From positions 62,001 to 126,000 of the forward strand of contig MU005958.1 in the NCBI GenBank assembly GCA_010093745.1: a stretch of 64,000 nucleotides of DNA. Direction: 5' to 3'. Position numbers and translations under genes: made by a program. This DNA is from Piedraia hortae CBS 480.64. Lineage: Eukaryota. The stretch's first letter is position 1. Each line of letters opens with the position of its first letter. Shown here in pieces: positions 1-64,000 of the stretch. The notes beneath the pieces are model-generated. The model ran no database searches. It was not told where the DNA came from and saw only the letters and a list, made by a program, of their open reading frames with translations.

Positions 1-1
1 G

Positions 2-232
2 CTGGATGTGGGCGATGGGCTCCCTGTGGATGATGTCCTCGCTGGGGGAGATATCCTTCCAGAAGGTGATATTCTCCTCCCTGAGGCAGAGCAGCAACAG
101 GATGGGACGATGGCGCAGCAGCAGACACTCCAGCAGACGCAGGACCAACAGGTCGATTCGAACATCGAGGATGATATCTTTGGCGATGACATGTTTGATT
201 CGCTTGAGAAGTATGATGGGTTCTCGAATTGA
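2..232 (+). CDS. 3' end of a gene entering from the left edge (acidic/Gln-rich C-terminus), product unknown
   Basis: Open frame from the window edge to TGA at 230-232; low-complexity Q/D-rich tail; AT-richer 3'UTR-like sequence follows. Confidence 0.5.
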   Translation: MDVGDGLPVDDVLAGGDILPEGDILLPEAEQQQDGTMAQQQTLQQTQDQQVDSNIEDDIFGDDMFDSLEKYDGFSN

Positions 233-647
233 GGGAGTCGGTATAGGAGCAATATGCTGTGAAAAGACTAATGACTATAATGTGTTCTGCTCTGTTTCTG
301 TCTTGATCTCACTTCGTATGGAAATGTGCCGGTAACTGAATATTGGCTTTTAGGTGCGTGGTGGGTTTCCATCTAGAGTGCAATTAGACTTAACTATTCT
401 ATCTGTGCATTCAAATTTAATTCTGTGGGAAGACTTCCGAGGAACACCGAGGGAGATGGACAAATACAGACACCACTGTAAACAGCAAGAGCAGGCAATT
501 CCATTGTGACCGTACATCTACCATGACCTGATCTCAACCTGCTGGAAACTGGAGACCGTTCCGGGTGGAAGCGAGAGGCCACCCCATAGCATCCAGCAAA
601 GGCAACAACATTTGCCACCATCGCACAATCCCCTTCAGCAACCCCGC

Positions 648-1514
648 CTAAAAATGCTGAATCTGCAATCCAGCATCTAACGCGTCAGCCTTCCCCCTTC
701 CTCCCTTCAATCAACTCACCAACAACAACCGCCTGCCCCGTCATAGCCGTATTCCTCGCCAACATCAAGTAAGCATCCGCACACTCCTTTACATCCGTCT
801 CTTTTTTCAGCACAGCCTGTCCCTTCAACTCCTCTACTTTATCACCGTACCTCAGCCCCCACTCCGTCAACAACAGCCCAGGACAGATGGCATTAACCCT
901 CACCTTCGGCCCCATCGCCAGCGCCAAACACTTGACGAGATGGACCTGCGCAGCCTTGGTAACGCTATAAGCCATACAACTCCCCGAGAGGCTTACCCCC
1001 GCTACAGACGATGTGACCAATACAAACCCTCCTTCCTCCAACCCCTCAAAATGATGTCGTGCCTGTTTCGCAAGCTCAAGCGGGGCTTTCACATTAACCG
1101 CGAAGCATGCATCCCAATCGCCCTCCTCAAGCGCATTCAAATCCCCAAAGGGGGCGAATTTTGTATACCCCGCGTTGGCGATTATGCCATCCAACGCACC
1201 CAGTTCGCGGAGGGTGGAGTGCACGAGTTCAGCGCAGGCAGAGGTGGAGCTGCAATCTCCCCTCAGCAGGGTGAATTTCTGGTCGGGATGGCTGCTTTGC
1301 AGTTCAGCGAGGAGGGATTCCGCTGGACCCGTCGAGGAGGCGTAGTTGATCGCGAGGTTGCAGCCCGCGGAGGCGAAGGCGCGGCTTAGTTCTGCGCCGA
1401 GGCCGCTGGGGAAGGGGTGGGTTAGGAAGGATGGTAGGGATGCTTCGCGGGGAGGAAGACGAACCGGCTGCCGCCTGTGATTAGGAGGGTGCGGTTTGTG
1501 AGAGTGTAGGGCAT
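648..1514 (-). CDS. Short-chain dehydrogenase/reductase (classical SDR), 3 exons
   Basis: ATG at 1514; spliced N-terminus gives the TGGSRGLG Rossmann motif; NAG, catalytic YSVTK and VNAICPG present; last exon DAGLQIQHF* follows an intron near 679-719. Confidence 0.9.
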
Positions 1515-1636
1515 GGCTGGCTATAAGCTACCGGGGGGGGGGTAGCTGGGATGTGGTTGCATTGCCGAACCGCGGCTATGTCGCGACCCCTCACACTGGC
1601 TGGGATATAAAACCTTCTGCGACGAGCAAGTCGTTG

Positions 1637-3552
1637 ATGATGGCGGCTGTGGGTGAGTTTTTGCGATATGTTTGATGGATGGGTAGGCTGATGGTGCAGC
1701 GCTCGCGAGCGGAGTCGCTGCCGCGGCGTATCTCGATGGAAAATACCAGTTGCGACGCGATTTGCATGTCATATGGAGGCTGAAAAAAGCCGAGTGGGCT
1801 TGGAAGAAGGCCGTCAAGGAAGATAGGGTCTCGCCGTGGTATCTGCTCCACGATGTCACGCTGCGCCAGCCTGATGATCGCGCGATCTGGACTCGTGAAA
1901 GGACATGGACGTACAGAGAGCTTTGCGACGAGACGATGCGGTATGCGCAGTGGCTGCTTGATCAGGGCGTGCGCCCAGGGGAACTCGTGGGCGTGTATCT
2001 GGTGAATTGCGCGGAATATCTCACGTTGCTGTTCGCTGCGCATTCGATTGGAGCGTCGCTTGCACTGTTGAATTGGAATCTGGAGGGAAAGCCGCTGCTT
2101 CACTGTCTCTCCGTCTGCGATTGTCGGATTCTGGTCGTTGATTCGGATGAAGAGTGTCGTCAAAGGGTCGAGGCTAGTTGTGAGGATATCAAGCCCAAGA
2201 TTGTTGTCCTTGATGAGCAGGTCAAGGCTGATGTCAGTGCCAGGAAGGCAGTAGTCCCGCCGGCGGAGATGCGGAATGGGATGTCTGGAGACTGGCCTTA
2301 CTGCATTATCTTCTCTTCGGGAACGACGGGTCTGCCTAAAGGCTGCACGTTCCCCGTGTCCCGGTTCTGGGAGACGGGATTTGGCCTCGATCCGCCTTTT
2401 GGCGCAGTGCCGGGGAAGGATTTCTGGTATAATCCCATGCCGCTGTACCACGGCACCGGCATGATGATCTCGACGTCTGGACTGCTGAGCGGCTGCGGTG
2501 TTGGCCTCGCGCCCAAGTTCTCCGTCTCGCGCTTCTGGCCTGATATCCATGACTCTGGGGCGACCATGTTCGTCTACGTTGGCGAGACGGCAAGGTATCT
2601 CCTCGCCGCACCGCATCATCCTCTGGAGAGGCAGCACAAGGTGCGGCTCGCCCATGGAAATGGCCTTCGACCAGATGTCTGGAAAAAATTCCAAGACAGG
2701 TTCAACATCGCCGAAGTCGCAGAGTTCTTCAACTCCAGCGAGGGCATGCTAGCCATGTACGTCTGGGACCGCGGGCCCTATCTCCAGGCCTGTGTCGGCC
2801 ACCACGGTGGAATCCTCCGTTTCCTACTCCGCAACGTCTACATCCCCGTGAAGATCGATTACGAGACGGGAGACATTTGGCGAGACCCAAAGACAGGCTT
2901 CGCCCAGCGAGTCCCGTACGAGGAAGGAGGCGAAATCCTCGTGGCTGTGCCCAGTCGGGATGCTTTTGCCGGATACTGGAACAACGCCGAAGCGACTGAC
3001 AAACGCTTCGCCACGGACGTATTCAAAAAAGGAGATGTCTACTACCGCAGCGGCGATGCCCTTCGACGTAGCCCTGACGGACACTGGGCATTCATGGACC
3101 GGCTGGGGGATACCTACCGGTGGAAATCCGAAAACGTATCAACCGCAGAAGTGTCAGAAGTCATGGGCCGGTTCGACGGTGTCGGCGAAGCAAACGTCTA
3201 CGGCGTTGTCGTACCTGGCCACGAAGGTCGAGCAGGTTGTGCTGCTTTGCATCTCTCCCGTGAAGTAGACTCGACGTTTCTATCCTCCCTCCTCACCCAC
3301 TGCAGACGTAACCTCCCACGCTACGCCGTGCCCGTCTTCCTTCGCATCGTAACCCACAGCTCACACATTCACAACCACAAACAGAACAAAGTCGGTCTTC
3401 GCAACGAAGGCGTCGACCCAGACGCGAGAGGAAAACACGAACCCGACGGCGCAGACGATGATTTCTTCTGGCTAGCACCCGGCAGCGAGACCTGGATTCC
3501 GTTTGAAAGGAAAGACTGGGATAAACTCGTCTATGGATCAGCTAGGCTGTGA
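1637..3552 (+). CDS. FATP/very-long-chain acyl-CoA synthetase (Fat1-like), probably peroxisomal
   Basis: AMP-binding IFSSGTTGLPK; FATP motif YYRSGDAL..DRLGDTYRWKSENVST; intron 1653-1699; C-terminal ARL fits PTS1. Confidence 0.9.
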
Positions 3553-3567
3553 ATTATCTTTCTTTTT

Positions 3568-4674
3568 TCATGTCATGATGACCATCCTTCCACCTTCCTT
3601 CCTCTTGACCCTACACCAAAGTCCCACCTTCCCATCCCAGATAAACTGCCAGATTACACCGACCCAACTGCGGTGGTAGGGCAGCTCGCTGTAGAATTCG
3701 TTCGCAATGGAATTCAACTTCCAGAGCCGTGACCACGGGATGGCGGGGAAGTCGTGGTGCTCGTTGTGCAGACCGACGTTGTAGGTGAAGAGATTGAGGA
3801 CTCCATAGTAAGAAAACGTCTCAGGCGGTGGCGGCGAGACTGGTTTCCCTCGTTCAAGGGATTTGGAATGCTGCGCGAAGACGTAATGCTCTGCGATGAA
3901 ATGGCCTGCGCAGGGGTGTAGGGAGCCAGCTAGGAACGAGCTGAGGATGAGATATGCTAAGGCTTTTCCACCCCATGTTTTGACTATGGTATAGTCGAAT
4001 GCCAGCTGCACGGCGATGTTTAGAGCGTGGATGCGGGTGAGCGGGACTTTATAAACCATCATTGGGCGCAGTGCGTAGAAGAAGATTTGGAAGGTTGCGA
4101 AAAAAGCTTTTCCCGCTACGCTGTCGAGAAACCAGGCTTCTAGGGCGGTTGGGAGGTCTGTGTCTAGTCCGTCTACGCCGAGACTTTTGTGGTGCGTGAG
4201 GTGGTAAGGGCGGAAACTGGCGCTATAGGGGATTCCGATGGCGAGGTTGGCTGCAATTGCGAGGAGGCGGTTTGCCATGGGGGATTTGAAGGCTAGGTTG
4301 TGGGAGATTTCGTGGATGGCAAGGAAGAGGTTCTGGTTGGCGGTTGCGCCGATAATGTAGGCGGTGAGGAAGAAGGGCCAGGAGAAGAAGGCTGTGTTGC
4401 GGAGGGAGTAGGCGCAGTAGACTTGTAGCAAGACGACGGCAAGGACGAGAGGGATTGTTAGGGGTTCTGGACCACAGAGTTTGAGGACCTGTTTCTTGTT
4501 AGAATTGTTGTTCGTTTGACCGTGTATGCTGACCTCTGGATGGGCTTTGATGATCGCTTTCCTTCGCGTCATGTGCGGCTCTTCGGTATATGTCCAGAAG
4601 AATTTTGCGTATTCATCTTTCTCGTCTATGGCTGGAGCAGCCAGCTCGGTCGTCGTTACCACCGGAGACGCCAT
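3568..4674 (-). CDS. DES1: Sphingolipid delta-4 desaturase
   Basis: N-terminal EEPHxxRRKAIIKAHPE; His boxes HEISH, HLTHH, HNEHH; in-frame 45-nt intron 4489-4533. Confidence 0.95.
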   Translation of the reverse strand: MASPVVTTTELAAPAIDEKDEYAKFFWTYTEEPHMTRRKAIIKAHPEVSIHGQTNNNSNKKQVLKLCGPEPLTIPLVLAVVLLQVYCAYSLRNTAFFSWPFFLTAYIIGATANQNLFLAIHEISHNLAFKSPMANRLLAIAANLAIGIPYSASFRPYHLTHHKSLGVDGLDTDLPTALEAWFLDSVAGKAFFATFQIFFYALRPMMVYKVPLTRIHALNIAVQLAFDYTIVKTWGGKALAYLILSSFLAGSLHPCAGHFIAEHYVFAQHSKSLERGKPVSPPPPETFSYYGVLNLFTYNVGLHNEHHDFPAIPWSRLWKLNSIANEFYSELPYHRSWVGVIWQFIWDGKVGLWCRVKRKEGGRMVIMT

Positions 4675-4761
4675 GGCTGTCTGTTCTCATCGTCGACGGT
4701 CAGGATGTAAGTGCCCCCCCCCCACCGCGGAATGTGGCCGTCGTGACGTCACGGCCAGACA

Positions 4762-5421
4762 TCACTTGAACAACGCCTGCTCAATCGCCAACACAATCAG
4801 ATTCCAGTCATGCATCGCCCCTGATCCCGTATCCCCACAAGCCAGAGTCTTCTCGATCGGCTGCAGGACTGTAACCCAACTTCCCAGCTTTTCAACGTGT
4901 TCCGTAGTCAGAGGATGATGCCACATGGCTGTATTCATAGCAGGGGCCACCATGATTCTCTTTGCATCTCGCGGAACGTTTGGCCGGGGCGAGTCAATTA
5001 AACCATGTACATCCCATGCACGCACAACCGACGTAATTAGCGAGTCCGAAAACCCGTGCGCAATCTTTGCCAGACTGTTGGCAGAAAGCGGGGCAATAAC
5101 GAGTAAATCTGCCCATCGTCGTAATTCAATGTGCATGATGGGATCCCCTCGTACCCACGGCTTCTGCCACTCGTCGGCATCGCGGTGGATGCCCACGACG
5201 TTCTTCATCTTTGCTATCTGTTCAATCGTTGGCTGTTCCTCTGACTGTCCCTGTAAAAAATTCACGGCGGATTCGGACAGCATGACTCGGATTGAAACGT
5301 TCTCGTGTCTGCCAAGCGCCATGATAATGTTGGGCAGCTTGATGGTCGCCACCGAACCGGTAGCCGCCAGTAAGAGGTGGTACTTTCCATCGTTTGTCTC
5401 GTCAGATGCTGTAAAGGGCAT
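4762..5421 (-). CDS. Phosphopantothenoylcysteine decarboxylase (HFCD flavoprotein, Hal3/Cab3 family)
   Basis: LLAATGSVATIK, HIELRRWAD..IAPLSANSLAK, PAMNTAMW and LACGDTGSGAM with catalytic His and Cys. Confidence 0.93.
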   Translation of the reverse strand: MPFTASDETNDGKYHLLLAATGSVATIKLPNIIMALGRHENVSIRVMLSESAVNFLQGQSEEQPTIEQIAKMKNVVGIHRDADEWQKPWVRGDPIMHIELRRWADLLVIAPLSANSLAKIAHGFSDSLITSVVRAWDVHGLIDSPRPNVPRDAKRIMVAPAMNTAMWHHPLTTEHVEKLGSWVTVLQPIEKTLACGDTGSGAMHDWNLIVLAIEQALFK

Positions 5422-5509
5422 CAAGGGAGTTGTTTCTCAAAAGTTTTACGTCTATCTATGTTGTCTAAGGGGCCGTTTGTGCGTCGATCTCTTGGCGGCG
5501 CAGTTGGTA

Positions 5510-5551
5510 TCACGTGATGTGACGCGACGTCACGTCACGTCACGTCACGTG
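5510..5551. promoter_or_regulatory. TCACGTGA plus (CACGT)n array in the bidirectional PPCDC/NDC1 promoter
   Basis: tcacgtga at 5510-5517 and gacgt(cacgt)4g at 5526-5551; E-box/CRE-like cores. Confidence 0.5.
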
Positions 5552-5623
5552 CTTTTGCACGCTGCGACGACAAATTCTTGATGCGCGTCAAAAGTGTCAA
5601 GCGGATGGATTGCGACGGCTGAA

Positions 5624-7540
5624 ATGGCTACACCCATGGCCATACCCACGGCGACGGCCGTCGTGGCGCGGCACTACAAGGATTTTCTTACTCCGGCCTT
5701 TCACCGCCGCTTCACCGCCGCCATTCTGCCGGTTCTCTTCGCTTGTTGGGCTGTCGCCGCCTGCATCTCTCTTGGCTCCGGTACGAGCTTCTTCTGGTCG
5801 ATTTTTCCGTTGTTTTCCTGGTGTGGACTGCGCACTTTGGCCCTCGTCCTGCCATGTCTCTGCATCTTCATCGTGCGCATCATGAACATGCATGTCGGCC
5901 GCCGGACAAGCGAGAGCCAGTTCGGTGGCTTCGTTCAGGCTTTGATTGGCGGCCACGACCGTTCCGGAACTGTGCTGGCCACCCTTCTCTGGTACTCGCT
6001 CAGTGCCTGGCTGGTCACCGAGATCTTTGTCTGGAGCTTGCCCAGCAAGAGCAACCTGGGCTGGATAGACCCGGGAAGGGAATACGAACGGCCGCGGGTC
6101 AACGAGAACCCGCTTTATTTGCGTACAATGCTTTCTATGGCGGCCGTCATGTTTACAGCCAAGCATCTCTACAATGACGACGATTTGGTGGAACTGACGG
6201 ACCAGGACGAGGACGAAAAGTGGACAACGTCTTTGCGTTGGTTGGCAGAGTACGCCGTGGCCATTTTCATGCATGCGCTGTCTTCGTCGCTGGTGTTTCT
6301 CGTCTTTGGCACCGTAATCTACTTCCTCACGCTGAGACACAGTCTGTGGCCGGGTGTTTCGACCCTTGCACACTGGTTAAACCGCCATCTTGTTCCCGAC
6401 CGTGGTCCTCCCGGTCTGGCCAACGTCGGCCGCCTGGCTTTCCAGACTGTGGCCGCTCTCACTTCTTTAATTTCCCTCTGGGATGCCAGCAATCTCATGT
6501 TCAGCTCCTGCATCTCATATCCGCCGATCAAGAAGGGCCATCCTTTAACCGATCAAATCGTAGACGCCCATGGTAACATCATATCGCGATCAAGAGACCC
6601 CAACGGCAGTCTCGTCCGCGGCCTCGACGCCAAACGCAACGTCACCCGCGCATTCGCCTTTTGGGAGCTCTATCTCATCTGCAATCGCGAGAACAAAATC
6701 TTCGAGGACCGTCGAAAGACACTCTTCCAGGATCCCGACCGCAAACCGTCCAGCACATGGGCTCAAATATCATCCCTCTGTTTAGCCGAAATCAGCGGAA
6801 TATCCAGCCGCATCAAGTGCTATCAGGAATCAATATCCCCCAAACCCGCCCCGGAGGTCATCAACGCACCCCCTCCCCCCTCTCTCCCCAAAATCGCCTC
6901 CCGACCAACAATCGAAGATAAAGACGTCTTTCTCCACCGCACCAGCCGTCCCAACGCCGTCGGCAGCTTAGCCCGCCAACTAGGCCAATCGCACGGGTCC
7001 CCAACCCTTCTCGCAACCGGCGCCTCCCGCGCCCTCGCCTGGACAGGAAACCACACCAGCGAAACCTTGACCAAAACCCACTTAACCCAATCCATCCAAA
7101 CCCAACTCCAAGCCATCTTGGCTTCACCAATCGGTGCCCCCTTCCGCAAAACATTCTCCTCTCGCCTCAAAGCCATAATCTTCAACACACCCTACAGCGA
7201 TCGCGAAACAATCACCCACGCAGTGAAATCCCTAACTGCACTAACCCTCGTCTCAATCGCAGAGGATGAGTACGGACAGGTCGCCCCCACCATCCCAGCG
7301 ATAATCAACACCCTAACGGATGTGGTTTTTGGGATCAAGCAGCTTGAAGCTACCCTCGAGCCGCACTGGTCGGACGTTTTCTTCTCCCCTGCTGCGAGGG
7401 AGGTGGAGGAGGTAGGGATGCTTCGCGCGATGGTGCAGGGTGAATTAGGGAGGATTGTAGAGAAGTTTGAGCCGTTTGCGGGAGCGTTGGGACTGGGTGA
7501 GGGGCAGATGGGGAGGGCGAGGGAGGCGGTTGAGCTTTGA
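5624..7540 (+). CDS. NDC1: Nucleoporin Ndc1 (transmembrane)
   Basis: YKDFLTPAFHRRF N-terminus, ~6 TM segments, ERPRVNE, S.DPNGSL..GL, AFWEL, EDEYGQV motifs. Confidence 0.9.
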   Translation: MATPMAIPTATAVVARHYKDFLTPAFHRRFTAAILPVLFACWAVAACISLGSGTSFFWSIFPLFSWCGLRTLALVLPCLCIFIVRIMNMHVGRRTSESQFGGFVQALIGGHDRSGTVLATLLWYSLSAWLVTEIFVWSLPSKSNLGWIDPGREYERPRVNENPLYLRTMLSMAAVMFTAKHLYNDDDLVELTDQDEDEKWTTSLRWLAEYAVAIFMHALSSSLVFLVFGTVIYFLTLRHSLWPGVSTLAHWLNRHLVPDRGPPGLANVGRLAFQTVAALTSLISLWDASNLMFSSCISYPPIKKGHPLTDQIVDAHGNIISRSRDPNGSLVRGLDAKRNVTRAFAFWELYLICNRENKIFEDRRKTLFQDPDRKPSSTWAQISSLCLAEISGISSRIKCYQESISPKPAPEVINAPPPPSLPKIASRPTIEDKDVFLHRTSRPNAVGSLARQLGQSHGSPTLLATGASRALAWTGNHTSETLTKTHLTQSIQTQLQAILASPIGAPFRKTFSSRLKAIIFNTPYSDRETITHAVKSLTALTLVSIAEDEYGQVAPTIPAIINTLTDVVFGIKQLEATLEPHWSDVFFSPAAREVEEVGMLRAMVQGELGRIVEKFEPFAGALGLGEGQMGRAREAVEL

Positions 7541-8226
7541 TGTTTATGAGTGTTTTATTAGAGGGTGTATGTGAGTAGAGGGTATCATATTTCTCTCTTC
7601 GGAGATTTCTTTGAGGTGGGGGTTCGTGATGTTTTGTCTTTTGTCCCAATACTCGATATTCTGAAAAACAGAGTCATCTGCGGATATCTGGGAGCATCGG
7701 CAAGCATGTCTAATGACATGCACAATACATACAGTATTAACTGGAAACATATCCACCAGCTCACTCACAGAGATGGTTAAATGCTTCGTGATCTTCTACA
7801 AATACACTGATAGAGGCGTTCACAGAAATATATTGTCTAGTCACGAATACTCACTTTAGCAGACAACACTGAAGCTATGAAAGGGTCATGAGCGAGAAAC
7901 AGCACAATCACCGACAGGCGAAGAAGGAGAACGAACGAGGAACCCTGCACCATCATTGCAATGACTGTCTATCAAAACGTTTTACCTGCCTTGCTTTCTA
8001 GGTTGGGCTCGGCTATGAAGTCCTGTTCAACGTCCACGAAGAAAACAGAATTTACACAGCAGCTTCTCCAATCACTGCGAAATTTCAGTAGCGTTTTGTG
8101 TGAAGACTTTTAAGAATTTTCTTCCAGTACTCAACGGTCTTGAATCAAACTGGTAGCGTGAACTTATCGCCGTGACGCATTTCCGGCTCAATCATCACGT
8201 CCCCCCTGCATAAGGGGAAAAAAAAA

Positions 8227-8345
8227 ACTTACAGCAGCGGGGATTCCCACGTGGTCACCCACCGTAGTACTAATTCGCCGGTTTGCAGCTTAAGTTCAGG
8301 AGAGCGGACGGGATCCTCTGTTCTCTGCAACCTATGGCCGTAAGT
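8227..8345 (-). rRNA. 5S rRNA (dispersed copy)
   Basis: Reverse complement ACTTACGGCCATAGG...GATCCCGTCCGCTC...TTAGTAC...GGGTGACCAC...GAATCC...GCTGTAAGT, 119 nt with paired ends; poly-T terminator directly after; TATA-like TTTATAAA about 25 nt upstream. Confidence 0.97.
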
Positions 8346-8760
8346 GGCTGGTTAGCAGGGAGAATCATTTATAAACTCCAGTCCTTGTTTATAATTTCAA
8401 ATGCAAACGCGAGCGAATTTTTGCACACCAACAGGAGTGTATATTTTTACGAGTGGAGGCTGATTAGGTGTGCCAAGACTGTCCCGCCTCGCAGCGTCAT
8501 TGCGCAACCTCGTCATGATTACGTGACCTCGTCTATAGCGAACCTTCCTCTTTCGTGGTAAAAATTCTGGGTAGGTGCGTCTTGTATCCCGAAGAGACTT
8601 AAGATAACCAAAAACTGCAACACAACAAAGACAAAACCACAGTGGCACTGGAAAGTCTGACGCCCTATCTTCCTCTTCCAGGCCGTTTGACACAGTCTTT
8701 ACTGCAAGCCGTCATGACTCCGCCAAGAGTGTTTCGACAAAGGGGCTACCATCACCAAGC

Positions 8761-9091
8761 CAGTCGACCCTCGCACCTAACTACTTCTGGCGCGCGTCTG
8801 ACAGGGTTTATACTGCAAGCCACGTCGACAGAGTCAACGTGAATTTTCGGCGGACTTTCACAAATAGCACCATCACAAAACCATTTGACTCGATATCCGT
8901 CGATCACCTCTTCAAGGGTCACTTTGCCCCTGCGATTGGTTAGTAAACTCAATCCCTCGCTTTGATCATCCGAGCTAACAAATCCAGGTCCTCGCCTACA
9001 GGCGGGCACAGGTACTTCCGTGGCCCTGTCGGTCGCAATCTCCAGGACACTCGACGGGCCGGCGGTCGAGGTACCTGCTGAAGGTGCATGA
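8761..9091 (+). CDS. Orphan small-protein paralog, copy A (5' end not determined; may be a pseudogene)
   Basis: Frame 8821-8938 reads ...TITKPFDSISVDHLFKGHFAPAI(G); intron 8939-8987 (GTTAGT..GCTAAC..CAG); last exon PRLQAGTGTSVALSVAISRTLDGPAVEVPAEGA*; homologous to 11124-11529. Confidence 0.6.
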
Positions 9092-9249
9092 AGCATTGGC
9101 GGCAACCTCGCCCCTGGCTGTGGCTGGAGATATGATGAAAGGCGCTTGGGGTTCTCCGTTTTTATCACGGAGTGAAAGATCACAGAGGGATTCTGTGACT
9201 TGGATGGGAAAGCACTTGCGAATGTGTACGATCATGGTAGGGCACCGAG

Positions 9250-9800
9250 GGATTTCCAAAAGTACCTATGAGATATGCAGGAGCACCTGTGAACAGCTTA
9301 GACAATGAATATGCATCACATCGATCGTCAAGCGTGGAGATTCTATCTGCAACTCCCGACAAACGATTGTATGTTGTGTTGTCACCTGTGCCTTTGAAAC
9401 TGGAAACCACCACAGCATATTTGAACAAATATGGCAGGAGCAATTTTGCACGTCTCCTGGCGTCCATCAGTGACCTGCCAATCAGCTTGACCAGGACTTT
9501 CCTTAGAAGGGTTGAAAGAGCCCGGACACTAGTGGATATGCTTTTGCAGTTAAAGTTCGCAGAAGCATTATGCGCGCACGTGGATATTAAGATTCTTAAC
9601 CCCACAACGCTTTAAAATAGACATGGAAGGAGCAAAGGGGCAGATTTGCACATCCACTAGTGTCCGCCAATGATTGGTCAGCCAGCTCGAGTGAGGTTCT
9701 TCTCTGGCTGGGCGAAAGTATCGGACGATAGTGGACGTGGTTTTGTACATACTTCGATGATATACTATGTGTGGCAGTGGAATCAGCCATTGGCGACAAT
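9250..9800 (+). pseudogene. Possible decayed Ser/Thr protein kinase relic
   Basis: In order across frameshifts and stops: HVDIKILN (like H.DIK..N), SEVLL..G/RKYRTIVDV (like PEVLLG..Y...VD.W), CVAVE. Confidence 0.3.
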
Positions 9801-11123
9801 ATTAAGTTAGATAGCCACTCAGATGGCTGTCTCAAATACACAACAGCTACGCTGGGATTTGACTACGGGTCCTCATATCAACAACACAGTAAAAATCCAT
9901 CTTTACATGTGTCCTCCTTAGCACAGAATGATACTTTGCTGTTATTTGCAACAGGCGTTCTCTTGAGCTAGTATGTGAAAGATGCTTAAGCGGCGTAGCA
10001 TCAGCAATGTTAATCTGGCGTGCGATTGGAAATGCACTGGTTCCGATGTCAAGTGTTAACTTCAAGGAATGAAATTTTTTTTGCGCTAGACCTTGGCGAA
10101 TACCTTCGTTATTGATAATTTTGGCTTGGCTTCAACGCCAATGCCTCATGTTGACTGGCTGAAAGTTCTGAACGGAATTTGTTATAAAGATGGCAGTATG
10201 ATCTTCATCTTCAATATTTGCGATAGCTTTCCTGCACAATAGGACGGCTTATATATTAAAAGTGTATTCATCAACGTGGTCGAAAGGTTAACCATTATGC
10301 CTTTACCGTCAGTATCCATCCCACGCCCTTTCCCCACGCTAACCGTCTCTACGAACATTAGGAAGCTTCCTAGAATACCCGCAACTATCCTCTTTCCACC
10401 TGGAGCCTGGCTAGCAATTCTTAATGGTCCATGTAGGGCTGGGCAGAATGACAGAGTCTGGTCTTCGAACCAAGACCTTGATAAGCAATGTGAAGACAAA
10501 CTCGAGCCCATGAGCAATCTCGTTAGAGGCTTTTTCATGCTGGAACCATATCCATGTTTCTCGGTGAATTATGGGAGGGATACATATCAGTCATCAACTG
10601 CCCCACGCAGGATCAAACTTGCTCAGGGTTCAGTCTTTTGTGACCTGTTAGTAACCCAACATGCTCAACGCCCCACGGGATCGGACGCGCTGCTGATTGT
10701 ACGCGTAAGGCCTCCACCCGGGCTGGAATAAGTAAATCTCTCCGTCGCTCTTTCTCTTTCTCGTTCTCCTTTGCATCAACTTGCGAGAGAAGCTTCAGCC
10801 ACAATCCCAAGCTAGAACCATCAATACAAGGTATTGCAAGGTAAGTGCAGCCCTTCCATATGCCTTTCACGGTCCCATCACGCCGCCTCAACACACTGCC
10901 CCGTCTCACCACTCCACCTCACCCCACCTTCATCACTTCCATCACTACGGCCTCTATCCACTTCATCTATCACCACCGCTTCACCTATCACTCCACTCCC
11001 TACGCCTCGCCCATCACTCTATGTCTTTCCACCATGCACTTTCACTCGGTTATCCATCCATCATCGCTCTTGCCTGGAATTGGTCCCATGGCTAACGTGG
11101 ACAGGCCATTTATAAGCATCACG

Positions 11124-11529
11124 ATGACTCGCTTCTGCGGTGTGCATGTCCGCCTCCCCGTCCGGGCTAAGGCTCGCAGGTTCAAACGCTGGGTCTTCAG
11201 CCGCCCGGAGCCTATCTGTCTTGGAGCTTTCGAAGACGGGGTGTTCGCGGCAGGTCGCGTCGACGGGGTTAATGTAAGTGTGCGATCAACTTACACGCAG
11301 GTTACAATCACCAAGCCCTTCAATCTCATCCCCGTCGACCACCTATTTAAGGGTCATTATGACCCCAAGATTGGTGAGTAAACCCATTCTTGGATTTCAT
11401 CGGCTAAACCAATGAAATTTTCCAGGGCCTCGCCTCGAGGTGGACACTGACACCTCCGAGCCCCTTTCCGAAGTCATCGCCAGGACGCTGGACGGGTCGG
11501 CGGCCGAGGACTCGGATGAGCGTGCGTGA
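11124..11529 (+). CDS. Orphan 117-aa protein, copy B (inside left IR arm)
   Basis: Probable 5'UTR intron 10841-11104 (GTAAGT..GCTAAC..ACAG); ATG 11124; intron 11374-11425; MTRFCGVHVRLPV...TITKPFNLIPVDHLFKGHYDPKIGPRLEVD...DERA*. Confidence 0.7.
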
Positions 11530-11587
11530 AGCAATGACGGCATCTGCCATGCTTCTTATCTTTTTCTGTTTTCTGCCTTTTTCTGCC

Positions 11588-11648
11588 TTTTGTTTTCTTG
11601 GTTTGTTTTCTTGGTTTGTTTTCTTGGTTTGTTTTCTTGGTTTGTTTT
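11588..11648. repeat. 13-bp minisatellite (TTGTTTTCTTGGT) x ~4.5; mirrored at ~25133-25193
   Basis: Direct reading. Confidence 0.9.
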
Positions 11649-11874
11649 TGGGCGGCGTTGGATGCAGGGCGCTTGGATCTTTGCTTTTCTGTTTTTTTTC
11701 CGAAAGGACCACCTGGACTTCTTGCCCTTCTTACTCCGCAAGAAGGCATACTGCACGCAGACCTACACGACTAACACACCGCACCCTACAAGATAATATT
11801 ATTATGGACGGCACGTGGAACCTGGACACCGAAGGCACCTACGAACACTCATTGACATCTACAAGATCCATAAT

Positions 11875-13800
11875 GCCCTACGGATCCCTACGGATCCCTA
11901 CAATCCCTACGGAAACCTACGATCCCTACGATGAACATTCAATGAAGCCTACGAGGCCCTACGACTCCCTATGAAACCCTAGGGAAACCTACGATCTCTA
12001 CGAAGCCCTACGAAGCCCTAAGAAAACCTACGATCCTTATGGAAACCTATAATTCCTAGGTCCGAACACTCATTAACACCTACGAGAACTTGCACAGTCC
12101 TAAGAAGGCTTTAGGAGACCTAAGGAGATCCACATACGCCTGCAATCACCTACGAAGATATTCATTACCACCTATAGACCAACACGACCACCTACAACAC
12201 CTAGACACCCCAGCGAGAACCTTTCAAAAGGCACAACATTTACGACCACATATGGAGGTTTAAGAGCATCTACAAGCATCTGCAACGACATCTGTGCATA
12301 CACTGACGGACAAATCACCGGAGAAATCATCGAAGGCTTCAACAAAGACATCGTTTACGTTCACGGAGGCATTACCAAGATCCTAATGAAGCCATCTGCA
12401 AGTGTTCAAAAGCGCCCACGAGTACATGCAAGCATTTAATGAAACATTCACTAAGACATTTACCAACCCATAGACGAAGCCACATGCGGATATTTAGAAG
12501 TTTCTACGAGCATTTGTGATGACATTCACTGGCCAGGGGTATTTACAGTTACATTTACAAGGCCATTCGAGAAGGCATTTACGAGCACAATCGACGAACT
12601 CACTTACAACTACACTTGCGAAGACTGCACGAACACCCACGGAAGACACTTCAATTATCAGCACCTTGGAGCCACAGAATATTCATGAGGTCATACGAAT
12701 ACAAGCATAAATCGCTCACACCCACGAAAACGTTCACGAAGACACCTAAGAAGGCATTTACCAAGAAATGAACAAAGCCACCTGCGTACATTTAGACGCA
12801 CCTACGACCATTTGCGAAGGCATTCAATGAGCCGCATACGTTGCCCACCTGAGGCATCTACAAAATCTTCTCGGCCTCACTCGAGGGATTTATGAGAACA
12901 ATCGACGAACTCATCTACAAGGACACAGACACCTATCCAATTGCCAGACAACAATGGAGCCACAGGGATGGTTATGAAGCACAGGCATTGAGAGGAGAAG
13001 AAGGGGCGAAGGATGAACACTCATTACCAGCAGGAAGCGAGCCAAGGAATTAGACAATCATTCGACACCACCCACAAGCAACGAGCAACGAGGATTATTC
13101 ATGGCATGAAGACTGGACAAGCGTTATGAAATCGAGAATCAGCCATGACAACACATGGACTGGATAAGCACCGACTGTACGAGCTGTAACTGGACAAACA
13201 CTAACGGCACAAGCAATATACAAGTATTCACCAACACCTGGACGATCATTAGACTAATCAACATTCAACGACAGGGAACCTAAGACGACAAGGCTGCCAC
13301 TGCAAGGAATCTCAAGGTATGACATAAGGAAGGAGAAAAGAATTTGGATGGAATGCGAGGATTACCATGCCATTGGTCAAGAGGAAGAAGCTAAATGACA
13401 AGGATGATAGCCTCAAGCGGAAGGATGACAAGCTTTTGAACAATCACCGCAGACGAAAGACGACAAGCAACTGCTGCCGACGATTAACTATAGCAGGAGG
13501 TAAGGCTTATGGCAAGGACGAGAGCGAGACGTTGACCACGACAGGGACAAGACGATTACAAGACGCACGAGAGTCTGGGAAGGTATCGAAATGGAACGGG
13601 CTGGGTTGGCGTTTGGGTACAGGAGTTTTTGCTTTGGGATGGGTGTTGGGAATGGGAGTATGGGTCGGAGTTTGGGTGAAGGAGCTTTTGCTTTGGGCGG
13701 GCAATGTATTTACTTTTCTCATAGATTTTATTATGTCAAACCGGTTTACCTTTTTCACTTTGTAGACCGGATTCAACTGTGAATATTTTTCTTCAACTTC
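11875..13800 (+). repeat. Degenerate low-complexity repeat body of the left element (CCCTACGGAT-type units grading into C/A-rich repeats)
   Basis: Reiterated ccctacg/cctacgaag units and strong strand skew; patchy similarity to the reverse complement of ~22690-24810. Confidence 0.7.
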
Positions 13801-14309
13801 TGCAATGTACACGGATCTTTCATTGTTTGAATTTACCGGCACGGGACTTTCGGCTTCTTGATCATCCATTGGCCATGCAGTATAAGACTCTGTTTCCATA
13901 TTCGGCAGTAGTGCTTCCTCCCCCCCCTCCCCCCCTCCCCTTAATTACGCAGTTAAATAGTTCTGCCTTGATAGGGCGGCATTACAAGAGCAGAGAGAGG
14001 AGTTCTCTCCTCGCGAAGAATGTACGAGGTAAGTCGAATGACGGGGATGCTGAGCCTCTCTGGCTGTGGTTTGGCTTATTTGCGGATGTGCCAAGCCGGC
14101 ACCACCCGACCTCGCTAGTCTCGGCCCCAACCCACGTCATGCCCGGGATTACGCGCCACTTCGCATCTTCACACATCACGCAGACACTTGAAGTAGGTTA
14201 GATTCACCATACGACAGCTCTAACATTGTATTCCTATCATAACGCAACTCATCCGGTCATTCCATTCAATGCACCTCAACCAACATTCCTTATTCCCCCA
14301 AACACCCTG

Positions 14310-16012
14310 CTAACTCCTCCTCGGAATGGCCTCTTTACAATGCACAGCAACCGACTTAAATAGCCTCCTCCAACCCAGCGGATCACCTTTTGCCTTAATG
14401 AACCTCACTTCAACAACCTCGAGAACAGACATTGAATGTCCTCTAATCTGCACCCGTTCGACCACGACTCTACCCCGAAGAAGTTCCCTCCTAGGATCGA
14501 GGGCTTTGATTTGGATAGAGAACTTGTCCGGCCCGTTTTGCTCTTCTGCGAGGATAGACACGTTGAGGGTTTGCAACGCGGATAAAACGAGTGGCACAAG
14601 GGCTTCGCAAGTGTAGTGCGAGTAGAATCTTGTCAGGGAGTAGGATGGGACAATGTCGTTGAATGCTCGGGCTTGTTGGGTTGCTGTCATTTGGGTAACT
14701 GGGATGCGAGTGATTTGTGATTGGGATGGGTCCTCGGAGACTGCGTCTAGGATGTCGGCTGTGGTGATGTTTTGGCTAGGGGCTGGGGGTGTGGATGATT
14801 TTAGCATGACTGAGCTGCTGCGAGGAGGCTCCTCCCATTCCCACGACATGCTTTCGTTGACGGGCGTTTCCGTGCCGGGGGTGGGCCCGGCAGCTGCTTG
14901 GGAAGCAGTCACAGCGGCGTCAAAGTCGATACGGAGACCTTCGAGCATATGGGTGGCGAGTTTGACGGGGTTGGCAACCATGCCGTCTGGGCCTAGCTGT
15001 TCGTTATTTCGACAGAACCAGGGGAGCTTCATGACTTCTGAGAGCGTCAGCCGCTTCTCGGGGTCGGGGTTTAGCATGCCCCGCAGTAGACCGACAACAT
15101 CGGAGGGTACTTTTTGCCAGAGTTCGTCTTGCGGTCGGCCAACACCTGAAGAGAGATAGTCGTGGTATTCATAGCTCTCAGCCGGGTTGGGAGAGTCCCA
15201 AGGAGTGTTGCCCGCCAACAGAACAAAGAGTACAATCGCACACGACCAGACATCTGCTCGATTAGGCATGTAGCCCACTGGGGTGTCTTCGCCTCGGTTT
15301 TTTCGTTTGCGGTTTACCTCGCCGATTTCCAAGATCTCCGGCGCTATGTAAGGTGGACTACCACAGACCATGCTGCACTTCTTGATGTTATCGTTTCGAC
15401 CAGGCAGGGCGAATTGGGTAGCCAAGCCAAAGTCTGCCAGTTTCAGATCACCGTCCTTGCTGAGAAGGATATTCTCCGGCTTAACATCGCGATGAGCAAC
15501 GCCCTTGTCATGACAATAGGCCATGGCCCGTACGAGCTGCACAAAATACAAATGGGCCACGTCCAACGAGCAACCCTCGTCAGCCTCAATTTTGTCAAAC
15601 AAATCTCCTCCCTCGGCTAATTCCATGCCCATCCAGACCCAATGCTCATCTTCACCCGCCGCCAAGAAGCGAATAATGTTCGGATGGCCCGTCACATGAT
15701 TATGAAGGGACAATTCGATTTTCAGCTGCTTGGGACGTAAACGTCCGGCTTTGTAGGCATGATCCTTGTTTATAAACTTGACCGCAATGACAGGGTGAGA
15801 GACGTGAGGCGGACACGCTTTGCGCACCCTGTTGGTCAGCAGACGCGGGCCGGATGACGCGGAAAACTCACGACGCGTAAGTGCCGGATCCAATGGTTTT
15901 GGAGATGATGCGAAATGGTATGTTGCTGGGTAAGGGCACTTGAGGAGACTACAGAGTCAGTCCGTATATCGCACCATTTGAGCGAGCGGCTTACTCCGGG
16001 AGGCGCACCCAT
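14310..16012 (-). CDS. CHK1: Checkpoint kinase Chk1
   Basis: Spliced N-terminus PFRIISKTIGSGTYAS; AVKFINK, GGDLFDKIEADEG, HRDVKPEN, DFGLA, CGSPPYIAPE; C-terminal LTRFYS and KGDPLGWRRLFK; two 5' introns; MCB ACGCGT at 16084-16089. Confidence 0.95.
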
Positions 16013-16310
16013 TGTGCAGATGGGAAGTCGAAGTGTTTGTGGCCCGTGCAGTATGCAACGCGAGCCAAACCGTCTTTACCTAGACGCGTAGTTAAGAGGT
16101 GTTGGATGAAATCCTAGGCAAGTGCTAGTGAGAGCGCACTAGGCCGGGTATACCAGTCTATACCAGGTACATACTACAACAGTATCTTACAGTCCTGTGA
16201 TAACCACAACCTCTATAAACAGAGCGCGCCGACCCAATGCTCGCAACACCCGCTTGTATCGGTCATCTCATCGTCAACAATTACAGCGCTATCCAGTGGG
16301 ACCAATTACC

Positions 16311-17819
16311 TCAACTTGCGACAGTCTGCGCCAGCATCGACTCCAAGTTGCGTTCTCGCAATATAGCCGCGTATTTGGGCTCCCGCGAGAACTTTGGTAT
16401 AGAGTCCTGATTTGGTCAGTATGAAAAAAACTGAGAACTGGAGAATAGACTTGCACTGGCCATGACTTTGAAAACACTGCTCTGAGCCTGATCAAAGAGG
16501 ACGGCGACCTCTTCAAGACTCTTCATCATCTGCGCATCTTCCGTGACCGCCTGCGTCATGCGCCCTGCCAGGGCGTTGCGCAAATTGTGGTCAATATTAA
16601 GCTCACATGGCGAGCCCGGAGCGAGAAAGGCGTTGTACAGGCTGTAAGCAGATGCTAGAGTCTCTCGAACAACGTCCATGGGAAGGACCTTATGGTTCTG
16701 CTTAGCCCGGTTGAACTCCAGCAGAAAGGCCTGCACCTCCAGATAAAAGGCTAGGTTCTCCTCGCAATGCGTCTCGACAAGATACTCGCGGAACAGCAAG
16801 CGCAAGGCCGGATCCCGAATGATAACCGTCATGCGGTTCACGTTACTGTCTCGCACAACCCCTTGCGGACGCAGGGTGGACGGTTTCCCGTTGGACGGGG
16901 CGACCGGATCTGCGATCCAGTTTGCCACGCGCATGCCCTTGGTGGTCACGGCGTGAAGGGCATGTTTGGACGCGGCAAATCTGATTGTCGCGTTGTTGAT
17001 CGGGCGGTAGTCTGAGTCGAGGGGAACGATCAAACCAAGCTGCAAGAAGGCGTTGGCAATCTCAAAAACCTCCCGCTTGTCCACCGTGGTGCAGCAGCTC
17101 ATGATCCAGTCGAACGCAGCCTTTCCGGTGAAGATGTAGGGAGACTCCTTGTCGCCGCGACGCGCACGCTGAACTCGCACACCGACCAGGCCAGTGGCAT
17201 AGTCGTTGATGGAATCAGAGTCTGAAGTGACGTTTTGGCGGACATTGGGCCCATTATTCCCGGCAAAACGGCGGAAGATGACGTGGACAGTGGCCTCGTC
17301 ATGACTAATTTTGTCAGTGTCAGGATCACGCTCGAGAATTACGAGTTGCATCATATTGCGCGGTGATTCAAGCATGTCGTTGACATGACGCTGGTGTATA
17401 CCGTTGCGCTGGCAGAAGCGCTGCAGAATGTACATGCCCTTTGGAGTCAGCTGCCACACCGACCCCTTGGAACTGAAATCTGTCTTGCCCTCCACCGACT
17501 GGATGAACCTGGCTTCGAGGAAGCGCATGCACACAGACCGCGCCATTTCTTTTGCCATGGAGAATGTTGTCGTCGTCGTTGTAACAATGCGGCTGGGGTC
17601 TTTGGGGTCGGGCATACGGTTGGATTGTGAGAACTTCAGGGACCCAAGATTCGTCAAAGCCTCTTCAGTGGTGAACGAATGGTCCACGCGGGAGAAACGG
17701 ACTCGATGGGTGGTTAAGGGGAGGCTAACAACAAGCGTGGCAAAGAGGTCCTTGAAGTCGCGGGTGTAAGGACGGTCGTCCTCCGTCATGCGGAGGAGGC
17801 GAGACGACGTCTGATGCAT
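16311..17819 (-). CDS. flbA: Regulator of G-protein signalling, FlbA/Sst2 type (DEP + RGS)
   Basis: MHQTSSRLLRMTEDDRP.TRDFKDLF, SLKFSQSNRMPDPKDPSRIVTT, ETHCEENLAFY; last exon DSIPKF...VAS* follows a GC-AG intron at 16407-16454. Confidence 0.92.
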
Positions 17820-18211
17820 TGTGCAACCTTCAGTAGGGAATTCTGTAAGGATTTAGGGGAAAAGCTGTGCGTGGCCGCGAAGCAGCTACCAATAGCGTGA
17901 CACCAAACACATGTGGGGGATGGAAACGGCCGAGACAAGCAGCCTGAGGCATCAATTGCCGCAGGCGTGTGAGAGCGGGGCAGATGGAGAAGATGGAGAA
18001 CAGATCAGGGGTTGGGGCGGTCGCGATCTTGTCGGCAGACTCGCACTCCACGGCGGGCACCCGCTAAGGGTTACTGTGGCGGAAAAAAAGGGTCTGCGGA
18101 GAGGCTGCAAAACACACGGCTCGGCTTGCGGGCGGTGATGGTCAAGCTACGGGGAGAAGGACAAAGATTTAAACCGAAAGGACAGATGTGGGTCGGGGCT
18201 TTCCACTGCCT

Positions 18212-18579
18212 CACGTGGCCCCAGAGGGACACCCTGGTCTGTATCTTCGTTTTAGGGTTGCCGAATCCTGGATCGTCCACCGCCAACGACCCGCACGTGG
18301 TCGCCGCAGCCTTCGTGCATCAAACTCACCGCCCACGTGTTTCCTTAATTCATGCGGCGCCACGTGCGGCCATTGACACTTTACATCCGTCACTTCTGAG
18401 ACCCTCTGTAGCCCTTTGTCAGACTCGGCAGTGCCACTGATCTCAGCCGCAGTGCCACAGCTGAGCACCTTTTCATGGTCGAAACATTGCGTGTGAAACC
18501 CTCGAAACCTGGGGTGCTACATTTTACTTGCATGCTCTTTCTAACCGAAAACTTCCAACGCGCAGGTGGCTTCCACGTG
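18212..18579. promoter_or_regulatory. Cluster of five CACGTG E-boxes in the divergent flbA / DUF3405 intergenic region
   Basis: CACGTG at 18212, 18294, 18334, 18361, 18574. Confidence 0.55.
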
Positions 18580-19010
18580 GGCCGGCAAAGCCTGCTTGCG
18601 AAACGCGTCCGCTCCGTTGCCTTCCAGGTTGTCGGGTCTGACGTACATGGCTGGTATGGCGGTGCACTCGGCCACGTTCAGATTCGTGGCAAAACCCCTT
18701 GCTTACGTGGTAGATATACCACCAGCAGACATGATCATGTATTTCGCTTGGTGCATCGTGGTACAAAAGCAGGGATTTCCTACTATTGGGCAGTTTGACT
18801 GGAAAAAATAAAATTGATTGGATGAGATGGCGCAATGCAAGCAAAGGCGTTTTTGTGTGACGGTGATGTCGCGGTAAGTCTCCGTCGGACCCTGATAGGC
18901 TTCGGCTGACTCATGTCAGAATTGACGTCTAGCGCGTAACAGCAACGCCCTATCACCTGATTTAGCCATCGTTTACTCGTAGTTCTACCAGCCGCGCAAC
19001 GTCGCAATCC

Positions 19011-21299
19011 ATGGGCTCCTCCACGCGCTACCGCACCCTCTCGGGGGCTCTAGTTGACATGGAGACTCGACGCAAAAGTAACATCTTGGATTATGCTGAT
19101 ACCGAGGCTCAAACCCCTATAAAACCAACCTTCGCCTATCATATTCCTCGCCGACGATTTACTCGCTTATTTACTTTGAGCCTGACAGCCACGATCGTTC
19201 TCTTCATTCTGTATCTTGTCCATGCTAGCTCTACCAATGACGCCAAGGTCCGCTTGAGCCTGAACAAACCTCCACCACCGGCTGCCTGGGAGCAATTTCC
19301 ATTCCTAAAGCGCTTTCATGGAGGAATCCGCACGCTTGTGGACCGGGAAGACAACAAGCCCGAGTTCCCTGCAGAAAATGCTGCTGAGGCCATAAAATTA
19401 TTACCAACAGTACATCCGACGAGGTCCCAAGAGAAGCGCCAAGCTGCCGAGGCAAATGCGCAAGGTACAACGACTACGGAAACGCATTCAAATGCATTTC
19501 TCGGCAAAAGTCAACGATTCGATCCGTATGGTCACTGGCCGACGAGTGATTATGAGCCGCGAGTGAAGTGTTATCTCGATAATCGGACTAGACTCGACGT
19601 TCCGCAGCTTTTAGCATACCGCGGTGTCGTGCGCGGCTTTCCAGACCCAGCCATGGGATCATACAAAGAGCTGGGCTTGCGCGATGATGTTTGCTTTGAG
19701 CGATATGGTCGGCTCGGGCCGTATGGTCTTGGCTACAGTCGCAAGTTTGGGGGCTCGGGTGCTGCAATGGATGCGGAGAACGAAGGATACATGGCGGTTT
19801 GGGGTGGGAGCGAGGAAAACCAGGTCCCATGGAGCGGAATCGAATGGGACAAGGCCCAGAAAGAATGTCATGAAGCCAATAATCACCGCTTTAAGCATGA
19901 GTCAAGCCCAAAGCAAGCTGAGTCAAGGGAAAAGACAGAAAAAGGCCCATCGGGACTGAAGCTACTTCCCAAAAAGGCCGTTGTCATTCGGACCTGGCAC
20001 GACTACGACTATGATGCTGAGGATCTCATGTATCTGCGAGCACTTGTCAACGAATTATCGCTTCAATCCGGCGGAGAATACAACGTTCATTTCCTGATAC
20101 ACGTCAAAAACGACAGCCTGCCAATCTGGTCAGATGACGAAGTCCATAGTCGTGTGTTAAGAGAAGCATTACCAGAAGAGTTCCGAGGCATGGGTACACT
20201 CTGGTCCGAGGCCCAGATGGCGTACGTTTACACTGGGCTGCCAGATAGTAGCTACCGTGGCCTGCCTGTGTATGGGGCTTATCGAAGCACTTTCCTGCCA
20301 ATGCAGTTGTTCGCCCATAATCACCCCGAGTACAAGTTCTTTTGGCATTGGGAGATGGATGCTCGATATACCGGTCACTATTACCATCTCTTCCATCAGG
20401 TATCTGAGTGGGCTAAGCAGCAGCCACGCAAGGGTCTGTGGGAACGCAACGGCCGCTTTTACATACCCTCAGAACACGGCAGCTGGGACGACTTTCGACA
20501 CATGGTGCGTGTCCAGACTGAGCATGGCACAGGAAGCAAACAAAACATGTACGGCAAGCTCGGGGCTGATGCTGGAATCAGGCACCCGCTAGATGAACAG
20601 TCTCGGCGGCCTGAACAGCCAGTCTGGGGACCGTTGCCACCATCCACAAATGAAATGGTCAAGTCAGGAGATGAACCGGAGCCACCAGTTAGCTACGACA
20701 AGGACAACTACGATTGGGGTGTGGGTGAGGAGGCGGATCTCATTACCTTCAATCCCTTGTTCGATCCTGACTCGACAAACTGGATCTTGGCAGAGGACGT
20801 GACTGGATATAACACCAGCGATGGCTTACCGCCACGACGAACAGCCATAATCACAGCCTCTCGTCTCAGCAGACGACTGCTTCAAACTATGCATCGAGAA
20901 ACCTCGGTCGGTCACCACACCATGTTTTCCGAAATGTGGCCTGGATCGTGTGCGTTGCATCACGGGTACAAAGCTGTCTATGCCCCGCATCCGGTATACA
21001 TCGATCGAGCCTGGCCAACTTCATACATGGCCGCCATTTTTAACAATGGACGCAACGGAGCAGCAGGTGGAGCCAGAACCTCTGTCTTTAGCGATGAACG
21101 GCAGCATAATTTCCTGGGAACGACATGGTACTACCATGCCGGACACGCACCAAACCTTTGGAGGCGCTGGCTGGGCTTCCGTGTGGATAACGACGGCGGT
21201 GAAGAATACGAGAAGACTAATGAAGGGCGCATGTGTCTGCCAGCAATGCTGCTACATCCTGTTAAACAAGTAGATTTAATATTCGAGCATGAAGGCTGA
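19011..21299 (+). CDS. DUF3405-like fungal type II membrane protein (putative glycosyltransferase-like)
   Basis: Single N-terminal TM; DVCFERYGRLGPYG, AVVIRTW, LRALVNELSL, FFWHWEMDARYTGHYY, SRLSRRLL, LLHPVK motifs. Confidence 0.8.
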   Translation: MGSSTRYRTLSGALVDMETRRKSNILDYADTEAQTPIKPTFAYHIPRRRFTRLFTLSLTATIVLFILYLVHASSTNDAKVRLSLNKPPPPAAWEQFPFLKRFHGGIRTLVDREDNKPEFPAENAAEAIKLLPTVHPTRSQEKRQAAEANAQGTTTTETHSNAFLGKSQRFDPYGHWPTSDYEPRVKCYLDNRTRLDVPQLLAYRGVVRGFPDPAMGSYKELGLRDDVCFERYGRLGPYGLGYSRKFGGSGAAMDAENEGYMAVWGGSEENQVPWSGIEWDKAQKECHEANNHRFKHESSPKQAESREKTEKGPSGLKLLPKKAVVIRTWHDYDYDAEDLMYLRALVNELSLQSGGEYNVHFLIHVKNDSLPIWSDDEVHSRVLREALPEEFRGMGTLWSEAQMAYVYTGLPDSSYRGLPVYGAYRSTFLPMQLFAHNHPEYKFFWHWEMDARYTGHYYHLFHQVSEWAKQQPRKGLWERNGRFYIPSEHGSWDDFRHMVRVQTEHGTGSKQNMYGKLGADAGIRHPLDEQSRRPEQPVWGPLPPSTNEMVKSGDEPEPPVSYDKDNYDWGVGEEADLITFNPLFDPDSTNWILAEDVTGYNTSDGLPPRRTAIITASRLSRRLLQTMHRETSVGHHTMFSEMWPGSCALHHGYKAVYAPHPVYIDRAWPTSYMAAIFNNGRNGAAGGARTSVFSDERQHNFLGTTWYYHAGHAPNLWRRWLGFRVDNDGGEEYEKTNEGRMCLPAMLLHPVKQVDLIFEHEG

Positions 21300-21576
21300 A
21301 AATCTTAGAATACACCATAATGAGACACGAATCTATATGTTCTTGCCTCACTGGCCAAGATCTTCAAACTGATCAAATGTCTCCGGATGGATGTCACATG
21401 TAGTGAATTTTCAATACGGCGCTAGTGTGAAATCGTAGTGGCGTGGCGCAGGTAGAGTTGGCCAATCGCGCGGGTTGCGCCGTCACGTCACTCCACGCCA
21501 TTGACATCAAGGACCTCAAGCGCCAGCCTTGGGGTCTCTTTGAACCCAAGCCAACTGTTATTCCCGCCTACACTCC

Positions 21577-22383
21577 ATGTCCTTCAACGATTCCCCCGCC
21601 CTAGAGGCACAACCTACAACGTGGCGCCGCAGCGATGATGCCACGTATCGCGACGATCCCGAATACGACAAATTCACTAAGCAGCTTTCGGAGCAGTTGT
21701 TCGGCCTCACAGCTGGCATCTCGCGTCTCTCCAACGAAGTAGGCCTACTGGGAACTCGACGCGAGACTGAGCGCGTACGCGAGCGAGTACAGGACCTCCT
21801 CCACGAGACGAGTGATGGATTCAAATCAGTCGGCGAAGGGATAAAGAAGATCCAGGCTCGCCAGGATCTAAATCCAAGCCAACGATACACGCAGACTAAG
21901 CTGTCGCAAGAATTTGGCGCTAGCCTAAACGAGTTCCAGGGTTTACAACGCCGGGCTTTGGAGAAGCAACGCGCCAGTCAGGCCGCAGCCAAAGCTGCCT
22001 TGGAAACACAGGGAGAAGATCAATCTATTGAGCCCGATTCCGCCCAGCTCCAGCAGGAACAGCGCCTTGCGCAGCAAGACGACGTCGACTTCCAGGAGAG
22101 TTTGATTATCGAACGCGAGGCGGAGATTCGCAACATCCAGTCTTCCGTCGGCGAGCTGAACGAGCTTTTCCGCGACGTGGCCGCCATTGTGCATGAGCAA
22201 GGCCAGGTGCTCGACCTTGTGTCCGATAATGTTACACGAACTGCGGAGGACACGAGAAGGGCGGATGTCGAGCTCCGTGCGGCAAGCAGACACCAGAGAA
22301 GTGCTCGAGGCAAGGCGTGTTGTCTTCTTCTGATCCTGGTAATTGTGCTCCTGGTTGTCGTTTTGGCCGTTGTTTTGGGTTGA
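21577..22383 (+). CDS. Vacuolar/endosomal syntaxin (Pep12/Vam3-like Qa-SNARE)
   Basis: Habc domain, SNARE motif EREAEIRNIQ..ELNELFRDVAAIVHEQG, C-terminal TM anchor. Confidence 0.92.
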   Translation: MSFNDSPALEAQPTTWRRSDDATYRDDPEYDKFTKQLSEQLFGLTAGISRLSNEVGLLGTRRETERVRERVQDLLHETSDGFKSVGEGIKKIQARQDLNPSQRYTQTKLSQEFGASLNEFQGLQRRALEKQRASQAAAKAALETQGEDQSIEPDSAQLQQEQRLAQQDDVDFQESLIIEREAEIRNIQSSVGELNELFRDVAAIVHEQGQVLDLVSDNVTRTAEDTRRADVELRAASRHQRSARGKACCLLLILVIVLLVVVLAVVLG

Positions 22384-22689
22384 GGATCATTGCTTGTGTC
22401 TTGTCCTTAGCGTACGCGTTTATGTCAGTGTTTTACTATGTGCCAATTCAATGGACTGATCAGACTTTCCACGTCACGCTGCGTTGGTAAGGGAAAATCT
22501 CGCCTTTGATAAATTTGCTCTTTTCAATAACAGCTATTTAATCGGTGTGGTTTGACAATGAAAGATTTGTTGAACATACAGTCTGCATGACTCGCTCTTC
22601 GCGTAATGGTTAGCCGCTGTGGCTCATTGAGTCAGAGCCGTCCACGATAGTGGATATGGTGATGGTCAGCCGTAGGTTCCCTCTATATT

Positions 22690-24810
22690 GTGTTCATCTC
22701 ACTGTTAATCCAGAATTTTGCACGGCTTCGGTATTAGAGAAAAACAAGTCTCAACATACCGAAACCGAAAGTTCAGTGACAGGAATTGTAAATTTACGGT
22801 GTCCAAGACCAGTGCGAGAGTTGGAGAAATAAAAGATTCCCCAACTCCCTTGCTCTCCCAAATGCGTCTTGTGCCTGTTTCCGTCAGCAACCGGCTTCCA
22901 GCCTTCAGCCACGCTCTCACTCTCGCCTTCAGCCTAGTATATTTGATAGTTGTCGGCCTTCGGGTGCTTGTCCTCGTGCCAGTCCCGTTCGTCTGCCAAG
23001 ATGCTTGTCCCAATGTCCATTGCGTCTCGTTATCGTCCTGTTTCTGTTTCGGTAAAGTTAATATCTTGCTTCCAGTCTCCAGCTGTATTCCCACCCTTGA
23101 CTTCAGCCTCGTATATTTGAAAATCGTCGGTCTTCGAATGCTTGCTTATCGTTGTTTCCAATTCGTCTGCCCTGATTGTCCAAAGGCTTGTCCAGTGCTT
23201 GCGAAATGCTTCTCCCAACGCTCCTCGTCCTTGCTCCTATCTGCCTCCTTCCCTTCAGCCATGTTCATGCCAACAGTCATCGTCTAGGCCCACCCCGCCT
23301 CCATGGGTAGGATAGAGGTGGGATGGACCTGGACAATGACCAGTGGCATGGTCCTTCTCTCCATCCTACTGTCCACGCTCGGGTGTCTTTGCTGTTGTGT
23401 CCTTGCTGTCTTCGATACTATGTTGGTGCTTTTTGGCTGTTTCAACGATCGAAGGGATGGTGCTGTTAGTGCTGTCTGGTTAGTACTTGTACGGTTAGTG
23501 CTCTTCCAGGGAGTGCTGTCCGGTTAGTGCTCGTCCAGTGAGTGCTTATCCATGTGATGCTTGTCCCGTTGTTGGGCATGTAGTGAGTGCTCGTCCCGTT
23601 AGTGCTCGTCCAGTCCACCTAGCCTTGTCACAGTTAATACTCGGTCGAACTCTTGCCGGCAAGGTCAAGTGATAGTTTAGGGCTTCTTTACCCACTTCTT
23701 GCTCCTGCTGGCAATTAGTGGTTATTGCTTCTCCATTTCCTCTTCCTGTTAATGATTGTGTTGTTGCTCGCCCAAGATTGTCCACGTAGCTTCGGTGTTG
23801 TCTAATGATTGAATAGTCGATTGAATAGTCGTCCGTGCGGGTCCGTGAATAGGCTCAATCAAGTGTGTTAAATGTTGATGGTCGTATTCTTGAATGATGC
23901 CGTGAATAGCTTTATATCGCCCTTGTAGGTGCCTCATGTCGGAGATGTATGTGTCTCAGTGAAAGTCTTCGTGAATGCCTGTGAGAGCTCCGAAGTGTTC
24001 CAAAGAGGTTTCATTGATGTCTCAGTTAGTCCCTTTGTAAGTGTCAACGATGATGTGTGCTTGTATTTCTTCGTAAATTCATTCGTTAATGCCACCAGGA
24101 AATGTCACCGATTTACGCTTATATTTTCCGCAAATGTCTTCATCTTGAGCGTATGTGTCTTCGCGATTGTTTTCATGAATGCTTGCAGGTCCTCTTGAAT
24201 GATTGTTGGTGGCTTTGTCAATGTCTTTGTATACGATACGTGCTTGCTCAAGTGCTGGTAAATGTCCGCAAGTGTCTATGACAATCTTCGTGAATGAATG
24301 CGTGGATAGTCTGTAAACCCTCTTAAAGATCTCGTGGTTCTGTTAAGGATGACAATGTAGATGCTCGTAAAAGCTCTTAAATCTTCACACGTAGTCGTAG
24401 ATATTGTGGTCTTGCAGGGGTTTCCGTAGGGGCGTCGAGGTGGATTAGGAAATTGCGCGGGTTCATGTGTGGTAAGGAATGTCTTCGTAGGTGCTTGCAT
24501 TCATATGTGGGTATCCTTAGGTCTGCTTAGGACTCTATAGGTGTTTAAGGCTTTTCGTAGGCTGTCGTGGTGAGTCGTAGGGTTTCGTAGGTGTCAACGA
24601 GTGTTCGTCGTAGGGATTAGTAGGGACACATAGGGACACATAGGGACAAGTAGGCATCAATGAGCGGTGGTAGGGCTTTTTAGGTCCTTATAGGTGCCCG
24701 TCCCGGCCAATAGGTGGTAACGAGTGCTCTTCTTAGGTGCTTGTCGGCGTGCGTGGGTCTTCTCAGGTCTTCCAGGTCTTTTAAGGCTTGTGCAGGCTTC
24801 CGTGGGTTGC
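22690..24810 (-). repeat. Degenerate repeat body of the right element (diverged homolog of ~11971-13800, inverted)
   Basis: Shared blocks such as tttaagagc.t.tac.agcatct, tgaggca.ctacaa and cacatgga..taagcac; conceptual RLVPV in ORFs 22718-23287(+) and 13507-13899(-). Confidence 0.65.
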
Positions 24811-26280
24811 AGGGAATCGTAGGGCCTCGTAGGCTTCGTTGAATGTTCATCGTAGGGATCGTAGGTTTCCGTAGGGATTGTAGGGATCCGTAGGGATCCG
24901 TAGGGCATTATGGATCTTGTAGATGTCAATGAGTGTTCGTAGGTGCCTTCGGTGTCCAGGTTCCACGTGCCGTCCATAATAATATTATCTTGTAGGGTGC
25001 GGTGTGTTAGTCGTGTAGGTCTGCGTGCAGTATGCCTTCTTGCGGAGTAAGAAGGGCAAGAAGTCCAGGTGGTCCTTTCGGAAAAAAAACAGAAAAGCAA
25101 AGATCCAAGCGCCCTGCATCCAACGCCGCCCAAAAACAAACCAAGAAAACAAACCAAGAAAACAAACCAAGAAAACAAACCAAGAAAACAAAAGGCAGAA
25201 AAAGGCAGAAAACAGAAAAAGATAAGAAGCATGGCAGATGCCGTCATTGCTTCACGCACGCTCATCCGAGTCCTCGGCCGCCGACCCGTCCAGCGTCCTG
25301 GCGATGACTTCGGAAAGGGGCTCGGAGGTGTCAGTGTCCACCTCGAGGCGAGGCCCTGGAAAATTTCATTGGTTTAGCCGATGAAATCCAAGAATGGGTT
25401 TACTCACCAATCTTGGGGTCATAATGACCCTTAAATAGGTGGTCGACGGGGATGAGATTGAAGGGCTTGGTGATTGTAACCTGCGTGTAAGTTGATCGCA
25501 CACTTACATTAACCCCGTCGACGCGACCTGCCGCGAACACCCCGTCTTCGAAAGCTCCAAGACAGATAGGCTCCGGGCGGCTGAAGACCCAGCGTTTGAA
25601 CCTGCGAGCCTTAGCCCGGACGGGGAGGCGGACATGCACACCGCAGAAGCGAGTCATCGTGATGCTTATAAATGGCCTGTCCACGTTAGCCATGGGACCA
25701 ATTCCAGGCAAGAGCGATGATGGATGGATAACCGAGTGAAAGTGCATGGTGGAAAGACATAGAGTGATGGGCGAGGCGTAGGGAGTGGAGTGATAGGTGA
25801 AGCGGTGGTGATAGATGAAGTGGATAGAGGCCGTAGTGATGGAAGTGATGAAGGTGGGGTGAGGTGGAGTGGTGAGACGGGGCAGTGTGTTGAGGCGGCG
25901 TGATGGGACCGTGAAAGGCATATGGAAGGGCTGCACTTACCTTGCAATACCTTGTATTGATGGTTCTAGCTTGGGATTGTGGCTGAAGCTTCTCTCGCAA
26001 GTTGATGCAAAGGAGAACGAGAAAGAGAAAGAGCGACGGAGAGATTTACTTATTCCAGCCCGGGTGGAGGCCTTACGCGTACAATCAGCAGCGCGTCCGA
26101 TCCCGTGGGGCGTTGAGCATGTTGGGTTACTAACAGGTCACAAAAGACTGAACCCTGAGCAAGTTTGATCCTGCGTGGGGCAGTTGATGACTGATATGTA
26201 TCCCTCCCATAATTCACCGAGAAACATGGATATGGTTCCAGCATGAAAAAGCCTCTAACGAGATTGCTCATGGGCTCGAG
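24811..26280 (-). repeat. Right arm of the 1.47-kb inverted repeat
   Basis: Reverse complement of 10501-11970; outer junction lies within the palindrome GGGCTCGAGCCC at 26272-26283. Confidence 0.98.
25252..25657 (-). CDS. Orphan 117-aa protein, copy C (same as copy B)
   Basis: Mirror of 11124-11529 inside the right IR arm. Confidence 0.7.
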
Positions 26281-26959
26281 CCCTCTTAAACCATTCGCAG
26301 GCCGTTTCTCCCATACAACATTGCTAGGGAGCTGGAAACCACCTAGTAGGAGTCTCTTCCAGTGGCAAAACACCTATTGAAGCTATGTAGATGCCTAATT
26401 GCAGCCGATATGAAATCGTTTATGACGCCTTCCTCTATCTATTATCTTCTGCACGTACAAGCTCGTTCACACACAAGTCAGATGACTTGGTAATGATATG
26501 CGTGCATTGTATCATGTGGGAATGTTACCAGATATTTACAGGGCCAATCCACAAATGCTATTGGCCGAGGATCACTCAGAGAATGGCAGGGAAGTAAGGG
26601 CAAGTGTGCCTAGCGAGCTGAAGTGCCTTCTAGCATGGGGCACAAACGGACCCCTGTACCATGGGCAAGAAGGTCTGCTTAGGTCGCTACGTGTAAGGAA
26701 AAAGCTGACAAGTACGGTAACCAGGAGCAGCGACAACACACATGAAAAAGGGATAAGGTTTTGCCAAGACGGGCTCGGATGCATCGATAAAAATCTAAAC
26801 CAATTATACTTCCCTTGAAGAGAACAAACAATGGATCGTCACAATGAAAGTATCAAGGTACAGTAAGACATCATGATAAGATAATTGTAAATGAGTTTGG
26901 ATAAAGAGATTTCAATAAGATGTTTCTTTGTAAGACTATCAACACTCTAAGCCTGTCTC

Positions 26960-28126
26960 TCAATAAAAATCGTGAGGATGAGCCCTCGCCACCATTGTGA
27001 CACTAGGCGGAGAGGTCGTCGACGTAGGCACAGCGGATCTAACCGTCATAATGGTCTGAAACCTGCTCGAGGTATTTGCAGGACTCACTGCCGTCGATGA
27101 AGGCGTTGCAGAACTTATGATGAATGCTCCACTTGTCACCGAGGCGCTAACATAAATCACTGTCGCCGTAGATGTTGGTTACGCCGTAGCAGCACCTAGG
27201 CTCTGTATCAAGCCTACAAGCTGCTTGTTCATCTTCAAGACAGAAGTTTAAGCCTCACCATCAAAGACTGTAAAAGCGTTGCACGAAGCTGGTACCGGAG
27301 CTGTTGTGGGGTTTGTACAAGCACCACATTGCGTCGCAGTTGCCAAGGTGGCACCAATAGTCTTGCAAGTGGTGTAATACTCATCCTTGCCATCGGGATA
27401 GGTGCAGTCCGCTTACAGCTGAGTCGGTCACTGCCACACCCAGTAGACTGTCAACTTACCCTCTGGATGAGATGCCGTGATCTGAACATTACTCTCGCAC
27501 CATTGCTCCAGGCTGGATGTGGGCTGACCCGGGACGTGGTTGAGAAAGAGGACCTGGCGGGTGAGTGATACGTTGCCGCAGTTGAGCTGGTGGCACCTAC
27601 CATCGTTGTAGATTTGAGCGGCCATCAGGAAACCATGGCCGTTATCACCTTTGCCGTCTTTCATCCACTGAAGGACATCAACCATCTTTTTGGACTCAAA
27701 TGGCTGGGTAGTGTCATAGACTAAAACGGTGCCGCTGGCCTTTGGCTTGCCAAGCTGGTTTCAGGGCATGGTGACGTGGCCGTTTTCCAGATGCTTCATC
27801 GCTACACAGCTACCCGACTGGGCCTGCAGCATTGGGTAGCTAGGATTGGTGTAGTTGGAAGCATGCTGAGAGGGGTGGCAGAGGAGATCCGAAGAGTAGA
27901 TCTGGATCCGGCCGGACTCACCAGCTGGCACCTGATAGTTCACTGAAAAGCCGTTAAATGAGGGGTCGATGCGTGCAACATACCCACGAGAAAAGCTACG
28001 ATCGCCTATGTAACTGCCGTTCGAACCGATGACCTGGAACTCATCAATCAAGGAATAGCCAAAAGCAGGACCAGCCAATCTTAGAAGGCCAGAAACAAAG
28101 GCGAGAGCTTTGACGTTGCTGAACAT
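26960..28126 (-). pseudogene. Pseudogene of a secreted fungal protein (signal peptide, Cys-containing domain, Ser/Thr-rich tail)
   Basis: ORFs 27761-28126, 27428-27685 and 26960-27160 share one frame; in-frame stops at 27761, 27428, 27413, 27248, 27179; motifs NGSYIG..RGYVAR, ENGHV, DGRC, YWVWQ*P, EYYTTC. Confidence 0.8.
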
Positions 28127-28132
28127 GACAAA

Positions 28133-28201
28133 AATGTATGCAGATGAATGTATGCAGATGAATGTATGCAGATGAATGTATGCAGATGAATGTATGCAGA
28201 T
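28133..28201. repeat. 14-bp tandem repeat (AATGTATGCAGATG) x ~5 just upstream of the pseudogene ATG
   Basis: Direct reading. Confidence 0.95.
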
Positions 28202-28894
28202 AATGTGGTTGTGATGAGGTGCAATGCAAGTTGGTGAGTGATATGGTCAGAAGTAGGCAAACTCGACGCTTTTATGGTCGAAGTGAACAGTGCTGCGAGA
28301 CAATATTATCGACGATCGACAATCGACAATGGAGCATTGTGATATCGGCTCCTGTTTCTTCATCTGTAGCAAGTCCTTTGTTCCTCATCACAAGGTGATT
28401 GAATCCTTTTCTACTTGACACTAAATTGCGTGAATGGAAGAAAGAGCATTGTAGTTAAGTGGGACGAACTGATAGTGTGAGTACACTAAAACATAATTGT
28501 ATTGTTATATATGCAGCATACATGAAAGGACGTTGTTCATGGTCATCACGTGACATATCCTTCAACTTTTGTTGACATTGTGTTTCAGACATCCCAGAAC
28601 CTGCATGCAACTCGGTAGACTGATTGAGCATTTGTGCGTGTAAAACTAACGCGTCAGTGCAACCTATCACATGACAAAATTTTTTTTGCCCAATGGTAGC
28701 CCGAGAAGTTTCGTGTACTAATGCAAAGAGGTCACTTATCAAAAAGAGGGTCATGGTGCGTGGCTGACACTCTACACAGCCTCCCACCACGCCTGAATAA
28801 GCCAATCAAACTATGAAATTGCGTGCACAAAGACCCAACTTCATTTTTCACATTACTATAAATTCCAATTTCTCATACTCACACAGTATAGATC

Positions 28895-28966
28895 GGCCGT
28901 ATGGCCCAATGGTAAGGCGCTTGACTACGAATCAAGAGATCGCAGGTTCGAGCCCTGCTACGGTCA
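28895..28966 (+). tRNA. tRNA-Arg(ACG)
   Basis: GGCCGTA/TACGGTC acceptor stem, CTTGA-CTACGAA-TCAAG anticodon arm, GGTTCGAGCC T-loop, T-run terminator. Confidence 0.97.
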
Positions 28967-31439
28967 CTTTTTGGATTTCTTTATTGCGGATACGTTTGCG
29001 GCGTGATGACTAAGCGGGTGCCCAACCATCCCAAAACTTTTTGGTGGAACAGAGACCAAATGATAGCTAGGAGCTGAGGCTCAAGGAAAATTTCGATTAA
29101 CCGCTACTTGAAGGCCCTTTTAAATCACCTGTGCTATGTACTTTGGTATTAGACCCATTCTTTTTATGTTTGCACATTCCGTCCCATCTGTTGGGATTCT
29201 CAACAAGTCCTTCACCCGCAACGTCCCATGATTTCCCATGTCTTCGTCTCGAAACTTACACCCGGTTGGCTTGCCAACGACGCTATCGTACTCCCAGCGG
29301 TTGTAACGGATGTTCGCAAAGGCTGCGCCAACGACACTGTCCCCATCCTATAACGCACACGTATCGGAGCTTCTATCCTGCAAAGTCCAGAATCCTCTTC
29401 CACTAATAATGTTAGGAATGGGGAAACATCTCTTAAGTTAACGCTGGATGGCGTCCTCAGAATAGGGTCTTGCATTCGTTCGCGCCAACAATATGGCCCT
29501 CTTTCTAGAAAGACAACTCGTGGGTGTTGCGGCCTTTATGCAGTAGTCCTCCGCTGCTGATGAGTGAGGAGACACGTGCACTTGTCAGTGAGGCTGCGCT
29601 TGATGTGCTCTTGAACGAGGACCTTGGACAAAACTTGAGTAGCAGATTAGGTGACCTTTGTAAGCGGCGTTGTTGTCGTTAAAGAGAGGACACTGGAACC
29701 GTGGAAGCGAAACCTGCAAAGAACCATGCACTCTGGTTGTGATAATTGTCTGTCTTCATGACCAGGGCGCGCACCGGGGATATACAGGCTAATGTTGTTG
29801 CCTGATGCCATGGTCCCCTGTCTAGGTAGGGGCCAGTCTTGGTTTCATAAGGTGAGCTGTACAGAATCGGCTTTACCGCTGAGCTTCTGCCACAGTTGTC
29901 TGTGGCAGAAGTGCCCACAGGCCAAGTCTGATTGTGCTTCTAGACACCACAGCAGCAGCGTGAGGCAGCACTTTCGGGGAGAAATATGGTATTGGCGAGT
30001 TTCGTAACCACAACCATCGACACGGCTGCTGCCAGGGTCACAACCAGGCATTCCCAGAGCATTCCCCTCACTGCCTCACCAAGTAATGCGGTCCTTATCC
30101 GTGACACCACCCGCTTGCAGAACGGGGAGCTTTCGCATATGTGTTCGCGATATGGCCCAGATTGTCTTGAGATAGGAGAGCCTGACAAAGTGGGTCGGGT
30201 AGCTCGGTACGTAAAGCCATATTAGGAGCTGTGTGAGAAAGTGCAGCCCCGACTTAAAGCGATACAAGTGTGGACGCTGTTAGTTGCTATTTTTACGTCT
30301 CCCTGTACAAGGCATGTGGTTTTCCGCTCTATCGCTTGCATGCCGGGCCTGTTCTCCAATGTTGCTGACTTGATCTTCGCCCAAACCATCTTTGCAGCAC
30401 TTGAGGGCTGCAATTGTTGGCTTCGAGCAGTAGCAAGGTCTTTGGGTATTCGTTTTACGTTCATAAATGTGGATAACAATTCCTACCGAGGTTGTGTAAA
30501 GACCATAATGGGTGATGGACAGTCAGCAGTGATAGTAACAAAACAAAACGTTCGACCACGGACCTAGGTGTTGGTGTGTAGATGGAATTGTTGGAAATAA
30601 CTGATCGGGTTAATGCGGCTAGTGTTCTGCCGCCTAATTGTCTTCCGCTTAGCTAGAAGGTATTTCGGCAAAGAATAAAAGCGGTAAAGGGCTCCATCAT
30701 GTTGCCAAGAGGGCTTGTCGTGAAATCGGTGATATCGGCGAGCCTGAGCGCTGATTCTTATGCGTTGATAATGTTGAAGGTTCCAATGATTGATATGGCA
30801 CTGTGGAGATAAGAGGTGTGTAGTGTCAGGTCCCTCGACCCTGCAAGAAGGCGAAGGCGTGCATGTGTGCGTGTGCCAAGCCACCCCGCCTTGAAGGACC
30901 CCACCATGGCGGGGGAGCTTTCACATGCTCCACATTGAACCTTTAAAGCAATTTCATTTGTGGGTCTCAGGTTTAGCACGGGCAAGATTCAAAAGAGTCT
31001 GGGACAAGGACATACTTAACGGTATTCAACTAAAGAGTTGTTTTGTCAATGGTACACAAACGTCACGATTCATGTCCTATCAAAGCAGGCTTTCAAAACT
31101 CTTGACTGACAACTCAATCACAATCCCCACGCTCAATTTAACAGACTGGAATTCCCGCTTATGTTGTCCAGCTCATCAAATACGTATGTCCTCCTACCTT
31201 ACAATCCAAAGTTCTGTTCTCAAGAATCCATGAACAACACAAGAGAAAAAAAAAAAGAAGGCTACTCATTACACACCATGAATTACCCTTCAGAGAAAAT
31301 AAAAGACCCACCGACTCCCAAACGCTATCGCTCTTAGCCCGCCAAATGTCTGGAAGAACGCTTGCACTCTCAAGTGTACAATCCTCTCCTTGCTCTTTCC
31401 TTTACCAATTCCATTCGTCCAGTTGCCGTAGAGATGTGT

Positions 31440-32858
31440 CTAGCCACAGCAGAGCACCTTGGCAAGTTTCTGCATGAACCCTTCTTTGGGCGCTTCCGGG
31501 GTCGGCTGCTGCTGCTGTTGGGGTTGTGTCTGTGGCTGCGATTGAGGCTGCGGTTGAGCCTGTGTGGATGTTCCGCCCGTTGCCCGCCCGTTCTGCGGCT
31601 GAGAGGCACCGGTCCGACCGGCGTTGACGGCGTTGTTCGCCTGGTGTAGTGTTACCTGGTTGTTGTCGAGCGCCATGTTGCTGGTGCGCTTGTTTAGGTC
31701 GGCATTGGGCGGCCGTCGGGGCTGTTGACGAGCACCGGCCGCCTGCGGTTGTCGAGAGCCACCGGGCTTGGGGAGGTCAGCGTTCAGTCGGTCCTGGCCG
31801 ATGGCCTTTGACGATCGCTGTGCAGCCACCATGCCGCCTTTGATATCGGCAGCTGACGGATTTCCCTCGCGGTGTGCGGCGCCTCGCTGGTTGTCCCATC
31901 CACGACCGTTGTTCAGCTTCATCCAGTCGTACTCGCCGTCCTCGACCTCGCCCGTGCTCTGCAGCGCCTTGGTGAACAGGTCACGCAGGTAGTCGTAGTC
32001 GGGCGTGTCCTCAAAGCCGAGGTTTCGCGCGTACGAGAGGTATTTGTTGAACTCGTCCGGATAGCCATCGCAGAGGTCGCGCAACACCGTCGTCTGCTTC
32101 TTCTCGCCAATCTTCTCGTACTTTTGCTTGTTGGTGGCGGCTTTGAGCCCCTGCCACGGCAGGCCACCGCGCAGAAAGTACATGAAAACATGACCGAGCG
32201 CCTCCAGATCATCGCGCCGCGACTGCTCCCGACCCAAGTGCGTGTTGATGCTCATGTAGCGGGCGGTACCGCTGAGGCTCTTGCGCTCACGGTATGGGAT
32301 GTGCTGCTTCGTTTTGGGATCGCGATACTGCTTCGCCATGCCAAAGTCGACGACATGGATGACATTCTGCGCCTTGGTGCCGGGACGACCGATGAGGAAG
32401 TTATCAGGTTTAATGTCGCGGTAAATCAGGTTCTTCTCGTGGATCGTCTGCACACGGGACAACATCTGTTTGGCCACCATGACGACCGTCTTGACGCTGA
32501 ACCGGCGACCGCAGTGGTCAAACAGGTCCTCGAGACTGGGGCCGAGGAGGTCGATTACGAGGATGTTGTGTAGGCCCTCCTGGCCAAAAAAGTAGACATT
32601 GGGGATGCCGGCTGCGGCGGTCAGTAGGCGGCCAAAGTGGAGGGGAGGAAGCGACTTACGGCACCCAACCAGGACCTTGTATGTGCGATATTCATCGCGT
32701 AGTTGCGGCGCATCACTCTTACGCGGCTCAAATTTGATGGCCACTTGAGTGTTGTTCAGCAGGTTGGTGCCCTCAAAGATGACGCCAAAGGAGCCCTCGC
32801 CGATCTTCTTGCCGACGCGGTAGTGCGAACCGACGACGTTGCTGCTAGAGCCCGACAT
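31440..32858 (-). CDS. Casein kinase I, membrane-anchored (Yck1/2, Cki1 type)
   Basis: [36 protein letters not shown]-terminal LCCG palmitoylation site; in-frame 48-nt intron 32612-32659. Confidence 0.96.
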
Positions 32859-33280
32859 GGCGGAGCGGCGAGTGGTGTGCGCAGCGTGATCGAAGTGGTC
32901 GTCGGCGAATTCTCCGGTTCTCCGCGGCGATGGCGCCGAGTCCGGGTGAGTGAGGGGTTCGCGCCAGGTCAGTCAGCATTCATTACGGCGGGAAGCCGCG
33001 GACAAAAATGCGATAGGGCGGAAAGAGGAGGCTGTTAGAGGCGAATGAGGTGGTCAGCGTGGAAGAATTGGAGGGAAAATGGGTGGGAGAGTGGCAGTGG
33101 ATGGGCGTTGGCCAGGGCGCGACGGCTGCTCCCGCAACGCGACTCTACCAACGCGTCCCACCCCTGTCTGCACACTCCCACCTGCCCGCCCTCGGGTCTG
33201 TGGCCGTCTTGTTCCACACGCAATTTGCCCCTCACGCCCCCTGAAAAGATGGGGAAAATTGTATATGCCATTACATCACA

Positions 33281-36200
33281 TTACGAGGACGAAGAAGTCT
33301 CGTCTTCATCGTCCACCTCTTCCATGTTCTCCATCTCTACTTCGTGCACCTCTTGCATGCTGTCCGCCTCTGTTCCGTCCACACTCTCTGCAACTCCATT
33401 CACAGTTGCGGTCATTGCTTCATCAACACTGTCTGTCCCCGCATCGTTCACACTCTCTTCCCCCACCTCGTCCACATTCTCTGCTTCCGACTCATGGCCC
33501 TGGCTCTCGGCTTCTGTGCCGTCAACCACACTCTCTCCATCCACACTCTGCCCTGGTTCCTGAACCGGCACCTGCACCCGCTTTTTCGCAGCAGCTACCT
33601 CGGCCTTTGCGTCGAGGTTGGCAGAGACGATCCACTGATCCAACCCTCTGTCGGTCACGTAGCCCTGCAACACCTCGTCCATGACCTTATTGTCGTGCAA
33701 GATTGGATACAGCAGATCGTCGTTACCCCTCCAGCGGTAGCCTAGATCATCTACGCTGCACGCGGTTCCCAGACAATCTGACGGCGCCAGAACACGGATG
33801 CTGCATGACGGCTGCATCAGGGAATCGTCGCGGTGCAAAGTGTACAAGATGTGCCAGGGAACGGTGTCACGCAGCCGCAACTGCATGTCCCGGTCCGTTT
33901 TTCCCCTTGTGGTTTTGGAGTGGGAGATGGTGATCCAATCATCCCGCACGTAACACCGCTTCCAAATGAGCTGCAGAAGCGTCTCGAAGCGCTTGTGCGA
34001 TAGATTCGGTGCCGCGCTATTCAGTGCCTTGAGCGCCAGTACGAATCCACCCTCTGGGCTGTCACCTTGGCTGTCCATGAGCGTGGCGATGTCGATCAAC
34101 TCGTCCACCGACAATGCCTGTTGATCTAGTAGACGAGACAGAGTCGTTTCAAGAAGCTGCTGCAGCGACGAGTAGTCTTTGGTCGCCTTGGCGCCAATTT
34201 TGCGCATGAGCTGCCTAACTTTCTTTTGGTGATCAGCTGTTGAGGCTATTTCGTTCTGCAACCTCGAAAAGAGCTGTTCCTGTAGTTGTACAAGCTCGAG
34301 TTCTCGCTTTTGGCGTAATATCGCAGTAGAATGGTCCGCTTCATAGTCCGGGTCGGCAAGCAGTGCCAGCTTTGCAAGGCTCAGCTCGACTTTCTTGGGC
34401 CAGAGCCTAGTCTCGCAATCCAGCGCAGCCCTTTCCAGACTTTGACCTGCGTGACGAAAATCATGCACCGCTCGCACATCATTGATCCAGCACATCTTGA
34501 CTCTGAATCGGTCTGCCCGCAAGTATGTGGTCAGCGGCCCTTCCCAGAATGCCTGCGCTTTCTCAAGCATCTGACCCGCATTCTTGCCCGACAGCGCTAC
34601 ATGGAAGAAGGCGTCGGACCAATCGCTGCCGAACTTAGTAAAGTATTTGCCAGCCCTGGCAGTTAGTTTGTCCAGAGCCTGGCTGGCATCTTCGCGATCA
34701 GCATCTGGCAGGGTCTTGTCCTGCTGTGCATGCATGTGTACCTGCATCTCGCCGACCATCAGCTCGGTAAGCGTGTGCATATCGCGGAATCGTTCGGCTA
34801 GCGACATGCCCTCGCCAGCTTTGCCAATGAGCGCAAGCCCGGTAGATTGGTTGTAGCGTTCCGTCTCAAACTTGGTCTGGAGCTGTTCCACGAGTGCCTG
34901 CGTATCGGGCGACGGTTGCTGGGATTGCCATGCAATGCGCTCGCGAAAAAGGTCGCAGCATCCCTGTATAACATTTGCATTGATGTTGCCGATTTTGCTG
35001 ACAACGGCTTCTTCTGGCGTCTGGGGCGAGCAATATCTCGCGCAAAAGTCCTTCGCCACGGCATGCGTGATGCGCGATACGCTCGAACCCGCGGCGAGCA
35101 TCTCGTTGGTGCATGTCCACGGCTCAGGGATTCCCTCATAGTCAGCTTCGTCCTCCAACACGGCATAGTCGAGATATCTTGCGCTTCCACCGCCCTCGCG
35201 ATCTCTCCAGATACTGTAGTTTGGTGAATCCTTCTCGCGGAAATCGAAGATGGCATCAAAAGCCACCTTCCATAGTTCGTTTGCATCCGCAAAGTACATC
35301 AAAGTAGCCACTGTAGCACTCGACTTCAAAGCCTGAAGCCTCCTGAGCTTCTGTCTGATTGTGATCAAGAACCGATCTGTCCTTGCCAGGTCGTTGACGA
35401 AGAAGTATCTGACAGCATCTTCGTCGCCCGTCTTCAGCTCAGAACTCTCGAGACTCGAACAGACCTCTTCCGTGAACGTCGTGTGTTGGAACTTGTCATT
35501 GGACGGGAGAGCATCTCTCTGTTTCTCATATGTGCTCCACAACGCCTGACCAACCGCAACCTTTTCCGCATCCCAGAACAACTGCCACATAACCCGCTTC
35601 GAGACTTTTGGGTAGTTTTGTCGCACGTGTTTGACCAAGCCCTCCAGCGCGCGGGCCCGATATTCCAGATGCGAAGACATTGAAGACTGGCCATGCAGCT
35701 GGGGAATCTTTGACTGTAGAATTTCTGAACTGATGGCAAGCACGGCCTCTTCAGTCTGCTCAGTGTGATATTTCCTGTCTGCGTGGGAGGAGAAATCAAA
35801 GATGTTTTCACGCATGGCACCGAAGAAGATGGCCTGTTCGATCCTGGCCTCCTCGCTGAGACTTTCGCGTTCTCCGGCGCCGGAAGGATCAGTGATTGAT
35901 AACCGCACCAGCCCGGTACCCTGAACAAATGCGATGGCCGATTCATGGCCCGCCCTCCTCTCCTCGGGACAGGCGCCGAGGAACTTGGACGGGCGGGGGG
36001 ATCGGAGGTAGAGGAGGTCTTCGAAGGGCTGCGGTTCGACGTAGGAGACGTCGTGCAGTTGGGCATTTGGGTCATCATGGCCGTTCAGACTCATGGTAGA
36101 CAATAGAGCAACAGCATCTGGGAACACGACTATAGCGGTATGACGAGGGGCAGGAAGGAGAAGCCGCGGCTTTGTTGCACCCGGACTACTATGGTAGCCG

Positions 36201-37540
36201 CTGATCTGGATCAGCTGTCCAAACTTAGGGGGACCACAATTGGGACCGCTGTCTCTACCCGTGTCGTTGCCCACCTCTGCCACAAAGTAGTCCAGCCCGT
36301 CCCAGCGTTCCATGCTCACTAACAGCAGCATGGTGACGGGCATATCAGAATAACTCGTTTCCCATGTGGCCAGAGTCGAACTTTTGTCCTGCAAAGTGAA
36401 ATCGACGAGTTTGAGCGTCTCTGGTCGGGGAACACTGTCCCTGCCCATGCGATATTTCATCTCATCCTCAATGAATGGTTTCAAGTCCTTGCTAAAGGAC
36501 CAACGCTGCGTACCGACCCAATCGAGTTCCCACACGAGCAGCTCCAGGTCGCGCGTGATGGCAAGTACTTGCAACTGTTCCCTGCCGGACCGACGAGTGC
36601 GTACCTCAAATACCTCCTTCTTGAATTGCGGCAACATGCCTCTTAGGCTGCCAAGCACACCGCCCGGTAGCTGCCCACCAGGCCGCTGGACGTTGCAGAT
36701 AATCTTTGGCTTGCCCTGAGGGTCGTGGAGGGTCAGATGGATGATGCGGCCCGAGGAAAGCAATATCATAAAACCAAACTGCTCTGTTGGATGGATGGCT
36801 GTAACTTTTTCTGAATACGAGAATCCAGAGATGGTGCCCTCCACGCCTGTGGCGTGTTCGTGCAAGAAGCCCAATGACGCCGCTCGCTCCACCGACTCGT
36901 AATAAACGATGCGGCCGCTGGTTGCCGACACCAGCAGCAGCCCAACGTCCGACTGCGTGGCTGCGACGGGCACCAGGACGCCAAACGGCAGAGGGTCGCC
37001 GTCTTTCGCTGGGACGGGCAGACCAAATACCTTCGCATTGTTAGCCATTGTGTGAGCTGTATAGTCCCACACATAGGCCTTGGTCTGCGTCACGGCCAGG
37101 GCAATGTGCTGATGCGCCGTGCTGAGGATGTCGCCGCGGAACTCCAGGCCGGGCTGTCGCAGCTCCTTGGGCGTGGACGGCAGGGCTCTGATGGAGTACA
37201 GATTGTTGCTCACCAGCGTCATGGCATCGTCGCTCTTGGCCGCGCGTTTGCCGCCCACCGTCTTCTTCCCTCGCACCGCCAGTTCTTGAAGTTCGGGCGT
37301 CTCGCTGAAGTTACGCTGGCTCTCGATGCGACGACCGTTGGGTACGGAGCTGTAGCCGTTGACTTCAGATCCGTGGCTATTGGCTCTGACGTCTCCGGTG
37401 ATCCTGGTCTTCTTCCTCTGCGGCGCCGTGCCTGGACTCTCGCCGTCGCCCTGGCGCGGCCTGCGTCGGGGGTTGCGCACGCTGCCTGAGCTGACCCATT
37501 GCTGCTGGTCCATGGATATCGCGGCTTCTGGCGCTGACAT
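33281..37540 (-). CDS. NUP133: Nucleoporin Nup133
   Basis: ~1420-aa ORF; N-terminal propeller (AYVWDY, LPFGVLV, GRIVYYES), RIEQAIFFG, LFWDAEK, WINDV, KKVELSLAKLALLA, LIWKRCYVRDDW; first ATG at 37540. Confidence 0.88.
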   Translation of the reverse strand: MSAPEAAISMDQQQWVSSGSVRNPRRRPRQGDGESPGTAPQRKKTRITGDVRANSHGSEVNGYSSVPNGRRIESQRNFSETPELQELAVRGKKTVGGKRAAKSDDAMTLVSNNLYSIRALPSTPKELRQPGLEFRGDILSTAHQHIALAVTQTKAYVWDYTAHTMANNAKVFGLPVPAKDGDPLPFGVLVPVAATQSDVGLLLVSATSGRIVYYESVERAASLGFLHEHATGVEGTISGFSYSEKVTAIHPTEQFGFMILLSSGRIIHLTLHDPQGKPKIICNVQRPGGQLPGGVLGSLRGMLPQFKKEVFEVRTRRSGREQLQVLAITRDLELLVWELDWVGTQRWSFSKDLKPFIEDEMKYRMGRDSVPRPETLKLVDFTLQDKSSTLATWETSYSDMPVTMLLLVSMERWDGLDYFVAEVGNDTGRDSGPNCGPPKFGQLIQISGYHSSPGATKPRLLLPAPRHTAIVVFPDAVALLSTMSLNGHDDPNAQLHDVSYVEPQPFEDLLYLRSPRPSKFLGACPEERRAGHESAIAFVQGTGLVRLSITDPSGAGERESLSEEARIEQAIFFGAMRENIFDFSSHADRKYHTEQTEEAVLAISSEILQSKIPQLHGQSSMSSHLEYRARALEGLVKHVRQNYPKVSKRVMWQLFWDAEKVAVGQALWSTYEKQRDALPSNDKFQHTTFTEEVCSSLESSELKTGDEDAVRYFFVNDLARTDRFLITIRQKLRRLQALKSSATVATLMYFADANELWKVAFDAIFDFREKDSPNYSIWRDREGGGSARYLDYAVLEDEADYEGIPEPWTCTNEMLAAGSSVSRITHAVAKDFCARYCSPQTPEEAVVSKIGNINANVIQGCCDLFRERIAWQSQQPSPDTQALVEQLQTKFETERYNQSTGLALIGKAGEGMSLAERFRDMHTLTELMVGEMQVHMHAQQDKTLPDADREDASQALDKLTARAGKYFTKFGSDWSDAFFHVALSGKNAGQMLEKAQAFWEGPLTTYLRADRFRVKMCWINDVRAVHDFRHAGQSLERAALDCETRLWPKKVELSLAKLALLADPDYEADHSTAILRQKRELELVQLQEQLFSRLQNEIASTADHQKKVRQLMRKIGAKATKDYSSLQQLLETTLSRLLDQQALSVDELIDIATLMDSQGDSPEGGFVLALKALNSAAPNLSHKRFETLLQLIWKRCYVRDDWITISHSKTTRGKTDRDMQLRLRDTVPWHILYTLHRDDSLMQPSCSIRVLAPSDCLGTACSVDDLGYRWRGNDDLLYPILHDNKVMDEVLQGYVTDRGLDQWIVSANLDAKAEVAAAKKRVQVPVQEPGQSVDGESVVDGTEAESQGHESEAENVDEVGEESVNDAGTDSVDEAMTATVNGVAESVDGTEADSMQEVHEVEMENMEEVDDEDETSSSS

Positions 37541-37816
37541 GGTCGCGCAACAATACCGAGCGCGTCCTGGAATTTGGAGTGTTTCCGCCCGACGTCGGGA
37601 GCTGTGGAGGTGGCGCGTGACGCTAAACTGTTTGGGGAAGGTGCGGCGTTTCTGGTGCCTGCAGACGCACAATGAGCACTTTCAAACAGATCTTGACTCG
37701 ATCCAGAGGTCTCTCGAACCATTCTGTGAACACGATTTGGATGTAGTTAGTGAACCTCTTTTATATAAACACCTTAATCCCCACCATCCATCTATACTAC
37801 TCCTTCTCCCATTCGT

Positions 37817-38845
37817 CTACAGTTGCACCTCATTATTCAGCAGCCTAACCTCCTCACCAGGCTTAAAAGCCGGTAGACCAATGTACGGACATCCATCGCA
37901 CCGAAACGCATCGCCAAGCGCACAGTTACCACAAGAACCCACTTTGCCCTTGACTGTAAAGTCCACTTCGTTGAGGTCGTTGGCAGAGAGCTTTGCGAGA
38001 TTCGAGTCTGCGTCTGCACGCTTCACCTTGTCTTCCTCTGCAAGTCTCTCTGCAAGGCCACAAGTGCAGTCCTTGCAGGCGCGACGGCGCTTTGAATTGG
38101 GCTTACACGCCTCAGCTACAATTGAACAATCAGCATGGTTACACCTCCCTTCCAGTACAAATCACTTACGCACGATAATCGGTCTCTTCCTATCCTCCTC
38201 CGTCAACAAAGTATTCGGATCAATCGCCTCCGCCTTGAGCAATTCCTCCTCATCCGGAATCTCCAATTCATCCTCCCCATCATCGAACCCAACCCCATTC
38301 GGCACGCCAGCTTGCGCCAGCGGCATCCCTCTATTCGTCCGAGCCCCATTCACCTCCTCAACCGCATTCGCCGGCACAGCAGACGCATTCGCCTTCCTCC
38401 TAAAATTCAGCTTAACCGTCTGCGCCTCGACAGCATTCGGCTTTACCATTCCCTCCTCGGGGTCACTCTCCAACCCCGCAAGAATCGCCTCCGTCCTCTC
38501 CTGGCTCTGCATCTCCCTCTCATTACACCTTAACTTCCCTAAAGGTCTCATACTCTTCACCACCATCTCCATAACCCTTCTATCCAACACATCCCCCACC
38601 CCCGTAAGCAAGAGCACAAGATCATACGTCGCAGCAGGCAGCGCAACAAGACCCATGGCAAGCCGATCAAGCATTTGAATATCCGTCGCGCTGCGATCGT
38701 ACGCCTCCGCGACCTTACCCAGAGTCTCCGGGTGCGCAGCCACGGAAGGCGGCGCAAGGATGAGTGTGCGCTTCAATTTCAGGTCCTTCTCGGTCACAGA
38801 GGCCCCAAAGTCAGGCGCAGTGTCGATAGTAATCCCCGGTGCCAT
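37817..38845 (-). CDS. DRE2: Fe-S cluster assembly protein Dre2 (anamorsin)
   Basis: [10 protein letters not shown]-terminal [14 protein letters not shown] and [29 protein letters not shown]; intron 38116-38169. Confidence 0.96.
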
Positions 38846-39302
38846 TATTTGCTTGCTCGTATGAAGTCGCTGTCGCTCGCAGAGAAAAACGTGGGGTGGC
38901 GAAAACGTTACCCCGCACTGCTAGCGCGCTAAACTAAAATGGCGTGATATCCACGCACAGATTAAGGTTCAAAGTTCCAACTCCGCATGGACATCGAATA
39001 TTACAATTTTGTCGAGGTCGAGGTCAGAATTTTCGCTCATTCAGCTAAAGACAAACGGGCATGCACATCTTTATCATTTCGATAGAAGCAAATGAACACT
39101 GCAAACGTCTACTCACTGGAGCCTTCGAGTTTCCCCTAAGATGACCTCAAACTAGCCTAGAATAGCAGCAGTACCTCTATGGAAAACCTCTTGACTTTCA
39201 ACGTAACCTTCATTCTCATCTACCACTCACGTTCCCACTCCCCTCCTCCCCCCCCCCCCAAAAAAAAAAACAGTCTCCCTTTCACCAGCAAAAAAGAAAT
39301 GT

Positions 39303-39392
39303 TGACCAGAGTTAAATTCGAATTCAAGCCCTCAGGGGCTAGCGGGTGGAAGAACGTTAAACTAGCGCCTTAGACCTCTCGGCCACCTTATC
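39303..39392 (-). pseudogene. tRNA-Leu-derived pseudogene (anticodon AAC, damaged B-box)
   Basis: Reverse complement GATAAGGTGGCCGAGAGGTCTAAGGCGCTAGTTTAACG..GCTAG..TTGAATTCGAATTTAACTCTGGTCA aligns with the neighbouring tRNA-Leu; T-stem is mismatched. Confidence 0.85.
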
Positions 39393-39468
39393 CTGTATAT
39401 AGGATGCGGTAAACCACGTGACATAAAAATATCTGATATGGTCATGTTCAAACAGCAAAAAAAGATGG

Positions 39469-39561
39469 TGACCAGAGTGAGATTCGAACTCACGCCCTTT
39501 CGGACTAGCGATCAGGTAGAGTACCTTAAGCTAGCGCCTTAGACCGCTCGGCCATCTGGCC
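39469..39561 (-). tRNA. tRNA-Leu(AAG), intron-containing
   Basis: GGCCAGATGGCCGAGCGGTCTAAGGCGCTAGCTTAAGG-[short intron]-GCTAGTCCGAAAGGGCGTGAGTTCGAATCTCACTCTGGTCA; long variable arm; T-run downstream. Confidence 0.95.
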
Positions 39562-39925
39562 CTTTGATGATTGATAGGGAGGTTGTGGGGATTATATACT
39601 TAAGATGGCTTTATTTTTGGGAAGGAGATGGATGTCTCAGTGTATTATTGATTGTTCATATGGCATGAAGAGTCGTGCAAGAGATTCATGATTGTGGTAA
39701 GATGAGATTTTCGAGTGTGCTTTCTTGTCTCACGTCTGGCTCTTCATGAACGATAGGCTGTTTTCCAGCAGACATACTTGTTAGTCGGACTCGACCCTCG
39801 AAATCCAGTTATCCTACATTCATTACGGGACCACAGTTTGAGTTGAAATTGCGAAGTGTTTTCAGAATTTCATGTACAAACACAGCACGGATTGCTCAAC
39901 AAAAACTTTATTCTGAAGTACTTTT

Positions 39926-41911
39926 TTATTGCATCAACGTCCGTCTTCTATTCGCAGCTCGCTCACTTCCCTCCCCAGATGAGATTAGATCCTTACTTGA
40001 CTTTGTCCCGCTTTTACTCGCCGTAGAGTGTCGTCTGGAAGATGTGCTTTTTGAACGCACAGGTTCTGGTATGGGTCCAGGTGAGGACGATTCGGCTACG
40101 TCGTATATGGCGAGGTCTTCCAACTCTTTTGTTGCGGCGTCGAGGACTGTACTTGTAGGGGCAGATTTGGATACCGTGGGTGAACTTGGTGTTGAGCCTC
40201 GTCCACCGTTCGTTGGGTTTGGTTTTCTGGTTCGTTTGCTAGCAGAGGATTTCTTTTCTGATGAGGTGGTGGGGAGGTCTTTCCAGGTGAATCCATCTTC
40301 GGCGGCCTCTTCCTTAATGGGCACGGATGTGTGATCTTCCTTCTTCATGACGCTCTGGTGCTTTTGTAACCCGCTGATGGCATCTACCATTTGCTCGCCA
40401 GGTCGCCGCATCTTGGCTATTAGAGACGGCTCGGCGTAGTTCACGGCACCCTTTGCTCGTCTTGATGGTCTTCCTCCACCGTCGGCTTTGATACTGGCAG
40501 AACTTAGGTCCTCGGGTTGTGGTGTGCAAGTCCGGCTGGCATCTGACCTGGAAGCAGGTATTTCAGGCTTGGTGGAAGGTTTTTGGGATGGCTCTTTGGA
40601 AGAAGGCTCCGGTAACTCGATCTCAGCAGGCTCGTAGAAACTATTTCTTTGTGGAGAGAGTAGTGGGATGGATGATACTGAGCGAGATGTGCCCCTTGCG
40701 GGCTTTTTAGCGTGTGCCTTCTCTGCCTTTTCCGGTGGGTTTGACTTTTCCGAAAAGTTCGGCTTCTCAGACTTGTCAGGCTTGTCCAGCGCCGTCTCCA
40801 CTTGACTTGCCCTCACCGGCGCCTTTCGTGGCGAGATGTTGACGCTCTTGTCGCCCAGAACCTTGCGCACAGCCGGGGAATTGACCGCAAGTGCTGGTTC
40901 AATGACATTCTCCGCTTTCCCTTTGGCACTGTTATCGCTCACCCCAGGCACGCTCTTCTTCTCTTCTGCAGGCTGGGTCTTGCGACTGAAGGAGAAATCT
41001 TCATCAACGTCTCTGTCAATCATTTTCCTCTTTGCACCAGCTCTGATGATACATGAGGCTTCCCCGTCCGTGCGCTCAGGTGAAGATGGCACGATGGATT
41101 GCCTCCTGATTTCAAGCTTTGGGAGTCCATCTTTCCGCCTTCGTCGAGTCTCAAGATTGACGCCCAGATCTGGTAGCACACTGCCATCAGCAACAGCTGG
41201 CGCTGGATATGACACTGAGGGTGACGCTGGTGCCTTAACGGGGTCTTCGAAATCAAAGTGTGCCATTGGTGGAGGTCCGAGATCTGGTGAATCGTTGCTG
41301 CCAGGATCTGATAGTCGGAGTTTCTGAATCTCTTCCGAGTTTAGTGTCCGGCGCGGGTACTGTTTGCCTTCGCAAATCGTAGGTAATTCCTTCTCGCCCA
41401 ACGTTGCCCTCAACGAACGTCGCTCCAGCCAAAGACGTTTTGTAACCTCCTTGCTACGTGTTACGCGCCCATCAACATTACTGTGCAAAGCGGCCATCTG
41501 ATCCAGCCCGTCCACTATGCTATCCAATTCGGCAAGCTTGGCCTGCAACGCCACCTTCATCGATCGAACGACTTCCTCGCTAGGGGCGGATTTTGTCTTC
41601 CGCAGTTCGTTTTCCAGCTGCAGAATCTTCTCCCGAAGCGCAAGGTTATCGGTCTGTAGGCGGCCAATCTCCATTTCCAAGCCTCGAATGCGCAAATTCT
41701 GGTGCGAGTTGTTCTTGGCCAGCTCTCGATTCTGGCGAATGACTTTCCTCCTAATCTCATCCAAGTGAGGAGCTGTTTTATCTGGCAACGGCTGGCCCTT
41801 TGTGCGCATAATGTCGGCAACGTGGTCGGCGACCTCGCCAAACTGCGGTTGCGAGGCGGGCGTCGGGCTCATGGCAGGCGCCGCTGGCCGTTCTCCGTTT
41901 AGACGAGCCAT
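39926..41911 (-). CDS. SGO1: Shugoshin
   Basis: MARLN start; coiled coil RQNRELAKNNS....RIRGLEMEI; basic SGO motif RPSRRAKGAVNYAEPSLIAKMRRP. Confidence 0.93.
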   Translation of the reverse strand: MARLNGERPAAPAMSPTPASQPQFGEVADHVADIMRTKGQPLPDKTAPHLDEIRRKVIRQNRELAKNNSHQNLRIRGLEMEIGRLQTDNLALREKILQLENELRKTKSAPSEEVVRSMKVALQAKLAELDSIVDGLDQMAALHSNVDGRVTRSKEVTKRLWLERRSLRATLGEKELPTICEGKQYPRRTLNSEEIQKLRLSDPGSNDSPDLGPPPMAHFDFEDPVKAPASPSVSYPAPAVADGSVLPDLGVNLETRRRRKDGLPKLEIRRQSIVPSSPERTDGEASCIIRAGAKRKMIDRDVDEDFSFSRKTQPAEEKKSVPGVSDNSAKGKAENVIEPALAVNSPAVRKVLGDKSVNISPRKAPVRASQVETALDKPDKSEKPNFSEKSNPPEKAEKAHAKKPARGTSRSVSSIPLLSPQRNSFYEPAEIELPEPSSKEPSQKPSTKPEIPASRSDASRTCTPQPEDLSSASIKADGGGRPSRRAKGAVNYAEPSLIAKMRRPGEQMVDAISGLQKHQSVMKKEDHTSVPIKEEAAEDGFTWKDLPTTSSEKKSSASKRTRKPNPTNGGRGSTPSSPTVSKSAPTSTVLDAATKELEDLAIYDVAESSSPGPIPEPVRSKSTSSRRHSTASKSGTKSSKDLISSGEGSERAANRRRTLMQ

Positions 41912-42189
41912 TTGCGACTGCTCCGATTAAGATTGTAGTCATACAAATGCGATGGTATCGCTACTGCCTTCCTTGGCGCGTCCGGTGAGGGGAAGGTTGT
42001 AGGCGCAATGAATCAACAAGGTTTATTTTGGTGTTTATGCGGAGCGTCGTCAAGGGCAACCTGCAGACAGCGTCATCTCATTGGACGCCGATATGTACGC
42101 GATGCGGGGTAGCGCGATGAACGCAAACCAATGACAATCTGGCACACAACCGTGCTGTGCCGCAGACTACGGTTTCTTTGACATATACC

Positions 42190-42636
42190 ATGTCCCATGC
42201 ACACCGTCAAACTATTCTGCCAACCCACATTCGCCAGTCTTCTGCCCAGTCATCAACGCTGCAAGCGCGTGTCAATGCGAAGAAGGCGGAGCTGGAAAAC
42301 CTCCGCCAGTTAAGAGACTTGTCGGCTGATCTAGCCTGTCAGATGCAAAATCTGGAGGCCAAACTAGCAACATTGAATTCGGGAACTGAATGTCTTGCAG
42401 CTGTTCTGGGCAATTGGCATAATGTGCTAAGAGCTATTCACATGGCTAGCTGTGAGTTGGCTTGATGGTTCAAAGCTGTGCTAATTGGAATTGTAGTGAG
42501 CGTTCAGAAGACAGCACAGGAAGGCGGCGCAGGCGATGTCTCGTTGCCGCAGACTCTTGTTAGAATCCCAATCCACCAAGCTGAAGCCATGCAAAAGGAG
42601 CTAGATGCCGTAGAAGCTGCCAGTGCAGAGGAGTGA
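42190..42636 (+). CDS. DAD2: DASH/Dam1 complex subunit Dad2
   Basis: LQARVNAKKAELENLRQLRDLS...VLGNWHNVLRAIHMAS; intron 42452-42496; exon 2 LPQTLVRIP. Confidence 0.93.
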
Positions 42637-42919
42637 ATGTACTGTCTGTAACCTTTTTAGAAAACTGAGAGTGAGCAAGTGTAAGCTGACGAAGAATTTG
42701 AAACCGGCAAAGCACACGAGATGCTCGCTGGCTGGTGAATTGCCGATGTCGATGAATAGTCCGTAATACACCAGGCAAGCTTCCATCATTTTAACAGTTG
42801 TCATTAAAAATTAATTATGCCAGGCACACGGATGCAATTCAATGGCGATTAGCTATGCATCTCTAACCCTCAAATCATAATCCGTTCCGAGTATTTTCGT
42901 GGACATTGTGACGTCCCGC

Positions 42920-43360
42920 TCATCCTGTTTGCTTATTGCTCGAGTGTTTTGGTTGTCTCTCATAGGCGTTGGGACTTGGTCTCCTTTCTTTGGCTTTACC
43001 CTTATCATCTTCCCGTTTGGTGTTTTTCTTGGGCTTTCGTCCTCCATTGCCAGCCCTCTGTGCGCGACTCAAGTCCTCGCCTTCGCTGCTATCATCGCTA
43101 TCCGAGCTGCTAGTCTCCGACTCACTATCTCCGGGCTCGTGCGGCTTGTGATAGATGCAGCACACCTTGCTGCTTTTCTTGCCCATTCCTTCATTGTCAA
43201 CGACCGAGTCATCCCACCTCACGTGGGGTGTGTCATCGGGCTCAGCATTGGCCCGGAGCCGCAGAGTTGCGGTCGGAGCCGTACTTGGCCCCGCTTGGAC
43301 AATAGTTTGCGAGCCCGAAGAAGCAACGGGCGTTGAAGTACGAGTGATTTGACGAGACAT
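42920..43360 (-). CDS. YPI1: PP1 regulator Ypi1 / inhibitor-3
   Basis: [27 protein letters not shown] and [10 protein letters not shown] motifs. Confidence 0.95.
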
Positions 43361-43980
43361 GGCTTGACAGCTGTGGCTGGCCAGGCGGTTTCAACCTCAA
43401 GGTGGGGTAGAGTGCAGATCACGTGCTGCTGCTGACAAAGCAGCGCGCCAAGAATTACAAGACAGCCACGGACTCGTCACGTTGGCTCTGTTCCGGCCAG
43501 TAAGTTCCTTCAGAGCACCTCGTTCTTGTAGCGGAAGCTCTGGTTGGTGACAAACAAGAGATCGACGGTTTCAAAGCGGCCGGTAACCAGTGACCGTGGC
43601 GTTGCTTTGCTTAGTCACGACCCGTTGCCGTCTGCCGGCTTTGCTGAGACACGCAACGATCCACGGTGACAATTTCTTCTGCCTACCGCCAGCGCGCGAA
43701 ACGACAGTAGCGGCCTTATTGCCTGACCACTGGCCGCGCCGCAGACTAGAGGTTCCGCGCCACCGCCCCACTCTCTACGACGCCGCATCCGCCGAACGCC
43801 GCCCCCAGCACCCTTGAGCTCTTGACGTGCATTCGCCGGCGACGTGCCACCATTGGCGTACCGCTCACTGCCTGGGGCCTTTTCTTCACAGCTTCATCAT
43901 CTCTGCTGCCCGCCTGCAGCTCTTCCCTTTCCAGAAACCCGCCCCGATCCCTTCGTCTGTCTTTCCCTCTCCCTGCCAAG

Positions 43981-46900
43981 ATGACGTCAAACGTTGAGCA
44001 GCTGGATGAAACGGTGCGTGCCTTCTATGAGGGCCGTGGCCAGTCGCAAAAGGAGGCGCAGCGGGCGCTGAACCAATTTAAAGAGAACCCCGACTCGTGG
44101 CTCCTGGTGGACAAGATTCTACAGGATGCCAAATACCCCCAGACCAAGTACCTTGGCTTGCAAGTGCTGGACAACGTGATCATGACGCGGTGGAAGGTGT
44201 TGCCGCGCGACCAGTGCATGGGCATCCGGAACTTTGTTGTCAACTTCATTATCCAGAACAGCAGTTCGGAGGAGCAGCTGAAGCAAGAGCGCGTGTTGCT
44301 GAATAAGCTCAACCTGGTTTTGGTATCCATCTTGAAGCAGGAATGGCCGCATAACTGGCCAACTTTCATCAATGAAATTGTTTCTAGCTGCCGGACTAGC
44401 CTCCCAATCTGCGAGAACAATATGGCCATTCTCCGCCTGCTATCCGAAGAGGTCTTCGATTTTTCAGCCGACCAAATGACTAGCGCCAAGACGAAACAGC
44501 TCAAGCAGAGCATGTGCGACGAGTTTACCAACATTTACCAGCTTTGTTCCGAGATCCTCCAGACGGCCAACCAGCCCAACCTGATCAAGGCCACACTGGA
44601 GACGCTTCTCCGCTTTCTCAATTGGATCCCGCTCGGTTACATCTTTGAGAGTCCCCCAGGCGGCGCCAGTCTTATCGAGACTCTGCGCAGCCGTTTCCTG
44701 GAGACGCCAGAGTTTAGAAACATCACATTGAAATGCCTGACAGAGATCGGGGGTCTGCAGACGGAGCACACATTTGATGCAAAGCTGGTGGCCATGTTCA
44801 CCGAGACGCTTACAACCATCTCGCACATCATCCCCCTTACCATTGACCTCAAGACGACGTATGCATCGTCCAGCAGCAAAGACCAGGAGTTTGTGCAGAA
44901 CCTCGCCCTCTTCCTCTGCACGTTTTTCAGTCGTCATCTGTCACTGATTGAAAGCCTCCCTAACACGGACTTTTTGCTGCACGGTCATTTTTACCTGATT
45001 CGCATCAGCCAGATTGACGACCGTGAAATCTTCAAAATCTGCCTGGAATACTGGACAAAGCTTGTCTGCGCCCTGTACGATGAAATGCAGCGATTTCCCA
45101 TCTCAGACATGAACTTTAATCTGGGCATGACGAGTATATCCAATGGTCACCATGACCACCCGTTCCAGATCGATGATAGCCCGCTGCGTAAACAACGCTA
45201 TGCACAGGTCTTGACCAACTTGCGGCAGGTCATGATTGAAAGGATGGTCAGGCCCGAGGAGGTGCTGATTGTGGAGAACGAAGAGGGAGAAATTGTGCGC
45301 GAATTCGTCAAGGAGTCTGATACAATCCAGCTGTACAAGACAACGCGAGAGTGTCTGGTTTTCCTTACCCATCTCGATGTGGTCGATACGGAACAGATCA
45401 TGACGGAGAAGCTCTCGCGCCAGGTTGATGGGTCCGAGTGGAGCTGGGCCAACTGCAACACGCTCTGCTGGGCCATTGGCTCCATCTCGGGCGCCATGAA
45501 CGAGGAGACCGAGAAGCGCTTCCTCGTGACTGTTATTAAGGATCTTTTGGGCCTCACCGAGATGAAGCGGGGCAAGGACAACAAGGCGGTTGTTGCCTCA
45601 AACATCATGTACATTGTGGGCCAGTACCCTCGATTCCTCAAGGCTCATTGGAAGTTCCTCAAAACAGTCGTTAACAAGCTGTTTGAGTTTATGCACGAAA
45701 CGCACGAGGGCGTACAGGACATGGCCTGCGATACTTTCATTAAGATTGCAAGTAAATGCAGGCGACACTTTGTTACGGTACAGCCGGGTGAGAACGAGGC
45801 CTTCATTGACGAGATTGTGCGGACGATGCGTAAGATTACAGGAGATTTGTCGCCGCAGCAAATTCACACCTTTTACCAGGCCTGTGGATACATGATTTCA
45901 GCCCAAGGCCAAAAGGCTCATCAAGAGCGTCTCATCAACGACCTCATGAGTTTGCCCAACCAAGCGTGGGACCAGATCATCCAGAGTGCACATCAGGACC
46001 CAAGCGTTCTGCAAAACCCGGAAACCATCAAGGTTATCGGTAACATTATGAAGACAAACGTGGCGGCCTGTAGCAGCACAGGGAGCTACTTTTACCCGCA
46101 AATCGCCCGCATTTACATGGATATGCTGACAATGTACCGCGCAGCGTCTCAGCTCATTGATGAGGCAGTGCAGAAAGAGGGCAACGTGGCGACCAAAATG
46201 CCGCGTGTTCGCGGCCTTCGAACGGTCAAGAAGGAAATCCTTAAGCTCATCACAACGTATGTAGAGAAAGCTGACGACCTAGAGATGGTCAGCCAGCAGT
46301 TGGTGCCGCAGCTGTTGGAGGCGGTGCTGCTGGACTACAAGCGCAACGTCCCTGATGCGCGCGAGGCCGAAGTCTTGGCCGCCATCACCGTCGTCATAAC
46401 TAAGCTACAGGTACGTTTGGTGTATCTGTTTGGGTAAGTGGCGCTGACGTTGAACAGGGCATGATGACGGACCAGGTGCCCGCAATCCTAGACGCGGTCT
46501 TTGGGTGCACGTTGGAGATGATCAACAAGGACTTTTCCGAGTACCCTGAGCACCGGGTCGAGTTCTTCAAAATGCTTCGTGCCATCAACCAACGTTGCTT
46601 CCCTGCCCTACTCAAGCTCGATCAAACACACTTCAAGCTCGTCATTGACAGCTGCATGTGGGCATCGAAGCACGACAACCGGCTCGTGGAAGGTGAAGGG
46701 CTCAACATGTGTATGGAGCTCGTCAACAACATGGCCGAGACGGACAAGAACATCAGTGATGTCTTCTTCCAGAGATTCTACGTGCTCATCTTGCAGGACA
46801 TTTTCTTTGTCATCACCGACCCCGACCACAATGCCGGCTTCAAGTACCAATCGTTGCTTCTGGCTCGTCTTCTCTGGCTAGTCGCCAACGACAAGATTAG

Positions 46901-47246
46901 TGGTTACGTGTACGAAGAAGGACAGGCCCCGCCTCAGACGTCAAACCGCGACTTTGTGCACAACTTCATCTCCTCCATGCTTGCAAAAGCGTTTCCGAAC
47001 CTACAGCCCGGACAGATCAACCAATTTGTGAAGCAACTGTTCGAGTCGACGGAGAATATGGAAGGCTTCAAGGTCATTCTGCGGGACTTCTTGATCTCGC
47101 TCAAAGAATTTTCGGGTGACACGTCGGACCTCTTTACCGAAGATCGCGAGCGAGCTGCAAAGGAGGCCAAGGCACGGGAGCGTGAGACCAAGATGAAGAT
47201 TGGCGGAATGCTCAAACCCAGCGAGCTTGACGACGAAGAACTATGA
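43981..47246 (+). CDS. CRM1: Exportin-1 (Crm1/KapK)
   Basis: IBN_N domain, MVRPEEVLIVENEEGEIVRE, DLLGLTEMKRGKDNKAVVAS, YPEHRVEFF; intron 46411-46457. Confidence 0.98.
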
Positions 47247-47662
47247 ATTGACGAAGAAGTAGCGGTAGGAGTTTTGATCATCACTGGTCGGTGCGGGTTG
47301 CCATGGGAGCTCTGTTGGGGGAAAGGAAAATGGGGGGGGGGGGGGGGGGGGGGGGATGGTGGTGGTGGAAAGGTGAGGTAAGTGAATATAGTGACTCTAT
47401 ACCTTCAATCGCATAAAGGCCTGCTGTGTTAACGCACACTGGAGTAGAATTATATTGAAATGTGTTTGCTTTTCCTGTCTTTCATGCAGGAGCGAATCCT
47501 GAACGTGAAGCGTTCGCCACCTGCGGCAACCGTTGGCGGCGCAGATCAAGGCAGCGATACCAGCCACATGGTGTAGCAGATAATCGTAAATCACTTGATC
47601 TCCCTCTTTCCTGTGCACGACCTGTGATATAAGCATAAGCGCTCGCATATTGTGTCCATCCG

Positions 47663-49135
47663 ATGAATCCTGGAGCCCTTCTTGCGCTGCCGACGAGTCT
47701 CTTGGTTTCCATCGCCGGCGCCGATGGAGCCAGCGCGCAGGCTCTCCAATGGCCCTACAATCTGCCACGTAATGTCAAGTATTTTCCCGAGCACGAACCG
47801 CTCATGAAGCGTGAAGCTGAAGTTCAAGAACGACTGACATGGCAAGCGCCAGTCGGGGTCCGAAAAATGAGCCATGTAGACGAAGGCGAGAAGTTCTTTT
47901 TGCAGTATTGGAATTTAGGAGAAGGACTTTCATCGACAAACATATGGCAGGGAACAAACGAGAGCCTGTCCCATCCCTTGGACGCAGCGGTTGCGCCTCA
48001 CCGAACGCCCAAACGCAGTATCTTCGCCCGAGACTTTCAATGTCCCCAAGACACGACATCGTGCACGAACATCGGATCGAATCTATGCTGTCCCAACGGC
48101 CAAACTTGCGTGAGCGTTGGTAATGGCCAAATAGGCTGCTGTCCTCCGGGCGTGGACTGCTCAGACTCTGTCCGCTCCTGCGACACTGCAGCAGGATACA
48201 CCAGCTGTGCCAACAGTCCCAATGGAGGCTGCTGCGTCCCCGGCGCCGTCTGCGAAGGAACAGGCTGCGTCTTTTACGGCACACGAACGGTTTGGGCTCC
48301 CCCATCAACGTCCACAACCCAATCCGCACCCTCAAACTCCTCAGCCAGCGAACGGGTCGTGACAACAACCCAAATCGTCCCCGCCCCTGCTCCCGCGGCT
48401 GTTACCTCTGTCTCTGTGCGAGAGCACACCATCACAGTAACCGACGACCAAAAACCGAGCACCATCGTCTCCACAGTCACAATCACCCCGACCCCAAGAT
48501 CCGAAGCCGCAGGCGCAGCCTCCCTCCCGTACTCCAAGGGCAGCTCAACCTGCAGCACGGGGTTCGTGTCGTGCGCATCCTCTCTCGGAGGGGGCTGCTG
48601 TCCTTCAGGCCAACGCTGCGGATCGTCGAACCTCTGTCTCAGCTTCGCTGACGCTACAACATCCTCCTCCTCTGGGGTCGGAGCACCCATTCGACCTACA
48701 AGCATGTCATCTGGCGCGTCGTTAATCACTACGACGGCACCGGGCTCGTGTCCCACAGGCTACTACATGTGTTCGGCCTACTATCTAGGTGGGTGTTGTC
48801 GGGTAGGGAGGGATTGTGATACTACTTCCTGTCCTACAAATGAGAGGACGGTCGTGGAGAGTGGGAATGCAGTTGTCTCTGTCCCCGTCGATTCTGTGGC
48901 CGCCGCTGGGGGACAGGGTCGCTGCGCGGATGGGTGGAATTTGTGTCCGCAGAGTGTGGGTGGTGGGTGCTGTCCTTCGGGTTATGCGTGTGAGACGACG
49001 TGTAGGGGGACAGTTAGTGGAATGCAGGGTGTTGCGAAGGAGACGGCGGCGAGTTTGGGAGTGAAATGTCATATTGGGTGGGGTTGGGGGGCGCTGGGGG
49101 TGGGGGTGCTGGGTTTGATGATTGTTTACGCGTGA
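47663..49135 (+). CDS. Secreted, probably GPI-anchored Cys-rich cell-wall protein
   Basis: Signal peptide, GVRKMS..EGEKFF..YW, repeated C..GGGCCP.G..C modules, S/T-rich linkers, hydrophobic C-terminus. Confidence 0.85.
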   Translation: MNPGALLALPTSLLVSIAGADGASAQALQWPYNLPRNVKYFPEHEPLMKREAEVQERLTWQAPVGVRKMSHVDEGEKFFLQYWNLGEGLSSTNIWQGTNESLSHPLDAAVAPHRTPKRSIFARDFQCPQDTTSCTNIGSNLCCPNGQTCVSVGNGQIGCCPPGVDCSDSVRSCDTAAGYTSCANSPNGGCCVPGAVCEGTGCVFYGTRTVWAPPSTSTTQSAPSNSSASERVVTTTQIVPAPAPAAVTSVSVREHTITVTDDQKPSTIVSTVTITPTPRSEAAGAASLPYSKGSSTCSTGFVSCASSLGGGCCPSGQRCGSSNLCLSFADATTSSSSGVGAPIRPTSMSSGASLITTTAPGSCPTGYYMCSAYYLGGCCRVGRDCDTTSCPTNERTVVESGNAVVSVPVDSVAAAGGQGRCADGWNLCPQSVGGGCCPSGYACETTCRGTVSGMQGVAKETAASLGVKCHIGWGWGALGVGVLGLMIVYA

Positions 49136-49683
49136 TGGGTTATGGGGTGGAGCTATGGGAGAGGGATAGACAGGACTAATGTTTATAGAGGTGGTGGAGT
49201 TGGTACATAGCTGTCAATCACATATGGAAGATGGTTTTGTCACCGAGATGATCATGGGAGGTTACGTTTGTGCCTATTCCACAACCTCGGTCATGGTCCT
49301 GTGCCCATTGTGCGTCCTCAGCGGCAGGGGGATGGCGCCCTGAGATGTATAAAAGCGGGGCGTGGCGTGCGCTTGGCCGGGGTGCCTTGGTGTTTACCCC
49401 ACACTTCCTCTTTCCCCCCCGCAGGTGCAATGGGCTCGCGGCAATTGGCCCATTACTGCTTGCTGTCTGGTTACACTTGCAGGCGTGGTCCGACCCCAGC
49501 TACCCAAGACCTTCACCGCATCATTCCGCTGCACGTTCATCTGCTAGCAATTTACAAACTCGCCATCAGCCTCAGCATTCACTGCAAAGCCATCTTCAAG
49601 AATTAAAGTCTCTTCATCCATTGCTCCAGCTGGGCAGAAGCTTCATGGGGTAATAAATTCAGTTACTGCATCTGTTACGCATA

Positions 49684-50802
49684 ATGCCGAGCCCCAACGA
49701 TCCAAAGGATGGGTCGGTACAAGTCTTGGCTAAACCCATTCACCTTCAGAGCAGCAAAGATGTCCAAAGACTTGCCAAAAGGTACCGCACCGAAATCTCA
49801 GCATCAACTAGCAGCTTGCTGAGCACGTTCGTGGCCTTTCCCTTGGATTTTGCAAAGAGTCGAATGCAAAGCTACGAGACCGGATTCGTGCACACGGTCA
49901 AAGACGCGTACCGAGCAGAGGGACTGCGGGCATTCTGGCGTGGCGTAATACCACCATTAATATCGGTCACCATTGTGAGAACTGTCAGTTTCAGCATCTA
50001 TCAGAGATCAAAGTACGTCTTTGATAAGGCTATCCAAAAGGTCACCGGTCACAGTCCCCTGTACACAGCCAATGCACCCGGAAGCTACCCAAATATCTAC
50101 ACCATCAGCTGCTTCGGCGCGGCAGGGGCAGTTTCTGGCGCTATAATCACCGCCTTCTCGTGTCCCTTTGAGCTCACAAAGCTGAACGAGCAGTTGGCTG
50201 GCAAAGTTGCTCGCGAAAAGGGAATTGAGCCCCCCCGCTCTGCCAGTTCTATGAATACTGCACGACGCCTTGTGCACGAGCGCGGTTTCCCGGGATTATA
50301 TGTGGGATTCCGCCTACATGCGTTGCGGGACACGATCGGCACCAGCATCTACTTTATGACGTACGAAAGTGTGAAGCAGCTGATGGCCAACTCTCGTGGC
50401 AGAAGCCCGACAAGTCCTTACGCCGTCATGGTCGCAGGCGGGCTTTGCGGCATAGTCAGCTGGGCGGTTGTAGGTTTTTTTTTTCCTTTCTTTGCTTTTT
50501 CGGCAAAACCATTGTGCGTTGACACCTGCCAGATCTATCCCGTGGACGTTGCGAAAACGTTGTATCAAAAACAAATCCTGGCCGCTCCGCACGGCGGGAC
50601 AGCACCGATTCCGCGGATCAGATTCTTTCGTGGTGCCTCGTATCGCGGTAGGAAGGAAGAAAGAAAGAAAGAGAAGAGGAACAGAGCTAACCTTGACTTA
50701 GGTCTCGCGATTTCGGTTCTTCGATCGTGTGTAGTCAACATGATTTTTTTCAGCAACTTTGAAATGATGAAGAAGCGAATCAATGCGTTGAACGTTGACT
50801 GA
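49684..50802 (+). CDS. Mitochondrial carrier family protein
   Basis: Three PxD/ExxK signatures (PLDFAK, PFELTK, PVDVAK); in-frame introns 50470-50532 and 50648-50701. Confidence 0.92.
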   Translation: MPSPNDPKDGSVQVLAKPIHLQSSKDVQRLAKRYRTEISASTSSLLSTFVAFPLDFAKSRMQSYETGFVHTVKDAYRAEGLRAFWRGVIPPLISVTIVRTVSFSIYQRSKYVFDKAIQKVTGHSPLYTANAPGSYPNIYTISCFGAAGAVSGAIITAFSCPFELTKLNEQLAGKVAREKGIEPPRSASSMNTARRLVHERGFPGLYVGFRLHALRDTIGTSIYFMTYESVKQLMANSRGRSPTSPYAVMVAGGLCGIVSWAVVGFFFPFFAFSAKPLCVDTCQIYPVDVAKTLYQKQILAAPHGGTAPIPRIRFFRGASYRGRKEERKKEKRNRANLDLGLAISVLRSCVVNMIFFSNFEMMKKRINALNVD

Positions 50803-51290
50803 AGAACGACACCGGCACGGATGGGACAAGGAAGCATTCATTCGGCGTTGGCTGGAATAGAGGCTGGCCTCACTCGGGCCTCGATTAAACATCACCAGGC
50901 AGAACATTCTATCGAGTCAGACCTGTTTTACCAGCAACGTGGTCGGTAAGACTTCATCCGGTTGGCCGGTGACCATTCACATTTCCCCGGATTTTCCGCT
51001 CCAATCGGGCAAAGCGCCCGTTGTCGCCATAGCAACGCCAAATGTTTGTCACGCGACATGTGCGACCAGAACGCGCGACATGTTGGCTGTGGCGCAAGCG
51101 ACTTGGCAGGCCGGGAAGAGAGCGGGAACCAATACTTTGCGCCTTTGTTGATGTGGATCTTCCCTGCCCACAGTGATTTTCCTCTCTACAATCTGACACT
51201 GTCAATCTTCTCTGAAAGCCGTACGGCAGTGTGGACTGCTGGTTGCAAGCTATGTTGCACGTTTGCTAAAAACACTGTGAATCTGCCCAC

Positions 51291-54200
51291 ATGGCCCACG
51301 GACCATCGATCAAGGGCGTTTGCCGTTGGACCGCCACGTTTGCGCTGCTCGGGGCCGTCGGCGGCCAGCAACTGCCCTACAACCCAACAAGGATCTTCCT
51401 CTCGCCAGACGGACAACGTGTCTACGCCTTTCAGCCAGACACTGGCAATCCTACGCAGTCGACCTTGAGCGTCTTGAATCTGAACAGCTCAGTTGACGTT
51501 TCCCAAGCACACTTCACTCCAGTCGCTGGCGACTTGCCTTTCTTGCAGGACGACCACCTCGTCCCGTTCACGCCGGTCATTTATACCTTCGGAAACATTA
51601 CCGTCGTGGCTGGCAACTGCTCGCGTGGCGCCAATGGCACAGAAGTGTGGACGTACTCGCCCCAGGGCGCGAGCTGGACACATTGGCCAGTCACGGAAGA
51701 AAACGAAGAGGAAGGGAGACTGGAAGGTAGCCAACATCTGGCGGGTGGAATAGCCTTCAATCCCACAGTCAATGGGAGTGATGTTGCGGACATGTATCTC
51801 TTTGGCGGCATGTGCCCTTCTGAAAATGCAACGGATGAAACCTGGATCAGTGCGGCCAATTACACGAATGCAATGATCCAAATCAGTCCTCAGAACAAAA
51901 ATGGGAAGCTAGGTTTTGATCTAAGCTTGACGGCCAAAAGAGGCCCGCCAATCGCCGAGGCTGGCTTTACCATCACACCGCTGACGCCTGCTTATACCGT
52001 CTCCAAGCCGGGTACCGCGGTACAGCAGCAGCAGGTTTTTGTCCTGTTGGGCGGCCATACCCAGACGGCATTCATCAACATGTCGCAAGTTGCCTTGTTC
52101 TCTCTGCCTCAGGAGGCTTGGTCCTTTATGCCGGTTGCTCAGCCGGCGGACGAGGATCAAGAGGTGACGCCGCGGTCGGGACACACTGCTGTCCTCTCGG
52201 AGGACGGAAACAGCGTCATTGTCTTTGGCGGCTGGGTTGGAGACATCAACAATCCAGCTACACCGCAACTCGCTGTGCTGAATTTCGACTCTACTCAAGG
52301 TAATCAGCAAAATTGGCGCTGGACCGTTCCCAACTCTTCCCAATCCGGGCCCGGGGACGGCCTCTACGGTCATGGAGCTGTCATGCTTCCCGGTGGCATC
52401 ATGATGGTGGTTGGGGGTCACAAAATTCAGGCTTCCTCGAATGCTAAGCGTCAGAGTGGCAACGACATCCATCTCTACAACACAACTTCCAATGAGTGGG
52501 TCACATCGTATGCCTTGCCCTCTCACGGAACTGAAGCGGCGGATGGTAACGCAGAAGGGTCCAACCGGTCCGGTGGTGCCCTCACTCATATCTCCCAAAA
52601 AGTCGGCCTTGGAGTTGGTCTGGGTGTTGGTGCGCTCATTGCGGCGCTCCTGGTCCTGGTATATTGCTTGTACAGCCGCCGCCTAAAGGCAACGCGAAAA
52701 GCTCGGGGCCACTCTCTCTTGTCCCAGACGTCTGACATATCTTATGCAGAACGAGCAGACAACCCATTCCTGGACGGCGGTATTGACGGTCGGGGTGGCG
52801 ATGCGGCATCGGTTGGACGTTTCTGGAACGTATGGGATCAGAACACCGGCACTTATCCGCAAAGATATTCGGAGACTGCCGATGCTGCCGACTCGACTGG
52901 GTTGTTTGTCAACATTCCAAGCCCTACGCGTGGTCTGAGGAAGGGCCGTCACTACAACTACCAACCGGCGCCGCGGTTTGATGAAATTCACCCCAAACGG
53001 GGCAGTGGCCAGATCCATCCTATTGCTGAACGAGACGACGAAGATATGCAGAGCATGAGCCGCACGGGAAGTCGAACAATGGATAAACCCGAGCCGCTCA
53101 AGAGTCATCCTGTTGGGAGCCAACGGATATCGTTGGATCGGGATCTGGGCCCTGGACAGACCATCAGACGGGTTCCCAACAATGCCAACCGCATGTCGCT
53201 CCAGTCGGCTCGGCAGACTGTGCAGATTAGGACAAGTCTGCCCAACTGGATGTCTGAAGGTATCAAAGCCGAGACCTTTCATGTCGAATCGGGAGGCACG
53301 TCGCCTTCGAAAACGGATGAACGCACCTCATCAACTCTCAGCGAGGTTTCCAACCCGTCAAATGATTCCGCCAACTCAATGACTCGCACAATGTCTACTC
53401 GCACCGGCTTGAGGCTAGCAGCAGTAATGGCTGCCGCTCGAGCACATAATAACACTAGTCCAGAGCAGACCGGCTCACCTGACGGACGAACACACACCAT
53501 GTCCAGCCGGAAGATGTCTTTGACCAGTGGACGTCCACGTTCCTCAACCTGTGGTTCTATGCAGCCCGCAAACGATTCCGATTCCTTCATCACCGCCCCC
53601 ACAACATTCGAAGATCTCCAATGCCAAGGTGAGGAACTCCTCGGCGGCCGCCCTGAGCTAGACCGAGATGATCCCTACCACCATGCCCTTGAAGCCTACA
53701 ACCAACAAACAACCGTATCCCGCACAGCACCCATCCTCCCCCTACCCATCCGCCGACCCCGTCAAGGCATCATGGGCAGTCTCCGACGAGCCCTCAACGC
53801 CGTCTCCATCAGCGGCGACCGCAGTTTCAGCCTCACCGGCCCACGCCCCTCCTCTCCCACCTACGAGCAACCACAATACACCGATGACCCCATCTCCCCC
53901 ACAACCAGCCGACCCGCTCACCCCCGCGCTAGCCCACCCCGCCGCACCGTCTCCGACGGCGGGGCCCTTCTCCTCCGCAAAAAACGCGGCAAAAAGGACT
54001 GGGAAGAATACCAAGACACCGACCCCCAAACCGAAATCATTGGCGACTGGGGCGATCGATCTGCCACCCTGACTTCCCCCTCAAGGGATAACTTCCTCAA
54101 TAACGAAGACTGGGACGTCGAATCAGCTGCCGTGCAGAGAGATGTGCAAGTCATGTTCACCGTGCCGAAATCTAGACTGCGCGTTGTAAATGCCGATCTA

Positions 54201-54332
54201 GATAGGGCCTCGCTTCGCTCGGCGTCGGAGTCGGTGCTCAGTCGTGCGGGGTCGACGAGAAGTAAGGTTTCGAGGAGTGGGAGTGTGCATAGACTTGGGA
54301 AGGAGGAGCTGGGGAGGATTGTGGAGGGGTAG
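51291..54332 (+). CDS. Type I membrane protein with extracellular kelch/galactose-oxidase-like beta-propeller
   Basis: Signal peptide, kelch repeats (YLFGG, VLLGG, RSGHTAV..VFGGW, YGHGAV..VVGG), TM GLGVGLGVG.., Ser-rich cytoplasmic tail ending DVQVMFTVPKSRLRVVN. Confidence 0.85.
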   Translation: MAHGPSIKGVCRWTATFALLGAVGGQQLPYNPTRIFLSPDGQRVYAFQPDTGNPTQSTLSVLNLNSSVDVSQAHFTPVAGDLPFLQDDHLVPFTPVIYTFGNITVVAGNCSRGANGTEVWTYSPQGASWTHWPVTEENEEEGRLEGSQHLAGGIAFNPTVNGSDVADMYLFGGMCPSENATDETWISAANYTNAMIQISPQNKNGKLGFDLSLTAKRGPPIAEAGFTITPLTPAYTVSKPGTAVQQQQVFVLLGGHTQTAFINMSQVALFSLPQEAWSFMPVAQPADEDQEVTPRSGHTAVLSEDGNSVIVFGGWVGDINNPATPQLAVLNFDSTQGNQQNWRWTVPNSSQSGPGDGLYGHGAVMLPGGIMMVVGGHKIQASSNAKRQSGNDIHLYNTTSNEWVTSYALPSHGTEAADGNAEGSNRSGGALTHISQKVGLGVGLGVGALIAALLVLVYCLYSRRLKATRKARGHSLLSQTSDISYAERADNPFLDGGIDGRGGDAASVGRFWNVWDQNTGTYPQRYSETADAADSTGLFVNIPSPTRGLRKGRHYNYQPAPRFDEIHPKRGSGQIHPIAERDDEDMQSMSRTGSRTMDKPEPLKSHPVGSQRISLDRDLGPGQTIRRVPNNANRMSLQSARQTVQIRTSLPNWMSEGIKAETFHVESGGTSPSKTDERTSSTLSEVSNPSNDSANSMTRTMSTRTGLRLAAVMAAARAHNNTSPEQTGSPDGRTHTMSSRKMSLTSGRPRSSTCGSMQPANDSDSFITAPTTFEDLQCQGEELLGGRPELDRDDPYHHALEAYNQQTTVSRTAPILPLPIRRPRQGIMGSLRRALNAVSISGDRSFSLTGPRPSSPTYEQPQYTDDPISPTTSRPAHPRASPPRRTVSDGGALLLRKKRGKKDWEEYQDTDPQTEIIGDWGDRSATLTSPSRDNFLNNEDWDVESAAVQRDVQVMFTVPKSRLRVVNADLDRASLRSASESVLSRAGSTRSKVSRSGSVHRLGKEELGRIVEG

Positions 54333-54809
54333 TAAGATTTGATGATTGTTGAATTTGTATCTGAATGCGTGGAGTTCGTTTTGTGATGTGATGCTTCGTT
54401 CAACGACTCCATTGTTGTATATAAACTTTGAAAGTTGAGGATGTTTCACACTTTCCAAATCATGCATGAGATGTGCCCTTGTTGTCATCCTATCACTATG
54501 GCTTGGCAGTGTAATCCATTGATCCAGATGAAATTTGGCGGTTTGATCGTGTTCCCTCACAAAGTTACGTCACACAGTCGGGCGGCTTGGCAGGGGCATA
54601 AGTCTTTACCATTCCCACACTTTTCGACGACTCTGCAAACTCTATAATGTCAGCCTCCTGCATGATATCAACGAAGCTGAACATCCCACAGTTTTTACCT
54701 CGCTGAGAATGTTTCCCCTGAGGTAAGGCCACGTCACAAATGCTCTGTCCGACTCGTGCGGGTGTGGGGCGGTCTTGGCACACACGTCTATGCCTTGCTT
54801 TACCTTTTT

Positions 54810-55400
54810 CGTGGGCATGGAATCTTACACATCATTGATGGGTTCAGTTTCCATTACAGCGGAACTACTTTCTCCGATGGGAGATGGCTGTTCGCATTGG
54901 CGATGAAATTGAGGATTTGAAATCTATCCGCCTTTTCCGTGGGCACGGAATCATAAATCAGTTGACGGGTTCGTCTTTTGCTACAGCGGAGTGAAGTGGG
55001 GCATTCTTCTCTCGTTCCGAGAGAAGGTGTCTGGTGCCCACACATCATTGACGGATTCACCTTTCGCTACTGCTGAGGAGTGAGGGAGACTAGCTGTTCA
55101 CTCCGGTGGGGAACTTGCGAATCCGACATCTCTTCGCCTTTTCCGTGGCCCCGGAATCACAGACACCATCTACCGATTCGCCTTTCGCTACATCGGAGTG
55201 AGGCGGGAGATTAGTCTTCCCTTCCAAGAGCAGTTGCCTTCCATGTTCACGGAATCACACACACCATCGACTGGTCCACCTTTCACTACTGCGAAGTGAG
55301 GTAGGAGACTTCTCTCTCCTTCCAAGAAAAAGTGCCTGGTGTCCACACACGCCATTAACAGATTCACCTTTCGCCACGTCGGAGTGAAGTGGGGCATTCA
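54810..55400. repeat. Degenerate tandem array of six ~45-bp cores with variable spacers
   Basis: Core approximately acacatcattgacggattcacctttcgctac.gcggagtga.g.ggg at ~54826, 54957, 55039, 55163, 55261, 55347. Confidence 0.8.
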
Positions 55401-56539
55401 TTCTCCCTTCCGGGAGAAGTTGCCAGCTTCCTACAACGCTGTCAAATCAAGAAGTCGTTTTTCCTCTAGCGAACGGCAGCATGGAAGACAAGAAAATCGA
55501 GGAAGGCCACCAAGTCCTCCAAACCTAGCGATAGTGGCAGTAACGGTGTCGTCGGCCTCAGTACTGGCATCTCCGCTGTGTCGGTTCATGCGATGATATT
55601 TACTTACCGCCTGCACGATCACCGGAAGTTTTGCAAATGCCTGATCTGTCGACCTACACTGACCACGGAGCAGCATCAGTTGTGATGAAACGACCAGAGC
55701 TGAATCAGATACAGAATGGGAGCAGGAGAAGTCTACAAATCATCATCCAGACACACTGCACGATGCATCCAGCCAAGCCTTGACAATGAGTGGGCTGGGA
55801 AGCCGTAACACGGTCGCTCAGCAACGCCGGCGTTATCAAATCCTTTCTGAGCATCCTTCTGCTCTGCTTTCTCTCGTGCACCAGGATGAGAGACATGGGG
55901 CCGTTGTGGACGAGATCGCAGTTACGCTGGTCGTCATCACCGCCGCGAGGCAGTTCGGCCAGTTGTCGATGCCCACTGACAACTTCGAAGCGGGTTCAAG
56001 GCCGGCATCAAGGCGGCATTCCCACCTCTCATCAATGGGAACTCTCCTGCTTGGATGCAACTTGCGGCGGCTTAGCTGCCGGCACCAACTTTGGCCCTGG
56101 CCTCGTCAAACCAAGCCTTGTTCCCTTGACAGCAGAGGGCTGCGCCCTCAAGCAATGCTAATAGCACAACCGCGACAACAACGACAACGACAAATCCTGC
56201 CGCCGTCGAGGTGTGACTTTGAGAAGGGGCACCACATTCCGCACTTCTTACCTAACACTACAACAAGCATTTGCTATACCGGCATGACATTATCTCTCTC
56301 CGGAAGGCCGGGCTCTAGACTATATATCTGGATGTCTGGGGTCGACGGCCTCACTTGGACGAGGCTGCCTCTTGTGTGAAAAGGGACAGGCAATGGAGAT
56401 GGGAAAACACGAATAGACGCACGTCTTCTTTCCTTATCCATCGCGTGTCTCTCACACCTCTACGGCTCAAGAACTTCACTGACGAGCGGTCATCAAAGCT
56501 GATATGCCGGGTTTGAACTCAAAATTATCTCAGTGTCGA

Positions 56540-59106
56540 CGCAAAGACGACCGTCGTTGACAAATATCACGATGCTGTAAGATTTAACTGGAACACGACA
56601 GCTTAGCCAAGGTTATCTCATTTGACCAGAAAGCTCTCACCTTTGGTCGATTAAATGGATCTGCATATCTTAACTACATTGCTCCCGTCGGCTAGGCTAC
56701 ACGCAAGGCGGGGCACAATATTGGTCTCGTACTTACCATCTGTCCTGGAGTCACCGCCATCGTAAACCACTCACAGAATGCAACATCCGATGACGAGATG
56801 ATTCTATCTATCATAACCCTCTTGCGCACCCAAAATTTCTCCAAAGAGCTGGATGTCAAGATCAATGGAGCACTGTCCGTGTGTGTCCACAATTAATCGG
56901 CAATATCTCTGTCCAAAAATCACCAAAACCATAAGCGGCCCAAGCATGTCAGTCCGGGGAATCATTTTTACCGGCAACTGTACGAAAGGGGTCTGATTGG
57001 CATCCAATATACCTGTATTGACACTTTCGCCAGTTGGAGATGAACATTTTCAACACAACGATAAAAAATGTATCTATGATCCCACAAATCATCCTGGGGG
57101 ACCTGTCCATTTTAAGGCTGCACTCTTCGTAGCACGAGGAGTGCATTGCTCCACATCATTAGCGACGTCATGCAGTCCTGATGTCACTCCCCAAATATGA
57201 GCTGCAGACACCAAGAAGCAAATAACTTGAGTATTGCTGTAGCGATGTTTCACTCTGGACTTGTGTTTTAAGTGTGGTTCGTTCTCTCTTTCAAGATACG
57301 ACCACTAATCGTCCATTCACGACACTGCACACGCAGTCCTCTCGCTCTCTCCTTCAGTAAACGCTGCGTACGAAGGCACGACCAGCGAATGTCTTGCTCT
57401 GATGGCAGGTTAGTAGGGGGAGCGTTATGGTGGGAGATTGGGTGGGTCGGAACGGTTCGTGTGGTATGTTTCAAAGGTGCCGTGAGTTGGCGATTGGCGG
57501 GTTTTGAGCAGACGCAGTTTTATCGCTCGTTGGCTTTAGCGTTCCTGTTGCCTGGGAGGCAGGGTAGCTGGACTCAAGTGCTTGAAAGTCGCGGATGCAA
57601 GAACTAATCAGAGTGTCTAGCTCCTAGGCCGGCCGTGTTCTAATGTTCAATTCCATTCTCCGCATTCCACTGACTCATTTCAGTGAATCACAACACTGGT
57701 CTCTTTTAACGGGCTCCGGTGCTGTGCATTCAGACGCATAGTGGCCTGGCGCCTGGCAGCGACTGTATATTGCTTCAGCCTTGTTTCTTGTTTTGCGGCC
57801 GTGCTGACTTCGGCAAGCACGGTGGGGTCGTTCGGTGAAGTGGAGTGGGCCGATTTTGTGCCTGGTGTTGCCCTTTGCCTCGAGCGCGCCGTCCCAATGA
57901 TCTTGAACGGAATTAGAGTAGATATCGTAAGATTTTAGCGGGGATATCTGTCTGCGTTTGCTTGACCCACTCGCTGGCTTTTAGTTTGACTTTGTTCAAA
58001 AAGAAACTCACTTCGGACTCGTTTGGTACAGCGATTCCAGCTACCTTCAGTTCTCTCAAGTGTTGTTTCCACCTGGTGACGAATTCTAGATGGTTCTTGC
58101 CCGAGAAAGTGAGTTCATTTAGATACTGGCGTCTGAGACCGCACGTCGCATACCGCGGTTCTTGAAGGTTGCTTCAAGCTCCACTAGTCTAGCCGTGCCA
58201 GCTTTGACACCAGTCATGTGCAAATCCTTTGGTGTTTTGCATGATGGTAGTCACCAGGTACGCTTCATCCTCTTTAGTGAGAGCCTCGCCGGTCTCGTTG
58301 ACTTCCCGCCTTTCTATAGCCTCCAAAGCCACCAAAATACTCTCGTACCAAGAATCCCATTGCGACTTTGCATCTACTCGGAGGATGAATTTAGTCCTCT
58401 TCCACAGAAGAGTCCCGACGCGTTGGCTTTTCTTCTGACGACACTGGCATGGAGGAGTGGTGCTCGCTGCCTGCGCCTCCATTGCAGCAAGCGCCTGCGC
58501 ATCAATGAGCATCCTCTCCGTCCTTGCTGATTTCACCTCTAGGCTCTGAAGTATCCTAATTAACGCATCTTTGTTAGGTGACTTGATTTCTCCTTCATCT
58601 GTGGTAGCTGTCTGGATTCCACAGGCTTTCACCCGAGTCTACGGACGCACTTTTATCCAAGGGCAGTACTCACCCCGGACTTGAGGAACCTTTGAGCGGT
58701 CGTACACTACAGACTTGTTCAGTCTGTTTAGAGATTAGCTACCGGGCTCATAACCTATGGAAGGTAAGAAAACAACGGTTGCATTTCCTCGACCAGCGGT
58801 GAGGCTTTAATGCCTCTACCCCAAGACAAAGGACTGTGCATCTCGCACAGCACCCCTGGCGGAATGTAACTTCGGCCAAAACAAAAACGCACGGGGCGCG
58901 GCAAACACACCACACTCACTCTCCTACAACTTACATTCAAAGACAGGGAAACTTTCTCTTAAGAGGTAAAAAACCACTGAGAAGCCTCGACCGTTATCTA
59001 AGATTCTCTGAAAGTGGGCTTTGGGTGGAAGCAAAAAGGGAGCACTTGATGAAGAGAAAGTGTGTAACCAAGCGTTGATGTCTCGGATGGGAAATGTTGT
59101 GTAACA
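56540..59106 (-). mobile_element. Decayed, internally deleted Ty1/copia LTR retrotransposon
   Basis: PBS GGTTATGAGCCC at 58744-58755 after ...CA-TA; gag-like WDSWYESILVALEA and LEFVTRWKQHLRELKVAG; Zn knuckle (Y)SRCQAPGHYASEC ~57725-57766; integrase-like TDMLGP....GQRYCRLIVD and IISSSDVAFCE; RT-like VVKICRSI* and IVIFVND; gag-IN-RT order; LTR start TGTTAC at 59106 is tentative. Confidence 0.8.
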
Positions 59107-59892
59107 CTACTATGTTGCACAGGAAGATAAGCGTGCATGCTCCCGATCCCTTATGGATCGAGAGGGCCCTCGTTTGAAAAACAGAAGGTAACGATATTAC
59201 TAACACCACTGTCACTCAGCTGCCCTAACAGAAAGCTTTGCATACCAAAAACGGTTCACGTACAGTATTCGAGGATGAACTCTACCTACCCCTTTTGCGA
59301 CATAGTGATTTCTTTCTCAACTCTAACCTTGAGAGGACGAACGTTCCTGCTGCAATAGCTTCGAGGTCAAGGTCATGTTCATTGTTAACGCTCTTAAGAG
59401 AGATGATATTATCGTATAACTGTCTGCGAAATGGCTTCAATGTCTCTTTGCTAATGAGGTCAGGGCTATGTAGCTTCTCCAGATCCAGTTATGAACAATA
59501 TAGGGGCCGTAGTCCTTGCTGATCCAACGTCACTGCACGAAATAGTTGATAGGGTGTTCGTTTCTGACAACAGCCTCACTGATATTTGTCCAGACTGAAG
59601 ACCCGCAAAGTGATGCTGCTCCGTTGTAACTGTTATTTTGTCATGTTCCCTCAGAGACAAAGATAACCAACAAAATGAACAAGTAATGAAGAGTGTTCAT
59701 GGCGGCCAGGCTCAATTCAATAGCTATGCATAGGCAACCGAATCTACTCAGCTTTACAACAGATCACTATGCAACTCCCACGAACAAAACCACTCCAAAC
59801 ATTTCGCCGGGGTTACGTACGTTCCGGAACGGAACGGCCCGCCGGACCTCCGAGCTACAGTCATCGCCACTCTTATCATTAACTTCTCAACA

Positions 59893-61117
59893 ATGGCAGC
59901 ATCCAGGAGTCTAACAATCGCTTTGCGCACTGCTCCCACCCTTCGCATTGCTAGTACCCGCTGCGGATCAGCCCTATGGGTCCTCAACCGCGGCTATACA
60001 ACGGGACAAACCTCCCCTCCACCATCTCAATCGCAATCGCCACCACCACCTCCCCCTCCACCCAGCAGCAGTGGGGGAAACGGCCTACTCTGGGGTGGCG
60101 TAGCCGCTGCTCTCCTCGGCGGGGCGGGGTACTACCTCTACGCCACCAATGACCCCTCCACCAAGACTACGGGGGTCTTCAAGCCGAAATGGGAAGACTA
60201 CCAAAAAGTCTACGACGCGGTTGCGAAGAAGCTGATCGACGATGATCAGTACGACGACGGGTCGTACGGACCCGTGTTGCTCCGCCTCGCGTGGCATGCG
60301 TCGGGGACGTATGATAAGGAAACGGGGACGGGGGGATCGAATGGGGCGACGATGAGGGTGAGCCACCCCCCCAGTGAAGGTTTCCTTACTGACAGGAGTA
60401 ATAGTTTCCCCCCGAAGGCGACCACGGCGCGAACGCAGGTCTAAAAGCCGCGCGCGACTTTTTGGAGCCGCTGAAGAAACAGTTTCCCTGGATTTCGTAC
60501 TCCGATCTCTGGATCCTAGCGGGGATTTGTGCCGTGCAGGAGATGGGAGGTCCGGATATTCCGTTCAGACCTGGGAGGCAGGATAGGGATATCGGGTTCT
60601 GTACCCCCGACGGTCGTCTGCCGGATGCTTCGCGCGATCAGAAGCATTTGAGGGACATTTTTGGGAGGATGTGAGTTTTTTCTTTGGGTTCCCATCTGGG
60701 GGTGGTGTTGACTTTTGTAATAGGGGATTCAACGATCAGGAGATTGTTGCGCTTTCGGGAGCCCATGCGTTGGGACGCTGCCATACTGATCGCTCTGGTT
60801 ATGATGGACCTTGGACCTTCTCGCCGATTACGTTGACGAATGATTATTATAAGCTTTTGCTGGATGAGAAGTGGGACTGGCGCAAATGGAACGGTCCGAA
60901 ACAGTACGAGGATAAGTCGACCAAGTCGCTTATGATGTTGCCGACGGATGTGAGTCTTATCAAGGATAAGTCGTTTAAGTCCACGGTGCAGAGGTATGCA
61001 AAGGACCAGGATGAGTTTTTCAAGGACTTTTCAAATGTTCTTGTTAAGCTTTTTGAGCTTGGCGTGCCGTTTGGTGAAGACCAAACGGAGCGCAAGGTGT
61101 TTAAGAGGATGGAATAG
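59893..61117 (+). CDS. CCP1: Mitochondrial cytochrome c peroxidase
   Basis: Presequence plus [46 protein letters not shown]; introns 60358-60404 and 60672-60723. Confidence 0.96.
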
Positions 61118-61206
61118 AGAGTGTTTTCGGTTTTTGTAATCGTTAGACGGCTGTACAATGTTATGGAGATGCAATTGGTAGATTACTATTCATCAAAGAA
61201 TTCCCA

Positions 61207-62433
61207 TTACTGAACCAAATCCTTGGTATCCGTCCTCGCAAGGCCCTTGTACTGATCATGCCTTACGATGATCCCTGAAGGTAAAGCCTCCCACTTGGGC
61301 CCCTGTGGCTGCTCTCTAGCTTCGTCAGGGTCGGGATGCAGGATATCACCTAGACTCTTTGAACGGATAGGTTCTAACACAGACATGTCTTGTGAGCCGG
61401 GGTGCTGCAAGCCAGCGTCGGATTTCGATCTCTGGGGCTCCAATTCTTCATTTACATTGTTGGTTGAAGGCTTCTTTTTCCAGAGTCCCAGAAAGCCTTT
61501 CTTGCCGCTGCTGTTGCTGCCGCTGGCATGGGAGGACGTTGCCTTCTGTGATTTGCTGCTGCCGCTGCCACCCTTAAAATGCTCCACGTGATAAGCTTGC
61601 AGCTGTTCGGCAGCCGCGTTTACAGCATCGAGGTGCTCGGGATGGTCTACGGCAGCAACTTCCTTGAGCAGCTCCAGTTTCTTCCGGTCGGCGTCCATGC
61701 GATACCAATCTGGAGCGACATGCCAGCCGAGGGCGCGAATGTCCATCCTCGTGGCGCGATCTACGGCCTCCTTAACGCCCATGAGATCCACCAGAGAGTC
61801 CACGGCATCCCGGATGAGGCTGATAAACTTGTCAAACCGGGCCGTATTGGCTATGATCCACGAATTCATCATGAGCGAGTTGTTACGCGGCGGCCCAAGA
61901 TGCGCATATTCTTCAGCCACCTGCTGCAGCAGACCGAAGCGCTCACGAAAGGCTTCGAGCCGGTTAGTGTCCACGGCGGGCTCCCGGAAGATATCGGGTT
62001 TTTTCGGCGCCCGAAGGCCGTACAACGACATCATCTCATTTCGCGTTTGGCCGGACCCTAGGGTGCGATCGAAGATGGAACCCAGCGTGGCTTCAATCTT
62101 CTGCCTCACATCGGGATCATCCAGCCGCGGGTCGCGGCGGACAAAAAAGGTTGGCTCATTGATGTCAGGGTACGTTGCGCTGGGATGACGCGGGACGACG
62201 CGATTGGTGACCGTTGACGGCGGCGATGTGACGCCGACAATGTCGCCCCAGATCAGTAGCCGCGCCTGTTGAAGGCCGAGTTTGACGAGCAGCAACCGCT
62301 CCTCGTGGGCCGACGACCCCGTGTGCACCAGCCCAAAAGCCTCGACGCATTGCGAGAACATGGTGGCCAGGGCGAGGGCGCCAGCCAAAGGCGCCTCATG
62401 AACTTCTACGTGCTGGCTGCCATCCTTATCCAT
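61207..62433 (-). CDS. HeLo (prion-inhibition/propagation) domain protein
   Basis: N-terminal ALATMFSQCVEAFGLV...LVKLGLQQARLLIWGDIVG and WIIAN..RFDKFISLIRDAVDSL, typical of HeLo domains. Confidence 0.75.
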   Translation of the reverse strand: MDKDGSQHVEVHEAPLAGALALATMFSQCVEAFGLVHTGSSAHEERLLLVKLGLQQARLLIWGDIVGVTSPPSTVTNRVVPRHPSATYPDINEPTFFVRRDPRLDDPDVRQKIEATLGSIFDRTLGSGQTRNEMMSLYGLRAPKKPDIFREPAVDTNRLEAFRERFGLLQQVAEEYAHLGPPRNNSLMMNSWIIANTARFDKFISLIRDAVDSLVDLMGVKEAVDRATRMDIRALGWHVAPDWYRMDADRKKLELLKEVAAVDHPEHLDAVNAAAEQLQAYHVEHFKGGSGSSKSQKATSSHASGSNSSGKKGFLGLWKKKPSTNNVNEELEPQRSKSDAGLQHPGSQDMSVLEPIRSKSLGDILHPDPDEAREQPQGPKWEALPSGIIVRHDQYKGLARTDTKDLVQ

Positions 62434-62501
62434 GTTGCGATGAAGCAACCGTCAGCTGGGGTGAGGGGTAGCGCCACCTGCAGCAGCTATTGCTGACCGT
62501 T

Positions 62502-63872
62502 CTATTCATACTCGGCCTTTTCAAACTTCTCGGCGTCGAAGAATGTGGCGCTGACTTCGTTGCCTGCAAACGTCATTCCGCCCGCCGCGCCCGTTGCGTC
62601 CGTCACACAGCGAAGCGCCGACAGCGGAGAAGTAAACTTGACAAAAACGTCGTCGTTGCCGCCCTGTTCCCGCCGCCAAATGAAGACGCGCTCGACCTTG
62701 CCGTACGACGACTCCATTTCCTGCCCAATCTCTCCAAAAAGGTCTTTGTCCTGAATCTCATGATCGAGGTCCATGTCATGGCACATGCCCTGGAGCTTGA
62801 CCACTTCCGACAAGGTGCCGGGACCCGAGTCTTCTTGCGCGCCTTCTACTTTGCGCCGCTTCCCGCCTACGAGTCGGCCCATATTCTTGGGAGCCGCGTA
62901 GCCGCCGCCTTCAGAGCCAGCCAACTTCTTGCGCTTTTCTGCTTTGGCCACTATCGCCGTCGTGATGCCCTCGCCTTGTGCACCCAAGCCTTGCCCCTTC
63001 TCCCACCCATACTTCTTCAGTAGCCGCTCTGCAAACCCTTTTTGGCCCGGGCGGTTGGACTGCGTCGGCTCTACGTTGGTCTCTGGTTGTGCAACGTCGT
63101 AGCAAACCGGTGCTCGCGAGACAGTTGCACTGGGCTGAGCTGGAGCCGGCGCCGCAGCAGACTGTGCAGCCATCTTCGCCTTGAAGGCGGCGACTTTGGC
63201 CAAGGCATCGGCCTTCTTGGTCGCCATGTCCACCGACTCTCCGTTCCCCCTCAGACTTGCTGACTTTGGTGTTTGTGTGACAGTTTCTGCCGGGGCAAAT
63301 GCTATAGGTGGTCTTGACACAGTCTCTACAGGTTTATGAGTTGGAGGCGGAGGCAAATCATCATCTGCGTCATCGACCGCTTGCTGCATCGGAGGGTCAT
63401 CAAAGTTGGGCGGTGCAAAGCTCATTCCGGGCGGTACTTGCACGTCTGAAACCATGTCAGCAACAATTCCACAATCATTATCAATGTACTCACGACTTGT
63501 TGCGGCCTTCTCCTTGGCCTTTACAACGGACTGGTGGTGGTACAACCGTGCCTTCCAGTCCTGAATCTCTCGAAACTGCTCCTCGCTGCCCTTGTACGTC
63601 GCAAAGACAGTTGGCCGTGAAGGATCGTAAATGTCGTCCCAGTCTTCCTCGACCCGTTCCTGCTGTGCCTTTTTCTTCTTCTTCCGCCCTCCTCGCACAT
63701 ACTTGGGCTTCTCGTATTGCACGGGCTCATCATCATCTCCGAGCCAATCTTCAATCTGGTTTTGTCCCTCCGCTGGCGGCGGTGCACCTGCCGAACCGGC
63801 AGCAGGCGATGCAGAGTTCAGATTCGCGTTGGGCGGTTGAGGAACTTTAGGCTTAGCAGACTTGGATTGCAC
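62502..63872 (-). CDS. Splicing factor SPF45/RBM17-like (G-patch + UHM/RRM); 5' end not resolved, may extend beyond the window
   Basis: DWDDIYDPSRP SF45 motif, G-patch FAERLLKKYGWEKGQGLG, RRM VFVKFTS..SALR; in-frame intron 63446-63493. Confidence 0.9.
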   Translation of the reverse strand: MQSKSAKPKVPQPPNANLNSASPAAGSAGAPPPAEGQNQIEDWLGDDDEPVQYEKPKYVRGGRKKKKKAQQERVEEDWDDIYDPSRPTVFATYKGSEEQFREIQDWKARLYHHQSVVKAKEKAATSREYIDNDCGIVADMVSDVQVPPGMSFAPPNFDDPPMQQAVDDADDDLPPPPTHKPVETVSRPPIAFAPAETVTQTPKSASLRGNGESVDMATKKADALAKVAAFKAKMAAQSAAAPAPAQPSATVSRAPVCYDVAQPETNVEPTQSNRPGQKGFAERLLKKYGWEKGQGLGAQGEGITTAIVAKAEKRKKLAGSEGGGYAAPKNMGRLVGGKRRKVEGAQEDSGPGTLSEVVKLQGMCHDMDLDHEIQDKDLFGEIGQEMESSYGKVERVFIWRREQGGNDDVFVKFTSPLSALRCVTDATGAAGGMTFAGNEVSATFFDAEKFEKAEYE

Positions 63873-64000
63873 CTGAGGCCGACGAATTGGTTGGAACTGG
63901 AGCGAGGCTTTGGTGCCGATTTACTAGTGAGCAAAAGCTGTCTTTCTTCCACACGGGAGTTCACGTTACGGTACCGTCTTTCTTCTTCTCCTCAGTCTTG

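Follow-up and report, generated by a model that had tools for sequence, protein, structure and literature searches.

A small spliced gene of Piedraia hortae with a diverged, apparently transcribed paralogue and an intact copy in a perfect inverted duplication

Three related loci in a 64,000-nucleotide stretch of the Piedraia hortae CBS 480.64 genome raise the question of whether a short spliced reading frame without recognized relatives is a genuine gene, and of how it came to be present in more than one copy. The stretch analyzed here, referred to as the window, comprises positions 62,001 to 126,000 of contig MU005958.1 (assembly GCA_010093745.1, forward strand), and all coordinates below are those of the window. 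A preliminary description, made from the letters of the DNA, had proposed an unannotated family of three spliced micro-proteins with signs of purifying selection, possibly serving as the cargo of a repeat element. The explanation favored here, to which we assign a probability of roughly 0.8, is a joint one. The intact copy B and its mirror copy B' would be a genuine nuclear orphan gene with one intron in the 5' UTR, one coding intron, and a product of 117 amino acids. Copy A would be an older tandem paralogue (dS of about 1.4) that is still transcribed and is spliced at the homologous intron, and the C-terminal unit of 80 residues would be kept by purifying selection. Instead of a transposon, the perfect inverted repeat of 1.47 kb would be the whole transcription unit in duplicate, with arms that either arose very recently or have been held identical by gene conversion.

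The gene model of copy B was reproduced in full. Joining 11124-11373 to 11426-11529 on the plus strand yields 354 nt that encode 117 amino acids and a stop codon. The first coding exon runs from the ATG through 83 codons plus one nucleotide, the coding intron at 11374-11425 (52 nt, GT..AG) is in phase 1, and the last exon has a length of 104 nt including the TGA stop. Copy B' at 25252-25657 on the minus strand is composed of the same two coding exons and intron, and it is the exact reverse complement of 11124-11529. An additional intron of 264 nt with GT..AG ends was placed in the 5' UTR of copy B at 10841-11104 by a contig of the public run X1, described below. Downstream of the stop, the region 11530-12484 on the plus strand is covered by X1 contigs and is likely the 3' UTR. 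It includes a perfect 13-nt tandem array, (TTTGTTTTCTTGG)4.6, at 11589-11648, with a counterpart at 25133-25192. Arrays resembling CCCTACGA, with periods of 10-39 nt, were found at 11876-12058 and 24851-24916.

Two statements that had accompanied the gene model needed revision. The gene had been called unannotated, and a word-index search with exon 1 returned a single protein, the 117-aa hypothetical protein K470DRAFT_267457 of P. hortae CBS 480.64, which shares 100% identity with the spliced product over all 117 residues. Since the two are equal, copy B is already part of the public NCBI annotation, and a full-text literature search found no publication for the locus tag. The gene was also said to be missed by the list of open reading frames because it is spliced; exon 1 in fact falls within the listed frame 10845-11381 (178 aa) and is in the same frame.

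Contigs of run X1, in which 47% of the words sampled from 8600-11700 were present, were compared with 8000-12600, and the uncovered part 9386-10617 was left out of the evidence. This run, of unrecorded kind, was read as a transcript assembly because its three skips all have GT..AG ends, and the label RNA is a guess. Under this reading, the contigs skipped exactly the three introns named in the preliminary description. The skip of 8939-8987 in copy A had a depth of 13.5 with 255 letters on the shorter side of the joint, and that of 11374-11425 in copy B had a depth of 20.7 with 194 letters. The skip of 10841-11104 in the 5' UTR of copy B had a depth of 4 and just 27 letters on the shorter side, and this intron was also found retained in an unspliced contig of 10812-11132. 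Owing to the identity of copies B and B', the expression seen in the contigs could come from either one. A separate X1 contig of 8,646 nt, with a depth of 260, begins at 12464.

Copy A is located 2.4 kb upstream of copy B on the same strand. A tblastn search with the 117-aa product recovered it as two segments, 8797-8940 (60% over 48 aa) and 8987-9088 (56% over 34 aa), with an E-value of 1e-17. Its transcript is represented by one X1 contig of 773 nt that covers 8488-9297 on the plus strand and skips 8939-8987, with no differing letters and no gaps. The claim that this diverged copy, ending at 9091, shares its intron position, last exon, and stop position with copy B was borne out. Specifically, the intron at 8939-8987 (49 nt, GT..AG) is in phase 1 and splits the Gly codon after the same Ile residue as in copy B, and the last exon at 8988-9091 again has 104 nt including the TGA stop. 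The alignment of 80 codons is free of gaps up to the stop, and the stretches right after the stop are alike by eye. The conserved part corresponds to the last 80 residues of the protein and includes the sequence TITKPF..I.VDHLFKGH..P.IGPRL. When an HMM of this core was searched against 2,263 six-frame pieces of the window, three copies were found at E-values below 1e-15 and the next match had an E-value of 1.2, so the family is a real observation, far beyond chance.

On the minus strand at 8226-8345, 143 nt upstream of the copy A contig, a full-length 5S rRNA gene was identified (86 bits to Rfam RF00001). The X1 contigs at this gene have a depth of about 230-290, several different flanks, and variants of the types T>C or T>A, a pattern that dispersed 5S genes would be expected to give.

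The start of copy A is less clear than its end. Homology to copy B begins at about 8797-8800. The first coding exon (8608-8938) is open from the preceding stop, and the conserved frame spans 144 open codons in 8608-9091 with no in-frame ATG. Two ATGs only occur in 8488-8938: the one at 8515 is in frame with 8608 and meets a stop after three codons, and the one at 8714 is in another frame and opens an ORF of 42 aa. The number of three copies therefore held for the loci in the window, two of which are identical, and did not hold for intact genes, as the third is without an in-frame start. The N-terminal 40 residues of copy B were compared with three frames of 8608-8805, where scores of 16-20 were matched by 208-353 of 500 shuffles and no homology was shown, and a DNA alignment of the 5' regions was ambiguous. 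Because an in-frame ATG is missing, copy A has most probably either begun to decay into a pseudogene or come to use an unconventional start.

An unlikely but credible alternative is that copy A is a working gene that starts at a non-AUG codon or gains its start through a minor splice form. Removal of an in-frame segment of 159 nt (8523-8681), for instance, would join the ATG at 8515 to the conserved frame, with which it is in phase. The pyrimidine tract and AG at 8680-8681 resemble by eye the acceptor of the 5'-UTR intron of copy B, and the 64 codons ahead of the homologous part are free of stops in this frame, an event with a chance of about 0.046 for random codons. The locus is also transcribed and spliced in the X1 contig. 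However, that sole contig is unspliced over 8488-8937, with no joint listed there. Such an intron would need GTGACC as its donor, which corresponds poorly to GTRAGT, the usual consensus of fungal splice donors, and the search with a two-sequence profile found no copy A protein of 60-205 aa in the protein collection. Additionally, the region 8686-8790 contains weak traces of the core in shifted frames (domain E-values of 39 and 3.5) and resembles a decayed partial duplicate of it. As a candidate in its own right, such an internal duplicate was set aside, the traces being weak.

The searches for relatives covered protein databases. Neither the 117-aa protein, the first exon of copy A, nor the last exons of both copies matched any Pfam family at E-values up to 10, and a profile search of the PDB sequences gave no match at the same threshold. 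A phmmer search of 1.84 billion representatives (E-values up to 0.001, no length limit) returned the protein itself together with four long proteins, and a two-sequence profile of copies A and B returned, from 49 candidates, the protein itself only. The four long proteins (P0002-P0005, 726-1566 aa, with five to nine matching stretches each) are all tandem-repeat proteins and were rejected as cases of repeat inflation. This was because their single stretches scored low (22-32 bits, with pairwise E-values of 5e-6 to 3e-4 for one comparison), they are mutually unrelated, and they cover different parts of the query (residues 17-40, 8-78, 46-109, and 23-72). The ESM Atlas scored the whole protein at 0.84 and residues 38-117 at 0.79 at best, values that its own calibration places at chance level. 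The best matches were all phage-type clusters, and they fell below the level often reached by shuffled proteins. Because no protein search gave a relative, the protein looks lineage-specific, and in the databases searched it has so far been found in P. hortae only. This agrees with the earlier impression that it belongs to no recognized family.

The protein could also belong to a known fungal family from which it has diverged quickly, its sequence having drifted beyond detection on the isolated branch of P. hortae, and we consider this possible but doubtful. Short proteins are known to lose detectable similarity quickly, and protein databases alone were searched. Among the 101 Dothideomycetes compared by Haridas et al. 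(2020, PMC7082219), P. hortae ranks lowest in both assembly size (16.95 Mbp) and gene number (7,572). Nevertheless, such a family would have had to escape the phmmer search without a credible match, the Pfam and PDB profile searches with zero matches, and the ESM Atlas, where scores of 0.84 or lower are at chance level.

The composition of the protein differs between its two ends. Residues 1-36 are basic (pI of 11.9, with nine K/R and one D/E), residues 87-117 are acidic (pI of 4.05, with ten D/E), and the whole protein contains two cysteines only. AlphaFold2, run with a two-row alignment, produced an unusable model (pLDDT of 36.1, pTM of 0.17). The structure prediction that had been put forward as a check thus provided no fold to support a structural or functional guess. 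By inference, the conserved unit may be composed of a short strand-rich stretch, followed by the VDHLFKGH..P.IGPRL motif and a helix in the acidic tail. The best, though rather unlikely, guess at the function is a small non-enzymatic binding protein within the cell, where the basic N-terminal 36 residues, being specific to one copy, would form an extension for targeting or for contact with nucleic acids.

The intact gene is carried by both arms of a perfect inverted repeat. The left arm at 10501-11970 (plus strand) contains the whole copy B transcription unit, and the right arm at 24811-26280 (minus strand) carries copy B'. In the assembly the arms are 1,470 nt long, 100% complementary, and 12,840 nt apart. 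Each arm begins about 310 nt ahead of the first transcript contig and continues through the whole gene and its 3' region. At the inner ends, the perfect identity stops inside the short tandem arrays resembling CCCTACGA. Four of the five interior ORFs scanned matched Pfam families (a protein kinase, an RGS/DEP protein, a DUF3405 protein, and a syntaxin). No Pfam family was assigned to the remaining one, 22718-23287, or to the ORF at 24657-25265. No transposase, reverse transcriptase, or recombinase was found among the interior ORFs scanned, and the outer flanks, ATAAGCAATGTGAAGACAAA and CCCTCTTAAACCATTCGCAG, showed no direct repeat that would indicate a target-site duplication. Since the arms are the gene itself, the interior consists of housekeeping genes, and neither a mobile-element protein nor a target-site duplication was found, the repeat is a duplicated gene and not a transposon or a cargo-bearing element, and the earlier idea of a repeat-borne cargo was dropped.

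Inward of the arms, similarity continued at a much lower level. The inner flanks 12079-12292 and 24561-24348 share 70.8% identity over 216 nt with indels (E-value of 7e-24), and a few collinear short matches were found further inward. In a global alignment, the inner flanks had an identity of 0.431 per column and the outer flanks one of 0.324, and ten block-shuffled controls reached 0.225-0.403, so that the inner flanks exceeded them marginally. These similarities hint at an older duplication, of which the outer 1.47 kb may have been homogenized.

An identity of 100% over 1,470 nt is also the expected look of a repeat copied in error during assembly, in which case the right arm with copy B' would be an artefact and two loci would remain. 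This is improbable on several grounds: the window contains no N, an X1 contig (11913-12484) bridges the inner edge of the left arm, and the right arm continues into an inner flank of its own that differs from that of the left arm (about 71% identity over 216 nt, with indels). The arms could also be the ends of a composite mobile element, with the small protein as its cargo or functional gene, and their perfection and sharp outer edges at 10501 and 26280 would fit such terminal inverted repeats. This reading is scarcely credible: the scanned ORFs of the interior include a kinase, an RGS/DEP protein, a DUF3405 protein, and a syntaxin but none for a transposase, reverse transcriptase, or recombinase, the outer flanks ..GAAGACAAA and CCCTCTTAAA.. 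show no target-site duplication, and the small protein has no Pfam family.

Outside the right arm, a region of about 5 kb (26281-31440) contains no ORF of at least 150 aa. The GC content falls to 0.43 at 28001-29000, and a tRNA-Arg gene (ACG) is located at 28895-28967 on the plus strand.

Copies A and B are sufficiently diverged for a comparison of codons. Across the 80 gap-free codons, 47 residues are identical, and 27 of these 47 codons differ synonymously. The differences are distributed as 18, 19, and 42 over the first, second, and third codon positions. The Nei-Gojobori method gave pS of 0.64, pN of 0.22, dS of 1.43, dN of 0.26, and a dN/dS of 0.18, which is approximate only because dS is near saturation. 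The bootstrap range of dN/dS was 0.08-0.35 (935 of 1,000 replicates usable), and the Fisher test of synonymous against non-synonymous differences gave p = 5e-9. Judged from these codon patterns, the core is under purifying selection and neutrality is excluded. The preliminary description was correct in stating that the core is conserved mainly through synonymous changes. It had also stated that the introns have diverged, which was not the case relative to the exons: 34 of 48 intron positions are identical, compared with 161 of 240 exon nucleotides. The introns are as similar as the exons probably because short fungal introns consist mostly of splice signals.

That the transcripts are non-coding and share a reading frame by accident, as the missing fold and relatives of the protein might suggest, is extremely improbable given the third-position excess (18/19/42), a dN/dS of 0.18 for which the bootstrap range ends at 0.35, and an alignment of 80 codons that is free of indels and stops at a dS of about 1.4. 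A fragment of a known transposon protein, which had been raised as a possible refutation, was likewise not indicated, as the small protein matched no Pfam family. The diverged and apparently transcribed paralogue A proves that purifying selection acts on an 80-aa core for which no relatives were detected.

The gene has much in common with other orphan genes for small proteins in filamentous ascomycetes, which are also short and intron-bearing, have neither a Pfam family nor database relatives, yield structures of low confidence, and are annotated as hypothetical proteins. It differs from them in having a diverged paralogue that permits a direct test of selection (dN/dS of 0.18), and in the placement of its intact copy within a perfect inverted duplication. 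Its small size, lineage restriction, and local duplication are shared by the effector-like small secreted proteins of Dothideomycetes. In contrast to such proteins, MTRFCGVHVRLPVRAKARRF shows by eye no hydrophobic core of a signal peptide, the N-terminus is strongly basic, and there are two cysteines only.

A further comparison concerns the palindromes of the human Y chromosome, where pairs of ampliconic genes are kept identical by gene conversion between the arms. The repeat described here is similar in having two inverted arms of 100% identity, each with a whole small gene, and in having inner flanks that are far less similar (70.8% over 216 nt), as expected if an older duplication had been homogenized in part. 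It differs in the length of its arms, just 1.47 kb, and in the single-copy housekeeping genes that fill its 12.8-kb spacer, and conversion is hypothetical here. An improbable extension of the favored explanation is that the domain is confined to Piedraia, possibly arose de novo, and is retained for dosage as a pair within a small palindrome, whose arms are homogenized by conversion and could recombine to flip the block of 12.8 kb. If true, such a palindrome would be found in the most gene-poor genome of the 101 Dothideomycetes compared in PMC7082219. The palindrome could serve as a small test case for conversion or inversion between arms in a compact fungal genome.

The biological advance is modest, as it adds one more lineage-restricted small gene, the intact copy of which was already in GenBank as a hypothetical protein. 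What is new beyond the public model is the transcribed, diverged paralogue A and the perfect inverted duplication around 12.8 kb of housekeeping genes. In addition, a reading of the raw sequence recovered the correct gene model with two introns, as well as the signal of selection.

Elsewhere in the window, a second tRNA gene was found on the minus strand at 39466-39561. It has a length of 93-96 nt and no clear ARAGORN anticodon, and it probably contains an intron. The region 54887-55435 contains a family of direct repeats with four copies of 81 nt that are 65-73% identical to the reference copy, as well as a paired repeat of 67 nt, at spacings of 88-207 nt. These repeats may represent a repeated coding module or a degenerate minisatellite.

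Follow-up and report, generated by a model that had tools for sequence, protein, structure and literature searches.

The locus analysed here raises the question of whether four genes enclosed by an exact inverted repeat form a genetic switch, or whether the repeat has some other history. It lies in a 64,000-nucleotide stretch of contig MU005958.1 of Piedraia hortae CBS 480.64 (hereafter the window), and a preliminary description had proposed it as a candidate invertible segment, akin to yeast mating-type inversion systems. The most likely answer is that the identical front parts of the repeat reflect recent copying of one over the other, rather than a genetic switch.

Geometry and authenticity of the inverted repeat

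Positions 10501-11970 and 24811-26280 pair as reverse complements with coordinates summing to 36781 and without indels, and base-by-base pairing confirms the repeat as originally reported. The only mismatches, at 11943 and 11965, both fall at the inner edge, leaving 1,442 bp of exact identity:

10501..11942, plus strand: left exact arm, covering the promoter region, exons 1-3 and the first stretch of the 3' UTR at the 5' end of gene copy E1, from the arm alignment, homology comparison and sequencing contigs
24839..26280, minus strand: right exact arm, the 5' part of gene copy E2, from the arm alignment and homology to the flank of a third copy, E3
11943..11970 (partner 24811-24838), plus strand: fringe at the inner edge, with 26 matches in 28 bases

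In DNA run X1 the arm is collapsed: its contigs reach depths of 23.4 and 21.7, while the adjoining sequence on both flanks stands at 12.8-13.2. This near doubling speaks against one arm being an assembly artefact, a possibility that had been raised at the outset, and rules out duplication of a single copy during assembly. The assembly may itself derive from X1, whose depth is therefore not independent evidence, and the contig comparison spanned positions 8000-24800, stopping short of the right outer junction. The collapsed contigs start exactly at 10501, end at 11942 and carry no alternative letters in the arm. Alternative letters are likewise absent from the arm in one contig of X2, a run from a single study that we presume to be RNA.

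A subtler assembly effect is rather improbable. Both arms would be real, but the orientation of the block would have been picked without spanning data when the true order is that of relatives; the consensus may also, or instead, have absorbed a few positions at which the arms differ. The short-read contigs do break inside the arm, with no read joining flank to inner part across it, which also counts against the history favoured below; short-read contigs of this kind drop variants, X1 may underlie the assembly, and the other exact tracts in the genome are of similar length (1,348+96 bp). Against this stand the double depth, which implies two copies, the uniform letters of the arm in both runs, and the composition of scaffolded contig C2, which contains 160 N in all and none within the window. 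The assembled phase, moreover, keeps the right outer flank (F) with the inner part that more closely resembles E3.

The arms as part of an old gene family

Each arm is the 5' part of an older spliced gene copy of about 3.3 kb, which encodes a 117-aa orphan protein identical to public protein P0001. The following features describe this gene and its relatives in the window:

11124..11529 (11124-11373 + 11426-11529), plus strand: CDS of the orphan protein, from spliced X2 joints, ORF and P0001
10841-11104 and 11374-11425, plus strand: introns of the arm gene, from spliced joints in X2
25657-25252, minus strand: mirror CDS in the right arm, so that both arms hold a complete CDS
11971..13850, plus strand: diverged inner part of E1, a long 3' region with an intron at 13500-13544, from homology and contigs
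22750..24810, minus strand: diverged inner part of E2, a long 3' region with an intron at 22875-22920, from homology and contigs
7672..8060, plus strand: E0, what is left of the 3' part of a further E copy, directly behind NDC1; candidate left breakpoint of an old inversion
8088..8345, no strand assigned: interval made up of a spacer, which has its homologue between E3 and the 5S gene at the third locus (z 11.5), and the 5S gene listed next
8226-8345, minus strand: 5S rRNA gene, after the spacer
8488..9781, plus strand: P1, a spliced, diverged arm-gene paralog with no start codon in the homologous frame
26281..28451, minus strand: flank F, which contains a broken DUF7492 copy and has its counterpart F' next to E3 (G000:C2:155666-157795)

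Comparison with paralogs reveals a third-position bias that supports coding by the arm ORF. The protein belongs to no Pfam family, and a search against 1.84 billion representatives recovered only itself, the other four of its five matches being unrelated repetitive proteins; among proteins of 64-205 aa it again matched itself alone, and all of its Atlas matches fell below 0.9. A single-sequence structure model reached a pLDDT of 36.7, and the E regions had no DNA match within 80 relative loci.

Homology between E1 and E2 extends some 1.8 kb inward of the arms in degraded form, at about 45-70% aligned identity, and the transition is abrupt, with identity stepping from 100% to about 70% within about 90 bp at the inner arm end. 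The pair is thus a mosaic of exact outer and diverged inner sequence, and the suspicion of recent homogenisation is supported, with the arms as the homogenised portion of a pair that is itself older. The genome holds six more family copies, all broken or partial. It had been suggested that many dispersed copies, together with a single orientation in all reads and isolates, would mark the arm as an ordinary young repeat; the dispersed relatives do exist, but at about 68-80% similarity they are old. Two DUF7492 copies, on contigs C15 and C21, had seemed near-identical from their scores, yet alignment places them at about 72%.

The third copy provides an outgroup for this comparison. The outer flank of the right arm continues in homology with that of E3 (score 690, z 188, 79%), and the sequence upstream of 10501 has no match upstream of E2 or E3. 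Local scores of the inner parts are 479 for E2-E3, 336 for E1-E2 and 300 for E1-E3, despite the identical arms of E1 and E2, and E0, spacer, 5S gene and P1 follow the same order as that after E3. E0 itself matches E2 at 70% over 101 nt (E 2e-8), with weaker matches to E3 and E1. As a test of which inner part belongs with flank F, distal inner identity is weak, which counts against the history favoured below: it is 0.745 (0.713-0.779) for E2-E3 and 0.727 (0.695-0.757) for E1-E3, over a shuffled baseline of 0.63-0.65, and the proximal half does not resolve the copies.

The enclosed block and its order in relatives

The arms and their syntenic anchors delimit the following genes:

14310..15956, minus strand: CHK1 kinase (main ORF, with additional short 5' exons), from top PDB matches
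16416..17852, minus strand: flbA-like RGS/DEP protein (main ORF), from RGS and DEP domains
18966..21299, plus strand: DUF3405 gene, from its Pfam family
21544..22383, plus strand: Pep12/Vam3-type syntaxin (PEP12), from syntaxin/SNARE matches
5582..7540, plus strand: NDC1, left syntenic anchor
31440..32972, minus strand: casein kinase I gene (CK1), right syntenic anchor, a product presumed from sequence motifs

PDB- and Pfam-type matches uphold the four identities first given to the block genes, and their single-copy status also stands, since the only genome match of 14300-22400 is itself. Spliced X2 contigs cover these genes, and no transposase was found among the 8 ORFs scanned, in agreement with the earlier account. 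The arms might still be seen as the long terminal inverted repeats bounding a composite mobile element, with the four genes as its cargo. Beyond its geometry nothing speaks for such an element, and we regard it as extremely improbable: there is no target-site duplication, the right arm continues into E3-flank homology and is hence not an element end, flbA-CHK1 keeps its ancestral neighbourhood, and the four large ORFs belong to ordinary Pfam families. The first two of these observations rule out the arm as a TIR or LTR.

Comparison with dothideomycete relatives indicates that the block is reversed. CHK1 lies tail to tail with CK1 in five of the ten informative loci (those with at least 1.8 kb beyond CHK1) and with NDC1 in none of them, while NDC1 adjoins PEP12 in 3 of 80 relative loci, two of them distinct. 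Gene order breaks against relatives in two intervals, and these are precisely the ones that the arms occupy. Some observations fit less well. CK1 is absent after CHK1 in the other five informative loci (three distinct), DUF3405 was found in 0 of the 80 relative loci, and NDC1 and PEP12 stand head to head in relatives as opposed to tail to tail in the reconstruction, so that two additional small inversions are required.

A proposed old inversion followed by recent conversion

On balance, these observations tilt towards a two-step history. It starts from a lineage-specific gene with two old paralogues, E1 and E2, whose 5' parts were homogenised into the present arms. The starting point would have been an array F-E2-5S-P1-E1 between CHK1 and CK1, in the order of the third locus (F'-E3-5S'-P2). 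A single old inversion, broken on one side close to NDC1/E0 and on the other in the gap separating PEP12 from the 3' end of E2, would have turned the direct E pair into an inverted one, E0 perhaps being a staggered-break duplicate. Recently, repair by homologous recombination, through ectopic gene conversion or template switch, may have copied 1.44 kb from E2 onto E1, with the tract ending outside at the limit of homology and inside in a zone of short repeats. With a single genome to go by, E2 is the putative donor and E1 the putative recipient of what would be a one-way transfer: the outer flank favours E2, the inner-phase comparison being weak. An exact tract in a diverged pair, with E3 as outgroup copy, is the mosaic expected of ectopic conversion between paralogs. 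At present, the block could presumably invert at some low rate by ordinary crossing-over between the arms. Little effect would be expected, since each gene of the block travels with its promoter and the exchange would be confined to the 3' ends of two CDS copies that are identical.

The inversion may instead have arisen by a crossover, inside the arms, between E copies that were already inverted, as in recurrent repeat-mediated inversion, the exact tract being a conversion footprint and the block fixed or variable among isolates. We hold this to be unlikely, even though the arms sit in precisely the two break intervals and a flip at them recovers the CHK1-CK1 and NDC1-PEP12 neighbourhood. It requires separate E insertions on either side of the block, and it predicts F beside the less E3-like inner part. 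The data lean the opposite way (479 against 300, with two distal blocks at 0.76/0.74 against 0.60/0.52), although the phase test of which inner part pairs with F is a weak one.

The two-step history may share with staggered-break inversions in Drosophila (PMC1885836) the inverted placement of E0 and the E2 3' part at two inferred breakpoints, but the duplicated piece, which in such inversions is otherwise unique, is here an old (~70%) member of a multi-copy family and not the exact arm. A recent staggered-break inversion as source of the exact arm was discarded, for it leaves the old homology inside both arms unexplained. Our literature search found no report of staggered inversion breakpoints in fungi.

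RIP and the recurrence of exact tracts

Closely linked repeats of this length had been pointed out as prime RIP substrates, and the arms have indeed escaped: RIP-like windows number 0 of 674 (about 4% of the genome sampled), in keeping with a converted tract that would have been left unmutated. In the arm, TpA/ApT is 0.65 and (CA+TG)/(AC+GT) 1.23, and substitutions against E3 are spread over CA (28), CG (33), CC (38) and CT (33) contexts, so that the RIP hallmark, a C-to-T excess in one dinucleotide context with raised TpA/ApT, is absent from it. This holds despite a RID-like gene. The suggested search for RID and DIM-2 returned two PF00145 genes among at least three matches listed; one encodes a protein of 647 aa whose motif VI reads EQT and which we take to be of RID/Masc1 type, and the other, a 2,037-aa ORF, is presumably of DNMT5 type. 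No DIM-2 was seen among those three listed matches, a lower bound.

The pattern recurs elsewhere, since a second inverted pair, on contig C83, contains a 1,348-bp exact core inside an older pair of 55-79% identity. In addition, a 986-bp exact tract is shared with a copy on C2. Both count in favour of the two-step history.

Comparison with known invertible systems

A regulated, high-frequency flip-flop on the model of yeast FF1 or Sclerotinia MAT, in which repeated exchange keeps the arms identical and both orientations occur in cultures or among ascospore progeny, is highly improbable. Arm length and spacing do lie within the FF1 range, exact identity reaches the very outer edge, and the 28-bp fringe may be an older conversion tract. 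Nonetheless, neither a MAT gene nor a repression site was found, which makes a programmed flip-flop unlikely and leaves the proposed likeness to the yeast system unsupported. The genome yielded no alpha-box match (in a weak search whose positive control gave no match) and C2 none of 12 HMG-box matches, so that these searches did not locate the MAT locus; a split HMG box on C3 is, we assume, an Nhp6-type gene. C2 has no telomere motif (TTAGGG dimer) and no AT-rich window (lowest 1-kb GC 0.43), genes are present on both sides of the block, and those within it are covered by spliced X2 contigs. Identity declines as a step and not as a slope, and similar exact tracts link copies on different contigs, where flipping is impossible. 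A flip would, moreover, exchange nothing but the 3' ends of two identical gene copies.

FF1 flip/flop in Ogataea, Pachysolen and Ascoidea involves 2-kb repeats around 8-44 kb (PMC6692504). Such loci have MAT genes inside the region, a centromere or telomere as repression site at one end, and both orientations present in strains or inducible. As there, one inverted repeat that is part of a gene flanks a block, here with arms of about 1.5 kb that enclose some 13 kb, but the block holds CHK1, flbA, DUF3405 and syntaxin genes in place of MAT genes, and no centromere or telomere was found alongside. In the Sclerotinia sclerotiorum MAT inversion (PMC3574095) the repeat is part of MAT1-1-1, which the inversion truncates, and the orientations segregate 1:1 in each meiosis; here both arms carry the complete orphan-gene CDS. 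Unlike in these systems, a flip at this locus would truncate no gene, and the assembly shows one orientation.

Closer parallels come from ordinary recombination between repeats. Arm-to-arm gene conversion is known from Y palindromes. Human recurrent inversions are flanked by inverted repeats of 1.6-24 kb (PMC3961182). The likeness to paralog conversion and repeat-flanked inversions lies in a kilobase exact tract within an older inverted pair, in repeats at inversion ends and in the lack of need for a dedicated recombinase. The present case differs in that the host genome is a small fungal one that also carries a RID-like gene, and recurrence or polymorphism of the inversion would be a possibility only. 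Dothideomycete mesosynteny likewise involves small blocks reversed within a chromosome, with repeats near breakpoints, but there the breakpoints are enriched for simple repeats (PMC3516569), whereas here they fall in a lineage-specific orphan gene array.

Implications

If the two-step history is true, a filamentous ascomycete without signs of RIP would offer, at this locus, a well-resolved mesosyntenic inversion with both breakpoints and, beside it, a case of recent conversion between paralogs: a useful, if unsurprising, result. A more far-reaching and improbable view is that RIP is silent despite an intact RID-type gene, and that continuing arm-to-arm exchange keeps inverted paralog pairs (these arms and C83) identical, preserving the only two intact copies of the orphan family and allowing blocks of housekeeping genes to occur in a single strain as flip-flop isomers that need no recombinase. 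Such exchange would let one origin of dothideomycete mesosynteny be observed directly, away from any MAT locus. Should both orientations co-exist in one strain, a filamentous fungus would be seen to carry an invertible gene block unconnected with MAT, and the locus would provide an easy four-junction assay for the origin of dothideomycete inversions and for the role of the RID-type gene when RIP is traceless.

The inverted repeat and its gene

The inverted repeat is a real feature of the locus. Its left (10501-11970) and right (24811-26280) arms, spaced 12,840 bp apart, pair base by base as reverse complements with no indels and with mismatches at 11943 and 11965 only, leaving 1,442 bp of exact identity. 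The preliminary description was right in this, in placing the mismatches at the inner edge and in its identities for the enclosed genes (CHK1, flbA, a DUF3405-like gene and a Pep12/Vam3-type syntaxin gene, PEP12). Contig depth in a DNA run (X1) over 8000-24800 is 23.4 and 21.7 within the arm, against 12.8 to its left and 13.0-13.2 in the block; hence, two arm copies exist. The arm contigs of X1 start at 10501 and stop at 11942 without other letters; the assembly may have been built from this run, contigs of its type lose variants, and none joins flank to inner part through the arm. An assembly effect, either a block orientation set without spanning data or a consensus effect, seems improbable.

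The arms carry facing copies of an orphan gene, E1 (left) and E2 (right). In X2, a run from a single study that we assume to be RNA, spliced joints fall at 10841-11104 and 11374-11425 (GT..AG), and the spliced frame (11124-11373 plus 11426-11529) gives a 117-aa product identical to a public protein (P0001) labelled Piedraia hortae. No family or relative of this protein was found in Pfam, a 1.84-billion representative set, a 64-205 aa search or the Atlas. Despite this, its substitution pattern identifies the frame as a real coding gene, because mismatches against five mutually dependent paralogs fall 71/67/187 on codon positions 1/2/3. The paralogs are:

8488-9781, P1, in the window
G000:C2:147-156 kb, E3 and P2, on contig C2 of the genome
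C2:155665-151960, E3 alone, the third copy, 76-82% identical to the arm
C83 and C38, further paralogs on two other contigs

All of them (P1, E3, P2 and those on C83 and C38) are broken by stops or frameshifts, incomplete or devoid of a start codon, and intact copies are therefore found only in the two arms. The family, with its C2, C38 and C83 paralogs, shows a clear third-position bias and no relative detected outside the P. hortae genome. Its transcripts include a ~2.3-kb region 3' of the stop codon that contains a conserved intron. A single X2 contig (12463-21314) runs from the 3' region of E1 across CHK1, flbA and DUF3405, with introns on both strands; it suggests that the convergent 3' ends of the E1 and CHK1 transcripts overlap and is no proof of a single transcript.

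An older pair with a recent exact part

Arm homology continues inward for ~1.8 kb, to ~13850 and ~22750, at 44-70% identity in a three-way alignment, giving copies of ~3.3 kb. X2 contigs also cover both inner parts, and each part shows an intron oriented like the arm gene (13500-13544, plus strand; 22875-22920, minus strand). Judged from this alignment, the repeat pair is older than its exact part. Identity drops from 100% to ~70% inside ~90 bp; the upstream regions of E2 and E3 match each other (score 690, z 188), and the region upstream of E1 resembles neither of them (z 1.1 and -0.7). Such a mosaic would be the expected trace of a recent conversion, or template switch, that went from E2 to E1. 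The inner fringe, identical at 26 of 28 positions, may be an older tract or merely the invasion site. A mobile element as the origin of the arms is given almost no credence here.

Self-repeats were surveyed over ~0.73 Mb (all of C2 and C83, and 10 kb of C38), chosen for carrying paralogs. Ten pairs of at least 200 bp at 90% identity or more were found, 4 of them longer than 1 kb; these include the repeat described here and an inverted pair ~16 kb apart:

G000:C83:2629-4073 and 20290-21735, inverted copies of DUF7492

This pair has an exact core of 1,348 bp, a further 96 bp past one mismatch and flanks of 55-79%, and surrounds ~16 kb of ordinary genes, with ORFs that we take from motifs to be methionyl-tRNA synthetase-like and Rad52-like. 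A 986-bp exact tract is common to these copies and a third at C2:17.7-18.7 kb. Kilobase-long exact tracts thus form between dispersed copies generally, including where flipping is impossible.

Other repeats were seen in passing. A 406-bp inverted pair at 98% (G000:C2:171380-173497 and 177436-177993), with more near-identical pieces, lacks RIP mutation and resembles, by motif, a LINE 3' end. A ~124-bp near-identical element (G000:C2:18670-18793, 292449-292572 and both C2 ends) sits inserted in a DUF7492 copy and makes up the two ends of the contig, in opposite orientation. The window also holds a degenerate tandem array at 54821-55435 (units of ~85-120 bp, 60-77% identity) and, within 39286-39561, a tRNA gene with an intron (39466-39561), preceded at a distance of ~170 bp by a partial copy at 79%.

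RIP and methyltransferases

In Neurospora, closely spaced inverted repeats are reported to be heavily mutated by RID-dependent RIP (10.1101/2021.04.05.438447). The arm has RIP indices of 0.65 (TpA/ApT) and 1.23 ((CA+TG)/(AC+GT)), transitions between arm and E3 show no context bias, and none of 674 1-kb windows on C2 is RIP-like. The genome search for RID and Dim-2 gave one candidate for the former:

G000:C59:38530-40530, cytosine methyltransferase of 647 aa in two exons, apparently intact, EQT at motif VI

We take this gene to be of RID/Masc1 type; no DIM-2 appears among the methyltransferase matches listed (at least three, genome-wide), and a second ORF is presumably DNMT5-type, from its architecture. 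The RID/Masc1-type gene is apparently intact while the sampled part of the genome bears no RIP signature. Across ascomycetes RIP is described as patchy, with such methyltransferase genes lost in places (PMC12543289); the main text of that source does not name Piedraia hortae.

Gene order and the history of the block

The closest relatives of the FlbA encoded in the block (74-76%) are Teratosphaeriaceae. Among 80 metagenome-derived flbA loci, 19 have CHK1 downstream of flbA in the same orientation, and 10 of these reach at least 1.8 kb past CHK1. CK1, our motif-based name for the right anchor gene, stands tail to tail with CHK1 in five of the 10, all distinct; five (three distinct) have none of seven tested window genes there, and NDC1, the left anchor, is beyond CHK1 in none. 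NDC1 adjoins PEP12, upstream of flbA, in three loci (two distinct) of the 80, and DUF3405 is present in none. The window order being NDC1, then CHK1 to PEP12, then CK1, the block as assembled is reversed relative to relatives. At the loci where they adjoin, NDC1 and PEP12 stand head to head, which requires two extra small inversions and counts against a clean inversion account.

The third locus reads F'-E3-spacer-5S'-P2, F' matching F, the outer flank right of E2. In the window, F-E2 lies to the right of the block, and E0, spacer, 5S gene, P1 and E1 lie to its left, with:

7672-8060, E0, remnant of the 3' part of E
8088-8198, spacer, same as at the third locus (z 11.5)
8226-8345, 5S gene

We favour, at slightly better than even confidence, an old inversion plus recent conversion. 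An ancestral single array, F-E2-spacer-5S-P1-E1, would have lain between CHK1 and CK1, and a single inversion, broken at NDC1/E0 and at the PEP12/E2 end, would account for the facing E1 and E2; undoing these breaks rejoins the single array and restores both neighbourhoods. E0 would be a staggered-break duplicate left by the inversion, akin to those described at inversions in Drosophila (PMC1885836), and E2 would later, and recently, have been copied onto E1 by conversion or template switch. A crossover inside the arms, a rather unlikely source of the inversion, predicts that the inner part now attached to F is the less similar to E3. Local scores (479 for E2-E3, 300 for E1-E3) lean weakly against it; bootstrapped distal identities overlap (0.745 and 0.727, respectively; shuffled 0.63-0.65), and the proximal half gives no resolution.

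Comparison with known systems

No prior account of this locus in P. hortae, a fungus on human hair (PMC7082219), was found in titles and abstract openings, subscription journals and supplements aside. The geometry of arms and block is similar to FF1 flip/flop loci, described as shifting MAT genes relative to centromere or telomere (PMC6692504), and to the Sclerotinia MAT region, with inversion each meiosis between 250-bp repeats belonging to MAT1-1-1 (PMC3574095). Nevertheless, the locus is a member of neither family, since C2 yielded no MAT gene, telomere motif or AT-rich tract and a flip would only exchange the 3' regions of two identical coding sequences. The suggested likeness to yeast mating-type inversion is not supported, and regulated or frequent flip-flop is very unlikely; the earlier interpretation finds partial support, in the recent homogenisation of the arms, here as part of an older pair. 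The locus rather resembles a mesosyntenic inversion (PMC3516569) with ordinary conversion between paralogs at its ends, and its invertibility may be passive, by analogy with human repeat-flanked inversions (PMC3961182).
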